DNA of 64,000 nucleotides from Antedon mediterranea. Lineage: Eukaryota > Animalia > Echinodermata. The notes under the pieces are model-generated. The model had not been told where the DNA came from. It made no database searches and saw nothing but the letters and a program-made list of their open reading frames with translations. The position numbers and the translations under genes are program-made. This document shows positions 1 to 64,000 of this stretch, piece by piece; the first letter of the stretch is position 1, and the number at the start of each line of letters is the position of its first letter. The stretch covers positions 24,428,001 to 24,492,000 of the forward strand of contig NC_092674.1 of NCBI RefSeq assembly GCF_964355755.1. Reading direction: 5' to 3'.

Positions 1-485
1 TACTGCAACAATTATTATTATTTTTTACTTTTAAGAATTATCTTGAAACAATATGATTGATTACGTTTATTTATTGCGTACATCCTTATCACTTACTGCC
101 ATATAAGGTCATATGATAAGAAAACTGGGTAGAGCTTTTTGGGAGAGTTTATACTATTGTTGTATTGCTATCGACCTAAAGCCTCATTCACACTGGGCTG
201 CTTGTACGGAAAGGGCTTTGTTATGTAACCAACGACTAGTTTGCACCAAGAAAAGTCCTTTAAGTTACGAAACTAAAGCTATGTTCGCACTGAGCTGCTT
301 TTTAGTACAAATAAGGTCTAGTAATGAGAATAAGAAAAAAAAAATTTGCGTTGTAGGTCTGCTTGTAAATCACTGTCCAATTTGATAACATACACCTTAT
401 TTTTGCCATAACATTTAATTTGAAACAAAGAAAAATGAATTTATGTGCTTGCCATATTATACAATAATTATATTCTATTTCTAAA

Positions 486-635
486 GCTTGATTCCCACTA
501 GGACAAAATGCAAGGACGTAAATGCAAGCGTGTTGACCAATGTCAAGCAACATTTCGAATATTCATCACTTGTGATTGGTCAACTAACTTACATTGCATT
601 ACGTCCTAGTGTTGCGTCTTGATTGGGAACCAAGC
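486..635. mobile_element. Palindromic MITE family 1 (PIF/Harbinger-like), copy
   Basis: TIR GCTTGGTTCCCACTAG with internal TTGACCAAT...ATTGGTCAA. Other copies at 7334-7489, 8972-9119, 14095-14235, ~30885-30951, ~34366-34493 and ~61943-62060. Flanks are TAA/TTA-like. Confidence 0.8.
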
Positions 636-1404
636 ATTAATAAGATGGCAGGGCTTTTGATTCTGTTGTACAAACTCTGAATTATTACACTACAGTGGGT
701 GAAGAACTCAGCATCATTTGTATTTGTATTATAAACATGTATTGAAATGCACATGGATAATTTTTACAAAACAATGTGAGCATATTATGGTGTTAAAAAA
801 ATAAAAGGGTCGACATTTTTCTATATAAATTTTTACTGTATTATCCGATAATAATGCCATATGCGCATATGATCTTATCAACACCCTCTTATAGAGCCCT
901 AGTAGTCATTTATATCAACTAATTTAAAAGTGGCAAAATTTTGCCATATATATACTATACTTTACTATAGTCAAAATATTGAATGTTTAAAATATATATT
1001 GAGGTAACATTATGTGATTCTGCGCATGCCATTTTTTCAAAAAATAAAAGGATCAACATGTTTCTATTTTTCGAAGATTTTCCTGTACTATAGTACAGGT
1101 ATTATTTTGAAAAATGTGTAGGCCACATTATTATTATTATGTGATTCTGAACATGCCATTTAAAAATAAATTAAAACGATCACAATTTGGAAATTGTTCC
1201 AAAATTTCTTTTTCCCCGGTGGCTCATGACATAAAATATAAAAATGAAAAAGAGATCCTTTATATATTTAATTGGTGTACTTTTTCTTAAAGACAAGAGT
1301 TAGATTATGAACGTTTTTACATATATATATATATATATAATAATTTTAAGTTTATTGATTTGATTATTGAAGATATCAAAAACTTTTTCATGAAAAATAC
1401 TCTA

Positions 1405-1810
1405 GGGTAGAGGGCGCATGCAGTAAAATATCGACATGATGTGTGTGCATTGTTGCGTGACCATAACAACAACTTTGCAGGCCGGGCTAGGATCCTACCT
1501 AGTAGCCTTAGAGGGCCCAGAAGAAACGAAGGTAAGCCTAGGCCTAGATTTACAAATCATCGATTAAATGTTACAATAATACATCTGAGTGATAGTTACC
1601 CTAGTTTAGAGAGAGTTTTTTAGGCCTAGCCTAGCATACCTAGAATTAGGCCCTACTACACTGGAGTGGAGGCTAGCTAAAGACTAGCTCGCCTGCTGAG
1701 TGAGCCTAGGCAGGCCTAGGCTAGCTAGAGACTAGGGCGCAGGCTTCTATCTAGTCTAGCCGGTACTCTAGAGAGGTAGAGTGCTAGCTTTCTAGGTCTG
1801 GGTAGGTCTA
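1405..1810 (+). promoter_or_regulatory. Probable ANKRD39 promoter, non-coding first exon and start of intron 1
   Basis: GCGCATGC (NRF1-like) motif at ~1413, locally higher GC, and a strong donor AAG|GTAAG at 1531/1532. An acceptor lies just upstream of the ATG at ~1976. A CTAG-rich patch follows the donor. Confidence 0.45.
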
Positions 1811-1987
1811 AGCCATATGATACTATATTTGGCTTTTTTAATTAGGGTTGTGTTTGACACCTCCCTGCTATAAATGTTCCTACTTTACACTTTAAACAAT
1901 ATAAATTGATAATATTATTTTTGTTTATTTAAAAACTTATTAATTAAATTAGTGTACTTTTTAATTAGTCTTACAGTCTGGTTATCA

Positions 1988-3742
1988 ATGTCATCAACAG
2001 ATCATCCTCCTCATCATCATAGTCATAATGATGGTCTATGTACTTGCCAGGACAGTTTTGGAGTTTCGCAGTCTTTGGATGAATTGAGCTTTGAGCGTGG
2101 AATTTGGTCAGCTGCCCTAAATGGTGAATATGAGAGGGTTAAAAAGTTGCTGAAAACAACATCGGTCAATGAGCTAGATACTACAGGCTACACTGCATTG
2201 GTAAGGACAATGTATTTTGGCACCTTGCTAGGCCTACTGAGATTATTGTAGGGTTAAATTCAGGTAATGACCATGCTAATCAGTTAAATCTGAACCTAAC
2301 ATTGAAGTAAAGAAAATCTCAATGGTGCGAATTTCCTGCTTTGTATCACCATTGACAAAAATAATTTTTTCATCAGTTCATTGTACAGTAGCACCTTTTG
2401 GTAATGGGACAAATTTGGAACTCAATAAAGTGTTCCCTGTATAGGGGCGTTAACAATAGCAACTATTGCTCCTCGCTAAAGTTTAGAGTTAAAATGTCCC
2501 TTAAATAGAGGTAAATAAAAATTAATAATGTAATGCTGTATGATAATAATATAAAACGTGTGGAACACAAAATTTAAGGAAAATTAGGAAGCCCAGCTGC
2601 ATTATGTGAGCAACCCATAGCAACTATACTCAAATAAGGTTCTGCACAGTATAGGAAAATGATAATTTACATAAACTTTTATTTATTATTTTTATTTGAT
2701 AATTAGCATTATGCCAGCCGTTCTGGGTTTCTAACTGTATGCTCTCTGCTACTGGACAGTGGAGCAGATGTAAATGCCAAAACTAGAGCGGGTGGATCGA
2801 CATCACTGCATAGATCTGCATACCGTGGCCATCTAGATGTTGTTAAGGAATTATTGAAGTTTAAAGCGGATCCTTCAAACATTGATGAAGACGGAAGAAC
2901 TCCTCTTCACAAAGTAAATAGTTATACCGTATATCTTCTGGTTTAATCCCACCCTACTAGAACACAAAATTGGGCCTTTGGTGGGTGAGACTATAAGCCA
3001 AGGAAACCATGGTTCAGGAAAGCATTGTAAAAAGTCATCTGAACAACTGGCTAGTGAAGAGGCAGACATCCAGACCAAAAGTCAATACTGGGACTATACT
3101 TGAGGACTGTTTGTGGAATCAGACTTAAAGTAGGGGTGGGATTAGATCCGAAGTGGGATTATACCCGGGGATATACAGTAATTATTTTTATGGCAAACCT
3201 CTGTTGTGTCAATCAATCTATGACTGTTTAAAGCACCTTGGTTGGTCCTATTATTGGTCAAGGGCCTCTCTTATTAAATTCCCCCCTTGACCAGAGGAAT
3301 AGAGCAAAAACATGACTTCTATTCAATTAATTATTTTAACTTTAGTCAACACAAAATACTGAATTGAAAATCAAAAGCTAGGACACACAAATGAAAAACA
3401 CAGAGCAAAGAAATTGTAGACAACACACTCTATAGAGTGTTTTTTATTTACTATTGGTACACAAATATCAAACTTGTGACACTGAGCTGACCGTTGAATA
3501 GAACCATTGAATATCACTTTTCTACCAATTCCACCAATTACACAATAAAGTTAACATAAGTAATTTATCTCTGTGTCATATTTATTTTTTTTTTCTAGGC
3601 AGCAGAAGGAGGCCACAGAAATATTTGTGAAATTCTATTACAGATTAAACCATCTCTGAAGGCAGTAACAGATAAACGTGGAAAGCAAGCGTGGCACTAT
3701 GCAAGTGATCCCGTCCTTCAAGACTTTCTCCAAGAAAAGTGA
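1988..3742 (+). CDS. ANKRD39: Ankyrin repeat domain-containing protein 39 (3 coding exons, ~187 aa)
   Basis: Exons 1988-2200, 2707-2913 and 3599-3742, all with GT-AG phase-0 junctions. Translation includes QSLDELSFERGIWSAALNGE...GYTALHYASRSG...GADVNAKTRAGGSTSLHRSAYRGH...DGRTPLHKAAEGGH. This matches the ANKRD39 N-terminal signature (QTLEEMDFERGIWSAA) followed by ankyrin repeats. Confidence 0.92.
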
Positions 3743-4888
3743 AGCTGTAGGCCTAACACATCACATAAGTATGATCCTATATATTCAGCCAGAGGTTTGC
3801 CTATATGTACAGGAATATCTATTACTGTACATACATACTGTAATGTATGATACGTTATGCCGTGGTCCCAAGTTGGAAAGAGTAAATATCTGGCTCCTTA
3901 AACTTCTCTGAAAAGGTCTACTCACATTGGTTGAGTTATAAAGAAGAGTCTGAGAAGCTACATCTCCTCAAAACAGGCCAGTCATGTATGTTTTAAGCTC
4001 TGTCTACACAATCAAACTTTATGTGATAACAAAAATGTGATGCTGAGACGCTGATGTCATAACACTACCATTTGGGCACATCGCATTTTTTTTTATATAG
4101 TGTAGACAGCCTTATGCATAGAGATATTATACAGCCGAAGAGGGTGCTATAATTCGTTTCAAATAATCAAACCATAGAAGGCGCTATTTAAAGAATCGTA
4201 GAGTAGACATACTAAATTGCATAGCATTATTTTTGCTTAGTTAGCAAGCAAGCTACAGCCTGTAGTCAATAATATGTATTTAATATTGGGATGTTTTTTC
4301 CCCATCATTTTTCAAAAGAATCTAGAGAAATTGCACATTTACCAGGTGGAGCTGCTGGAAAGATGACCCAACATTTCGGGCATATAAAATGCTGATAATG
4401 ATCATTTAATGATGAGTCTCAGGATTGGCATTTATCTATTTTTGCTTAAGCAAATAACTTAAGATTATTTATCAAATCGCTAAGCAAGTTTTAAATCTGG
4501 CCCCTGATTTGACAACAAACTATACCATTTTGTAGCTACTAGATAAATGGAGGGTGGATATTGTAAAACATTAGATTACTAAAAATTAATATAGAATACA
4601 AAGTGAATTTACAAGATTTAAAATGTTACTGATGAAGTTGATAAAATTAACGAAATGTGATAATAATGAAAATAATATAATATTATGGTGATGACATGAA
4701 AGATGATATTAATGTGAATAAAAGTGGTGTTTATGCCACAAAAGAGAGAGAAAAAAATCAATCAATAAACCGGAACTATGGTAACTTTCCAGAAATTTTA
4801 TTTTATTCATAATTCATCAGTCCAAAGGTAAAAAAAATGATTGAAATTTGTCTAGCATGATTAGAAATAGTTTTGGGGAAAAAAATTA

Positions 4889-6208
4889 TTATTTCCAGGC
4901 GTTTGTGGTATGCATCACGCTCTTGTACTTTTCAGAGCAAATGTATTTTTCAAGTTCACGAGGTATTCCAATACTATGTATGAGTTTTTTGTCGTTCAAA
5001 ATGTTTACTATTCCCAGGCAACTCCTTATTTTTAGGCGACAGAAATGTTTTAAATCGGGTGGTTGATGTAGATTAAGTTTGACAAAAATCAGTTCACTCA
5101 GGTATTCATCCGAGAGAAGATTCGGTTCGTTTCCTATTCGGTCGGCATAAATTGCCCAACTCGGGTTCGCGGTGTGTTCGACCAACGCTCGAAACGAACG
5201 GGAGCTTTTCAATTTTTTACCAACTCCTACTCTGGCGACTTGGGGATTTGAAAGCATAGATAAGTTGTCGAGAAATTCGAATAGCGGTATTCTACCTCTG
5301 TTATTCTTTATATCGGGATCTGCGCCGTGTTTTATGAGTTCGATAATTAAGTGATCTAGATGGCGTCGCGCTGCAATGTGCAACGCCGTGTCACCTCTGT
5401 TATTTTTCGCGTTGATGTCAATGTCAGACAATGGAACGAGTAACTGCACAATAGACATTGACCATCCAGAATCAATCATAGCACAGTGCAAAAGTGTATG
5501 GCCATCTGGTGTTACGACACCCGCGTTAGCAAAACCGTATTTCAGCAAATGTTTCACGCACATTGCAGAAGAATTTTCAACGGCTACAACAATTGGAGTT
5601 CGTTTTCTGTAATCAAGAGCTTCAACTTTGCAACCATTCGCAATCAAAGTGGTTATTGCTTCGTAGAGTCCAGCTTTAGCCGCCAAGTGCAATGCGTTGT
5701 GCTTTGTGTACGGATGTGGCAAGTTGACGTCTGCTCCATGGCTGCATAACGTGTCAACGATCTTATATGCGTACCAGTACGCGTCTGCTACTTTTCTACT
5801 TAACTCATTGTTGATGTCAAACGCAAGAAGCCTTTGGATGGCATGATGCAATGCCGTTAGACCCTGTAAATCTTTAATATTAGGATCGTATCCAGTTTTT
5901 ACAAGTAATTTTACAAATCTCAGATGCGTTCTGTTGTATTTTCCTACAGTGAACATTGAAAAAATAGAATGCAGTGGAAGTTCCTTTGAATCCAAGCCAC
6001 GTGGTATGGGCAGACCAGCAAGAGGCCCTTCGCAATGTTCTTTAAGTCGTTTGTCAATCAACTCTGTCCAGTTTATTTCTTCTGCCTTCTTCAATTTTTT
6101 CCGTAGAGTTTTGTAGCGTCTCTGAAGTATGCAACTTGTTGTAAATTTTAATGGGTCCTCTTCGAACGATGGAAGTTGTGAACGGTGCCGTGATCCTTTG
6201 TTACCCAT
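4889..6208 (-). CDS. Intronless ankyrin repeat and SOCS-box protein (ASB-like Cullin5-ElonginBC substrate receptor), 439 aa
   Basis: Single ORF with ankyrin repeats (GLTALHHA, HNALHLAAKAG, KRTPIVVA, GHTLLHCA, GDTALHIAARR, GRIPL). The C-terminus is a SOCS box, PPDLKHFCRLKIRSCLG...IHSIGIPRELEKYI (BC box plus Cul5-box-like IP). The N-terminus MGNKGS fits the N-myristoylation consensus. Confidence 0.9.
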   Translation of the reverse strand: MGNKGSRHRSQLPSFEEDPLKFTTSCILQRRYKTLRKKLKKAEEINWTELIDKRLKEHCEGPLAGLPIPRGLDSKELPLHSIFSMFTVGKYNRTHLRFVKLLVKTGYDPNIKDLQGLTALHHAIQRLLAFDINNELSRKVADAYWYAYKIVDTLCSHGADVNLPHPYTKHNALHLAAKAGLYEAITTLIANGCKVEALDYRKRTPIVVAVENSSAMCVKHLLKYGFANAGVVTPDGHTLLHCAMIDSGWSMSIVQLLVPLSDIDINAKNNRGDTALHIAARRHLDHLIIELIKHGADPDIKNNRGRIPLFEFLDNLSMLSNPQVARVGVGKKLKSSRSFRALVEHTANPSWAIYADRIGNEPNLLSDEYLSELIFVKLNLHQPPDLKHFCRLKIRSCLGIVNILNDKKLIHSIGIPRELEKYICSEKYKSVMHTTNAWK

Positions 6209-6982
6209 TATTTAAATAATGTACATTAATTAGCAACTTTAAGATGGTTTTTAACAAACTAGGCCCTAGGCTAGGTAGAGTAGAAATGCCTATTATTTTC
6301 AGAAAGACCACCTCCGCGTAGCATTTAATTTTAAATCGTGTACTCTTTAGAATGAATAAGCCCAAACAGTACGCCCATGGCAACCGTTGCGATAGATACG
6401 ATTTTACGCGCATTTTTATGATCGCGTGAAACTAGAAATTGTTCTGAAAATAATAACTCTGTCTACACTATAATGATATGGTAGTGATATGACCAAATAC
6501 GGTAGTTATGACATCATCATGTCCATATGGGCACAACACAGACAGAGCTTAACACCACAAGGGAAATGAAAAAAGTAACCAAATACAGTAGATGGGATAC
6601 CGAGACGTCTTCTGAATATAAAGATTTCTTGGGTCTTAAAACATAATGCTTCTCGTTCGATTTATATGGGAAAGTGTCCCCAAAATAGAGGACACTTCAT
6701 ATTCAGATTCATATTAAGTTAAGAGTACTTTATCTAGATTAATATAATATTAATACTGAATCACAATTTATTGTTGAGGAAGAAGGCCAATCCGTTTTAA
6801 CAGACTCAAGAGAAGTCTTTTTCTTAGACTTTTCTTAGGACAGACCGTCCAAAGACCTAATTCAACCATCGAACTCTGCTACTGTGTACACAGCATAATT
6901 GAATACTCGGGATTATAAACTAAGTATCAAGCGCCGATGCCGCAACCCCACATGTCCACATGTACTCCTACTGACTGCTAGC

Positions 6983-9900
6983 CTAGCCGTCATCTTTCCT
7001 CACTTCTTTTAGTTTCTTCTTTGGACGGCTCTGTAAGAAGTTTGGTTTTTTCTTTACCGGAGGCTTATCGACTGATTTTTCACGTATGAGGAGAAAAAAA
7101 AAAGCAAACAAATTAACTTTAATAACTGAATCATTGAGATGACCAAGAATTCTTAGAATCTTCTTCAAGAATGTATTTTATTTGAATGGAAAATAAATTT
7201 AAGAAGTGTTGGAATAAAGTTTGATAATTGCATATCAGTATTTTCATAACAGTAAGCAACAGTAACAGTATTTTTCATTTATGACAGTCATCCTATTTGT
7301 CCAAAACTAAATGTACGTACGTACATACTTAATGCTTGGTTCCCACTAGAGACGCAACACAACGTCGTTACGCAATGTAAGGGATTTGACCAATCACAAG
7401 CAATGTATTTATTCAACTGTCGCTTGTCATTGGTCAAATCGTTTACGTTGCGTCTACGTCTTTGCATTGCGTCCTAGTGGGAACAAAGCTTAATTCTATG
7501 CACCTACCCGGATGTGTTTTACAAGTGGTGTCATGATCAATGTGACCTCCTTCATCTATTGTACAAAAGTTAATGTATTCATGTAAATCTGCTTGGCTAT
7601 TTGCGAGTTTTAGATTTCGTCGTATCGTTGGTCGCTTTATCTTAAGACTTGATATGGCCTCACTCCTGATTCTGGGTTTTGGTTCTTGGTCACTTAAGGT
7701 ACTATTATCATTGACGTGGTGGATGTGTGATAGAATAGGCTCAGAAGGCGCTCCGAATTGTCCTAAACCTTCTGGGGTGGTATGGTCGTCTCTTTGGTAA
7801 TTTCCAGAAGGTGCGGATTGACTTAATGTACTGCATTGTTCGTCACCATCCTCTGACAGACAAACCGCATACACTGAATCGAAGTCTACTAAAGGGGTCA
7901 AAACAAAATTAACGTACAGTAGAATAATTAATAATAATATATCATAATCTATTATGTTTATAGGTGCTATTGTAAAGTTAGGTTTTGGACCCACTTTTAA
8001 AACATGCACCTTTTACTGTTTTGCAGTTTCTGTCTACAATTGCCTCCAAAAGAAGCCTATTAAGGAGACCTTCTTTTGTCCGTGATTCGTACAAGGAGCA
8101 ATATTGTCCTATGTGTTAACACTATGGCAAACGTGTGTTCAGGGACTCCCTATTACGGGAACATTGGTTATGAAGCGCAACAACGTTTCAAAGAAGAACA
8201 AACTTAAGATTAAATTACCACAGTACATATTTTTACCTGTCTCTGATTCATTCATTAAAGGTATAGAATATGTATCTTCGATGACCTGGCTTGACCTATT
8301 AGACATATCTTGATAATCTGAATCGTCCGAGTTCTGACGTGGACATACTATTGGAAAAATCGATGACATGGTTTGATATCCATCGCCAGCAGTTAGGTTA
8401 CAAGTTCGGTTGACGACGCCAGGACGCAATTGTCTCAAAGGTGATGACGTCGTCGTTGGTATTTCTTGGTAGACTCTATCAACTTTTCTGCGTAGAGGAC
8501 AGACACCTAGCGGGATCTGATCATCGTCGTCTGACGGCGTAGGTGGTATATCGTGATATATGGCATCATTATCTTCTAGCTGTATGTACGCATCATCTAT
8601 TGACGAAACTGCAACTTTTATACTTTTAAGCTTCCCAAGAGATATTCTTGGTGTTTTACCCTCAATGGCTACAGTAGGAGAAAGAAAACATGATGATTAA
8701 ACAGTGTTCCCTAAACAAGAAGCGTTTCCTTTTATGCTAAAGCTCTTTTTACACTACCAAACTTTATGTAACAAAAAATGTGATGTGCCCATATTATTAT
8801 GGACATGATGATGTCGTATCACTACCATTATTTGGGCATGTCACTACCATTATTTGAACACATCACACTTTTTTTGTCAAAAGAGTCACATTAGTCAACG
8901 TGATTCAGTGTGGACTGAGTCTCTAGCAGGTTGGCTATTTACGGGAGCGAAACGTTTATTAGTAAAGTTAAGCTTGGTTCCCTCTAGGACGCAACGCAAG
9001 GACGTAAGCCGCAACCCAAGCGATTGACCAATTGCAAGCGATGGTTAAGTCCAAATGTCGCCTGTGATTAGTCAATTCGCTTGCAATGCGGCTAACGTCC
9101 TAGTGGGGACCGGCCAAGCTTTAAGCGTTCTATCACGCATGGAAATACCGGTACGATTTCTGAGTGTTCTAAAACAAGTTTCCTTTACCCTTTTCATTGT
9201 AGTAATTTGGAACAACGTAATCTTCTTCACTTCCACTCTCCATCACTACTTCTTCTTCATCAGACAATATTGTAGTGGCTTTGGTATCATATTCAAAATT
9301 ACTGATCGTTTTAGCTCTTTGAACTGGATTAGTCGATTTTTTTTCACCCTCTGAAAATACAACAAAATTACATATTACAGACAAAGTATGCAGGAAACAA
9401 AACAAAAAGAAAAATAAACGTACCGTAACACTTTTTTTTGTTCATGAGGGCGCAACAGGTATGTGGATTTACACCTGTGTATTCTAAACAAAACAATGTC
9501 AATGATGCTAAATTGTTACTACAACAAAGTAGGCCTACAATAACTGGTCTGATAATAATCACATAATAGCTCAAAAAGAAATTGCTGGGGATTTACGGAT
9601 TATATTTATAAAGAATTAATCATGAAACAAGGTACGTTACCGATCATTATAATCTTTATCTTTACCTTTGTTTTGACAAGTATTTGATTCAGTGATTTTG
9701 GAAAGATTCGTGTCTGAGTTTGATTTCCCGTACTTGGGAGTCTTCGTTCGTCTGTAGCTGCCCCAGGCCGGAGGAAGTGCTGGTAAACGCCGGAACAAAT
9801 CCGATTTCTTAGATTTTTCTGTAAAAAATGTATTATTTGTTGTTGTAACTCGAGCGAACTCGATATACACGAATGAGGTATTGATTCGGCTTTTATTCTG

Positions 9901-12900
9901 TGGGAACATGTTATGTCTGTCGAACAGATTAGTCTGTGTGCCTATGCACATAGGTTGATCAACTCATTAATTTAACAAACCTAACTGTTACATAGATAAA
10001 TCATCTTTTTTTCTCCATAGTACATTAGGTACATAGAGTAATGTGAAACGGCAAAACCCCAATCGAGAGATTTTAACTCAGAAGATAATTCTATGGCACT
10101 TTTAGCAAAGTGCCTTTACCTAAAAACAGATATTAAAAGAGCTTTTGAAGTAAAAAACAATTCAAATTCAGTCCTTTCTGGACATCATTTGAATTCTGTC
10201 AATTTGTGGTATTACAACGAGCCGTTTAATGTTTCTCTAGTTTCTTTTTTTTAATCTGGGGTTTAATTTACCATTACCGTTTCAAATAAACTTACTATAG
10301 ACGATGTCATGTAGCCTACGTTCTGACCGAAATAGTAACAAATTTATTTTGACACATAAAGCGTTTATGTGTGTGATACTTGAGCTCACAATTTCGTAGT
10401 ACTCAGACAAAAATTCGAACGTCGATCGGTGGACTTGCATAAAAAAGACAATAACTACCGACTTGGGGCAAGTCCAGATGCCAAGATTTCAGAATGGCTA
10501 CTTACCTTGTGACTTATCACCACTTAGTACTGGTGAGGAACCTGGGGAACCTTCTGAACGTACTTCTGTATTGCTTAACTTCAACTGTTCTAACACATTT
10601 CTAACAATTGTTTGATTTTCTGAGAAGAAAACATTGACATGATTTTACAGGCATATTCGATGTAAGTGGATTACTTCATATACCAGTTGGCTCCACATTC
10701 ATGAGTTTGTATATCTGTTGCCAATATGCTAAGAAGGGGCATTTTTCTTCTACGTTCTTCAATGGCGTTTTATCATAATGTTCCTGTCGCCTGACAAACG
10801 ACACAGTGCTAGTTATGTAATTGCCAGTTATCTTATTATATTATCAAGGTGTTACACTTTATTATTTTTCACTTTATGAAACTTTCACGTTTTATGAAGT
10901 TTATGTTCCTATATTGTCGTATCTTCTGCATGTTTATTTTATTAAACGGATTAGGCCTACAGATAACAAGATTCATAAATAATGTTAACAAAATAGCATA
11001 GGCCTATGTATGAAAAAATATAGAGCTATTACCGTCTGTAAAAAAAAATGGTTCAGGACTCTCTTTCATACTTGAAGCGATTTGTGATTGAGCCTTGAAA
11101 ATCAATTGGCTATCAGTCGTGCATTTTAACCAAAATTGACTGTTATCCACTAATGCTTCTTTTACCATTTTAGCCTAAGTGAAATAATTCAGACAAAGAA
11201 GTTATTGTTTGAATGTTTATGTTTGTTTGTTTGTTGTTTGAAAACATTACCAGATTTTCCAGTTATTGACAGTTCTCAAGTATATAAACCAGCTATCATT
11301 TTGTATAATTAACATAATATTCAAAATGATCTTGTTATCATAATGTGTTAGCGGTACACAAACAGTTACTCTGCTGACTGTTTGTTAGATAAGGAATGGT
11401 TACGTAATGTATAACATTATACTGTACTTGCAAGCAGATCATCATTGTTGACCTAATGTTTTTCAACTTAATTTTAATTTTCTTTCGTGAAATAATGGTT
11501 TTTTTATTGTTTCACGATGCCACATTATTCTTACATCTTTGTTGTGTTTATAGTAATAACTTACCTTTTCCTTTTCGAAATAGACTATTTCTTTTATCAG
11601 TGAATCATTGAGTTCATGAAGGTCTTCAAGTCCCTGGATATAGAAATGATAATAATCAACAATGATAATGACCAACTATAATATTAATTAGGCCTAATTG
11701 TATATCTAATCCTTTTGCACTTTCCATTTTGGTGAACCACTTGGCAGCAATTTTCAATTTTTGATTATTACTGATATATGAATGAATATCTCTGTAAAGT
11801 TCCACACTGTGTTTGTGAATCTATTTTAGTCTAGGCAAAAAATCTGGAAAAAAAAATGAGTTAGGGGGAGTGGAATGTTAGAGGCTGTCAACATAGCCAG
11901 ATATCCTAATTAATCCCTTCTGATCACTCTAAGCTCTGTTGACACTTAATTTTAACCTTGTCTTGAAATGGCGGCCATTTTTCAAAATGGCGCTAATTGT
12001 ATATAAAATGTGCATAACATAAGATCTAAATAAGATAAATACACAATATTGGTGTCTAAACACATGTAATTCAGACACGGAATCCATTAGGCCTTGTTGA
12101 CACTTCAGTTTTTACTTCGTATTGAAATGGCGGCCATTTTGTTTATAACTTTTTTTACTGGAAAAAGTAAGACATTTTTGTTTCGGCATGAAAAAATAAT
12201 GGCATATTGCAATTTGTTTTGAAAACATGCAAACCTGTTTGTGTCTTCTTAATTTAGTTAATAAAAAAATGTGAACCTTTGACCCCCATCAGCAACTGGT
12301 TAGTTAATGCATAAATTAACTCTTCATGAAGGATTGGAAATTGTGATTTAAAACAAACTTTCTCTAGAAGTATAATTCATATTTTAAAAATATAATTCTT
12401 CTTTCAAAATAAAGTTAGACGTATTTTTCAAAATCAGGAAGTAATAATCAACATAAGCATAAAACATAAAAATTACCTTATTTAAATCAACTTCCATTTT
12501 GTCTTTGAATTCCAACCGTTTGCCACCAACAACTCTTTTCAGTGTGTTAATCTGCAACATTTATGAAATTACATTACTTGAATATTTGATCGGTCATTTA
12601 TTTGTTTGAAATATTTTTGGTATCTTTTATGTAAAGAGAATGATATAAATGTCGCTGTTGCCCAAAACATGATTGAAACTTTGAAAATGGTATTTAAATC
12701 AAATAGATCAATAATTTGAAATTTAGAAAAAAATGGTGTCATATAGTCTATAGTCTATATATTATAGATAAGATAATATAATATTTATTGGTCCATCATA
12801 AAATATGTTGGAAAGTCATTTTCCAAATGGCGTACACATACAAAAATACATATAAAAATTACAAATATAAATATATAAAAAGATACCATGTACTTAAAAA

Positions 12901-15533
12901 CAGGCGAACATTTATAATCAAATCCCGTAAATTTAATTGAAATTCGATTATTATTCTAGGATAAACAATAAAGAGGCGTGTTTTATGAAAAACCTTTTTT
13001 ACAAATTCTTAGTAATTTTTTTACGATTTTTACCTTAGTTCGGAGTCTAGATATTTCCGATTGTTTTTCCTTCCTTTTCTTCCTCAATACATCAATACCT
13101 TCATGTTTTTTTTCAATGATCTTAAATACATTTCCAAATTGGTTGCACTAAACAAAAAAGTGATTCGTGATCACTCAGATGTCAATAGTTAAATTAACAC
13201 CAGTAAAATAAGTAATATTTTAAATGCTCTTCCGTGTAGATGAAAACTTCCGAGATTAGAAATGTGATCTAAATCGGTTTTATCATATGATTTTTATTGA
13301 CTCATTGTCTTTAATGTATTGTCATATCTGCTGTTATTACATTATATTTAGGCCTATATAACAGTATTTGACTGAGCGTTTGAGAGTGCTTTGCTCTACC
13401 GTGAGAACGAGTGTTCTCCCGTTTCGTACTTTTTTCATTATAACAATCTAAACCATATTCTACTTTTGGTGGTATTCATGGGACCCACCGTTACATCAAT
13501 AGACGAAACCATTTCTAATTTCTCGCTTACCTGAATAAACCAAGCATGCGCTCTCTCGTTCAAAGAGCAAAAAAAAAAATATAATATCCCTATATAATAA
13601 TGGACTAATCCGGCAAATTGTTATACAATACCTGTTCCAGTATGTCCTGTAGTATGGAGCACATTGCGTCATCCAAGTTAACCCAGTTGGAGAAAACCTC
13701 ATAAAAAGCCGGGTTACTTTCATTTTTAGACCATTCCAACAGTGCACTTGATACTATATAGTAATGTATATAAATAATCGGACTATTAATTTACACCGTA
13801 AATATTCAGCAAGAGGAATAATCGGACTATTAATTTACATCGTAAATATTCAGCAAGAAATGCGTTTAGCTACGAATTTCCACACTAGGTTCCCTAGCCA
13901 CAACGCAAAAACAAGTTGAACAATGGCAAGCAAGAATTCCGATGAGCCATCGCCTGCCTGCGATTAGTCAAGTTACTTAGCCTACTGAAAAATCTTGAAT
14001 TTTTCTCCTTAACGTCGTTCCAAATTCTTTCCTAATGTCAATTCTTCCTTTTCCCCGAACCTACTGTTCAACATCTACCCTTTATGACGTTTAAGCTTGG
14101 TTCCCACTAGGACGCAACGCGACGTAAATGCAACGCAAGCGTGTTGACCAATGACCAGCGAGAGTTCGAATAATCAATTGCTTGTGATTGGTCAATTCCT
14201 GTTACGTCCTTGTGTTGCGTCTCTAGTGGGAACCAATCATAGGGTGTCACGAAACCTAAAACCACGAAAGCTAAGACCCCCTAAGACCTAAGATCACGAA
14301 AGCTAAGACCCAAGACCTAAGATTACAAATTCTAAGATATATTACAGCTTAAAAACAATACTTGTTTATCCATACATAATTTTAAACACAGTAGGTTTCA
14401 TTTATTACCATAAATATAATTAAATACTACTGCAAAACATAGATAAACTCACATTATTTCGCCCGTTGAGCAAACTTGACGGGTTGTTTGTTAGTATATA
14501 TTTACTCCATTGTGTTGGTTCAGAGGATGTTTTTCTTACGCACCTGCCTTTCTAAATTCTTGTATTTTGACTCCAAATTTGTTGACTAACTCTATCCTGA
14601 ATACCACACTTTAAAATTAGGATTTAAAAGTACTTTCAGAAGGAGAAACACATAAAAACAAATAAATAAATCCTTTAAATTGATGATTTTACAGACATGT
14701 TTCTTTGTATACTCATAGAGATATTATAGTGAACTATTATAATATCTCTACTATACCTGTGACTCCTCGAGTTCCCCCCATGCTCAATGTTTTTGTTTCT
14801 ATGAAGCGCCAAAATAGCAACAATAATAGTACAAGTATAAAAACAGAAAGAAAACGAAACAAAAAAACTTATTATCATGATTTTTAAATTAAAATGTATT
14901 TGCCAGTATTTATTTCTTCGTACTTGCATGATTATACTATTATCATTACAATTTTAATTTTACATTGTTCCATCCACACTGTAGATGGACTCCACAGAGT
15001 TTTCAGCCCTCTATATAATTTTTGCTCTTTTGACGTTCCATAGAAACAAAAACATTGAACAGGGGTAGGCCTACTGTACTGTAGGCTATAATTCATGCGA
15101 AATTTGCAAACAGTTTGTGTGCGAGAAAAACGTCTGTAAAATCATCAATTTAAAATTGTATTTGTTACTTTTTATGTGATTCTTTTTCATAAAAGTGCCA
15201 ATTCTAAGGTGTGGTATTCAGAATAAATGTTGGGAGGTAAAATACAAGGCAGGTGCGAAAGATAAATATTTGTAATCTTAGGTCTTGGGTCTTAGCTTTC
15301 GTGATCTTAGGTCTTAGGGGGTCTTAGCTTTCGTGGTCTTAGGTTTCGTGACACCCACCAATCATACGATAATATCGGTGCTTTTCAAGATTCTTACATT
15401 TTTTTATATTTCTTGATAGGTTTCCTATGGAATCCTTGAGTGCATTTTGATAAAAGAAAACATCGTATATGATACTTAGACCGGTTATTTTCATCATCTT
15501 GTGAACATTTCTTCCCATTGTCTTGTTTGCCAT
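6983..15533 (-). CDS. Paralog A: BAR-like domain plus ITAM/YxxM/SH3-ligand tail, 12 exons, ~661 aa
   Basis: Exons: 15533-15398, 13753-13632, 13147-13034, 12551-12477, 11633-11565, 11174-11033, 10619-10506, 9818-9666, 9350-9189, 8668-8237, 7885-7508, 7071-6983. All GT-AG, total 1986 nt, no internal stop. Exons 1-6 are homologous to those of the other three copies. The last acceptor is the least certain. Confidence 0.8.
7334..7489. mobile_element. MITE family 1 copy in the last intron of paralog A
   Basis: GCTTGGTTCCCACTAG...CTAGTGGGAACAAAGC inverted ends. Confidence 0.8.
8972..9119. mobile_element. MITE family 1 copy
   Basis: TAA-GCTTGGTTCCCTCTAGGACG...CGTCCTAGTGGGGACC..CAAGC-TTT. Confidence 0.75.
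14242..15356. mobile_element. Non-autonomous Mutator-like element with ~88-bp TIRs and 10-bp TSD, in intron 1 of paralog A
   Basis: GGGTGTCACGAAACCTAA... at the left end and its reverse complement ending at 15356. ACCAATCATA is duplicated at 14232-14241 and 15357-15366. A second foldback lies inside at ~14539-15257. Confidence 0.85.
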
Positions 15534-16887
15534 TTTAGTTTAGTTCCTGAAAAAAAAATTTGCAAACTTTTTTAAATAAATACATTTTAATGTATAGCTG
15601 TAAAAAAGGAATTGAAAAAATGAAATGACAAATTAATTGTCTGTATTTTCTTGTGTACGTAAAATTAAAAGAACTTTTGTGCCAACGTCACCAATTAAAT
15701 TAAATTGCATACGCTCGCCACAGACTCAACGATGAAGTATAACCAAGGAAGAGCAGCATTTAATCGACCCAAATACAACACTTCTGCTTGTTCCATTGAT
15801 GTATAGTAGGCCTATGTTGTTCAGTAAAATAACCATCAAGTTGGAGTTCTATGACCGTACCTTACACTATGATCGCAAGTAATGCAATAAATATTTAATT
15901 CCAGACAGATTTTTGCTCGACGCCGTATTTATTTATACAAGTCTACCTACGCAGCAAATTTAATTGGCGTAGTAGTAGTAAAAACAGGAAAATTGAATTG
16001 AATACAATCATTACAGTTTAATAAAATTATTTATTTCCGTAGAAAAAAGGGAAAACTTGATTTTACTTATAAAAGACGCAAAACGGTAACCAAAGTTGTC
16101 TTGTGTTGAGAGACTATTTTATTATTATTTGCTTTAAATTGCAGTTTTTAGGTAAATAATTGTTTTCCCATCCAATTTTTGCTCAAAGATAATACATATG
16201 TGGCATTAGAATGGCATTTTCAACCACTTTTTTCCACTGTATAACTTTAATAGTTTCAGTTAAAGAATTCTTCATGCTTTAACCGCAACTGTAAACTAAT
16301 TCTCCCACGGTAGATTGTTACTATGTTGTAAATATATTAGTTATTCTATAAAAACAAAAGAAATGTATTGGGGTCAAAAGTCAACCACGTATAATTTACT
16401 ATAAATTTTAAGCACTAGAAATAAAATCAATGCAATGCATACTGGATTTATTCAATCAATGTGCATAGTATGGTATGTGTTAGAGGTTGTGAAAGAAAAA
16501 TATTTGGGGGGTGTTTTTTTGCTTGGCTGATAGTAGAAAAGTAAGAATTATCGTATGCGTGGTTGGTAGACATGATACAGTAAGGCCTTGTCTACACTAT
16601 CAAACTTTATGTGAAAAAAATGTGATGTGCCTATTATGGACATGATGATGTCATAGGCACATTTCTACCATATTTGGGCATATCACACTTTTTTTGTCAA
16701 ACGACACCACTGGCGATGCGATATTGCTAATGATCCCGTGATCAACTTCTCTGTCAAATAAGAATCGTTTTATCTAACAACAACCGGAACAGTTTGTGAT
16801 TTCTTCTTCCGGTTCGAACTGAAACAACCATTAATTTCTTGGAATGACTGATGTTCGTAAATCATAATAATCAAATCTAATAATATG

Positions 16888-17145
16888 TAATTTTCCGAAC
16901 TTTACAATAGTGCATTATGGCAATGCGGTGAAGGGATCCTAAACAGTACTGTAGGTGTCATGCGCATGAGTTATTTTCCTAACTATACAATAGTGTTTTA
17001 TGACAATGCGGGGAGAGGGGATCCTAAACAGTAATGTAGGTGTCATGAACATAAGTTATTTTCTTAACTTTACAATAGGCCTAGTGTTTTATGACAATGC
17101 GGGGAGAGGGGATCCTAAACAATAATATAGGTTTATGAACATGAG
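16888..17145. repeat. ~85-bp tandem repeat, 3 units
   Basis: TAGTGTTTTATGACAATGCGGGGAGAGGGGATCCTAAACA recurs three times. Confidence 0.75.
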
Positions 17146-17724
17146 TAGAAACGAGTGTATTGCAAATCATAGTGTTTTCGTCGACGACCCGGGTGGGCCC
17201 TTTTTTTTCTTTTTTTTTTTGCGACACTGGTACATCATGTGCATTTGCATTGATATAAACGCTGTTGACTGTCAACTCAAGGTAATACAGCCGGATTCAT
17301 ATATTATCCCATAAAGAATCCCCACGTTTAGGCCTATACAGTATTATTTCCATTTATTGTATTTTGTCTATATGACATAATATGCTAAACCTAAAGTTAT
17401 TTATTGTTACTGTTGTAACTGTAATGATTTAAATTAAATATGCATAATTATTGTTCATGCATAATAATAATAAATTAAACCTAATAAGTAGATTATAGAG
17501 TTCCTCCACCTTACACGTATTTTTTTTGTATTTATCCGGTATAAACAAAATACATTCCCATAATAATGGAAGCCTAAGTCAAACATCACTTCCTTCATTG
17601 TTAAACATTGTAAGCCTATTATTTTATACATGCAGTTAAAATGGGTTGCGGCTTACTACGTTTAATGTAACCAAAAAATGTAGCAAAAAAAGTGATTTGC
17701 CCAAAACAAGGCTATTCTACTTAC

Positions 17725-17761
17725 CCAAACAGACGATACGTTACGTGTTATTTCCAATTTG
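17725..17761 (-). other. Probable 5'UTR exon of paralog A
   Basis: Ends in GG|GTAAGT. Its GCAAATTGGAAATAAC core is shared with the segment at ~33557-33586 upstream of paralog C, and a similarly placed donor lies at ~25885 upstream of paralog B. Confidence 0.45.
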
Positions 17762-18084
17762 CTGTAAAAACAATAGTACTGATATACGGAAATCGTTCAT
17801 TTGGTTTCTAATAGATTAACGTGTCGAAAGGAGTATAGAAACTAACTTCACAGACCTCGGAAACTGATACCGGCGGAAGCATAATACATTAGTATTATTG
17901 CGCACGTCAACGCCAAATTTGGTACATGATTATAAGTACTGTAATAACCAGTTATGTTTAAAATTACTTTTTAAAACTTTTTACTGGTCAGTCAGAGGTA
18001 ATACGTCATAATTCATATCCTCCTGGTATTTATTTATTTATTTATTAATAATATTGATTTGCTAGTTTCTTTGGTTTTGCTACA

Positions 18085-18203
18085 TGACCGCTGCTGACCT
18101 CTTTGGACAAAACTTCGTGATTTATGTACTACTGTATTAAATGCTAAATGCAGTAGTTCACAAATCATGCAGTTTTGTCCAAAAAGGTCAGCAGCAGCAG
18201 TCA
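18085..18203. repeat. ~120-bp near-perfect hairpin
   Basis: GCTGCTGACCTCTTTGGACAAAACTTCGTGATTTATGTACTACTGTATT pairs with AATGCAGTAGTTCACAAATCATGCAGTTTTGTCCAAAAAGGTCAGCAGC. Confidence 0.75.
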
Positions 18204-19412
18204 AAATTTTGGTATCTTTATTTTTCTGTGACCTTTTTACTTTGTAGCCCTTTTTAACACGATTTGACTCTTCTATTTATGCTGCCAAATCTAGCCCAAA
18301 AATATAATGAAAAAAGTTACTAAAAGCTGGATTATTAATGAATGTGATGTTCTCATCACGTACAGCAAATCACTGAACACTCATATTATATTATTATATA
18401 AGTCTAAATCTTAACATGCATATTATATTATTATATAAGTCTAAATCTTAACATGCATTGTTCTTCTAAAAATACATTCTTCGGGAAGTTTACTCTTATA
18501 AAATGTATAAAAGTACTATAAGAAATTTAAAATTTACAATTGATGTTAATGTCATAAAAACCACATTTTTAGAAGTGATAATATTGAGCTCCCATATTAT
18601 AATATTAATATAGTTTCCATATTATATATGATTGTATTCCTAATTATTTATGTATAAAGTTTTGTTTTAATAGCCAACAGCACTGAAGTTAATTCACATT
18701 TTATTATAAAAATTGCGGAAATCCTGGTGGTGGTAAAGTTGACCTTTTCAGTCGAGGTCTTGAAGGAACTTGAAGTTTATTGTTCTGTAAAAAAGTACAC
18801 ATACATGTATTATAACATGTGGTTTAAATAGCAATTTGAAGAGATTGGAAAAGTTGACCATTTTGGCTATCTTTGCGATACATACGGATGCGGTTGTGGA
18901 ACTTTGGCCGGAAAGGAGGACCAGGTTTGGCCGGTTAGGCTGCAAGTTCAACGAGCTTTGCAAGACATACTTTGTGGCAGAAAATTCACACTGTGAATCA
19001 ACATAAATATCTACAAAACGTGTGCTAGATTGGCGATGCTATGACACCGAAATATGGGACATCTGAGAAGGAATTTTTAGATGGACAATAGTATGTTTAA
19101 ATTTAAAGGTGTGTGGTGTTAAACCAAAAGAAACACATCACGTATGAGCAGCTCGTGGAACGCATCGTTCAGCGGAAAAAAGTCGTAAAAGTTATTATGA
19201 GAAGAATCGAACTTGTGAAAAGATAAATATGAACTAGTAAAGAGAGGTTGGCATCCAAAAGTTGTAGAAGAGGAGGCCAAATGTGACGTGTAAAGATATG
19301 GTAAAGAATGGAAGAAGAAACGTCGCTTTTGGTGAACATATTGTGCAAGACGGAGTAGAGAAATGGTGGAAGTCAGTAACAAGTTGGAAGTGGAACAAAA
19401 TTAGCTCATTAA

Positions 19413-19623
19413 AGATGTATTGTCCCCCAAAAACATAAAATATGAAGATTAATTAAATCAGACTTTGAATATGTTATTGTTTGCTTTAAACTACATTTTT
19501 TCAGGTATACATTTTTTTTTGATCCGATTTTTGGTCAAAGTGGATAACATTATGTTACATTAAAATGGAATATTCCCAAAAAATTGTTTTAAGAATTATT
19601 TTTTTCAGGGGGACAATACATCT
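19413..19623. mobile_element. TTAA-specific non-autonomous DNA transposon (Kolobok-like)
   Basis: TTAA|AGATGTATTGTCCCC...GGGGACAATACATCT|TTAA. Related internal sequence occurs at ~16020-16230 and ~60828-61131. Confidence 0.75.
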
Positions 19624-19690
19624 TTAAAAGATAAAAGAATTCATTAATTGTGTATGCTAAAGCAATGTATTATCTAACCCTGTTTTCGGG

Positions 19691-22600
19691 TCACTGGTCA
19701 TTTGAAGGACAAAGAGATGTGGAGATGTTCGATGGAGTTGGTTTACTTCTAAAAGGGGTTCCAACAAGTTCCGAAAATGTTCGAATATTATGGTCGTCGT
19801 TTGTGTGATATCTCGATGGAGCAGGCTTTCTGTCAGAAGACGATCGAAGAAGTCTTGAAACTGCTGAGATATTATCGCTTGGATTATGTCTGAAAGACGC
19901 GGAAGTATGCAAAACACTTGTATAGATATTTGATGAAGGTTCACCGCCGCCGGAAGTTGCTCCAAGATGCCTTGATACTTGTGGAATGCTGTGGTCGCCA
20001 ATATCTAAAACATAAACAGCATCAATGTATCACAATATATCGAAACAAATTTAACTGAATTTTGACATCTTAAATAGGCCTATTCATATTAATAAAGGTT
20101 TTTTTAAATTATTATTACTTTCAAAATTGTTATTGAGCTGCCCCAATTTGCTTGCCACACTTTACAAGGATAATCAAGTAAAACTTAACCAACAGTAACA
20201 TTATTAATGGAATCTGATTGTAGGATTTGATGAACTAAGAGTATATTTTCTTTTAAATTTTATTTCAACTACATATCTGCGTACTACAGAAACAATCAAT
20301 ACGAAATTACACAGTGACAATGAATGATAACTAACCACCAGTCAATGTAATATATTATATTATTATATTTTAGTTTCACCTGTTTTGGCAATATTCGATG
20401 AATTACCATCGCTGTTTACCGTGTCATTGGTCGGTATGTTTGTCTTTGTTCGCCGGGAACTTTTACTTTTCGTAAAAGATGGCAAACGCCAATTAAAATC
20501 AGATTTCTTGGCTTTATCTGTAAATCCAAAATAGAGTTTAAGATTATTTCATTCAACCAAGACTGAAACTGGTATATGTTAACACAAGATCCTAAGTTTA
20601 ACGGAGACACGTTCAATGAATACTGAAGTAAACCCCAGAAACTGAGGAAAATGTTTAGTAACGATAAAGAGCGCACTATGTCAGCCATGATGATATTTGA
20701 ATTTTGTGACGTCACAAATATATTAATTTTCTAAATGATAATTATAACACAAACAACAATAGTTTTTGACATTTTACTATGTAATGAAACCATAAGTAAC
20801 ATTAGTCGAGAAATCGATTTAGTTTACCGATTTTCGTATCGTTTTTTTTTCGTATTCTTATTTTAATTACCTTGTGATGTTTCACTACGTGGATTATCTG
20901 AACGTAGGCCTACTTCTGGATTACGTAACTTGTCTGAATGTTCTTCTAGATTACGTAACTTGTCTGAATGTTCTTCTGGATTACGTAACTTGTCTGAACG
21001 TTCTTGTGGATTACGTAACTTGTCTGAACGTTCTTCTGGATTACGTAACTTGTCTAAACGTTCTTCTGGACTACGTAACTTGTCTAAACGTTCTTCTGGA
21101 TTACGTAACTTGTATGAATGTTCTTCTGGATTACGTAACTTTAACTGATGTAAGGTATTTGTAACAATTGTCTGATTTTCTGTGAAAAAAAAAACATTTA
21201 TCACTATGTAGGCCTAATTAGGTACATAATTTTGTCAGTGGTAATAGGTCCAAAAGATTCTTCATTACTCGTACAGAAGGAATGCCTTCATAATAGTCAC
21301 TCAATATTAGGAATACTGTATAATGTTTAAATAATACCATTGAATATTATAGTTATTAGTAATGTTAATTTTACTTGCTTACTAATTACGTATATTACAT
21401 TGCACATCGTGATTAATTATACATATTGAGTTTTGGTTGTTGTTGAGCCAATGTCAAACAAGATTTGGATAGTAATTATTCCAAATAATGGGGTGTTTTA
21501 AATATTAAATAGATAAAGTTAAATAATATGTTATCATCGCAACATAACATAAATTACCAACCGAGAAAGGTACTACTATAGTATTAAATAATAGAAATTG
21601 AATAATCACCATCTGTAGAAGAAGATGATGGCTCTGAGCTGTCTTTTATATTTAGAGCGATTTTTGACTGAGCCTTGAATATCAGTCGGATGTCTGTTGA
21701 GCATTTTAACCAACACTCGCTGTTGGCCACTAGTACATCTCTGACCATTTTAGCCTATGGAAGCAATTTGAATTTTTTTAATCATCTGACAATAAATTAT
21801 TAGTATGTTAGGTTTTTTGCAGCAGAGAACAAAAAAAGACCTTTGTCCATAGGATTTGGTGTTTATTCTAGGAACAACCAGTATATTTTGATCAGCCGAA
21901 CGAAGACGAGCAAGAGGGGTTTAAGAGGGAAGAAGATCAAGTAGATAAGTAGGTTGTTTAAGTAGTCGCGCATTTTAATGTTAGTAAAAGGATCTTATGT
22001 TTTATAAGGGAGTCAATAGGTAGCCAATGGAGGTTATATATAAGGAGATATTTGTGACAATTAAGAAATTCTTGTAAATTGTCCGGACTCTACGCATCAT
22101 CTCCTAGTGCCATTTCTTTTTGTTTACGATGCTCTCAAATACTCTTCTATCGCATGATTTCCTACCTTCCACATCTCTCAGAGTGCTTTTACTTCTGTGC
22201 ATTAATGAGTTTGTTATTCATGGATAGTTTTTGTTTTCATCTTTGTTGTGTTGCCCATGTCTCGTCTTTACTTGTATCAACATTAATGCTGTTTTTTTTG
22301 TAACATTTAACAATTAAATTTTTATTTATTTCTCTATTTTTCCTCGCAATGTCATGTGATTTCCTGTGCTGCCTTGCTTCTTACATAAAAGTTTTAGTGA
22401 ATGACAAATTTTTAATAAATATTTTTTTTTGTATAGTAACAACTCACCTGTTCCTTTTCAAAACAGAATGTTTTTCGTGTCAGTTTTTCATTCAATTCAT
22501 AAAGGTCTTCAAGGCCCTGAATAATGTAATAATGAAATAAGCATAGAGTTTTTTTGTCACATCAAGTTTGATAGTGTAGACAGAGCTTAAATCAATGTTG

Positions 22601-24427
22601 TTCAGATTGATCAACGTGCTTAATACCCAAACAAAAGTCATCTTTAACTTTGCCAATGACTATTGATTATTACAGTTTGAAAACAAATTATTAATTAATA
22701 ATATTATATATAAGAAATACCTTATTTAACTCCACTTGCAGTTTGTCATTGAATTCCGCAAACCGTTTTCCGCCAACTAGTTTCACTGTGTTAATCTGTA
22801 AACATTATAAAATGGCATAATTAAATGTTAGAAATACGTTGGATAGAATCTTGGGTTTTCTAAGATGATTATTATAAATCACAAATCATTATAACAATTA
22901 AAAATATAAGGTATCAAAATAGTAAAAAAACTTGGGAGGAATAGAGATGCAGCTTGGTGGTTAAGATTATCGGCTTCGTATCCGGCCGAATCCATGGAGC
23001 CGGGTTCAAATCCCTTCAAGATTTTCACTACAAAAAAACTACAGTTATTTTGTTGTAGTGTATAAGTAGTATTAGAACTCCACTGTCAAAGCATCATGCG
23101 TATTATTTTTCTCGCGGATTGACACCTTTGGGGAGGACTGTGAATGAATTCGCTAATATTTTAATCTTTAGCTATATATAATGTAATAAAGAAAATAATA
23201 ATACAATTGTTTCCTTCTTTACCTTAGTTCGTATTCGAGATAGTTCCGTCTCTTTACTATTCCGTTTCTTCCTCAACAAATCAATACGTTCATGTTTCTG
23301 TTCAATGATCTTGAAAGTCGTTCTGAAGCCGTTGTACTATAGGAAATATGAGATTGTGTATGTTTTCTTGACTATTGTAGACGGACAATAGCAATATATT
23401 CGGCCTATTAAATAATTGTTTTGGTTTCATTGTTTAGTTCTCATATTTTCTGTCTTTCAGCAATAATATATATAATAACTGCTTTATCTGTGTGTGCCCC
23501 GTTTGAATTTAGATTAACACTCTGTAGCGACCATTGTCTGATTTCATTTCATTATTTATTTGGTCTTATTCACCAAAAAAAAAAAACAATTTTGGATACT
23601 AGGGTACGGTCACTGTGGCAGAGTCGGGTCAGCTGGGTGGAGATTGTTTTCCCGAAGATCCTATCGCTAATTTAAATGTTATTTATTACCATTACGTCAG
23701 AAGTAGACAATTTATATTACCTGTTTTCGTATATCCTGTAGTATGGAGCACATTGCATCATCCAAGGTAACCCAGTTGGAGAAAACCTCATAAAAAGCCG
23801 GGTTACTCTCATTTTTAGACCATTCCAACAGTGCACTTGATACTAATGTATAGAATAATATAAATAGGAAACCTCTCAGCAAAAGGATCCCAGCAATGGA
23901 AACAAGCCAATACCGGTAAGCTTTTTGGGCTATCATGGAAAACCTTTTATAAATGGATTTATTTGTAATGTCAGTAATTTATGTTATCACTTTGTATGTA
24001 TTTTTTATTTTTATTTTTCTAATAAATTCAAATCAAATAAAAATCATAATATGCAATTTTATTTGTATTTCGATGCACATTATATTAATGAATCAGGATT
24101 GGAAATGTTTAGATTGTACATTCTATTGATTGACTGGGTTATTTTGACATTACCTTTCAAAAAGTTAAACTTTTTTTATTTATTTATTTATTTATTCGGT
24201 ATATAAAAATATATTACAAAACGACAGTCAAGGACTGAAACTTCAATACATATAAGTGATGATATGTGCTTTGGAAAGAGATAAACACAATTCTTACAGT
24301 TTTTAATATTTCTTGATAGTGTTGTTACGGAATCCTTAACTGCGTGTTGATAAAACAAAACATCGTATATGTTACGTACACTAGTCGTCTTCATCATCCT
24401 ATGAATATTCTTCCCGATATTTGCCAT
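19691..24427 (-). CDS. Paralog B: BAR-like domain plus minisatellite-expanded, tyrosine-poor tail, 9 exons, ~462-471 aa
   Basis: Exons: 24427-24298, 23842-23721, 23336-23223, 22795-22721, 22516-22448, 21754-21610, 21179-20871, 20517-20407 (alternative in-phase donor at 20380), 20004-19691. All GT-AG, open frame, 1389 nt with the shorter exon 8. Confidence 0.8.
20905..21142 (-). repeat. Coding 30-bp minisatellite (~8 units, KLRNPEERSD) inside exon 7 of paralog B
   Basis: Unit TTCTTCTGGATTACGTAACTTGTCTGAACG repeats with a 30-nt period between a valid acceptor (21179) and donor (20871). Confidence 0.92.
21815..22075 (-). mobile_element. L2/CR1-type LINE 3' fragment
   Basis: The - strand reads LVVPRINTKSYGQRSF, characteristic of the C-terminus of L2 ORF2. 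Confidence 0.5.
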
Positions 24428-24477
24428 TATTGTGGAGTTCCTGAAAATAAACAAAAAAACACACGACAAAAAATACA

Positions 24478-24945
24478 GATGTCAACATTTTCGTCTACCG
24501 ACAATAATAACAAGGTGTAGTATTTGCGTCAACCAATGTCAACATTTGCGTCAACCGAAACGTATAGCAGAACACTACAAGATTAGCAGATGTCGTATTT
24601 CGCGTCAACCGATGTCGACATTTACGTCAACCGAAACGTATGACAGAACACTACAATATTAACAGATGTCATGTTGACGTCAACATGTGCGTCAACCGAA
24701 ACGTATAACAGAACACTACACTATTAACAGATATCATGTTGACGTGTTGCGTCAACCGAAACGTATAACAGAACACACGATTAGCTCCTTTGAGCAATTG
24801 TATATCACATGAATTTCCGTATGGACAAATAAAATGAACTATGAACTATGTCGTATTTTGCGTCAACCGATGTCAACATTTACGTCAACCGAACCGTATA
24901 TATAACACTACAATATTACCAGATATCATTTTTGCGTCAACCGGC
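24478..24945. repeat. Degenerate tandem repeat just upstream of the first coding exon of paralog B
   Basis: Recurrent GCGTCAACCGAAACGTATAACAGAACACTACA and ATGTCAACATTT units. Confidence 0.75.
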
Positions 24946-25540
24946 AATGTTTGCTTAGGACAACAACATTTCAGACTTTGTTCAATGTGTACATGGTTAA
25001 AACGTATAGTAAAAAACACACAATCGGACCCGTTTTAGGTTTTATCTGCTTCATTTCGAAATGACCAGTGGGGAGAGGATGAATATTAAATGACAATGAA
25101 AATGTTTGGTTTTTCAGAAAAAAGATCTCATAAATGAAGCCGAACTGTTTTTTTTAAATGTTTTTCAATACTTATCTAAATATTTATCTTAAGTTAATTG
25201 CATTATACTACCTTATTGTTTGAGCATTTACTTCCTCCAAGTTCAAACTTATGTGTTCGTTCACTCATATAGTTGTATTTATTTAAAAAATCAAAAATAT
25301 AATACATGGCAGGCCGTAGCCTGAATTCCTAATTATATTTACAATTATTTGTAATTAAAATTAACTCGACCAAAAAAGTGTAGTAAGAATAGTGTACATG
25401 AAATAAAGTAGTGGTACAGTAGGTTAAGCCTAGCCAATAAAACATAGACAAAGAGCAACCACAGTCTAGGCCCTATATTTTCTCAATTGATAGACAAAGT
25501 ACAATACAGTAATTATTATTTGACTTTTTGTCTTTAGAGA

Positions 25541-25678
25541 TCTATCTACACTATCAAACTTAATTTAACAAAAACAATGTGACGTGCCCATATATGGATC
25601 CGATGATGTCATATCACTACCATATTTGGGCACATTACACTGTTTTTGTCACATAAAGTTTGATAGTGTAGACACAGA
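25541..25678. mobile_element. MITE family 2 copy
   Basis: TCTATCTACACTATCAAACTT...AAGTTTGATAGTGTAGACA inverted ends. Confidence 0.75.
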
Positions 25679-26843
25679 TCTTTGTAGCATATCATTTATT
25701 CCGTTTTCGCTAAATTTGCTGGATTGACTTCTATATTAGGAAAACACTGATCTAGGCTTACAAATGTTATGACTCACCTGAATTGGACTATTAATGATAC
25801 CATGACACCTGTAAATACTTGCCTTCCCCTATTCCATCCTCCAAAAAAAAAAACTTGTCATGTAAAAGAGAATACACCACTTACCCTGAAGTTAAGAAGA
25901 CCGGGTACGCCGTAGGGAGTTGTTCTCAAGTTGCTATAAAAATTATAAATTTACACACGGAAATAATGTCTTAGTTTTAAAGGTATGGTATGAGACTATC
26001 GAAAATAATAATTAGCATAAAATGGTCTATTAAAACATTAAGTCGTCTGTTGCGATACTGTATCTCTTTCTATCTTAAAGTTTCCATTAATCGTTTACAT
26101 TGTCTGGTCTGGTTAAAAATAACTTTGCAACTACAGATAGCGCGCTATGTTATATTTCGTCCCATGTTGAAGAAACCGATAACTCGAGATTCAAGCAAGA
26201 GTTTGCGAAGTTGCTCAAATATTGTTCCTGCATGTGGGAACAATGATTGAAAAAGCTGGTTTCCTTGCACTGTAAATTTTATATTGCAATAATACATACA
26301 TTGTTCCGGTAATGGAGTGGATTTCTTTTCATAAATTGTTTGTTCTAAAATTGCAGAGAACAACAGAGGGCGTGGTATTTATATTTTGCCCATAGCAAAG
26401 ATACAGGTAACTCGAGGTATTTCTGACGCCATAAATATATCGATTTTCAATCACAAACACAGATACAAAAGCAATAACTCAGATTTTGCATTTTAATATA
26501 ATATTCATTTATAACAATCCTGTGATTCTTGTTCGATGTGAAAAGATTGTAGGAAAAAGCAGTTTGCACACATAAATATATTACAAATTATACAAATATG
26601 AGAAAATCTTTGTGTAGTGCTTGTTGCTCTTACTGGTATTGGTATAATACATTTTGATAATATCATTCTGAAAAATTAGAGTAACAAAGATAATTCAACA
26701 ATTTGATTGTTTAAACATAACATTTAACTAATTGCATTAATTTTATTTTCGCAGTAAACATAATATTGTATTGACTAAACAACTTACAATCACATTAGTT
26801 TACAGTAACTTGTAATTTTGAACAGGTGTCATTTTAATCTCAT

Positions 26844-29800
26844 TCACTTTTTTTGCGAATAGGTTGTGTATTTTAAGTCCTCTTGGCTCTTTGAAAATTG
26901 TAGACTTTGGATCTTCGGTCCCTTAATATTGGTGGAGATAGATAGTGTAGGTTCACTACCAGAAGCCTTCTGAGGCGGCCCAAGAAGTTTCGATACGTTT
27001 GGCATGTTGTGGTGGTCGCTTGGATGATGTAGGTCTATTAAGGCTACGGAGGTACAAAGATCCAATACATCGACGGAGATTTTCGAAAGAGGAGGTTCTA
27101 TGATAGAAGGCGGTCCATGAACTTTTGGGGTGTTCTGGTCGTTATTTGGACGCTGCAAGGAGCTGAAGTATTCAATTTTGGTTGAGATTTTTGATAGAGT
27201 AGGTTCACCGTCAGAAGGCGCTTCAAGAAGTTTCGAAACCGTTGAGGTGTTGTTGTCATCGTTTGGATGTATTGAAGGTACCGACATACAACGATTCAAA
27301 ACGTTTGTGGAGATGCTTGGTGGAGAAGGTTCACTTTCAGAATGCTCTCCAAGATGTCGCGACACTTTTTGAACGTTATGGTATTTCACGCTATTGCAAG
27401 CTTTCTCGTAAAGGGCGTATACCGAACTGCAATCTACAAAAATTAAAACAAACTACAAAAAATTACGTTTTGTAGAAACATGGTTATAAACATAAAACAT
27501 GCCCTGTTTAATAACTATAGCAGCAACAAACAAGCGACTGTACTTGTATACCGTTCTTGTTCTTGAGACAACCGTTTTTATCACCAATTAGTCGCCAAAT
27601 CACTCCAACAAAATAGCCAAAAAATGTATTATGCTTACCTGACATGGGTTCAATTATTACAGGAACTTCATATTCATCTTCGATGATCTGATTTGAGCTT
27701 GTTGACATATCTTGATAATCTGAATCATCTGCTTCAGTAACAACATTTTGAAGTTGGCGTACCTTTGAAGAAATCGGTGACATGGTTTGATATCGATCAC
27801 GGTCTACGTCAATAGAAGGTGATGACGTAATTGGTAATTCTTTGTCGACTGGATCGTGTGAACTGACGTCCAACTGAACATTCATTTCTGCTATATCTTG
27901 ATATATGTCATCATCATCTATTATTCGTATGTATCTATCATCTTTCGAGTAAAGAGGAACTTCAATAATATACAACAAACACTTCATATGAAGGTGAAGG
28001 TATTCAAATCTGAACATAGGGTAATAAGCTGTTAGGAGCTCATTTTACTAAGCCTCGGCATTGGTAGGGTGGCCAGTTCCTTTCCATCGTACGCCGCCTT
28101 ATCCTCCCTAGAGTGTTTTTAACCAGGTACGCATTTACAGCTAGCTGAGTAGAGAAATTGAACCCAGCTCTCTCTGTATGCCCTAACCACTGGACTACCC
28201 AACTCCTTAAACGTTATATACAGCCTCAATAATATACTTGATAAAAAAGGTCTTATTCTCTATATAGAGTTCATTACCCTTCCAGGATTTAAACTATATT
28301 TAACTGAAATATATATGGTGAGTTTGTAGTAACAGACTGTTTATTTATTGTGTTATTAGTACTTTCTAATATGGATGTGATGTTTACCGTTTGTCGTAGT
28401 ATTACCTGTGGTTCCATAGATACTTGATGCATTGGTATTGCCTTGTTTTGTGTCTGAAGTTGATTTCCCGTATTTTGCAATCTTTGACAAGCGGGAACCC
28501 CATTTGCTAGTAGGAATAGCGGGTAAACTCCGGAAAAAATCCGTTTTCTTCGATTTTTCTGTAAAATGAGAAAAGTTAAGTCTCCACTGGCATACTTCCG
28601 AGTTTGTAAAAAAAGTTTCCAAAGTTTGCTATTATAGTGTAGGACAGTTGACAAACTTCGGAAACTTCAGAAAACAAGGTTGCATAAGTCATAAGTCTAC
28701 ACTACTTAAACTTCAGCACGCTGCAGATTTGTAAACAAAATTGTGGGTGTATAAACTATACTTAGAGATTATTTTCATTTTAATCGATACAAATGTGATT
28801 AGAAGTTCCGTTTCAGATTTCTGATTTACCTTGTGTTGGACTTTCTGACCGTACTTGAGAAATTAAACTCAACTTCAGCTTCTGTAAAACATTTCTAACA
28901 ACAGCTTGACTTTCTGTAAACAATTTACATCGAATGAAAACATTAGTAAATACAAATTTAGTAAATTATATCGGTCATATAGTCAGGACAGATGGCTTGG
29001 ATAACCTATCATTGACTGAAAAGATAGAAGGAAAGAGGAGCAGGGGTAGAAGTGATTTGGATGACAAGTGTAATTGAGTGGTTAACAGAAAAATGTGTAA
29101 AACATCAAGTTAGCGAAATATCGTTGATTAATAATAGGGAGCTTTCGATTGGTTAGATCCAAAATACGTGATGTTAAATCATTATGCGCAGGCGGGAAGA
29201 TTAAGACATTTCCCAGAAGCCACTCACCGTTATATTTGCAGCTACTTTGGCCAACATCTCCATAGTCACTAACACTCTCCAACTTGTCGCCAGACAAAGT
29301 TATCGATTGATATATTGAGGTATCAGCATCTGCAATATCGTCATTACTATTACTTTCAAGATCACTCGCCTGATCTTTGTAAATGGGATTAGTCGGTTCG
29401 TTATCCTCTAAAAAAAAAAGATTTCATCATCATTATAATTATCTAAAAAATTAAAAAAGGTTACCTTTTAAAAATTGTTTAGCAGGGTTTATTGTGTTTG
29501 TTTTTTTATGAAAACCCAAAACAATACCAAATCCTCAATTCACTGAACGTACTGATCAAAGGGTTTATCTGTTACACGATAGGTTTAGAAAAAGAAATTT
29601 ACATATAGTACAGTACTGTTGGTATTTGTCGCAGCAAGATAATAAGATCAAAGTACTGTTAAATTTTCATATCTTGGCAAGGCGATAACAGTGTTCTATT
29701 GTTAGATTGCCTTGATCTAACTGATCAATAATATTTATGTCTACCTGTAGTTTGGCAGATATTAGATTCAGTGACATTGTACAATGACGTTTCTGATGTT

Positions 29801-29931
29801 GAAGTATTTATCTGCATTGAATTCGAACGTCTGATCGTTGGTGGAAGAGATGGTAAACTCCGGAAAGAATCAGATTTCTTCAATTTTTCTGCAATTAAAA
29901 GTGATTGTGTTTTGAATGTTTATTCCAATTC

Positions 29932-29964
<33 letters not shown>

Positions 29965-32110
29965 CATCATTTTATTAGGCTAAACGGAAATTAATTTCCA
30001 TTAGTTCAATAACAATTATAAAATGTAATTGAATACAACAACAAAATTACCGTCTGTAAAAGTCAATGTGTCTGGGTTGTCATTCATATTCAATGCAATT
30101 TGTGATTGGGCCTTAAATATCAGTTGACTGTCAGTTGAGCATTTTAACCAACAATCGCTGTTTGCCACCAATGCCTCTTTTACCATTTTAGCCTAAGTAA
30201 ATAATTGTAAGAATATTATTTTTTTCATTTTCAGAACACTGTCAGACCATTTGCTGTCTGACTGCTAACGTAGCGGTACGCATTATTTTTTTCATATTAG
30301 GTTAAGGAAGAAACTATAGAGGGCGTGACCATGCATGTTTGTTCTGTCTCCGCGCCCGCAATAGACATTCACTTTCTCTGCATACGTTTTGGTTTCGGTA
30401 TTTGTGAATGGAAGTTTGATATATTTTAATACTTACTTTTTCCTTTTCGAAACGAACTATTTCTGTTTCCAGTAGATCGTTAATTTCATACAGTTCCTCA
30501 AGTCCCTGTAAAAGTATTAAAATAGTATCAATGACCGGAGTAATTATACATTAAGGCCTAAAAGCTAAAGTATACCGTATAATCCATGAAATGAAATATA
30601 ATGTTATTGTTCTCCACCAGCATGGTTTAATAATACCTTGTGTAGCTCAAATTTAAATTTGTCATTGAATTCAGACCATTTGACACCGACTCGTTTCATT
30701 GTGCTAATCTAGAAAAGATAAATTGCGTCTTTTAATTATTAATTCGTAAATAGTTTGGTTATGGCTTGAAACTTCTTTATATGAAAGCAAATTATTGTTA
30801 ACTTTGCTGCTGTGTTTATTATAATCTTATTTTTTTTACAAAAAAAAAAAACAATTTAGATACAGTAGAGCCCTAATAACGGTTCTGATTGGTCAACTCG
30901 CCTGAGTTGCGTCACGTTGTTGCGTTGCGTCTCTATAGTGGGAACCACGCTTCTATGGAAGAAGAAGCTGTAGGCCTATAATACTTACCTTCGTTCGAAT
31001 TCTAGCTATATCCGTTTGTTTGTCTTTCTTTTTCTTTCTCAGCACATCAATACACTCGTGTTTCATTTTAATGATCTTAAAAGTCTTTCTGAATTCGTTG
31101 CACTAGCGTATGAAAAAAAAACAACTAATTTATTAGTTATCAACTACATTAAATACTTCTTACATGTCTTCTAAAACATACTCAAAGGACGATGATTGAC
31201 GATAGATAAATATACGTTTTTCTTACAAAAAACAAAAGGAAATTATAGGTCTAGGAATAGGATAACGATAATGATCGACGATAAATAAGCATAATTTCTC
31301 TTAAACGTTTTCACCCTAAAACTAAGATAACCATGCTCTCTTTGATAATAAAACAAAACAATCCAAATGACGTCATAAGCAATAAGAACATTATAATCAT
31401 TGTATAATCACGATATTATTGCTATTACTATCATCATGACGTAATGTGATTGAACGTGTTAAAATAATTATTTTTTTCAAAGGCAGCATAAATAATTATC
31501 CTATATTAGTATGAACACTTTTCAAATTTGTATTATGTAATCAATATCATATATACTAGTTATCGTCGATCGTTATTGTTCTAGTATAAAATTGTTCACT
31601 GTGTATTTTTTATGGAGTAGACGATTGACATTACCTGTTTTAGTACATCCTGTAGTAGGAAGCAGCCTGCTTCGTCTAAGTTAAACCAGTTGGTGAAAAC
31701 GCCATGAAATGTTTGGTTACTCTCTCCTTGTGACCATTCCAACAGTGCTCTTGATACTAAATAAATAATATAAGATTGTTTATTTATTATTTTAAAACAA
31801 ACTTTTCTATGATTTTATGATTTTTAAGTTACCATTTTTGTGTTAACTCGGTTGCATGGTTTTCACAAGTTTAAATAAGGGTCGCTGACCGATGACATAA
31901 ATCTTACGAAACTGCAAAATACGTACAGGACATTTAGAAAGAAACTTTAAGCAAACATTTTTAATTCTTACAATTTTTGATATTGGTTATTAGTTGTCCT
32001 ATGGAATCCATAAGTGTGTTTTGGTAAAACAAAACATCGTTTATGATAGGTAATCCAGCCATCTTCTTCAACCTATGGACATCTCTACTTCCAATTGTCC
32101 TATTCGCCAT
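26844..32110 (-). CDS. Paralog C: BAR-like domain plus ITAM/YxxM/duplicated SH3-ligand tail, 12 exons, ~715 aa
   Basis: Exons: 32110-31972, 31756-31635, 31102-30989, 30708-30637, 30505-30437, 30192-30051, 29888-29745, 29407-29228, 28913-28830, 28558-28388, 27959-27639, 27433-26844. All GT-AG, 2148 nt, open. Contains EIVRFEKEKAKMVKEAL. Confidence 0.8.
28970..29052 (+). mobile_element. RTE-clade LINE 3' fragment
   Basis: Translates to YIGHIVRTDGLDNLSLTEKIEGKRSRGR, typical of the RTE ORF C-terminus. Confidence 0.55.
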
Positions 32111-34365
32111 GTTAGTTTATTTTCTGGAAACACAATATATTACAAAATTGAAAGCAAAAATGTTCAAACTTTGATAATTTGTTTGTAATCTGTTGTGTTT
32201 ATTAAAAAAATGATGGATTCAATCAAAAGTTTGTTTTAACAAAATAAAAAGCTTAATAACGTATTAATATGAAATAAAAAACAATATTTCGAAACTGAAA
32301 CTAAAAATTAAACTCTGAAAAGTGAATGAATCTCAAAGAAAAAACCCCAGTATTATTGCTAGTTGCTATTTATTCAGCAATTTGCACAATGAAGGTTTCA
32401 AGTGATAGCAATCCTTTGATAAATCCTGTATCTCTAATAATAGCTATAATTTAAAATGCAGATAAATATATTGTTTATACATAACACAGTCATCTTCAGT
32501 TTCAGTTTCTTCAGTTTCAGTTTATTTTCCATTTCAATTTATGAACATAAGAACAACTTATATGGATGGATAACCGTAAGAGCGAAGCTCGTTAGCCGGT
32601 CACCCGTTAGTGCAGTGACATTACAGACAACATAAAGACAAGACAAAGGTGCAATACATAACAAGACATGTGGACACTTGTGTTTGCAACCTCTTGGATA
32701 AAATAATATATTTATATAAAGGAGAAAATTAGATCTTTGAATGCCATTTTTTCAAAATAATATTTAAAATATTATGCAATAACTACAAGTGAAATTAGTT
32801 CAAATTAATGTTAACACATTATGAGGCTATTTTAGCTTAGAGCATCATATTATAATAATTTATTAAAAAATTAATTTAAGAAAACGAGATGTCCTGAAAG
32901 GAAATGTGTCGTTAGTAAATTTGCCTACACTATAAAATTAGTTTGTCAAAAAAAGTGTGATGTTCCCAAATATGGTAGTGATGACATCATTGTGTTTATA
33001 TGGGCACATCACATATTTTTTTCGTCACATAAAGTTTAATAGTGTAGACAGAGCTTTGCTGTTATATTTTCTATAAATGTTGTATAATGTAGTAGTCTAC
33101 AATAATTCTAAACATGGCTGTTAAGTTTAGATAAGGATGATTATATTTACGCAGTCACTATTCAAGATTTTGACATTCTTTGCCCTTTTTAGAGGGGAAA
33201 CATTTTTTTTTTCAGATGTTTTGCTTTGTTTTGATTTATTCTTTTGATGTGTGAAGTTATTTTAATCAAAGTAGATATAAAATAATTGATTATTTGTCGT
33301 GTCTATTTCAGATAAACTTTAACTTAATCATGTATTCATTATGATACATACACTTATTTGAGAATTTACTTCCTCGTTCAATAGAAATGTAGGCCTAACT
33401 TGTTTGGTGTTTTAAAGGCCAATATTGAAGCTTGCTTATGCATACTGTGAGACGGTTAAATGTGCCACAAAAGTACCTGTTTATTCTCCCGCCCCCTTAT
33501 TAAGTTCACAAAAACAAAAATTTTAAAAATTAATGTTAAAAAGATACTCTACTTACATAGACTTGGTACGGTTATTTCCAGTTTGCCATTAAAATAAATA
33601 TTACTGTTGGATATAAACTTTCGTTAGTTTCGAACATCTCAAAATGAATCATTGAAACTTATTGCAGAAAACCAAAACCAGAAACAAACGCAAAGAAGCG
33701 GTGTCAGTCATTACGAGTATCGGTAATTGTTATTAATTGATGTCATTAATATAGCAGTATGTATGCATTTGTTTTACTTTACATGGACATGCTTTATTAC
33801 GCACAACTAACGAATAAAAACTCTGTTTATTTTATTTTTCTTATTGTTTTATTTTTTGTGTGATTTTGTTTTTGTACCCGATTTAAAAAGAACCTTTTCA
33901 TCAATGGGGTAGGTAGGTAGGGCGTTCAAATTAACCATTTTTCTGTAATTTACCATTTCAAGAGAAATTCATTCGTCATTTTAGTCAAACATTTTCAATT
34001 TATATATATATATAAACACCACAGGCACAGAACAATTCTAAACCACCGGGTGATATACTGAAAATGTATTAATTAATTTGAATCGTTATGATGAGGAAAT
34101 CTGTTTTTTTTTTTATTTCATACACATTTTTACCAAATGTTATATCTAAAATGCGTTCCAATCCTGTAAATCATTTTTTGTTATTATCTTCTATAAGACG
34201 AAACATAGGCTAAGAATTAAAATACATAGTGCAAACACTTTGAAAGTTATATCAATCAGTTAAAAATAACATTAATTTTTATTTCCTTCTTTAGAAAAAT
34301 ACAGCAATTTATGATGAATTAAAACTATAAACGCTACACAATGACGTAATACAACTTAAGTGAAT

Positions 34366-34493
34366 CAACCAATCACAAACGATGGATTATTCTGTCTGTC
34401 GCTGTTGCTTGTCATTGGTTAACACGCTTGCGTTACGTTTACGTCCTTGCGTTACGATTACGTCCTTGCGTTACGTTCTAGTGGGAACCAAGC
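34366..34493. mobile_element. MITE family 1 copy (partial)
   Basis: Right end CTAGTGGGAACCAAGCTT and the internal ACCAAT/ATTGGT palindrome are present. Confidence 0.7.
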
Positions 34494-34943
34494 TTTAGAA
34501 CTGTTTGTTATGTCCCTGCGTTGCGACTCTAGGGGGCCAATCTTTTGTTTGATACGAAAACCTATATTATTCGACACATTGTCATTCAATAATAAAACAA
34601 ATTCAAAAAAATCTTAAAAAGTTCAAACCTGTTTGAAATTTTGTATAGACTTTTAATTAATTACAGTACAATAAATATTAATTATATGCAAAAAAACATC
34701 GAAGACAAAATATATATATATCGGCAATTGTAATTGATATCATTAATAATAATATGAACAATATTACACTAAATATTATTTTCATATTTATAGTTATATG
34801 ATTGTATTTTTAATTTATATTACAACTTTTAAAACTAAAATCGAGGCAAAGACATTTTATATATGGCATTTTTCGTTTTAAAATTCTCTACAAAAATATT
34901 CCTATGTTTATATACAGTAACACTAATGTGCTGAAGAAACTCC

Positions 34944-37900
34944 TTAATGCTTTGGTGGCAATTCTGGTGGTGGTACGGGTGGTGGTAAAGTCGGTGGTGC
35001 TCTTCTTGGTCGTGGCCGTGGTTGTGGTTTAGGAGATACTACAAAAAGCAAAAACAAATGTAATGAAAATAATTGTGTATTCTCATATGAATATTAAAAG
35101 GAAACAACATTACAAAATAAAGACCCAACTAAATCATACCCACATGAGGTAATTTAAGCTCTCAAAAATAAATTAAGTTTATCTTGTACTTTTGTATCAC
35201 TTTTTAAAAGCAAGATCAAATGCTTTCACATGTTTAAATTTTCTAAACTCTTTCAATTGATGTGTATTTCAACTATCATTAACCATCACAAGCCAACCAT
35301 AGTCATCACTAATTATCTGATACTCATACCTTTCTGAGAGTCGGGTACATCTGGTGGATTAAACAATTGTAGTTTTCTGGCTAGATTAGGCGAGGTTTTC
35401 TTTTGTGGAACTGGTGGAGGCACAAAGACGTTTGCACTTCCACTATATTCATCAGGTACGGTTAATGGGATTGTTGTTTCCAAAGAACTTTTCTTAGGTG
35501 GCCTGGGAGGAGGCAGAGAAGGATTTAAATCTTCATATATCAAGTCACTATCTCGCATATCTTCACCAGGTCCATCTGCCATGACAGCGAGATACGATGT
35601 ATCATCAGAAAAGTCGAACTCTGTCTCTGTATCAGCTGATGGGTAAGATATATCTGTAGACAATCTCTGTTTTCCTATGTCTTGTAAAAACCCAGAAGGG
35701 TATTTTGGCTGGTCGAATCGTGGACTTGTACTCGGTGGTGGTTTGGTTGGAGGTTTCATAGCAGGTGAAAATCTTGGTTTTTCCATTCGTGAACTTGTAA
35801 TTGGTGATGCTTTGGTTGGAATTTTAATACCAGGTGGATATCTAGGCTGGTCCATGTCTTGCACCAAGAATGTATACTGACTGCCACCTGTAAAATGTAA
35901 ATATAGTGAGCTGAATTGGCTATTTTAAAGAGATTTATCATTTATTTTTTTAAGGCTCTATTATTAAAGACAATTTTATTTTATCTGTTATTACCATTTC
36001 CATTGTGAATTTCTGGTACCACATAATTCTCTTCATCGAGGTTGTCATTGTTCAATACTGTATATTCATCATCATCACTTGGATCGTCGTCAAATTCATC
36101 TTCATCTAGTTCTTCTGGTGGAACTTGAGGAAGCGGTCTTGAAATACTGGTTGAAGGCTCTTCCACAAGACACTCTGGCAGAGTAAAACTTTCTTTTAAT
36201 AATCATTCTTGAATTGGCTGCTAATTTTGTATGAATATACCAAAATGAGGTAAAGATATTTATTAATTGTCCTCAAATTTAACTACAAATTGAGGAAATT
36301 TATATTAGGCCTACTGACAGCAGTTGCGAGACAGTGTGCAGATCTGGGTTATTTTTGCAAAGTTTAGTTAGCTTACTGTTGCTTTAGTTTATCAATTTTT
36401 TTTATGATAATATTTAATATTAAAGCATACCTTTTGAGGTTTTATGAGAGAACTTTGGCAATTTTGTTCCAAAAGAGCTGAATATACTAGATTTGTGGTG
36501 GTCTTCTGTGTGATGTTGTAGGAAATCTGCAGATGTTTTTCGGGGCTGTGGTGAAATTTCTGCTTTTGTTTCCCGTTCTTGGAATGGTCTGCTGCTTTTG
36601 GTTGACTCTGCTGGCTTTGGTTGTTGTTCAGGCTTTTGTAAATTTAGTTTATGGAATGTTTTACGAACCAACATTTCATTTGCTGAAAAAAAAAATGCAA
36701 AAAAAAACTTTTACGGTCTGTTTCTGCTGCATAGTGCCGAATAAACTGTTTAACACCCCTGTCATTTGTCAATCAAATAAACCGATATTTTGGGTTTCAG
36801 CTAAAAGTTGCACCGCCTGCTATAACCGGTTAAATGGTGTTCTAACACCAATCAATTAGGTGTTTTAAATCATTATTTTTAGGCTGCCATTTAACCGGTT
36901 ATTGAAAATTTGTCCTGTTGCTGTTATTCACCGTTATTAACCAGTTATATTTCGCAACAGACTAAACAGGACCTTAGTATTAGTACAGTAAACCACAAGC
37001 CCATTCTTGTCTCACAATGCCAGATTTTGGGTTCAGTCTTGGCTCACTCATGATTAAAGTTCCTACTTCTCAATGGGATTCAGTTGAGAAGCGCATGCTT
37101 TAAATTCTCATCTTCTGAGATATGTTTAGAATTTTCAAATATTCATTTGTAAGATTTTTGTACTAAATCAGGTATTAAACTAAATGTTGTTCTTAGAAGT
37201 ATTGGTATAAATATTAACCATCAGTGACTTGATCTTCAAATATGACTGGCTTTGATGGCATTTCCTCTGCTATTTGAGACTGAGCTGTAAATATTTCCGA
37301 AGAGGTCTGAGCAAAGGTTAACCAGCCTTTGCTGTACACTTCTAGAGCATTCTTAATTGTTCTCGCCTAAGAAAAAATAACATTACACTTGTTCAGTAGT
37401 ATTAACAAGAGTTTGGCTCAATTTACTCTCCTTTCTCTTGCCTAGACCAATGTTACCATACAGTAAACTACAGCTAAAATTGTCTACTATAGGAGAGGGT
37501 TTATTATATATATATAGTCTATCTGTACATATTATAATAGATGGTACTGCCTTTATACTAATAGTTTTTATACTGTACAGTATTTTCCTCAATTTTACAT
37601 ACAGTACTTTACATAGAGTACCGCAAACTTATTACGTTAGGCCAGCTAGTGTTTTTTTACCAAATAATTTAATAAATAGTTTATTTCAATGATAGTAAAA
37701 CCTACCTTTGTCTTTTCAAACTCCTCTACAAATGCATTGAGCTCTTCAGCCATTCTTTTATCTTCTTGTTCAGCCTGCAATAATGGGAAAAATTTAAGAG
37801 TTTTCCATTTATACCCTATTTACACTATCACCGTAACAGCGGTGTAACCCCGCAGTTGTTAGTACACCGGGCCGTTAAACGCCGGTGTTGTGGTTTATAT

Positions 37901-40730
37901 TGACTGGTGTAAATGGGAAAATCCAACCACCCCGGTGTGCTCTCCCCGGGGTAAAACGAAGCTGAATGTATTCCGGTGTACCTTCTCCGGTGTAGTCGAA
38001 TCTACACCAGAGACACAAGGTGTAAACGGTTTTTGTGGTTCAAAACCGAGCTGTTAAAGGTCATTGACGTGAAAATGTAATATTTTGTCACAGAAATACA
38101 ATATATTATGCAAACAAAATAGTTTTTTTGCTTAAAATATACACCCCTTTTTTGCTTAGAACAATAATTGTACGATATGTGCTGTTCGTTATTTTCTTTT
38201 AAAGGCACAAACACATTTGTGACTTTTCTTTTCTGCTGAAAATATTGAAATTGTTCGTGTGCATTTACCAGAAAGCCTAAAATAATTTGATATTGGTGTA
38301 ACTCTACCCTGGCCGATTCTATGTAGGCCTAATTATAGAAAAAGGGAAAATATATAATACTGACGTCTCAATGGATGAAAAATGATATCTTTTTTAGGAA
38401 CTGAAAAAGTACCATAATAATGTTCCTTCATTGATACATTGTTATGCTTATTAAGAAATACATTTTTTATTTTAAATACTTACCGTACCTACCCTATTTT
38501 TACGCCAACCTAACAATTTAAGGCCTATTTAATGTACGTACAGTCTACAAGGCGGAAATGCAGTCATTTTAAAAAGAAAAATAATTGTTAGGCCCTAATT
38601 TTTAAAATAATAAATGATAACCTTAATAGCCACAAAGAAAATATAACACTGGACTACATTCAAAATTAAATAAATTGTGTGTAAATTCGGATTATTATGT
38701 TTTTATATGAGATTTGTCGATATGTTCCAGTGTTTAAACGTTTTAAACCATAGTCAGTTAAGTTCCACGTGTGCGCTTGCAATACTGATTTGATTGACAG
38801 CACCGGGGTGATAGATGTAGTGTAAATGGGCGCAACTCGAGTTCATCTCGCAGTTTTTTTGGCTAGTGTAAATGGAAATTGCCTCCGAGTTCAACTCGTG
38901 TTCCTCTCTCAGTCGATAGTGTAAAAAGGGTATTATAGATAAGGTGATCGAGAGTATTGGTCAGCTGGAACAGTTCATTCTAGAGTTATGAAAGCTTTGG
39001 CATGAAAATGGCAGGACTATTTATATGTAGCTTTTTTCGTTTACAAACTAATATTGAGGTAGAATCAAATATCAGGAATGGTCAATTATTTCATTAGACA
39101 GCCAAACTTACCAACATCAATTCAGACTCCAAAGTATCAAGACGCTCTGGTTTCTTGCTAGCCTTCTTAAGTGCATTCACCTTTAAATATAATAGAAATA
39201 AATTAGTAGTAATGATGAGGGCAGAATATCTGTTCGTCAGTTACAGTAGTGTACAAAGTAGAACCTTAACTTCGGGAAACCTCTATCCAGGAGACATACA
39301 TCCTGTGAAACGAACAAGAGGCAAGTCACATGGCCAACCTTATTTAGGAGATGCTAGGTCCCAAAGATGTCCACCCGAAGATGTCTACCTGAAGATGTCC
39401 ACCCGAAGATGTCCAGAAAGAGGTTCTTAAAAACAATAAAGTAGCCTACTTGGGTAATCTCTTTCCTGTGAAATGATGACCAATATATTATGTTTCAACA
39501 TGCACTGCTCGCAACCCCTACTCAAGGAAAACCTTTATTAAGGCGACAATTTGCTGGGTTCTGAATGTGTCCCATTAATATAGGTTCTTTTGCATTATTA
39601 TGTTACCTTTAATTTTAATTTATACACTTCATTTGCTTTTGATTCCTTCTTTTTCATAAGCTCACACATTATTCTTTCTTCTTCTTTTATTCCTTTGAAC
39701 ACTTGCCGATAGTTTGCAAACTGGAAAAATAAATTTCAAAAATGTTATATTAAAAAAAAAAGCAAGAAAATTATGACAAAATTTGACATCAGCATAATGT
39801 AAATTACACTTTTTGAGCTCACAAGCCAACCATCTAAAATCTTGTGCTTTTCACAATTTTTTTTCTATGTTTAAAAAAATTTACAATTTGATTGATCCAG
39901 TCGCTCAGGATGTTTCTCCCTATTTTTTTTAATATATTTATGAGGGTGATCCATCCAGCAATTGCTGATTATTAGGGACCCCCATAGGTTCACAAGACAA
40001 ACATATACACAAGATGCTCTACATCAACAAAGTCTTATTACAAGTCTTTGGGAGTGGAGTTGTAATTTTGTCCTTAGAAAAAATCCTAACATGTGACAGG
40101 ATTTGAACCCAGGACTATTGAATTGGTAGCCCAGCATCATAACCACCAAGCCACAACTCCACTCCAAAGGCAGGAACATCTTCTTTAATATAACAATTGT
40201 ACACATACTTCACCATGTAATTCTTGTAACAATAACCACAGCGCATTATCCAAATCAAACCAATTAGTTAAAACGTCACTAAAAGTGAAATTAGTTTCCG
40301 CTTGACCCCATCGCATTACTGCTCTTGATGCTAAATAGAAAATATATTAAACAATTAATTTTAAATTATCAGAAATAAGTAGCAATACTTATAGTTAATT
40401 TTTAAATGCATTATTATAGGCAGACAATAGTTTGAACATTAATTTTACACAAAAACACAATAAAAAAAAGTATACAGTACATAATATGACATTTGATAGG
40501 CTTATTATGTTTAACATAAAGGAAGACTGCTAAAAAACAAACTTGTGAAAGTGCCATTACTTCCTTGTAGAAATAAATGAAGTCTTACATTCTATTATAG
40601 CTTTTTGAAATTTAGCAACAGATTCTATCAATGTTTTCTGTAGGAATAGGACTTCATCAAGAACTGGTGCATTGGTGAACTTAATCATTAACTTTTGAAA
40701 GTTTCTTCCGACTTTACTCGACGTCATCAT
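34944..40730 (-). CDS. Paralog D (most divergent): BAR-like domain plus acidic-Tyr and proline-rich tail, 10 exons, ~582 aa
   Basis: Exons: 40730-40589, 40330-40209, 39720-39607, 39180-39112, 37774-37706, 37366-37219, 36682-36431, 36174-35995, 35887-35330, 35038-34944. All GT-AG, 1749 nt, open. Exons 2, 3 and 5 have the same sizes (122, 114, 69 nt) and phases as in copies A-C. Confidence 0.82.
37811..38932. mobile_element. ~1.1-kb non-autonomous TIR element (Harbinger-like) in intron 4 of paralog D
   Basis: ATACCCTATTTACACTATC at the left and GATAGTGTAAAAAGGGTAT at the right, with repeated GTGTAAATGG subterminal motifs. Confidence 0.6.
40025..40166 (-). mobile_element. tRNA-derived SINE fragment
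   Basis: TGGCTTGGTGGTTA...GGGTTCAAATCCTG (A and B boxes) without a proper cloverleaf. A related head occurs at ~22949-23090 (+). Confidence 0.55.
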
Positions 40731-41099
40731 AGGATTTTCACTGTAAAGAATGTGTACTATATAAATACATAAAATATATTTAGCTGCTTCTAAAATTATA
40801 AACACAGTAAATATACGGAGTATTTGTTTAACGATAATAAAAAGGTCAAGCAAAAAAGAAAATTCGAAATTTGAAAAGTAAAAGTAATGTAGGCTATGCT
40901 ACACATGAGCTGAGGACGTAATTGGGTTCTCTGCGATATGGTCCTATACTGGGTGTACGATGGGTGCTCAAACTGAGCTACCTGTCACTCAACCAACATC
41001 CAGCTGACACTATGTCTTCGTACGCTGTTTTAGCCAAACAAACTATATATAAAGAAATACATTGTGTTTAGATATGATTAAATTATGTATAAATACAAA

Positions 41100-41580
41100 A
41101 CACTACCTGTTTTGGTTGTTGTTTTCTGAATATTTCTTCGATAAACTAAGAAAGTAGCGGCCTATCAAACGTACACTGCATCACAGACCTGCGAATGCAC
41201 TTCCGTGAACTTGCTTGTCGAAGCGTGGATAAGCTGGTACCGAAACAACAAGGGATCTCACAACAATACATAGATGACGTATTGTATTTTAGCCTTTTAT
41301 AGGTAAACAATGTCCCAACAATGAAGAAATTGTATTTCTTGTGTTTCGTTTAAATATAGAGATTCTATATTTACTCACTGTTTGCCAATAGCCGAGTTCT
41401 GTTTGTTGTTAGCATGATAAATACGTAAGCTAGCCGTGTTCAGCTTGTTACCCGTCATGTTTTGTTTTTGGAAGCGGCTATATCGAGCTGGATTCGGCTT
41501 CATTTTGAACTGAAATGTAAACACAGAGAGGCTAAGATTCAAAGACACCGCGTATATACTGTTGGGTATTAAAAAGGTAA
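41100..41580. promoter_or_regulatory. Putative bidirectional promoter with non-coding first exons of paralog D (-) and DIPK2A (+)
   Basis: CpG-containing, less AT-rich patch between two head-to-head genes. A - strand donor CAG|GTAG lies at ~41107 and a + strand donor AAG|GTAAAC at ~41576. Both start-codon exons begin with splice acceptors, so upstream UTR exons are expected. Confidence 0.45.
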
Positions 41581-41710
41581 ACGTTAATCATGTTTGAGAG
41601 GTACAAAATATACCTCCTGTTGTAGTTTTGTAAATTGTACACTTGGGCCTAGTTAATTAAATTATTAATAATTAATATAACAAAATATTTCTGAACGGGA
41701 TTATGTTAAT

Positions 41711-42087
41711 CCCTTCTCTTCCTCCCCTCTTCTCTTCCTCCCCTCTTCTCTTCCTCCCCTCCTCTCTTCCTCCCCTCCTCTCTTCCTCCCCTCCTCTCTT
41801 CCTCTCCTCCTCTCTTCCTCTCCTCCTCCCCTCCTCTCTTCCTCTCCTCCTCTCTTCCTCCCCTTCTCTCTTCCTCTCTTCCTCCCTTTCTCTCTTCCTC
41901 CCCTCCTCCCCTCCTCCCCTCCTCTCTTCCTCCCTTCCTCCCCTCCTCCCTTCCTCCCCTCCTCCCTTCCTCCCCTCCTCCCTTCCTCCCCTCCTCTCTT
42001 CCTCCCCTTCTCTCTGCCTCCCCTCTTCCCCTCCTCCCTTCCTTCCATCCTCTCTTCCTCCCCTTCTCTCTTCCTTCCCTCCTCTCT
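41711..42087. repeat. Polypyrimidine/polypurine low-complexity tract
   Basis: Almost exclusively C and T, with a degenerate (CCTCCTCTCTTCCTCC)n pattern. Confidence 0.9.
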
Positions 42088-43667
42088 CGTATCCGGATAT
42101 TCACCCCCTGGACATTTACCCCCCGGACAACTACCCCCCGGACAACCACCACCTGGACCACTACCCCCTTAGGACAACTACCCCTTTAGGACAACTAACC
42201 CCCGGACAAATACCCCCCGGACAACTACCCCCTTAGGACAACAACCCCCTTAGGACAACTACCCCCTGGACAACTACCCCCCGGACAATTACCCCCTAGG
42301 AACAATTACCCCCCGGACAATTACCCCCGGACAATTACCCCCCGGACAATTACCACCCAGAAAACTATCCCTTTAGAACACCCTAACCACCCAGACCATT
42401 CAACAACCTGACTCTGCAACTATTAATTAATAACTATATTTTAATTCGTTACTTTGACGAATTACTATTCATTATTGTAAACAAAAGTAAAAGATTGAAC
42501 ATAAATATAGCCTGGTGGTATAAACTGAAGATTGTCACACATGATCATAGGATAGTCGAACGTATTATATAGTACTCCCTGTATTTACTGTAAAAACTGG
42601 GTTCGCTAATAATAATAATAATTTTTGCGTCAGGACAATGCTTCGATAACCACTGGTCTTAAAAGAATTAATTTTTGTCTCAAATTTGTCATTTTGTATT
42701 TTTGTACACTTGAAGAATAATATCACTTTTGATATTTGACCTCAATGTTCACTCACCGAATAAACGGCGATCTTTAAATAAATTCCCCTCAAATAAACGG
42801 TGACCATGTAACTCCCATGACACATCATATGGAATAATCGGCGTCTATTTTCATTAGATTATACTCCCTCCCATTGAATAAACAACTTTCTTCCAATAAA
42901 TGTCCACCTAAAAACCACCTAAACAATAAACAGCCCAGGCCGTTTTTTTCAATAAATACGGTACTTTAAATCTAGCACATCTAGGGTCTAGCGTGCTGTT
43001 AAACAGAATAATCGGTTAAAAACGGGTGTTTCGAAACTAGAGACCCGAGACCAGAGACCAGAGACCCGAGACCCAATACGAAAAGGGAGACCTAAATATA
43101 CGAAAAGAGAGACCCCACTATACGAAAAGGGAGACTCCACTATACGAAAAGGGAGACCTAAATATACGAAAAGGGAGACCAAATATACGAAAAAGGAGAC
43201 CCAAATATATGAAATGGGAGACCCAAATATACGAAAAGGGAGACCCACTATAAGAAAAGGGAGACCACACTATACGAAAAGGGAGACCCTAATATACGAA
43301 AAGGGAGACCCAAATATAGGTCTCCCTTTTCGTATTGGGTCTCGTGTCAGGTCTCTGGTCTCGGGTCTCTTGTTTCGAAACACCCGTTAAAAACCGGGGG
43401 GTAGTTGACCGGGGGGTAGTTGACCGGGGGGTAGTTGACCGGGGGGTAGTTGACCGGGGGGTAGTTGTCCTAAGGGGGTGGTTGTCCTAAGGGGGTGGTT
43501 GTCCGGGGGGTTACTGTCCTAAAGGGGTAGTTGTCCTAAAGGGGTAGTTGTCCGGGGGGTAGTTGTCCGGGGGGTAGTTGTCCGGGGGGTAGTTGTCCTA
43601 AGGGGATAGTTGTCCGGGTGGTAAACATCCGGGGGGTAACTGTCTAGGGGGTAGGTGTCCTAGAACC
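42088..43667. mobile_element. Mutator-like foldback element with modular TIRs (GGACAACTACCCCCC repeats) and 9-bp TSD
   Basis: C-rich ~15-bp repeat array at 42095-42360 is mirrored by a G-rich array at 43395-43660. CTCCTCTCT is duplicated at 42079-42087 and 43668-43676. Confidence 0.8.
43024..43385. mobile_element. Nested 362-bp Mutator-like MITE with 9-bp TSD and internal 22-bp tandem array
   Basis: TIR GGGTGTTTCGAAAC...GTTTCGAAACACCC. GTTAAAAAC is duplicated at 43015-43023 and 43386-43394. Internal array (TATACGAAAAGGGAGACCCAAA)n. Confidence 0.88.
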
Positions 43668-43832
43668 CTCCTCTCTTCCTCCTCTTCCCTATATTTTTAG
43701 CTTATTTTGGTTTATTTATTTCATTTACATTTTAATGTTCTTTTTGCTATTTTGTTTATTTTATTATCCATACAGTATTACAGGTATTTTAAAAATAAGA
43801 TGCAAATAAATTAAAATCAAACTCGTTCTTTT

Positions 43833-44640
43833 ACTCCCTCTCTCCCCTACTCCTTCTGCCCCTCTCTCTTATCATCCTTCCTGCTCTCTCTACCCTCCCT
43901 CCCCTCCCTCTTTTCCCCTCTCTTCCCACCCTTCATTCTCTCTCTCTTTTCACCCTTCCTCACTTCTCTTTCTTCCCATACCTTCCTCCCTTCTCTCGTC
44001 CCACCCTTCATTCCCTCTCTCCCTCTCTTTTCCCACCTCTTTCTTCCATATCTCTTCTCACTCTTCCTGCCTTCTCTCCTGTCCCCCTTTCTCTTCCCAC
44101 CCTTCATTCCCTCTCTTTTCCCACTCCTTCCTTTCCTATCTTTTCTCACTTTTCCTCTCTCTTCCCACCTCTTTCTCCTTCCAAATCTTCATTTCCTCCC
44201 TCTTTCCACCTTCCTCCCTTCTCTCTTCCTATCCTTAACACTCTCTCTTCCTGCCCCTTCCTCCCTCTCTCTTCCCATCCCTTCCTCCCTCTTTCTTCAC
44301 ACACCTTCCTCCTTCTCTCTTCCCACCCTTCCTCACCTCTCTTTCTACCCTTCCTTCCCTATATTTTCCCATCCTTCCTCTCCTCTCTCTTCTCATCCTT
44401 CATTCCCTCTCTCTTCCCACCCCTTCATTCCTTGCCCTATCTCTTTCCAGCCTTTATTCCTATCTTCCCATCCTTCCTCTTCTCCATCTGTCCATGCCTT
44501 CCTCTTCTCTATCTTCCCATGCCTTCCTCTACTCTATCTTCCCATGCCTTCCTCTTCTCTATCTTCCCACTTCTTCCTTCATTCTTTTTCTCCTCATCCC
44601 TTCCTTCCCTTCCTCTTTTCCTACCCCTTCCTTCCCTTGG
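43833..44640. repeat. Polypyrimidine-rich low-complexity tract
   Basis: ~800 bp of C/T-dominated sequence with recurring CTCTCTTCCCACCCTTC units. Confidence 0.88.
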
Positions 44641-46606
44641 AAAGGAAAAGCCCAATTTGTTTATTAATTGTATATAATAATGCAGTTGAGCACTCCTATG
44701 ATCTGCTGTTATATTGTGAAAGATCTAATTAATAGATTCAAGGATGAAAACCTGTAAAAAATTAGTTATTATTTAGTACAAAATATTTTCCATGCATATA
44801 GAGATTCATGGAAATTTAATATCTAGAAAGTCAAAGAAAACATTATGCAAAATAAATGAAGAAAATTTGGTGTATTTTACCACCATACAGTACAATTATT
44901 TTGATCTGGTCACACCTTACAGATAGTGTATACCGATAAACTACTGTATGATAATTATCTGAACTTTTCATGTATTGAAATTGTTCAAAAGACATGGAAT
45001 TTTGCACCTTGATTGAGAATGTAACACTATTTGATTTCATTCATAAATACTTTATTGTATTGTTCTACAGTTTATGTACACAGACAAATTGATCGTAAAT
45101 ATACAGTACAACAACAGAGAAATTGTCAACATCCCTTGGGGCCTATTCGGTGCTGAAACACTATCAATTCTGTTCATTAATCGCTGCCCAATATTATAAT
45201 GCAATCTGATTGGAAGCCGAGGTTCTTTCAAATTAAGCTTGTCACACAACACAGTTAATGTATTCAGTTGTGTGTATGACAATCATGCATGCTAACTTAT
45301 TACAGTACATCGTGTGATTTTACGTTCTGTTTTATGCTTTCTGGGAATTTGCGTATCATCGTTATACTCAGGTATGAGCTGTGTTAAATGTTTTTATCGC
45401 ATGCTCTCAAGTGGTAATTTCTCTCACGTTGTAGTGTCTACGGTACAGTATTGTTTTGGAATATAATTGCTGTACTACAGGTATGATTTTGTTTACTGCA
45501 TATTTTGTGTTTATACCAGTGTACAATTGTTGTATTAACAAATATGGAAGAACTTCTATTTCAAAGATTCAATATTGTTTGCTATTTCAGATTTTAAATG
45601 TCTAGTGAACATTAATTGTATTTGTATCTGCCAACTGAGCCTGTTTCATTTTAAATATGAATACTTAGTGGTATTTCTGGTTCTGTCAATGCTTAGTTTT
45701 CTCATCAGTGTTTCTACTGACAGTTAGCCTAAAAAAATCCTCAAATCATATAGCTTAATTTTAAATTATATGTAGTAGAAAATGTTTTTCTAATGTTGAT
45801 AAGATATTTTAGTAAAAAAAATGCAGTATTTCTCAAAATATTTGTGACATTATTTGAGTACTTTGTACTGTACAATAATTGATGCTTTTCTATGAGCAGG
45901 CTGCAGTCAGCAAATGAATGGAATTAAACCTTGAATTTACCATTAGGATAATTAAAGCAAAAATTAATGAATTTTTAATTGGCCATTGTTTATAGGCTTG
46001 TATTTGTTCAGTAGGGAATAATAATTGTAATACTGTCAAGTATAGCAAATTATATTCTTGAAATTATGCATTGACAAATTTGAAATGTTAGCATCTTTGA
46101 CAACCCCTACAATATTTAGAGTTTTTTAAATATTTTTGCATCTAAAAAAGTAAACTTTAAAATATATTTTGTTAGAATGTAATATTGTACAATCACAAGT
46201 GACAGTTGGAATGATCTGTGGATGTACTGTAAGAACAAAGGTTAAATGTGATGATGATGATGATGATGATTTTTAATTTGTTGAATAATATACATTTTTT
46301 TATTCTTCTACAAAAAGTTGAGTTTGCACTAATTTGGCAATCAGACTAAAAAGTAAAGAACTGTAAATTGTAATTTTTCAGATATGTAAACCAGCAAACA
46401 TTAGCTATTGTTGATTTAATAATAACTAGAAAACTACTGTATGAACATTGTACAGTATGCCTAGAAACATAAAGTCAGTATAGTAGTCAGTATTAAAAAA
46501 TGTTAAAGATTTTTATGTTACAGTAGTTTGTACAGCATTTGTAATTTTATGATAAATATGTGATATTTTTATGAACTGTATTCTTTTCTATTTTGATAGT
46601 GATATA

Positions 46607-49600
46607 ATGAAAATCTGGACCCAAAGGTTAGACAGACCATTAAGTATACTCAAGAAAAGAAAATTATTAATTATTCTTACGCTATTTTTCTCTTCAATCG
46701 TCTACATAAAAATATATTTTGTGTTCTTAAAGAACGAATTAAAAGACTTTGACTTTCTCGAAGCACGTAAATGTCCGGCTTGTTACGGCACAAGCCTCTG
46801 TGGAAGTTTCCAGCGAGGTGAACTCGCTCTTGAATTATTTTACAAATTCCGAATGCTGGATGTTGTTAATGTTAAGAACGTGTTCTTTGGTCGCCACCAG
46901 GAGAAACCTGTCGTTTTTAAGAAACTCGGACATACGGACGAACTTAACCAATTAGATGCGAAGATATGTGAGCAAGGCAAAGATGCTACTGGTTGTGATG
47001 TGTCTCGCGTTATTTTCCAAAGTGACTTGATCAAAGCCATGGAAGATGGAAAACTGATGGTTGATGGTGTCAAGAGAATGTCAGATCTTGTTAGGTGTCC
47101 TTCGCAGCGTTTGCTTGATAGAATTTGGTCTCGGTACGATGAACGCTCGTGGATCGGTGGCGTAAAGCAACATCAACAACTCAATCTTGTAACAACATTA
47201 TTCTTTAACCCAGAACCTATTTTATTACAGGTAATAATATTTTTGAAATAAATTTCTGCATGACGATCATCACATTTATCAGATGAAAACAATATTCTAA
47301 TATTTAAAAAATAAAGTAATATATGATGATAAAATCTGTAAACTGTGCTACAGTATATGTTTTGATCTCTATCAGAGATCGTTATCAATCTTCTCAATAT
47401 CACTTACATTACATGAAGAAGAATTAGTGTTTTCCGAAAGGTCTGCATTTTGCTATTTTTTATTTGTACCTCCCTTGAGATTTAGCCACTGAACCAATTT
47501 TGCCTTTTGGTTTTATATCAATATATATGATTCATAGTTACATTGAAAGGTACCATTTCCAAATTTGTTCAAGATCTCTTCCAAAACCTTCTAAAGAGAA
47601 TCATTATTATCATTATTCAACCTGTTAGTGGCGGTTTCATCTCTGTTGGTTGACAACTGAATAAAATAAAATAAAATGAAATAAATTACTACCAAGTTCT
47701 GTATGTTGTCTATCTTGTTAATCTGTGGCAATGAAGTCATCTTTTAGGACTTCAACTTGCAATCTAATACTGTACATTAAAAGGCAATTAATGTTTTAAT
47801 AAAATGCACCTCTGAGACTGAACATGCAACCCATGTGTTAAAGACCATTTAAACGTAATTGCTTATTTAACACTTGACACATTTGGGTTTAAGTAAACTT
47901 AAATTTGAAATCCAAATAATTCTCGTTACATATCTCATCATTTATGTCTACAGTAGAGTCAAGTCAAGCTGAACACAAAATTGTATTATCATACAATATT
48001 ATTAATATCATAACCTATAAAAAAAAAAAAAAAATAGGTCAGAAATAAACTACTGTCAGAGTTTTCCTAAATAAAATTTAAATAAATTTGGGTTTTTTTT
48101 GGTTGTGGTGGTGGTTTTGGGATACTGTAACTTATTCTGATTAATTTATTAATTTCTAAAATATTTTATTAGAAATTTGCCTAAGAACATAAGATTTGAA
48201 ACCTGTTGATACAAAAAATATATACTAACTGTATGGTTGCATCTTTACAGTTAGTTTTGCATAGAAATTAAAAATTTTGTTGAAAATAATGTTTTTCTAT
48301 AAATATCCAATGCATTCTTGCTTATTTAAATTTACAGTTGTTGTTTGTTTGTTTGTTTGTTTGTTTGTTTCATTTATTTATTTTCCACACATTGAACAAA
48401 AGGAACCGATATGAACTATAAGAAAAGAAAAAAGAAGACAATGTGTTCGTAATGAATTTCTCTGTTATTTTATTATCGACCATTTTCGTGATGATATTTA
48501 GTTTTGACGTTATGAAATTTGTTTCCATTCAGCTAAAGTAAATTGAAATTATTATAGATTTCAAATTGAGAAAATAAACTTAAGTACGACTTTCACACTT
48601 AGTATAAATAAATATATAACAAACTGTAAACATAAACGCTTACAAACGGTTTATGGACTTGCACAATTTCAAATTCTATTGGCGTCGGATAGATGCAGTG
48701 TGTTCATTTGTGTTTTTACTGTTTTTTACATCGAGAAAGAGAAAAGAAAATTTGTTTTACTTTTATTTCCAGACGTTTCCAAAAAAAGATGGCTGGCCAT
48801 TTCCGGGATATGAGGGTGCCTGCGGACGCTTCATCGTTGAGGAAAATATCGGCCCATCATTGCGTTCGTTCTATAACCATCCGTGGGAAGACCGTGTGAA
48901 GATTGCATATCAGGTACGATTCTAAGCTTGGACCCAAAAAATAAGGTGAATACAAGCCTGTAGCTAGGGAGTTTGTAGGTATGAGTGAACCCCCCTTTCT
49001 GCCAAAGTGCCCATTTCAAACTGAAGACCAGCAAAGTGATACATGCTTAAAACTAGCCTAACATGTCGGTTTTTTCCCTTTGTATTGCAAAAAGTGCCTT
49101 TTAAAAGGGTTATTTTCTCTACAAAAGAACCCCCTTTAAAAGTCCTGGCTATCAAGCTAAGAATTGCGGTTTCTTGCCCGAAGACAGACTAATACTTGAA
49201 GTAATAATCGATATTTGGTTATTAAAAAAAAAAATCATGTTAATTATATTCTTAAATCCTACTCAAGTATAATCCCAGCGCCTCAAACTAAATTCAGACA
49301 AAAGACCACATTCTATACGGAGGCCCCCAGAGACTATCGACCATAGTACGGTATCATTAGATAATTTGAAACATTGTAAGCCATAAGTGATTGAACTTTG
49401 TGTCCTGGTCAATTTGTGGCAGCCATATTAGATGGAAACATACTGTACAGTATTAAGCTTGGTGTATTCTATTTGAGTTGGCAATGTACAGTAGTATAAA
49501 TTCCATAAAATCTTTCCTCTCTCAGTTCTTTTATCTTTAGATCCATACTAATATACAGTAATAATAATAATACCAATATTATTAATAATTAACAATAGAA

Positions 49601-52600
49601 TGTCAATAATTTTCCTGTCAAACAAATTAATATTGACTCAACGTTTAACTAAATAAAAGTCCTAATGAAGCACATCAGTGTGATGTTTTGTTAGTACACT
49701 TGATTTTAATTAGACTTTAGATGCCACGGTGTCTATGTTATCAGTGTTTATTGATTAACTTGAGTCAGACGTACTGAGTTGTCAAATTTATGTCTTGCTG
49801 AAACAGATTCTTCGAGTTCGAGTTTGCTTTTATGTGATCGTCATGTATAATTATTTAGAAAATGTAATTTTAAGAATAATGTTATTGTATAAAGGTTTGC
49901 ATGGCGATTTGAAAGCTTAGTATAAAATTAGGTTTGCGGTACACCAAAAGATATTGAAATCAACGTGTCGGTTGTTTTGCTATAACCTACTTCTAGGCGC
50001 AGGCAAGTAAAGATGATTTGAATGTAAAGTAGCACAGCCTAAGGTGTCGGTAATCATAGAATACATTTAGTATTAATTACTAGATTTCAAATTTTATTTT
50101 ATGTGTTGCCTGTGTTTCTGATCGTAAAAATAAAGAAATATATTAATTTTCTTAAATTTTATAATTTTTTAAAAATTGCATCTTTTAGTACTGTATTGGG
50201 AAAGTTCTATTTTCTAGATATTATATTTGTTTTTCATTCAAACTTTTGCAAGAACAGATGGAGTAAAGGTTTAAAGTGGGTACTGTAAGGTACAAGAATA
50301 GCTTTAATATGAACCAGCATAAATATGTACACTGTTAAATCAATGCACATAAAATATATATAGTCTGCTTTTACCACTCAGATTCTTTTACGAAATGAGA
50401 TGAAATATTTATAGGAATCAATCTCGTTTGATTCTTAATGGAGTTGACATCAAATAGTTAGAATTATTATGACCAAGTGTAGAATTACAGCCAGAAATTG
50501 TTTGATATTTCATTTTTTTGTTAAGAAATACTTAAATCATTTCGTTCATCGTACGATCAAATTTACTTGAGAATTCTCTGACAATTTCAGTGCAATGAAC
50601 TCTTGAAGTAAGGTTTCTGAGAATTTTTTTTTGGGCTGCAGATGTAGAAAACCAGTAACTTTCTACTACTACTGTATTACTGAAACCGAGTCTGTATGTT
50701 CTGTCAATTGTCATCACCTTGATTCTTTTTCAACCATGGCACCATTTTTAACTATTAACTTTATTGCATATTAAAAATACTAAATAGTGGCCCAATTGCT
50801 AAATTGCATGTCAACATTATATAATATTTAAAAAAAAATTAATATAAAATCATATAAAAATACTGTAGAAGATACTGTATATTAATACAAATATATAACA
50901 ATAACAAAACATAACAAAAATCAGTATAAAAACTCAATGGTAATAACTAATATACAAAATCAACATAGGAACAGACTTAAGCAGCTCATGATGGGGACCT
51001 TCGGAGAGAATGGTGGCACACACCCTGCCCCAAACCAATCACGCCTTATTGGGATTGGAAACCAATCATGTTTAAAACTATTAATAGAAACTACCAAACT
51101 AACTCTCCTATTTTACTATAAGAAATGTAACTACTGTAAGTCAGTTGCATTTTTGCAAATGGTTCAGTGAAATAATCTTGTAGTCAATTCAGTGACTCTA
51201 CTTAAACTGTAATCAATGTTGATTTTAATGAAATGTGATCTGATCAGAGGTTAATAAGGGAAAATGACAACTATTTGATTGCTTCAATGATTCGTGATGA
51301 ATGTGTCATGTAGAGTTTATATTAGAGATAAATTGACAGAGAACAAGAAGATGGCAGTTATCTCACATAACCTGACATTGAGATGGAAAATATTAGAGAT
51401 ACATTGACAGAGAACAAGAAGATGGCAGTTATCTTACATAACCTGACATTGAGATGGAAAATCATTGTTGTATGTTTCACACAAAATTCAGATGGCTTTA
51501 CTGTACAACTATGAATGTTAACAATGCTGAGGTGGATTGTTAAATTGATAAGATTGTAATACAAAAAAAAACGAAGATAGAATTCAAAACAATGTCAAAT
51601 GTTAAAGATTCTGTACACTGCAAATTTTAAAAGAAAGTTTATTTTTAAGAAAAAATAATTTTTCTGCTTATAAACATTCAAAGTTAACAAGATTTTATGA
51701 TAGCAAAGGGCATGTTGGATCAATCAACACATACATTTGCTGTCACCTAATTAGTATCTTCAGGAAAATAATCTTTAACTTTAAATCTTTAAATTAAATC
51801 TTGTGTTCATAGTGTAAAGAGAAATTATCTTTTCTCTGGATCAGTGCTTGACAAAACATTCATTCTTTTTTCCCCAAGAAGTGCTTTTTTGGATTTTTTT
51901 TCTTCAGATCTTTGTATTCAATATTCTAAATTTGCCATCTTTTCCAAAGAAATACTCTAAAAATAAACTAATTTCATTTTACTATAATTACACAGTTAGA
52001 TTTATGACTACACAATATGTATACCATTAATGCATACAGTTTCACTTCTTTGTAACTATAGCTTTTAAAATAAAATTAAGTCAGAATTTTCACATTGCAA
52101 CATAATGCATTTATTGCACATCAATTTAATTCCTGATATTAGCTGATGTAAATCCAATCTACTGTACTCTATCGTTCTGTAATAACCTTTGATGAAGGAA
52201 AAAGTACAAAAAGATTATGATTATTATGTAAAATTGTCATATTAAATACAGTGTAATCTTATAAGCTCCTTGGATGGTAATGTCCCATTCCAAGCGTGGC
52301 GTTTTCAGCTAAGTACCGTGATCATTTAAAGTGCCATAGCGTGTGAAAGTGTTCATCATACATCTCCACCAAATTAAAACCTCTAATGTAAAAGCAGAAT
52401 TATTAGATAGATTATAATAATGTTCAATAGCGCAAAATGCAGGGGACAATCAACAGAAGAAATGTTAAAGAAGAGCAAAAGATTAATTATGAAAGTACAA
52501 TTTAATAAAGCCCAAAAGCACCACACTGAAACATTATTTTCGCATTTAAGGCACAAAATATTTGATACCATGTTTAAAGATTCCTTAGTAGTATCAATTA

Positions 52601-55600
52601 ACTGTATTAATTCGTCTTTGTATTTCCCCTTTCACCTTGCCTACCAAATATACCATTACCACACACCAGCCCTGTGTTATTGCATGGCATGCACCCTGGT
52701 GTGTGTAAACTCTGGAGTTTGCTAGGCACCGTTAAAGGGTTTATAATACTCTGAGTAGGTCATAGGTCAGGTATTATTCATAATAGAAAGTATACACTTT
52801 TCCCAAAGAATCGCTGTTGTCCAATGAGTTTAACAATAATGCTGATACTGTATTAAAGCAAAGCAACATACTGGAACAAAACATAACTTGTGAAGTACAA
52901 GCGCATTTGGGCACAAAGTTTTTGAGAAGGCATTATAGTACTTGATGCATTTGAATAATTGATTTATCCATGATTCTATAGTAGTACAGTACAGTAGATT
53001 TGTCAATTAACAATGTTAATTTGTTTTGTTATCTAATACCAACTACATGGGTCAAGCATTATTTAAATATAATGTGTGTGTGTCTACTTGACTTGTTATT
53101 TACACAGATGTGATGGAGATTTTAGTTTAGTATCGAGATCAGTATTTACTGTACTGTAGGTAAAGTAGTTCATAGGAACTTATAATATTGAAACAACCAA
53201 TGACAATGGCAACAAGAGTACTGTAGGTCTACCTGTGTACCCACATGAATTAATTTTTAGATTTGACCTTGACGACCTACAATATTTAATGCGAACTCGT
53301 TATTTCTTATACCGAGCTGCACCAACCCACCAAGTTAGAATGCAACTCATAGTCTCTGAATAAACCCAAACCTTTTATGAATTATATTAAGAACCTTTGA
53401 CAAGAAAAAAAAACTCTCCGCTTTCCACTGAGTGTTCTTGTTTATGGGTTATGGGTACTTTGCATCATTATTTTGGTTTGAAAAAGCAAAGCAAAGCTTT
53501 CTAAAAATGGGCCACAACTCCCTAATGGAGAATTACCAAGAAACTTGCAGCATTTCTTTAAATAGAACTATACATTAAAAAAAAATTTCATTTCAGGCAA
53601 TAATTTCTGAAAAAACATTTCGCACTTCCTAATGTGATGAGTTCAATCATCTTATGTTAGAAAACAAACTCAAAATATTGATTAATTAAATAGGAAACAT
53701 AGAACTATTTATTCAACAACATTTATTTTATATTAGGTAACAGTAACACAATTCTTGGGTTTCTCAGCTGTTTAGATGAAAGAATTAACCCAATAATCGT
53801 GTAACATGATTTTCTGTGGAAGACAGATGGCACGAGTGTTGCAAAGAAGTTTATTATGAATGAATTGTATTGTAATATTTACAGTACATGTTTATTAATG
53901 CATTGCTATATCCTTGAGGCTATTTTCATTTAAAAGCAAGCCGACGAAATCTATTATGCCCCGAGCGGAAACAATGCCACAATGGGTATATCATGTGTTT
54001 GTTTGTTCTTAATAGCAATGTGTAAAATGGGAAAGTTAATTTAAAACACCAAGTTAAATCATAATTTTGACATTATCACTGACTAGTTCCAATTTATACA
54101 CTGATAAATACTGTTTTATTTTTACCTTTGACTTGATATGATGATAGCAAATGCCAAACGAAGTCAATCGTGTGTGATAGATGTGGCCTATATTTATTTT
54201 AACAGATGTACTGTACAAAGTTGCTGTAAAATTATTCATTTTGACAATTTCATATTTATTCTATTTTAAAGATCGAACTTTTCAAAACATCTGTACTTTT
54301 TAAAATCAAATCATTACTTACGCTGAGAAGGAGGTGATATTAAAATTGAAGAAAAAAAAGAGGTGTTTTTTTTTTATTTCTTGAAATGATAATAATTTCG
54401 ATATTGAATACAAAAGGATTGGAAGAGGAAACCGACCTATGTGATGAGCACATGATTCGAACCCACCATCACACTGTGTCACATGCTCTTAGAAAAAACA
54501 ATTCCTAAAAAATTCAATGAATTATATTTTCTTTGCAGTTAACTCAACTTTTTGAACGTCTGACAAACAACGAAGATGACTACGTTTTATATTTAACAGA
54601 TGTGTCCTCCGACAATTTTGCCGTGGCGCCGGATGGATCAGTGTACATTGTAGATGCTGAGAATATCATTGTTGTGGATAAACAACAGATTAGAAAGGGT
54701 ATTTTTTAACTTAATATTTATCATAGCTTTACAATGGCATATAGAAAACAGTGGTAGTGTTTTAATAGGGATCAAGTTTAAATTATTTTACTGCAGTTTC
54801 TGCAGTTACTATTGCAATAATGGACTTTTAGTTTGTTTTAATGTTTTATTCTGAGGCATTGACTGCAATAAACAGTGTGTATGGTTTCCATCTCAAGCTT
54901 TCTACCTAATTGCATAAACAGGTTTAAAGAGCAAACAAATGTAGTTTACTCATGCAGTAAATGCAATTATTAATTTTACCATGATCCCTAATAAAAGGTA
55001 TAAAGTCTACTGTATTCATAACCAGAGGGCACACCTTTGATGTTTATTGACTCTTATGTTTCATACTGCATGTTTTGTCAGTCAGGCTAAGAATGGTGTG
55101 AGATTTGGTAATGTTTAACTCTGACATTACAATTCACAATAATACCAGTACAATTTTACTTCCTTAATGGAAAATTATAGACCTTTATAATTAAAGAAAT
55201 TCCAACTGTAGAAATATCCCAAGATTTCCATGTGAAAAATGCTAATTAAAACTTTAAAAAATAACTTCTTTTAATCTGATCAATCTAATTAAATCTAATT
55301 AATGAATCAAATAATTCTTTCACTCGCCACATTTACAACAACTCCTTAAATCCCACCTTTTTAATTTGCACTTTTAAACATTAATTAATTTTGTGCTTTT
55401 TTCATTTTCTGTTGATTGTTCAGCGCTCTGCATTTTGCTCTATATAAATTGAACATTACTATTTTTATCATTTTCATTGATGTTGAATTTAAGTAATTAA
55501 AATATTTTGTTATTATTTTGTCCATTTTTTGAATTAAGGAAATTAAAAAAAAAAATTCTCTTTCACATATGCAACTAAAAATTCATTGAGCACTCTCAGT

Positions 55601-58600
55601 CATACAAACCAACTGTTTGAAGTGGAAATGGAAATGCTTTTCAATTATGCTATCCATTTCATCAGAGTGTATTTTTACTCTACAATTACATCTAAATTTT
55701 TGCATTAAGGAAGTTCTGTTTTCTGTAATTTGATTTTTTCTTCCGATTTTTGACGATGAAGTTGATTGATATGCTTAGATGTTACGATTCATTATGGCTG
55801 AGCGTTGCTGACTCTAAATGTCAAATATTTTATGATCGATCCTTGCGTGATTTGCTTTTACATCGCGTAGCACTAAATAAATTACACAATTCTGTCTTGA
55901 TCGAACTATAATTCGTTCATTCATTCTTTCTTCCGAAATTACTGTACGCTTTTCACATTTGTCTGTTTAGAGCAGGATGGTTTGTTATTTTGTTATACTG
56001 TAGTACATTTGTCTGTTTAGAGCAGGATGGTTTGTTATTTTGTTATACTGTAGTACATTTGTCTGTTTAGAGCAGGATGGTTTGTTATTTTGTTATACTG
56101 TAGTACATTTGTCTGTTTAGAGCAGGATGGTTTGTTATTTTGTTATACTGTAGTACATTTGTCTGTTTAGAGCAGGATGGTTTGTTATTTTGTTATACTG
56201 TAACATTTGTCTGTTTAGAGCAGGATGGTTTGTTATTTTTGTGTCCTTACAAATATTCCTTTACTTGTTTTTCCTAAAAGATGCCCATTAACAAAAAATA
56301 TTTGAATTATTTATAAAAAAAAACATAATACGTAAATGAAAACAACAATCTAAAGGTTTGGTTTTTTAGTAGGATCTCAAATTGTCACTCCGATTCAAAG
56401 GACATACATTTTAATTTTTCATTTTTTATTCATTCCTTCTTTGGTATGCCCCCATTAAGGGACTCCTGCCTATAAAACGAATTAAGGCAATATTTATTTA
56501 TTTATTTATTTTCAATCTTTCTACATAGCAAAAAAAAACAAACATATAAGTATAACAGGGGAGTAGCGGAAAAGCAAAAGTATAAAACTGTCATCTTGTG
56601 ATGTGCTTGACCAGCCCCTGTCAACTTGAACGATACAATAACACCGACATTTAACAAATTTAGAAAAATACATAGAAAAATATGGTATAATAAAATGTTA
56701 ACAAAAGTGTTATAAAAATGCAATTGCTATCTGAACAATCTGATTGTGTAAAAGTTAAAAATTCTGATTGTATAAAAGTTAAAAATTCTGATTGTATAAA
56801 GGTTAACAATTCTGATTGTATAAAAGTTAAAAATTCTGATTGTATAAAAGTTAAAAATTCTGATTGTATAAAAGTTAAAAATTCTGATTGTATAAAAGTT
56901 AAAAATTCTGATTGTAAATATGTGCTTTAACACAGCCAATCCCTATTAAGGAGACACCCTAATAATGTTACACTTTGGTCATGAAGGTGTCCCCTTACTG
57001 TAATAGGGGTCTACTGTAAAATACTGTAGCACTTTATGACCAACCCCTTGTTATACTATAGGATACCCCTATAAAATTAATCATTTATAGTTCTTTTTTT
57101 GTTCTCCATATGTCTGATTTCTGTACCATAAACAAATTAAATAAATATTTTTTAATTTCAATGTACTTCCTCATTTGAATTGAAATAATACGTCTGCTGT
57201 TTTAATTTGATTTTTTTATGGCAAATCTATAAACATTTATAACTATAAACACCCTTTAACACAAAATAATAACAATAATTTGTTACATCTAATACTGCAA
57301 AAGTTAGAAAACAAAAGCAGAAGCGTTTTATTATTTGTTTTTCTTCAATTCATCAACTGTTAACATTTTATTCATTTATTAATTACTACATGTCATTCAA
57401 TTTTCTATTATTTATTCATTTTTCATTAATTTTAATGATTTTCTGTCTGTCATCCATCACATTCTTCATATTTCTTGTCACCGGTTGGGTGACAAAGTGA
57501 CAAGAATGAGAGAATGTAACTGTTCTATTTCACAGGTTCTATAGTCTACAGAATCTTATTTATACAGAGACAATGAGAACGTTGTGTGTCAAATATTAAT
57601 TTTTATACAGTCAACTCTTTTATGACTGGCCTAGTGTATTCTAATGGTCAAAATGAATTTTGGACCTTATGACCTCAAGAAAAGTCTGGTTTTGGGAGAG
57701 TTTCCGGTTTTCAGAGAGTCCAGTATTGGGAGAGTTGACTTCAATACATAACTGAGTGTAATCTCAGCTCTAGACCGTGTTTCGATTTAATTTTGGTCAT
57801 TCAGACAAAAATTGAAACACAGACTCAGGTGGACTAACGTAAGACAATTACTACAGACTTGGGGCAAGTCTAAACTAAGTGGATTCTTCTATTTGATTGG
57901 ATAATTTTTAGTGGCAGAAGTTCGATCTAATTGTTCTATTTTTATAAACATTTTATCTGACCGGTATGGGACTTTGGGGGGGGGGGGGGGGAAGTATTTA
58001 CCTTGTGAAATTAAATAATTTGGAGTCTGCAAAAACATACTGTAATAAATGGCTTTGAAACCTACAATGGATAGAATTGATACTTTGCACCCGGATGGAT
58101 CATTCCTCATGTTCATCATATCTACTTTTCAAGTATGACTATTCAAACCAAACTATACTATTTTACACTATGCGGATGCAGTGTGTCTATTGATTAATTT
58201 GCAGTGAACAACAACTTTACTTGTAAATTTACCAAGGTAAATTCATAAATAGCTTCTGGCTAGTATATGTACAGTAGTCTATGTGGAGCCAATATCTGTG
58301 TTAATTGATTCCTGATTTACAGTAATATTTACTACTCTGCTAATATACAATAAATTATTCAAAATCCAAAATGATTTGGCATTTCTGAATAGTACAATTA
58401 CTTCCCTTTATTATAAAGGGAAAGCATAAAAGTATATCAAGTTGCCTTTCCTTGTTAGGGACTTAAGCTCTGTATACAATATCAAACTAGTTTGAAAAAA
58501 AAAAATGTGCCCAAATATGGTAGTGATATACCCAAGTATGGTAGGGATATACCCAAATATGGTATTGATATATATGGACACATCACATATTTTTGTCACA

Positions 58601-60234
58601 TGAAATTTGATAGTGTGGACAGAGCTTTACTATATTAGAGTTTTCTTTAAGTTTATACTATAGTGAAACTCCTCCTTTAGGACACCCCTATTCAGGGTAC
58701 ACCTTCAATAAGAAAACAGATTCATGTGAAATGAACAAGAAGTAACACTGGCCATAAATTATTCAGAGGACATCCCTGAAGGTGTCCCCTTAAGATTTAA
58801 ATACTATAGAGGAGTGTAATAACAATATAAAATCTATGTTATTCATTTTATATTACCATTTACACACAACGCGGAGCGGATGGGCGGTATTTGCTACACG
58901 GTTTTCCGCTTACCGTTACTGCTAGTCTGTGTAAATTGGCCTTTAAACTGTAGTTGTATATTAATAATTTTTCATATCATTATAAAGGGTTATTTCTTGT
59001 TAAATTAATAACCATATTTGCGGTAATGAAAGTAATCTTAGGACCTACAAACTTATGGATTAATGGCAGCATTAGTGGAAGCCACCTAAAAAGCCAAACA
59101 AATCTAAATCACCCTGTCGCCAACCAATCTGCATACCAAATGTGGACACCTTTATATTATGACCCTTATGTCCATAAATTGAATGTTAATGTAAAAACAC
59201 TAAATCTAAACACAATATTAAACACTTAATTTCTGTTAATGATGTTTAAAATGTTATATCTTTGTTTAGATAAACCAGAAAACTGGGACGTACCATTTGA
59301 ATCCGATCATGATGATTGTGTAGGATGTCTGTCATTTTTTGCTGACCTGTTGTGCACACGGTTACAGACTGACCATAACTACTATGCTATGTGCCATTCC
59401 ATTTTAGGTTTGTGTTGCATGATGTAGAGCTGTAGATTCATGGTTAACGTGCCAATTCAAGATCCAGGGTTCAATCCTAACCTAGTGCCATGGTTCTCCT
59501 AACTTTGTGCCAGGGTTCTCCTAACTTTGTGCCAGGTTTCTCCTAACTTTGTGCCAGGGTTCTCCTAACTTTGTGCCAGGGTTCTCCTAACTTTGTGCCA
59601 GGGTTCTCCTAACTTTGTGCCAGGGTTGTATATTTGTTTCTCTAAACCTCAAATTAAATTTATTTTATAAGCACGATATATTTACCCATCCTATAATTGG
59701 CATGTAGAACCCTCTTTTGTGACACTCCAATTAAAGGGTCACTCCTTAATTAACCCAAATAAGGGGAAATATTTGTTTGGTCAGAAGGTGTCCCTTTTAA
59801 AGAATGTATTTCTTTTTTCTAATGCAAAAATAATAATAGGTCTGATATGGTTCCCCTGAATATGGATTAACCATTATTTTATAAAAAAATTTATTTTTTT
59901 TCATACATCATTTTCCTTCGTTCGTTTCATGACAAAGTGTCCTTTTTGTCAAGCTTAAAATATTTGATAAATAAAAAATAACTTTATTCTTATGTTGAAT
60001 AATGTAGATACCTGTATATATTTGAAAATTTCTTTGTTTTTTATAGGTCCAGAAACTCAGTTCCCAATTGTGAAAGGAGGTTTATTACACGACATTCCCT
60101 TCACGCTTCCTGAAAAACAACAGTTGTTGGATCTAATAATTGAGTGCCAAAAACCAAAAAACCACCTCGGTCGTTTTAAAGCTTTCCCTGCCCTCTCGGC
60201 ACTTCTAAAGAAATTAGCAGAACAAGGCCGGTAA
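46607..60234 (+). CDS. DIPK2A: Divergent protein kinase domain 2A (C3orf58/DIA1/GoPro49), 5 coding exons, ~416 aa
   Basis: Exons 46607-47230, 48773-48913, 54539-54698, 59270-59407 and 60047-60234 (1251 nt). N-terminal signal anchor, then the family motifs KCPACYGTSLC, NVKNVFFG, RCPSQRLLDR, NPEPILLQ, GWPFPGYEGACGR, DVSSDNFAV, VDAENIIVVDK, KPENWD, DHNYYAMC and GGLLHD. Confidence 0.95.
51321..51462. repeat. ~70-bp tandem duplication
   Basis: ATTAGAGATA.ATTGACAGAGAACAAGAAGATGGCAGTTATCT.ACATAACCTGACATTGAGATGGAAAAT occurs twice. Confidence 0.8.
55956..56240. repeat. 50-bp minisatellite, ~5.7 near-identical units
   Basis: GTCTGTTTAG recurs at 55961, 56011, 56061, 56111, 56161 and ~56208. Confidence 0.93.
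56737..56916. repeat. 24-bp minisatellite, ~7.5 units
   Basis: (AATTCTGATTGTATAAAAGTTAAA)n. Confidence 0.92.
58467..58625. mobile_element. Palindromic MITE family 2 (PIF/Harbinger-like), copy
   Basis: TIR GCTCTGTCTACACTATCAAACT with internal TGTGCCCAAATATGGTAGTGAT. Other copies at ~3997-4110, ~6457-6548, ~8742-8880, ~16585-16700, ~22547-22586, ~25541-25678 and ~32922-33054. Confidence 0.8.
59485..59626. repeat. 22-bp minisatellite, ~6 units
   Basis: (GTGCCAGGGTTCTCCTAACTTT)n, immediately after a B-box-like GGGTTCAATCC. Confidence 0.9.
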
Positions 60235-62064
60235 CGAAAACTGTTTTAAGTCTTGGCCGTTTCTAATATTCATTTGGAGTACTTGTTAAGGAATTGACAG
60301 AACAGGGTCAAAGGTGATCAGGGTGATATGATCAGATATTTATGTCATTGTGAAAGTCGTTTCTTGCGCGAACCAATAAAAATATTGATGAGGTTCAATA
60401 TAGTAATATTGATTAAAACTGGCATTCACAATGTAAAAAGCTCTCTCTATTCAAGCCTGTTCTTGCTCTATCTTGCGGCATTTTCAGGTTCAAGCGAAAT
60501 GAGATTGGGGCCTCAGGCTTAGAAATCAACGGGTTATTTTTCTTTATTTAAGCAATACATTAACTGTTTTGCTGAAGTTAACCAAGTGATCGGTAAATCA
60601 ATTTTTCTTTATTGTTTAAGTGCCTTTTAAAAGCATTAGGCTCGTTAAGTGAATCTTTTTTATATAATATATTTGAATAAATGCGACAATTTTAGTAATT
60701 CATTTTAGAGCTGGGAAAGGAACACTCAACACATCCTTTGCAGTTAACCTCATTTACCCATAATTTATTCAATTAAATTATTCCTTTTAAAGATTTTGTT
60801 ATTTATTATTAATTTATAATTTACTTTATTGTCCCCTAAAAACATAACACATGAAGATTATTAAAATCAAATTTTGTAGTTTTAACAAAGTTAATTACTT
60901 CCGTAGAAAAAAAAAAATATTTTCACTTATAAAATGACAAAATAAATGGTTAAATTCAACCAAAAACCCATTGGCTGGCAGCCAATTTGACTATTTTTTG
61001 CTTTAAATTACAGTTTTTTCAGATAAATATTTTTTTTTTCCAATCCAATTTTTGGTCAAAGTGGATAACTATTATGCAACATTTAATGGCATATTCAACA
61101 AAAAATTATATTTCAGGGGGATACATCTTTAATATTATTTATAGGTACAGTTACATTTTTTTTACTATTTAATACATTTTACATCTTTCAAGACAAGTAG
61201 GAGGAATTGCCTCAGTGTACTAGTCCACACATCAGTGACTAAACCTGTACCCACATTAACTTTCTTTAGGAGCATGGTGTGGGTACACCGGCCACCCAGT
61301 TAGTACTAAAAACAAAAACCAACTACAAGGGCGTTGTTTCTGGACAGCCATAAAACCCTGCCAGCCCGTCATGCTAGGTCATGGGGCAACTAGAAATAGA
61401 ACTAGAAAAGCTGGAAATTAGGACACAAATGAATTTACCCTCATTTTGTTTTCAATAATAATTTATTTAACTTTTATTTATAGGTTAATGTACATATTGG
61501 TTTTTATGACTACTGTAATTATGTATTAATTAGTTTAATAAAACAGCCATTATCCTTAATTTATTTACCCATAATTATTTTCAATTGAATTATTTATTTG
61601 AATATTAGGTTATAGTGAATTAAGTGTTTTTTTATACTGTGTTATTATAGTAAAATTGATTGAAATTAATAATTTAATTAAACACCAATAATTAATAAAA
61701 CACCAACCGTCCTTGATTTATTTAACCCCATTTGCCGCATAATTATTTCCAATTTAATTATTTATTTGAATATTAGGTTTAAGTGAATTAAGTTTTTTTT
61801 ATACTCTTATTGTAGTAAAATTGTTTGAAACACCCAACCATCCTTAATTTATTTAACCCCATTTGGCGCAATTTAATTATTATTTATTGGTTCACTACCA
61901 TTATTAGTTGCTGTATGTTGCATGGTTTTATTAAGCTTAGTTAGTTCCCACTAGGACGCAATGCAAGGACGTAGAGGTAACGTAAGTGAGTTGACCAATT
62001 GCAAGTGATTAATTATTCAAACTGTCGATTGTCATTGGTCAACACGCTTACGTTGCGTTTGCAG

Positions 62065-62412
62065 TACTTCTTCTTCTTCTATAAGGAGCAAAGCTACTGC
62101 TCCACTAAGGGTCCCATTGTGACATCGGCACAGCCAACTACGGCGCCAATACGTCTGTCCACAACAGTGTGTGTATATAAATGAACTAGTACACCGGGGT
62201 AACCCCCTACTCGTCTCGAAAGATGTACACTGTACTAGGTTCTTTAAAGTGCACATGAGCCACATGTACACTGGACCTACGGTTTATAGTCCTTATCCGA
62301 GAAGACTTGTTCTACCACCAGAACCATGGAGCGAGTGATCCTCGAACCCTTGCCAATGTTATGGCTATGAATTTCGGTTCCACTGTCTTCACCGCTCAGC
62401 CACACTCACTCA
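62065..62412 (-). mobile_element. tRNA-derived SINE (Meta-domain-like core, (GAA)n tail)
   Basis: On the - strand: A box GTGGCTGAGCGG, B box GGTTCGAGGATC and a (AGA)n tail. The central core reads GGTTCTTTAAAGTGCAC...GGACCTACGGTTTATAGTCCTTATCCGA on the + strand. Confidence 0.65.
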
Positions 62413-64000
62413 GTACGGTATCTACTAACCGTCTTTTGCATTAATTCTTCTGCCTGTAAAAAATGTAGAAAAAAACACAATCCTATTCAGAATTACCAGA
62501 TATTTGGTATTCGGCAAATGCTAATAAAATATACAGTGTACAATTTATACAATTTTAAAAGTAGTACAGCATACAATTTCTTTTCATTTATATACTATCA
62601 ATGAATTTGTATAGTGTGTTTGTGTGCGTGCAATACAGTATTATAAAAATTGGGCATTTTATTTTAAAATGTTGTTTTTTTAAAAACTTTTTTAAAACTT
62701 TTTTTTGTATAACTGTTATCTATATTTTCGTACATGGTTTTTTAAAGAAATAACAACTGCTTATGTGATGCAAATTTTGTAGGAAGTACACCGATTTCCG
62801 ATACTGTATCTATAATTAGTACAAATTCTGTGTTACAGTGTCACATCTATCACATGGAATGCCTGTATCATACTAACCCTGACATTACAGTTGTCAGAAT
62901 TTGCCATATACACGTGCTATATAGAGTGAATTGTACCATATTATATAACTAAATAACAAATTAATTTACCTAAATACCTGTATTTTTGTGTAAAATAAAT
63001 GTGCTTGTTTTTATTTGATATAATGTCCAGTAAGTTGAAATAATACACATTTTACATAATAGATATGAAGTAATAATAAAATAATAATTTAATAATAAAT
63101 ACAAAGTTATAAATAAATAATTATAGACAGCTCAGGGTGTTTTTGTTCCATTATTATTTTTGTGTACTGTTAACATACTTACTGTAGTTCACTCACCTTC
63201 TATCATATATTAATATAATTATTCTGTGTGTGCTAGTAACCATACTGTCTGTTCACTAATAAAACAATATTGCACTCTGTATCATATATAACTTTTTAAA
63301 ATTATTCATTATATGGCTACAACTCGGGGTGTTTATAATTTATTATTTTTTGTTTACTAGTGATAAACTCATTTCACAAATAATGATATAATAATGCCTC
63401 ATCATAGTATTCTTTGTGCTAGTAGTAACCATACTAAAATTTCCCTCCTATCATATTTTTGTTATTATACATATGGCTATGTTAGCTGATGTTTTTTTAA
63501 TATAGAAATATTAAATGTGTATAGTTTATCAAGATATAAAATAAGTTCTCGGTAATACATCTAAAGATAGCTTCTCTTTTATATTATGAACTATTTATCA
63601 AACAATTAGTAGTTTTGTCGGAATACTAATTAGGAAAATAGTTTTTTTTTTTTTTATATTATGACTGCAGTATTATAAATAGGGCCTATTTATAACATGT
63701 GTAGTCTGGGCTCCAGACGGAGTTTTGTCTTATTATTAGTGAAAATATAAATATTTTTGCACATATAATTTTAAATAATACATTTCATAAATATACATAT
63801 AACTTTTCTGGCTGTTTACTTTATCGTTTTGATTTAGCTTTTCGCTTTTTATTTTTGTATCTCCATTGAGATCCAGCCACTGATACCCACAGCATTGTCA
63901 TTTTTTTCAGTAATTTGCCTTTGGATTTATATATATATATATATATAATATAGCCAATAAATTAAAGACTAATATTAAATAAATAATATGAATTGTCCCC

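Follow-up and report, generated by a model that had tools for sequence, protein, structure and literature searches.

Four tandem paralogs and their neighbours

We analysed a window of 64,000 nucleotides from Antedon mediterranea (contig NC_092674.1, positions 24,428,001 to 24,492,000) and, by comparing this stretch with itself, identified four tandem paralogs (A to D) on the minus strand. The 13 exons of the paralog A model (15533-6983) join in frame with GT-AG borders and encode 682 aa. The parts of this model and the other members of the array are the following:

15533-15398, 13753-13632, 13147-13034, 12551-12477, 11633-11565 and 11174-11033, minus strand: paralog A exons 1-6, core of the predicted BAR domain
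10619-10506, 9818-9666, 9483-9424 (possible micro-exon) and 9350-9189, minus strand: paralog A exons 7-10
8237..8668, minus strand: predicted motif exon of paralog A, exon 11 of 13, phase 1-1
8547..8588, minus strand: ITAM-like pair YxxL-x6-YxxI (Y410 and Y420 of the paralog A model), from a six-frame scan
7888-7508, minus strand: paralog A exon 12, with Y533 and the YxN site Y631
7071 to the stop codon at 6985-6983, minus strand: paralog A exon 13, uncertain, with a weak acceptor
19691..24427, minus strand: paralog B, 471-aa model with a BAR domain and a 10-residue repeat, without acidic tyrosine motifs
26844..32110, minus strand: paralog C, 709-aa model
27933-27892, minus strand: homologous pair YxxI-x6-YxxI of paralog C
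34944..40730, minus strand: paralog D, 582 aa, RefSeq XP_071951088.1 (Antedon mediterranea)

The initial annotation had placed a canonical ITAM in exon 10 of paralog A. The six-frame scan of the window does find AVSSIDDA-YIQL-EDNDAI-YHDI on the minus strand at 8588-8547, the first Tyr codon of YxxL-x6-YxxI starting at 8588 and the last Ile codon ending at 8547, and the exon that carries it is number 10 without, or number 11 with, the possible 60-nt micro-exon at 9483-9424. The pair lies inside a 185-codon stop-free stretch (8696-8142), in a predicted phase 1-1 exon (8668-8237) bounded by AG and GT, whose acceptor outscores more than 92%, and whose donor more than 99%, of all minus-strand AG/GT sites under a leave-one-out matrix, and whose GC content is 0.42 versus 0.33 in the introns of paralog A. 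Further tyrosine sites in this exon are Y449 (YxxI, 8471), Y480 and Y501 (YxxM, 8378 and 8315) and Y516 (YxxP, 8270). Exon 10 has at its end Y373 (9219), an acidic YxxP site conserved across the family. All tail exons are in phase 1-1, which eases exon gain and loss. An atlas search with the motif exon returned unnamed clusters alone, of low recognition value.

The longer ITAM pattern carries a D/E-x7-D/E-xx prefix, for which paralogs A and C gave no match. Y410 and Y420 form two Yxx[L/I] half-sites with a six-residue spacer, at the short end of the published consensus Yxx[I/L]x(6-9)Yxx[L/I] (PMC9546547, in its available part), and an acidic residue stands three positions before the first Tyr, so that the consensus match and the acidic context proposed at the outset were both recovered. 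The accessible portion of PMC8005572 held nothing on ITAM spacer length. The description of the protein as soluble also agrees with the paralog A model: none of the paralog models has a transmembrane (TM) segment, the highest 19-residue Kyte-Doolittle mean in paralog A is 0.85, and the region 6200-15600 holds no unmodelled hydrophobic phase-1 exon candidate.

We rejected read-through of paralog A into a downstream ankyrin ORF, because paralog A has its own stop at 6985, with AATAAA-type signals following at 6772 and at 6329, and because the ORF has an ATG of its own. The ORF itself (4889-6208, minus strand) is intronless, encodes 439 aa with ankyrin repeats and a C-terminal SOCS box (Pfam), is ASB-like, and lies 775 bases downstream of the paralog A stop on the same strand; its MGxxxS start is of the myristoylation type. 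A sequencing run (X1) supposed to be RNA was read as DNA, since introns are covered in it at low depth, just as in the DNA run X2, and among the joints listed for it there are repeat-to-repeat joints exclusively.

Using the aligned sixth exons as query, we retrieved one protein, XP_071951088.1, which is letter-for-letter equal to our paralog D model and thus provides a check on the modelling method. Paralog D has a BAR domain, acidic YxxL and YxxP sites and a proline-rich tail, without the ITAM pair. Exon 7 of paralog B contains a 30-nt (10-residue) tandem repeat (20913-21141) and none of the three tail tyrosines of this paralog falls in an acidic motif; its BAR domain is under purifying selection, and we regard paralog B as a candidate signalling-dead partner. 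In paralog C, a tail exon pair is duplicated and reordered at 28406-29888 (minus strand), with the counterpart of A exon 7 standing between two copies of an exon that matches A exon 8.

Other features of the window include a small three-exon ankyrin-repeat gene on the plus strand (~1975-3741), whose middle exon matches Ank families in Pfam and which we take to be ANKRD39-like, and a multi-exon gene, also on the plus strand (~46600-60234), whose first exon encodes an N-terminal hydrophobic segment and has no Pfam match; we assume that the latter resembles DIPK2A/C3orf58. Elements of ~160 bp with terminal inverted repeats, which are MITE-like and high-copy in the DNA runs, occur at 484-640, 7329-7493, 8968-9105, 14091-14240 and 61941-62060. 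Upstream of paralog D, there are CT-rich low-complexity blocks (41700-44700) and a ~260-bp inverted repeat pair (42110-42371 and 43398-43660) flanking a further repeat array. A 50-bp tandem repeat in near-identical copies (55955-56239) is the source of four six-frame ITAM-like matches with long spacers.

The N-terminal domain and its relatives

We searched 1.84 billion representatives with residues 1-237 of paralog D (HMMER, E<=0.001) and obtained 31 proteins; a word-based search with the BAR region of paralog D matched paralog D itself alone. Nine of the ten matches that we looked up bear names, all as uncharacterised proteins, from Anneissia, Amphiura, Holothuria, Diadema, Acanthaster, Ptychodera, Convolutriloba, Branchiostoma and Savillea parva, and these named records represent five echinoderm classes, a hemichordate, amphioxus, an acoel and Savillea parva.

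The domain of paralog D, modelled from a 34-row alignment (pLDDT 90.8), consists of a low-confidence helix at the N-terminus, then three long helices and, at the C-terminus, a short one, and its three long kinked helices, over about 200 residues, superpose on BAR domains. All 14 listed Foldseek matches at E<=0.001 are BAR-type, as are the best 50 in VIA. Lsp1 and then Pil1 rank first in Foldseek (E 8e-7 to 2e-6; Lsp1 E=8.2e-7), FAM92A has the best TM-score (0.73/0.81), and in VIA the three tie, with Z 16.7 for Lsp1 (rmsd 5.2, 200 aligned), 16.5 for Pil1 (3.5, 204) and 16.4 for FAM92A (2.1, 209). The Pil1/Lsp1 superposition extends over the extra C-terminal helix to residue 237; since some rows of the alignment behind the model score as Pil1, this structural match is not fully independent. 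A fold predicted from the single sequence (pLDDT 68.6), which the alignment-based model replaced, had no match in Foldseek at E<=0.001, and a wide search with it gave BIN1 at Z 13.2.

Searching Pfam with 12 single exons gave no match at the cut-off. Against PF13805 (Pil1/Lsp1), paralog D scores 16.3 bits, below the cut-off of 27, and against PF06730 (FAM92/CIBAR) paralog D (16.6) and the Anneissia ortholog (22.5) are both below the cut-off of 23.6. Among 30 relatives, seven reach the Pil1 cut-off, one of them exactly at it, and none reaches that of FAM92. The full family profile, which contains the Pil1-scoring rows, prefers Lsp1/Pil1 (7e-18 versus 9e-7 for FAM92A); on the other hand, a 16-row deuterostome/acoel profile without these rows gives FAM92A 8.2e-7 (residues 112-201) versus 0.0027 for Lsp1. 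Compared with the four Pil1-scoring outliers, this latter profile gives a match of 98.7% over 198 columns, and one relative (P0010) matches yeast Pil1 directly (1.4e-14). With the profiles split and VIA giving a tie, the domain may stand closer either to Pil1/Lsp1 or to FAM92. P0010, P0022, P0028 and their relatives group with the named animal sequences in our tree and pass the Pfam Pil1 cut-off, and they may form an animal branch of the eisosome-type BAR family.

For paralog A the fold assignment is carried over from the structure model made on paralog D, and a profile built exclusively from outside relatives scores paralog A at E=1.5e-40 over residues 4-236. The BAR-like domain of the initial annotation is thus upheld, and the N-terminal ~235 residues are, according to the model, a BAR domain closest to the fungal eisosome proteins Pil1/Lsp1 and to FAM92/CIBAR. 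Pil1/Lsp1 resemble paralog D in fold and differ in lacking the long tyrosine-rich tail, whereas FAM92/CIBAR superposes best but shares 15-16% identity, with a sequence match that covers the C-terminal half alone. As to a possible N-terminal amphipathic helix and a basic surface for membrane binding, the N-terminal 11-mer of paralog A has a moment of 0.72 and a net charge of +3, and its residues 95-145 contain 18 K/R versus 8 D/E, both values being given without a control set. Over the BAR exons, dN/dS is 0.29 for A-C (CI 0.19-0.45), 0.38 for A-B (CI 0.26-0.58) and 0.39 for B-C, all intervals lying below 0.65, which indicates purifying selection and argues against decay of the gene copies. Among the literature matches listed (mostly main texts in non-subscription journals), we found none on this BAR family or on a BAR protein with an ITAM, and the part of PMC13312728 at hand treats eisosomes for fungi alone.

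Chance, selection and conservation at the tyrosine sites

The AT-rich window holds, over its six frames, 21 matches to YxxL/I-x6-8-YxxL/I; therefore, the bare pattern is uninformative and its context has to decide. When the residues of the paralog A tail were shuffled, the pattern appeared in 2.4% of 20,000 trials, and in 0.3% together with the acidic residue at -3; when the three existing Yxx[L/I] blocks were kept intact, it appeared in 4.3% (tail) or 12% (exon) of the shuffles. Acidic Yxx[ILMVP] contexts surround 8 of the 17 tail tyrosines, compared with 2.1 in shuffles (0 of 5000 reach 8), and many relatives in the family show the same enrichment.

Paralog C keeps both half-sites and the spacing at the homologous place, with Leu replaced by Ile at +3. 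In neutral simulations at distances of 0.47-0.69, both half-sites survive in 2.9-0.8% of cases, hence they have probably been under selection, which favours the initial annotation. However, the two YxxM sites and the YxxP site of the motif exon are also kept in paralog C (joint neutral probability <=0.002, versus 0.008-0.029 for the pair), so the ITAM pair is not singled out, and the third YxxI site (Y449) is lost there. The unchanged spacing is itself uninformative, as it is expected by chance in 73% of cases given 3 indels in 100 columns. In the aligned tail segment, A and C share 5 of 6 tyrosines and 13 of 16 aspartates, at an overall dN/dS of 0.93. Judged from these sequence comparisons, selection acting on each docking site separately accounts for the data no less well than selection on the tandem motif.

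We built a tree from 33 BAR regions, leaving out P0015 and P0023 (fragmentary) and P0033-P0036 (near-duplicates). In this tree, the sister of the A+B+C group is the Anneissia protein, P0002 (100/99); within that group A and B pair to the exclusion of C, and D splits off earlier. A clade of A-D that excludes Anneissia is rejected (p-AU 0.0009). P0002 and paralog A have in common the YxxP exon end, whose gap-free score of 36 exceeds that of all 300 shuffles, and a basic/proline C-terminus. The ITAM pair is absent from P0002, for which we had the single annotated isoform of one other crinoid, as well as from paralogs B and D. We place no weight on a residue-level counterpart in Anneissia in which the second Tyr would be present and the first replaced by Ile, since its score of 22 falls below the 95% shuffle level of 26.

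Our outside set comprised 35 proteins, 23 of which have tails of at least 150 aa. No YxxL/I-x6-12-YxxL/I was found in these 23 tails, where merely 0.24 would be expected by chance, so this absence means non-conservation rather than avoidance. An acidic YxxP site is present in 17 and an acid-[ILV]-Tyr site in 14 of them, and the acidic YxxP site is thus the constant of the family in these sequences. If Val is allowed at +3, YxxV pairs appear near the C-termini of three outside tails (P0032, P0033 and P0034), at a non-homologous place. P0015, which has no tail and is not among the 23, matches the pattern inside a hydrophobic insert of its BAR region that is likely a gene-model error. Both tyrosines and their spacing, whose conservation in orthologs the initial annotation proposed as a check, are therefore shared with paralog C but not with the Anneissia ortholog or the outside relatives, an outcome that the initial annotation had listed as speaking against it; its interpretation is thus supported in part. 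The simplest history compatible with these sequences would be that the pair arose in the Antedon lineage before C separated from A and B, and that B lost it together with all such sites; it is also possible that the pair was lost in Anneissia or is carried there by an unannotated isoform.

A proposed phosphotyrosine scaffold and competing readings

We consider it somewhat better than an even bet (probability about 0.55) that paralog A serves as a multisite phosphotyrosine scaffold anchored by its BAR domain, and that the ITAM-like pair represents recently acquired, Antedon-lineage docking sites whose spacing is likely beside the point. This proposal builds on the BAR-homologous N-terminus, the absence of a TM segment from the model and the acidic contexts of the tail tyrosines. 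The predicted BAR fold would dimerise on anionic or curved membrane, as expected of BAR domains; Src-family kinases would then phosphorylate the acid-Ile-Tyr sites, and partners with a single SH2 domain would dock on the disordered tail according to their preferences. Src-family SH2 domains would bind the YxxI sites, PI3K p85 the two YxxM sites, Nck/Crk-type adaptors the YxxP sites and Grb2-type adaptors the YxN site. Y410 and Y420 would be two of about eight such SH2 docking sites, which is more probable than their being an old switch of the immune-receptor kind, and docking may link membrane shape to actin and lipid signalling. SLP-76/BLNK, LAT and Gab/Dos are multisite phosphotyrosine adaptors, and paralog A similarly has several distinct tyrosine motifs and proline-rich stretches in a disordered, acidic tail, but it would be targeted to the membrane by a BAR domain rather than by an SH2 domain, a PH domain or a TM helix; the likeness is one of features, and we claim no homology. 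Two points run counter to the scaffold: paralog C retains both half-sites with a conservative Leu-to-Ile change, as a working ITAM predicts, and the ortholog comparison comprises one annotated isoform of one other crinoid.

The pair may instead be a working ITAM, with BAR-driven membrane binding and clustering, double phosphorylation by Src-family kinases and recruitment of the tandem SH2 domains of Syk/Shark, independently of a receptor as in moesin; we hold this to be unlikely, although deserving of serious attention. In its favour are the fit to the consensus, the acidic residue before the first Tyr (shuffle P 0.003) and the survival of the pair in paralog C, and the downstream YxxM sites would suit a Syk-PI3K output. 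For a sea star egg, the accessible text of PMC11593052 lists transcripts of Syk and HTK16, and Syk and Shark homologs are reported alongside cnidarian TM Alr proteins that carry ITAMs in the part of PMC9546547 at hand. However, neither the Anneissia ortholog nor paralogs B and D nor any of the 23 outside tails has the pair, the block-preserving shuffles leave a chance of 4-12%, the prefix is absent and the spacer is as short as the consensus allows, and the loose ITAM pattern has 1085 matches in mouse (PMC6189171, in part). A true Syk/Shark ITAM is compatible with all observations and does not exclude a role as scaffold. It is improbable that the motif is never made because paralog A or its motif exon is not expressed, being a decaying duplicate or a skipped exon. 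Paralogs A, B and C were not found as database proteins, as searches with A exon words over proteins of 87-2000 and 252-2000 aa gave D alone or nothing, which is weak evidence, and the last acceptor of paralog A is poor (16th percentile) and that of the C motif exon is a weak AAG (62nd percentile). But the 13 exons join in frame over 682 aa, the same modelling method reproduces RefSeq paralog D exactly, the BAR domains of A, B and C are constrained (dN/dS 0.29-0.39) and the splice sites of the motif exon are good. That the two half-sites are unselected low-complexity sequence with a chance resemblance to an ITAM would agree with the 21 six-frame matches and with the dN/dS of 0.93, but is very improbable, given the preferential retention of tyrosines and acidic neighbours between A and C and the strong enrichment of acidic tyrosine motifs.

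The ITAMs of immunoreceptor chains, Drosophila Draper and Hydractinia Alr proteins have the same two Yxx[L/I] half-sites, the published 6-9 spacing and an acidic context. In contrast to them, paralog A has neither a TM segment nor an ectodomain, its pair is not conserved in the ortholog, and this candidate motif, known from sequence, stands among at least six other tyrosine sites. The initial annotation regarded an ITAM outside a TM chain as unusual; the model of paralog A is indeed non-TM, but ITAMs on non-TM, membrane-recruited proteins are already known and the arrangement is hence not new. Moesin, a cytosolic protein whose recruitment depends on PIP2, uses an ITAM-like motif to signal via Syk during phagocytosis that needs no receptor (PMC6189171, available part), and the ITAM-like motif of RhoH binds ZAP-70 (PMC2980477, likewise in part). 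Both offer a working model for the initial idea. The ERM motif, as far as the excerpt of PMC6189171 goes, lies in the FERM domain, has a spacer of 10 residues and shows conservation from worm to mouse, whereas the pair of paralog A, which is lineage-restricted, is located in a disordered tail that follows a BAR domain.

A bolder scheme, which we rate as a long shot, is that animals kept a Pil1/Lsp1-like BAR family and feather stars gained a true ITAM in it, so that a lattice on curved or PIP2-rich membrane would cluster the tails and fire Syk/Shark and PI3K without a receptor, the tail-less paralog B acting as a heterodimerising decoy. If the pair does work as an ITAM, Syk-family signalling could be set off via a BAR scaffold by nothing more than membrane shape, and this would be a second receptor-independent ITAM route besides that of moesin, arisen recently by exon gain. 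Without a working ITAM, the locus still exposes an unnamed animal BAR family that links Pil1/Lsp1 and FAM92/CIBAR and has conserved acidic YxxP sites, and this adaptor family is of at least as much interest as the motif. With members rich (A, C and D) and poor (B) in tyrosine, the tandem array lends itself readily to testing.

Follow-up and report, generated by a model that had tools for sequence, protein, structure and literature searches.

Four tandem genes of Antedon mediterranea with a predicted N-terminal BAR domain and a candidate phosphotyrosine tail

The eisosome proteins Pil1 and Lsp1 of fungi (PF13805; 3plt, 8qb7, 8qb8) bind lipid through residues K130, R133, R145, K148, K159 and K165 (PMC3128537 and PMC3257569, available text). 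The available part of PMC3128537 describes their basic patches as equivalent to those of amphiphysin. A segment of about 50 residues precedes the BAR domain, and in Lsp1 the N-terminal segment is needed for membrane binding (PMC3257569, available text). Animals have no direct Pil1/Lsp1 orthologues, as far as the excerpted text of PMC10010689 states. In FAM92A/CIBAR1 (PF06730; 9uhd, 8ceg), mutation of the region-4 lipid residues led to about 90% loss of binding (PMC12269497, in excerpt), and Drosophila has a clear single FAM92 orthologue (PMC6904220, in excerpt). The other close systems are the BAR domains of SNX1/SNX2/Vps5 (8a1g) and of amphiphysin, BIN1 and BIN2 (PDB 2fic, 3sog, 4avm).

The window, that is, the whole stretch of 64,000 nucleotides analysed here, carries four tandem copies of a gene, A to D, with the same intron phases in all. 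The BAR core of paralog D consists of six coding exons on the minus strand encoding a 215-residue domain, and their outer ends coincide with the interval 37219-40730 that an earlier note had proposed as the core of D. The exons have GT-AG intron ends and splice in frame. All five core introns appear as spliced joints in a single public contig of run X1, guessed to be RNA, at a depth of 64.7. Run X1 gave eight joints with the intron ends listed, each from one contig, and these cover 8 of the 9 introns of the RefSeq protein XP_071951088.1 (Antedon mediterranea, 582 aa, "uncharacterized protein"); the ninth falls outside the stretch compared with run X1. None of the run X1 joints was seen in run X2. 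Exon 6 of D is 100% identical to XP_071951088.1, which carries no name in RefSeq or UniRef and no above-threshold Pfam domain. Only one of the four copies was found in the protein collection. The features, all on the minus strand, are:

40589..40730, minus: D exon 1, carrying the start codon, the helix predicted to be amphipathic (about residues 4-19) and the beginning of BAR helix 1 (contig splice, models)
40209..40330, minus: D exon 2, from the last part of helix 1 through the turn into helix 2; 14 of its 40 positions do not vary among the four paralogs (contig splice)
39607..39720, minus: D exon 3, helix 2 with a conserved basic patch (K97, K111, K112, K116 and K126 invariant) (contig splice, paralog alignment)
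39112..39180, minus: D exon 4, tip of the arm, where helix 2 ends, a loop follows and helix 3 begins (contig splice, model)
37706..37774, minus: D exon 5, helix 3 including the F-E-K common to all four paralogs (contig splice, paralog alignment)
37219..37366, minus: D exon 6, in which helix 3 and the BAR domain end (contig splice, identity to XP_071951088.1)
36431..36682, minus: D exon 7, start of the low-complexity tail (contig splice)
35995..36174, minus: D exon 8, where residues 318-324 (36119-36139) form a class I SH3-ligand motif, then an acidic stretch with Y343 and Y356 (contig splice)
35330..35887, minus: D exon 9, proline-rich tail with Y464, Y483 and class II PxxPxK motifs (contig splice)
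34944..35038, minus: D exon 10, the proline-rich C-terminus with the stop codon (junction from XP_071951088.1 only)
30051..32110, minus: paralog C BAR core, six exons, predicted
26844..29888, minus: paralog C tail exons, predicted, with the SH3-ligand exon twice and 19 tyrosines
21610..24427, minus: paralog B BAR core, six exons, predicted
19691..21179, minus: paralog B short tail, predicted, with a 10-residue repeat, a degenerate SH3 motif and only 3 tyrosines
11033..15533, minus: paralog A BAR core, six exons, predicted
7443..10619, minus: paralog A tail exons, predicted, with an SH3-ligand motif and 15 tyrosines

The tails of A to C are splice-site predictions without read support. All nine peptides quoted earlier from the window were located on the minus strand; the basic patch LRKKRKEK, then given to D, belongs to paralog A (13087).

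Two AlphaFold2 models of D, built on 1 and 10 rows, show a short N-terminal helix and three long antiparallel helices whose length and arrangement are those of a BAR domain (helices 6-19, 22-58, 62-133 and 137-207; mean pLDDT 74 and 81). In a structure search of 48,161 representative chains the best seven were all BAR domains, with Bin1 at the top (Z 14.6, rmsd 2.9, 198 aligned), and most non-BAR chains had far fewer aligned residues; a Z of about 14 is close to values that helical bundles reach without kinship. Foldseek ranked the SNX1-SNX5 entry 8a1g, chain A, first with both models (E 4.7e-4 and 5.7e-4), followed at ranks 2-3 by Lsp1/Pil1, which had the highest alignment identity (17-21% and 15-20%). 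The Atlas search, with scores all below 0.9 and hence "leads only" by that tool's own grading, returned a 176-member arthropod cluster at the top; by its features, FAM92-bearing clusters stood at ranks 3-4 (0.87) and Pil1 at rank 24 (0.84). Models and structural matches agree on the three-helix BAR fold put forward in the earlier note, and the joint likeness it drew to Pil1/Lsp1, FAM92 and SNX1 recurs in the Pfam, PDB sequence and Foldseek searches. At the level of predicted structure, assignment of D to the BAR superfamily is supported. Judged by sequence, the domain bears a weak resemblance to fungal Pil1 and animal FAM92 and falls short of either family's test. The proposed lack of a PX domain also holds: XP_071951088.1 gives no PX match, and in-frame stops lie just upstream of the A and C starts. 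For B and D, no stop interrupts the frame between the start codon and the splice acceptor ahead of it, and an upstream coding exon is possible there.

Within D 89-140 (52 columns), every paralog has a basic residue at the same ten columns. By alignment, though not on a dimer surface, these columns line up with the mapped lipid sites of Lsp1 and FAM92A. An amphipathic helix ahead of helix 1, the hallmark of an N-BAR domain, is predicted. Both models place a first helix from residue 4 or 6 to 19, at low confidence (pLDDT 46-57), and in each paralog the N-terminal 11-mer comes first to third by hydrophobic moment among about 208 windows. This predicted helix, and a BAR domain followed by a long low-complexity tail, are shared with amphiphysin, BIN1 and BIN2, which give the highest structural Z (13.8-14.6). 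However, identity to these proteins is only 8-10%, there is no Pfam BAR match, and D has no SH3 domain of its own.

The tail had been overlooked in the earlier note. The motif R-x-L-P-x-x-P occurs in A, in D and twice in C, and is degenerate in B. It is close to the class I consensus and to a Src-specific ligand quoted in the available text of PMC11653366. A rule for tyrosines, set after looking at the tails, called for at least two acidic residues at -5 to -1 and I, L, M, V or P at +3. It fits 4 of 9 tyrosines in D (0.5 expected; 9 of 5000 shuffles), 5 of 15 in A (2 of 5000), 6 of 19 in C (0 of 5000) and 0 of 3 in B, an enrichment that is inflated because shuffling breaks up the acidic blocks. 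Taken by itself, the +3 position does not reach significance (p 0.06-0.14 per gene). At the motif level A, C and D thus have what a Src-substrate scaffold has, a class I SH3 ligand together with several acid-preceded tyrosines in a low-complexity region, and B does not. The conserved ligand and the enriched tyrosine motifs argue that the tail is functional.

The best reading, with a probability of about one half, is that the four genes encode an unnamed BAR family with an N-terminal BAR domain and no PX, a likely curvature-localised phosphotyrosine scaffold, most likely on a fast-evolving animal branch on the FAM92/SNX-BAR side of the BAR tree. Two chains would form a crescent dimer, as BAR domains do, and its basic face and first helix would bind the membrane and bend or sense it. 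The disordered tail would then likely be displayed on curved acidic membrane, offering docking sites to a Src-type kinase and to partners with SH2 or SH3 domains. RxLPxxP may bind the SH3 domain of a Src-family kinase, and a kinase of this type could phosphorylate the acid-preceded tyrosines. SH2 adaptors would dock at YxxP/YxxM, and the PxxPxK motifs would bind further SH3 proteins. Paralog B, with an intact BAR domain and a nearly tyrosine-free tail, would be a non-signalling partner or competitor. A functional analogue is found in the TOCA F-BAR proteins, whose condensates recruit Src where the membrane is curved (PMC13001394, in excerpt), where a curvature sensor likewise gathers Src. TOCA, however, belongs to another BAR class and, in the text available, gathers Src via condensates and adaptors, whereas here the SH3 ligand and the substrate tyrosines would sit on the BAR protein itself.

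By length, start position, register and structural score, FAM92 is a better fit than Pil1. The BAR domain of about 210 residues runs from the N-terminus and is colinear with FAM92: D 1-210 aligns with residues 5-214 of FAM92A (9uhd), a span of equal length, and D 3-210 with 8ceg_B 7-214, in a near-ungapped +3/+4 register. The alignment (Z 14.1, rmsd 3.3, 205 aligned, 15% identity) ties in Z with amphiphysin/Bin1, which is 8-10% identical. FAM92A is also the best PDB sequence match of the D domain (E 0.038, ungapped over 140-203), and its +4 register is that of the structural alignment. Both lack PX and have F-E-K-x-K in helix 3, and the three region-4 lipid residues of FAM92A land on columns that are basic in A-D, the best of 61 shifts. 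The Pfam FAM92 match (E 3.6e-3; 17.2 bits for the isolated domain, 16.6 for the whole protein) is below the cut-off of 23.6. Unlike FAM92A, the D family has the predicted amphipathic first helix, a tail of 250-490 residues with tyrosine and SH3 motifs, and four tandem copies. Descent from FAM92 can be proposed tentatively, and a separate unnamed animal family is only slightly less likely as an origin; most likely the genes are neither FAM92 orthologues nor Pil1 of the fungal type.

Origin from an SNX1/SNX2 (Vps5-type) protein by loss of PX, with a role in endosomal tubule sorting and perhaps heterodimers with intact sorting nexins, is unlikely. The first Foldseek rank of 8a1g, the classical BAR geometry and the SNX1 alignment (Z 13.1, rmsd 3.5, 203 aligned) point that way, as does the F-E-K invariant in helix 3, but F-E-K is common to FAM92A. 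SNX1 also has a longer arm (D 3-209 corresponds to SNX1 305-522, which is 11 residues longer), its BAR domain is C-terminal rather than N-terminal, and the long C-terminal tail of D has no counterpart. The Pfam search at E<=10 gave no Vps5 or other SNX-BAR match, and the PDB sequence searches gave no SNX chain. The helix-3 motif EIVRFEKEK, on which the SNX1 likeness had been built, is present in paralog C only; just F-E-K is invariant in A-D. Its near-identity to the SNX1 motif remains a proposal of the earlier note, since exon 5 of C matched no sorting-nexin chain among PDB sequences at E<=10.

A genuine Pil1/Lsp1 relative by descent, passed down in animals and lost elsewhere or acquired by transfer, would form eisosome-like furrows in the plasma membrane and couple them through its tail to tyrosine-kinase signalling; this is quite unlikely. 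Pil1 is the top Pfam match of the isolated domain (E 3.5e-4, residues 30-160, 20.6 bits, above FAM92), but the whole protein scores 16.3, slightly below FAM92, and the cut-off is 27. The match covers profile positions 64-187 of 265 and ends early in helix 3. The Lsp1 PDB sequence match spans D 34-163 with single-residue gaps only (E 0.48). Both stop at D 160-163, and the earlier matching of the end of the D domain to the end of Pil1 finds no support. The Lsp1 structural alignment is poorer than that of FAM92A (Z 10.6-10.8, rmsd 4.4, 180 aligned) and pairs D 12-212 with Lsp1 51-231, a span 20 residues shorter. The Lsp1 domain starts at residue 51 and that of D at residue 1, and D has neither the segment of some 50 residues ahead of the BAR domain nor the shorter arm. 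Five of the six lipid sites named at the outset are basic in D, three of them invariant lysine in A-D. With a seventh site added to the pattern, 6 of 7 are basic at shift 0, the best of 61 shifts (next best 4). Since 15 of the 44 residues in D 93-136 are basic, the alignment is optimised on similarity, and the available text of PMC3128537 equates the patches with those of amphiphysin, the sites are a general BAR trait and not specific to Pil1. The special Pil1 affinity first suggested therefore stands as a sequence likeness over the colinear helices 1-2 with the best Pfam match, but it is below cut-off and contradicted by domain length, by the N-terminal architecture and by the structural score, all of which speak for FAM92 or an amphiphysin-type domain. 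Pil1/Lsp1 share with D the lack of a PX domain, but D is a spliced gene of an animal and has a tyrosine-motif tail.

Very unlikely are divergent FAM92/CIBAR duplicates that kept a ciliary transition-zone role with Chibby and Dzip1, the tail being a mere flexible linker. Colinearity and equal length fit this, and the region-4 sites and three helix-1 dimer positions of FAM92A remain basic or hydrophobic. However, the genes are below the FAM92 cut-off although FAM92 is clear even in Drosophila. The FAM92A helix-2 proline is absent at either offset in all paralogs, and the sites of the central helix-1 basic cluster (region 1) are mostly not basic, both features being taken from the available text of PMC12269497; the tail motifs, too, argue for function. 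That a generic three-helix coiled coil produced the BAR matches by helical periodicity is highly improbable. In its favour, all sequence matches are sub-threshold and TM-scores are 0.4-0.7. Against it, the BAR domains in the best seven places match almost from end to end, the superfamily is the same by Pfam, PDB sequence, Foldseek, VIA and Atlas features, and helix lengths and basic patch fit BAR.

A single chain that joins a predicted membrane-shaping domain to an SH3 ligand and several candidate phosphotyrosines is an undescribed BAR architecture. If the scaffold reading is true, it would be a compact natural device that links Src signalling to the curvature of the membrane; a mere degenerate offshoot of FAM92 or SNX, restricted to crinoids, would be of modest interest. 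Less probable even than Pil1 descent as such is a reading in which the eisosome BAR lineage of Pil1/Lsp1 has here its first animal branch, one that gained a Src-docking phosphotyrosine tail and possibly includes the arthropod cluster in a wider unnamed animal family. Were the Pil1/Lsp1 lineage true, eisosome-like furrows would be tension- or curvature-gated tyrosine-kinase platforms in animals. The D-family sequence lies between Pil1, FAM92 and SNX1, and therefore makes a useful taxon for the origin of the "fungal-only" Pil1 family. The family is locally expanded and has diverged mostly in the tail; dN/dS among A, B and C is 0.27-0.37.

Paralog D, the gene under study, is one of four tandem genes on the minus strand. 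Six exons between 40730 and 37219 (-) make up its core; their ends are canonical, and the spliced product is an open frame. The nine peptides quoted in the earlier note were all located in the window on the minus strand; the basic patch sits in paralog A and the SNX1-like peptide in paralog C, copies other than D. In the public sequencing run X1, which is RNA by the tool's guess only, eight intron-type joints were found, each from one contig (depth 64.7), accounting for all five core introns and for eight of the nine introns of the full D gene. None of the runs listed is recorded as RNA, and none of the eight D joints is present in a second run, X2. Exon 6 of D is 100% identical to RefSeq XP_071951088.1 from the crinoid Antedon mediterranea, which has 582 residues, is annotated as "uncharacterized protein" and forms a cluster of one.

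The other three genes, predicted from splice sites and homology, lie downstream of D on the same strand:

32110-26844 (-), paralog C
24427-19691 (-), paralog B
15533-7443 (-), paralog A

Each of the four cores is split into six exons, the phases (1,0,0,0,0,1) are the same throughout, and none contains a stop codon. Exons 2-6 measure 122, 114, 69-75, 69 and 142-148 bases across A-D. Identity is 59-67% within the A-B-C group and 30-36% between that group and D; across the four paralogs, 50 positions among the first 215 of D never vary. Among A, B and C the dN/dS is 0.27-0.37 (NG86); synonymous sites are saturated in comparisons to D. A search of the protein collection with an exon-2 profile found none of A, B and C. 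This is a real four-copy family of predicted BAR proteins, spliced at the D joints, under selection and of an architecture hitherto undescribed.

AlphaFold2 predicts that D residues 1-215 form a short helix (4/6-19) followed by long helices at 22/24-58, 62/63-133 and 137-207. The mean pLDDT was 74 for a first model built with no alignment and 81 for a second that drew on nine exon fragments of the paralogs; in the input alignment of the second, each exon-3 row has two misplaced residues. In a comparison of the D model with 48,161 representative chains, BAR domains took the top seven places. The scores included Bin1 (Z 14.6, rmsd 2.9, 198 aligned), AMPH-1 (13.5), arfaptin (13.1), ACAP1 (12.5), APPL1 (12.2), plant SNX1 (12.1), APPL (12.0), FAM92A1 (11.5) and Lsp1 (10.6), although Z values of this size can be reached by helical bundles alone, as the aligner warns. 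The BAR fold claimed in the earlier note is supported by the predicted helices and the top seven matches. The N-terminal 11-mer ranks first to third of about 208 windows in hydrophobic moment in every paralog; N-BAR proteins likewise have a high N-terminal hydrophobic moment. In helix 2 and the tip, 10 of 52 columns are basic in all four paralogs.

The same note was right that there is no PX domain. A Pfam scan of XP_071951088.1 found none, and in A and C the start codon is closely preceded, within its own exon, by an in-frame stop. No such stop interrupts the frame between the start codon and the splice acceptor in B and D, where an upstream coding exon is formally possible; the RefSeq model begins at the same methionine. 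SNX1 ranks first in Foldseek with both D models (E 4.7e-4 and 5.7e-4) and has a structural Z of 13.1. Pfam showed no Vps5 match to D, and PDB sequence searches, including one with C exon 5 as query, returned no SNX1 match, and a sorting nexin without PX is an unlikely description of the family.

That the family builds an eisosome-like lattice is slightly less likely still. Pil1 is the best Pfam match of the isolated D domain (E 3.5e-4, 20.6 bits, residues 30-160; below the cut-off of 27), and the PDB sequence search aligned Lsp1 nearly gaplessly with residues 34-163 at E 0.48. Six lipid-binding residues of Pil1/Lsp1 are named in PMC3128537 and PMC3257569. On D, following the Lsp1 alignment, five of the six are basic, with three invariant lysines. 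With a seventh lipid-binding site added for a shift test, six of seven fit at zero shift, more than at any other of the 61 shifts. Against the Pil1 reading, one third of the lipid-site stretch in D is basic anyway, and PMC3128537 describes the basic patches as equivalent to amphiphysin's. The sequence match stops early in helix 3, the Lsp1 domain starts only past residue 50 and falls about 20 residues short of D's in length, and the Lsp1 structural Z is 10.8. Two features tested for Pil1 membership came out against it. The Pil1 likeness proposed in the earlier note is a real sequence resemblance over helices 1-2, but is insufficient for an animal Pil1. Direct Pil1/Lsp1 orthologues are lacking in animals according to PMC10010689. 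Pil1-family BARs can diverge past sequence recognition, as PMC12470953 shows, and so the Pil1 reading retains a low probability. Searches of the open-access literature turned up no description of the D family and none of an animal Pil1; PMC11266426, PMC6904220 and PMC13312728 are also cited.

The FAM92 family of Pfam matches the isolated D domain at E 3.6e-3 (17.2 bits, residues 87-201; below the cut-off of 23.6) and is slightly ahead of Pil1 when the whole protein is used. FAM92 is the best PDB sequence match (E 0.038, ungapped over 140-203), and the FAM92A structure aligns with D at Z 14.1, rmsd 3.3, with 205 residues aligned at 15% identity. It has a BAR of equal length and an N-terminal start in common with D, and sequence and structure alignments agree on the register. 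The three region-4 lipid residues of FAM92 given in PMC12269497 fall on columns that are basic in all four paralogs. However, the D family has no counterpart of two FAM92 features, the central basic cluster of helix 1 and the proline of helix 2, and a ciliary FAM92 duplicate is very unlikely. With Foldseek, Pfam, the PDB sequence search and Atlas features as four further lines indicating the BAR superfamily, a non-BAR bundle is extremely improbable.

Pil1, FAM92 and SNX1 recur across the searches and none passed the family test. In an Atlas feature search with the D domain, whose scores, all below 0.9, are leads only, rank 1 was an unnamed, mostly arthropod cluster (176 members, 302 aa, score 0.88, 171/256 features); FAM92-bearing oomycete and Asgard clusters ranked 3-4 and Pil1 ranked 24. 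We read the D family as a divergent branch near where the Pil1, FAM92 and SNX1 families meet in the BAR tree, leaning to FAM92 or an unnamed animal family. In the Atlas, Pfam FAM92 also occurs in 69% of the proteins of a cluster with 51 members, of which 93% are archaeal, mostly from Promethearchaeota (Asgard).

Word-indexed searches matched only XP_071951088.1, whether with D exon 6 (one of seven candidates) or the exon-2 profile (one of 222) against longer proteins, or with D residues 1-212 against proteins between 320 and 1019 aa long (one of 2845); such searches require exact shared 5-mers, so an empty result does not mean that relatives are absent. No relative was found in metagenome contigs or prokaryote genomes, and NCBIfam gave nothing useful. 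Single exons had no BAR-family match in Pfam, exon-level profiles gave only noise against the PDB, and exon-fragment alignments onto the D domain were mostly wrong. Matches to MANF/ARMET were rejected as the artefact of a profile that had lost exons 4-5; the alignment behind that profile also served as input to the second D model. An Atlas structure search was also rejected; its bacterial rows (TM<0.45) came from a poor whole-protein model (pLDDT 0.52).

The tail of D, which lies beyond the coordinates of the earlier note, has 361 residues, 17% of them proline, and no Pfam domain. Residues 318-324 form an R-x-L-P-x-x-P motif that comes near two sequences given in PMC11653366, the class I consensus and a Src-specific ligand. 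There is one copy in A, two in C and a degenerate form in B; the exon bearing it is otherwise poorly conserved. Src-family sites and SH2 ligands have a tyrosine with acids before it and a hydrophobic residue or proline at +3. By a rule of at least two preceding acids plus a hydrophobic residue or proline at +3, four of nine tyrosines fit in D against 0.5 expected (reached in 9 of 5000 shuffles), 5/15 in A (2 of 5000), 6/19 in C (0 of 5000) and 0/3 in B, an enrichment that is overstated because the rule was set post hoc, A and C are non-independent and shuffling destroys acidic blocks. The +3 condition by itself has no significance in any single gene.

The most likely mechanism, drawn at every step from fold and motifs, is that a BAR dimer, aided by its first helix, would bind curved acidic membrane and present two tails. 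A Src-type kinase would dock on the tail via its SH3 domain and phosphorylate the tail tyrosines, and SH2 and SH3 proteins would then assemble there. The nearest functional analogue appears to be the TOCA F-BAR proteins, for which PMC13001394 describes Src activation induced by curvature.

Internal tail exons are of symmetrical phase 1, which makes shuffling and skipping easy. The C tail, 26844-29888 (-), has the exon order 8, 9, 7, 8, 10, 11 against 7, 8, 9, 10, 11 in A, either an internal duplication or the remnant tail of a fifth gene. Within exon 7 of B, at 20913-21141 (-), a 30-base unit is repeated in tandem (7.6 copies, 94% matches) and codes for a 10-residue charged repeat; the B tail is without the tyrosine-rich exons. 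The proline-rich exon 9 of D contains, at 35707-35855 (-), a 69-base repeat in 2.2 copies.

Other loci flank the cluster:

4889-6211 (-), single-ORF ankyrin-repeat protein of the ASB type, 440 codons long and ending in a SOCS box, directly downstream of A
1913-3103 (+), small ankyrin-repeat gene resembling ANKRD39
46556-60234 (+), FAM69/DIPK-type kinase-like gene, three exons of which match Pfam PIP49_C, oriented divergently to the BAR cluster

Between the first coding exon of D and the DIPK-like gene, 41715-44634 is dense in purine/pyrimidine-skewed mini- and microsatellites. The second intron of D holds a very high-copy interspersed repeat at 39884-40265, with a summed contig depth in X2 of 9,000-64,000 against <10 for single-copy DNA, and further repeats lie in D introns at 36637-37018 and 37783-38928.
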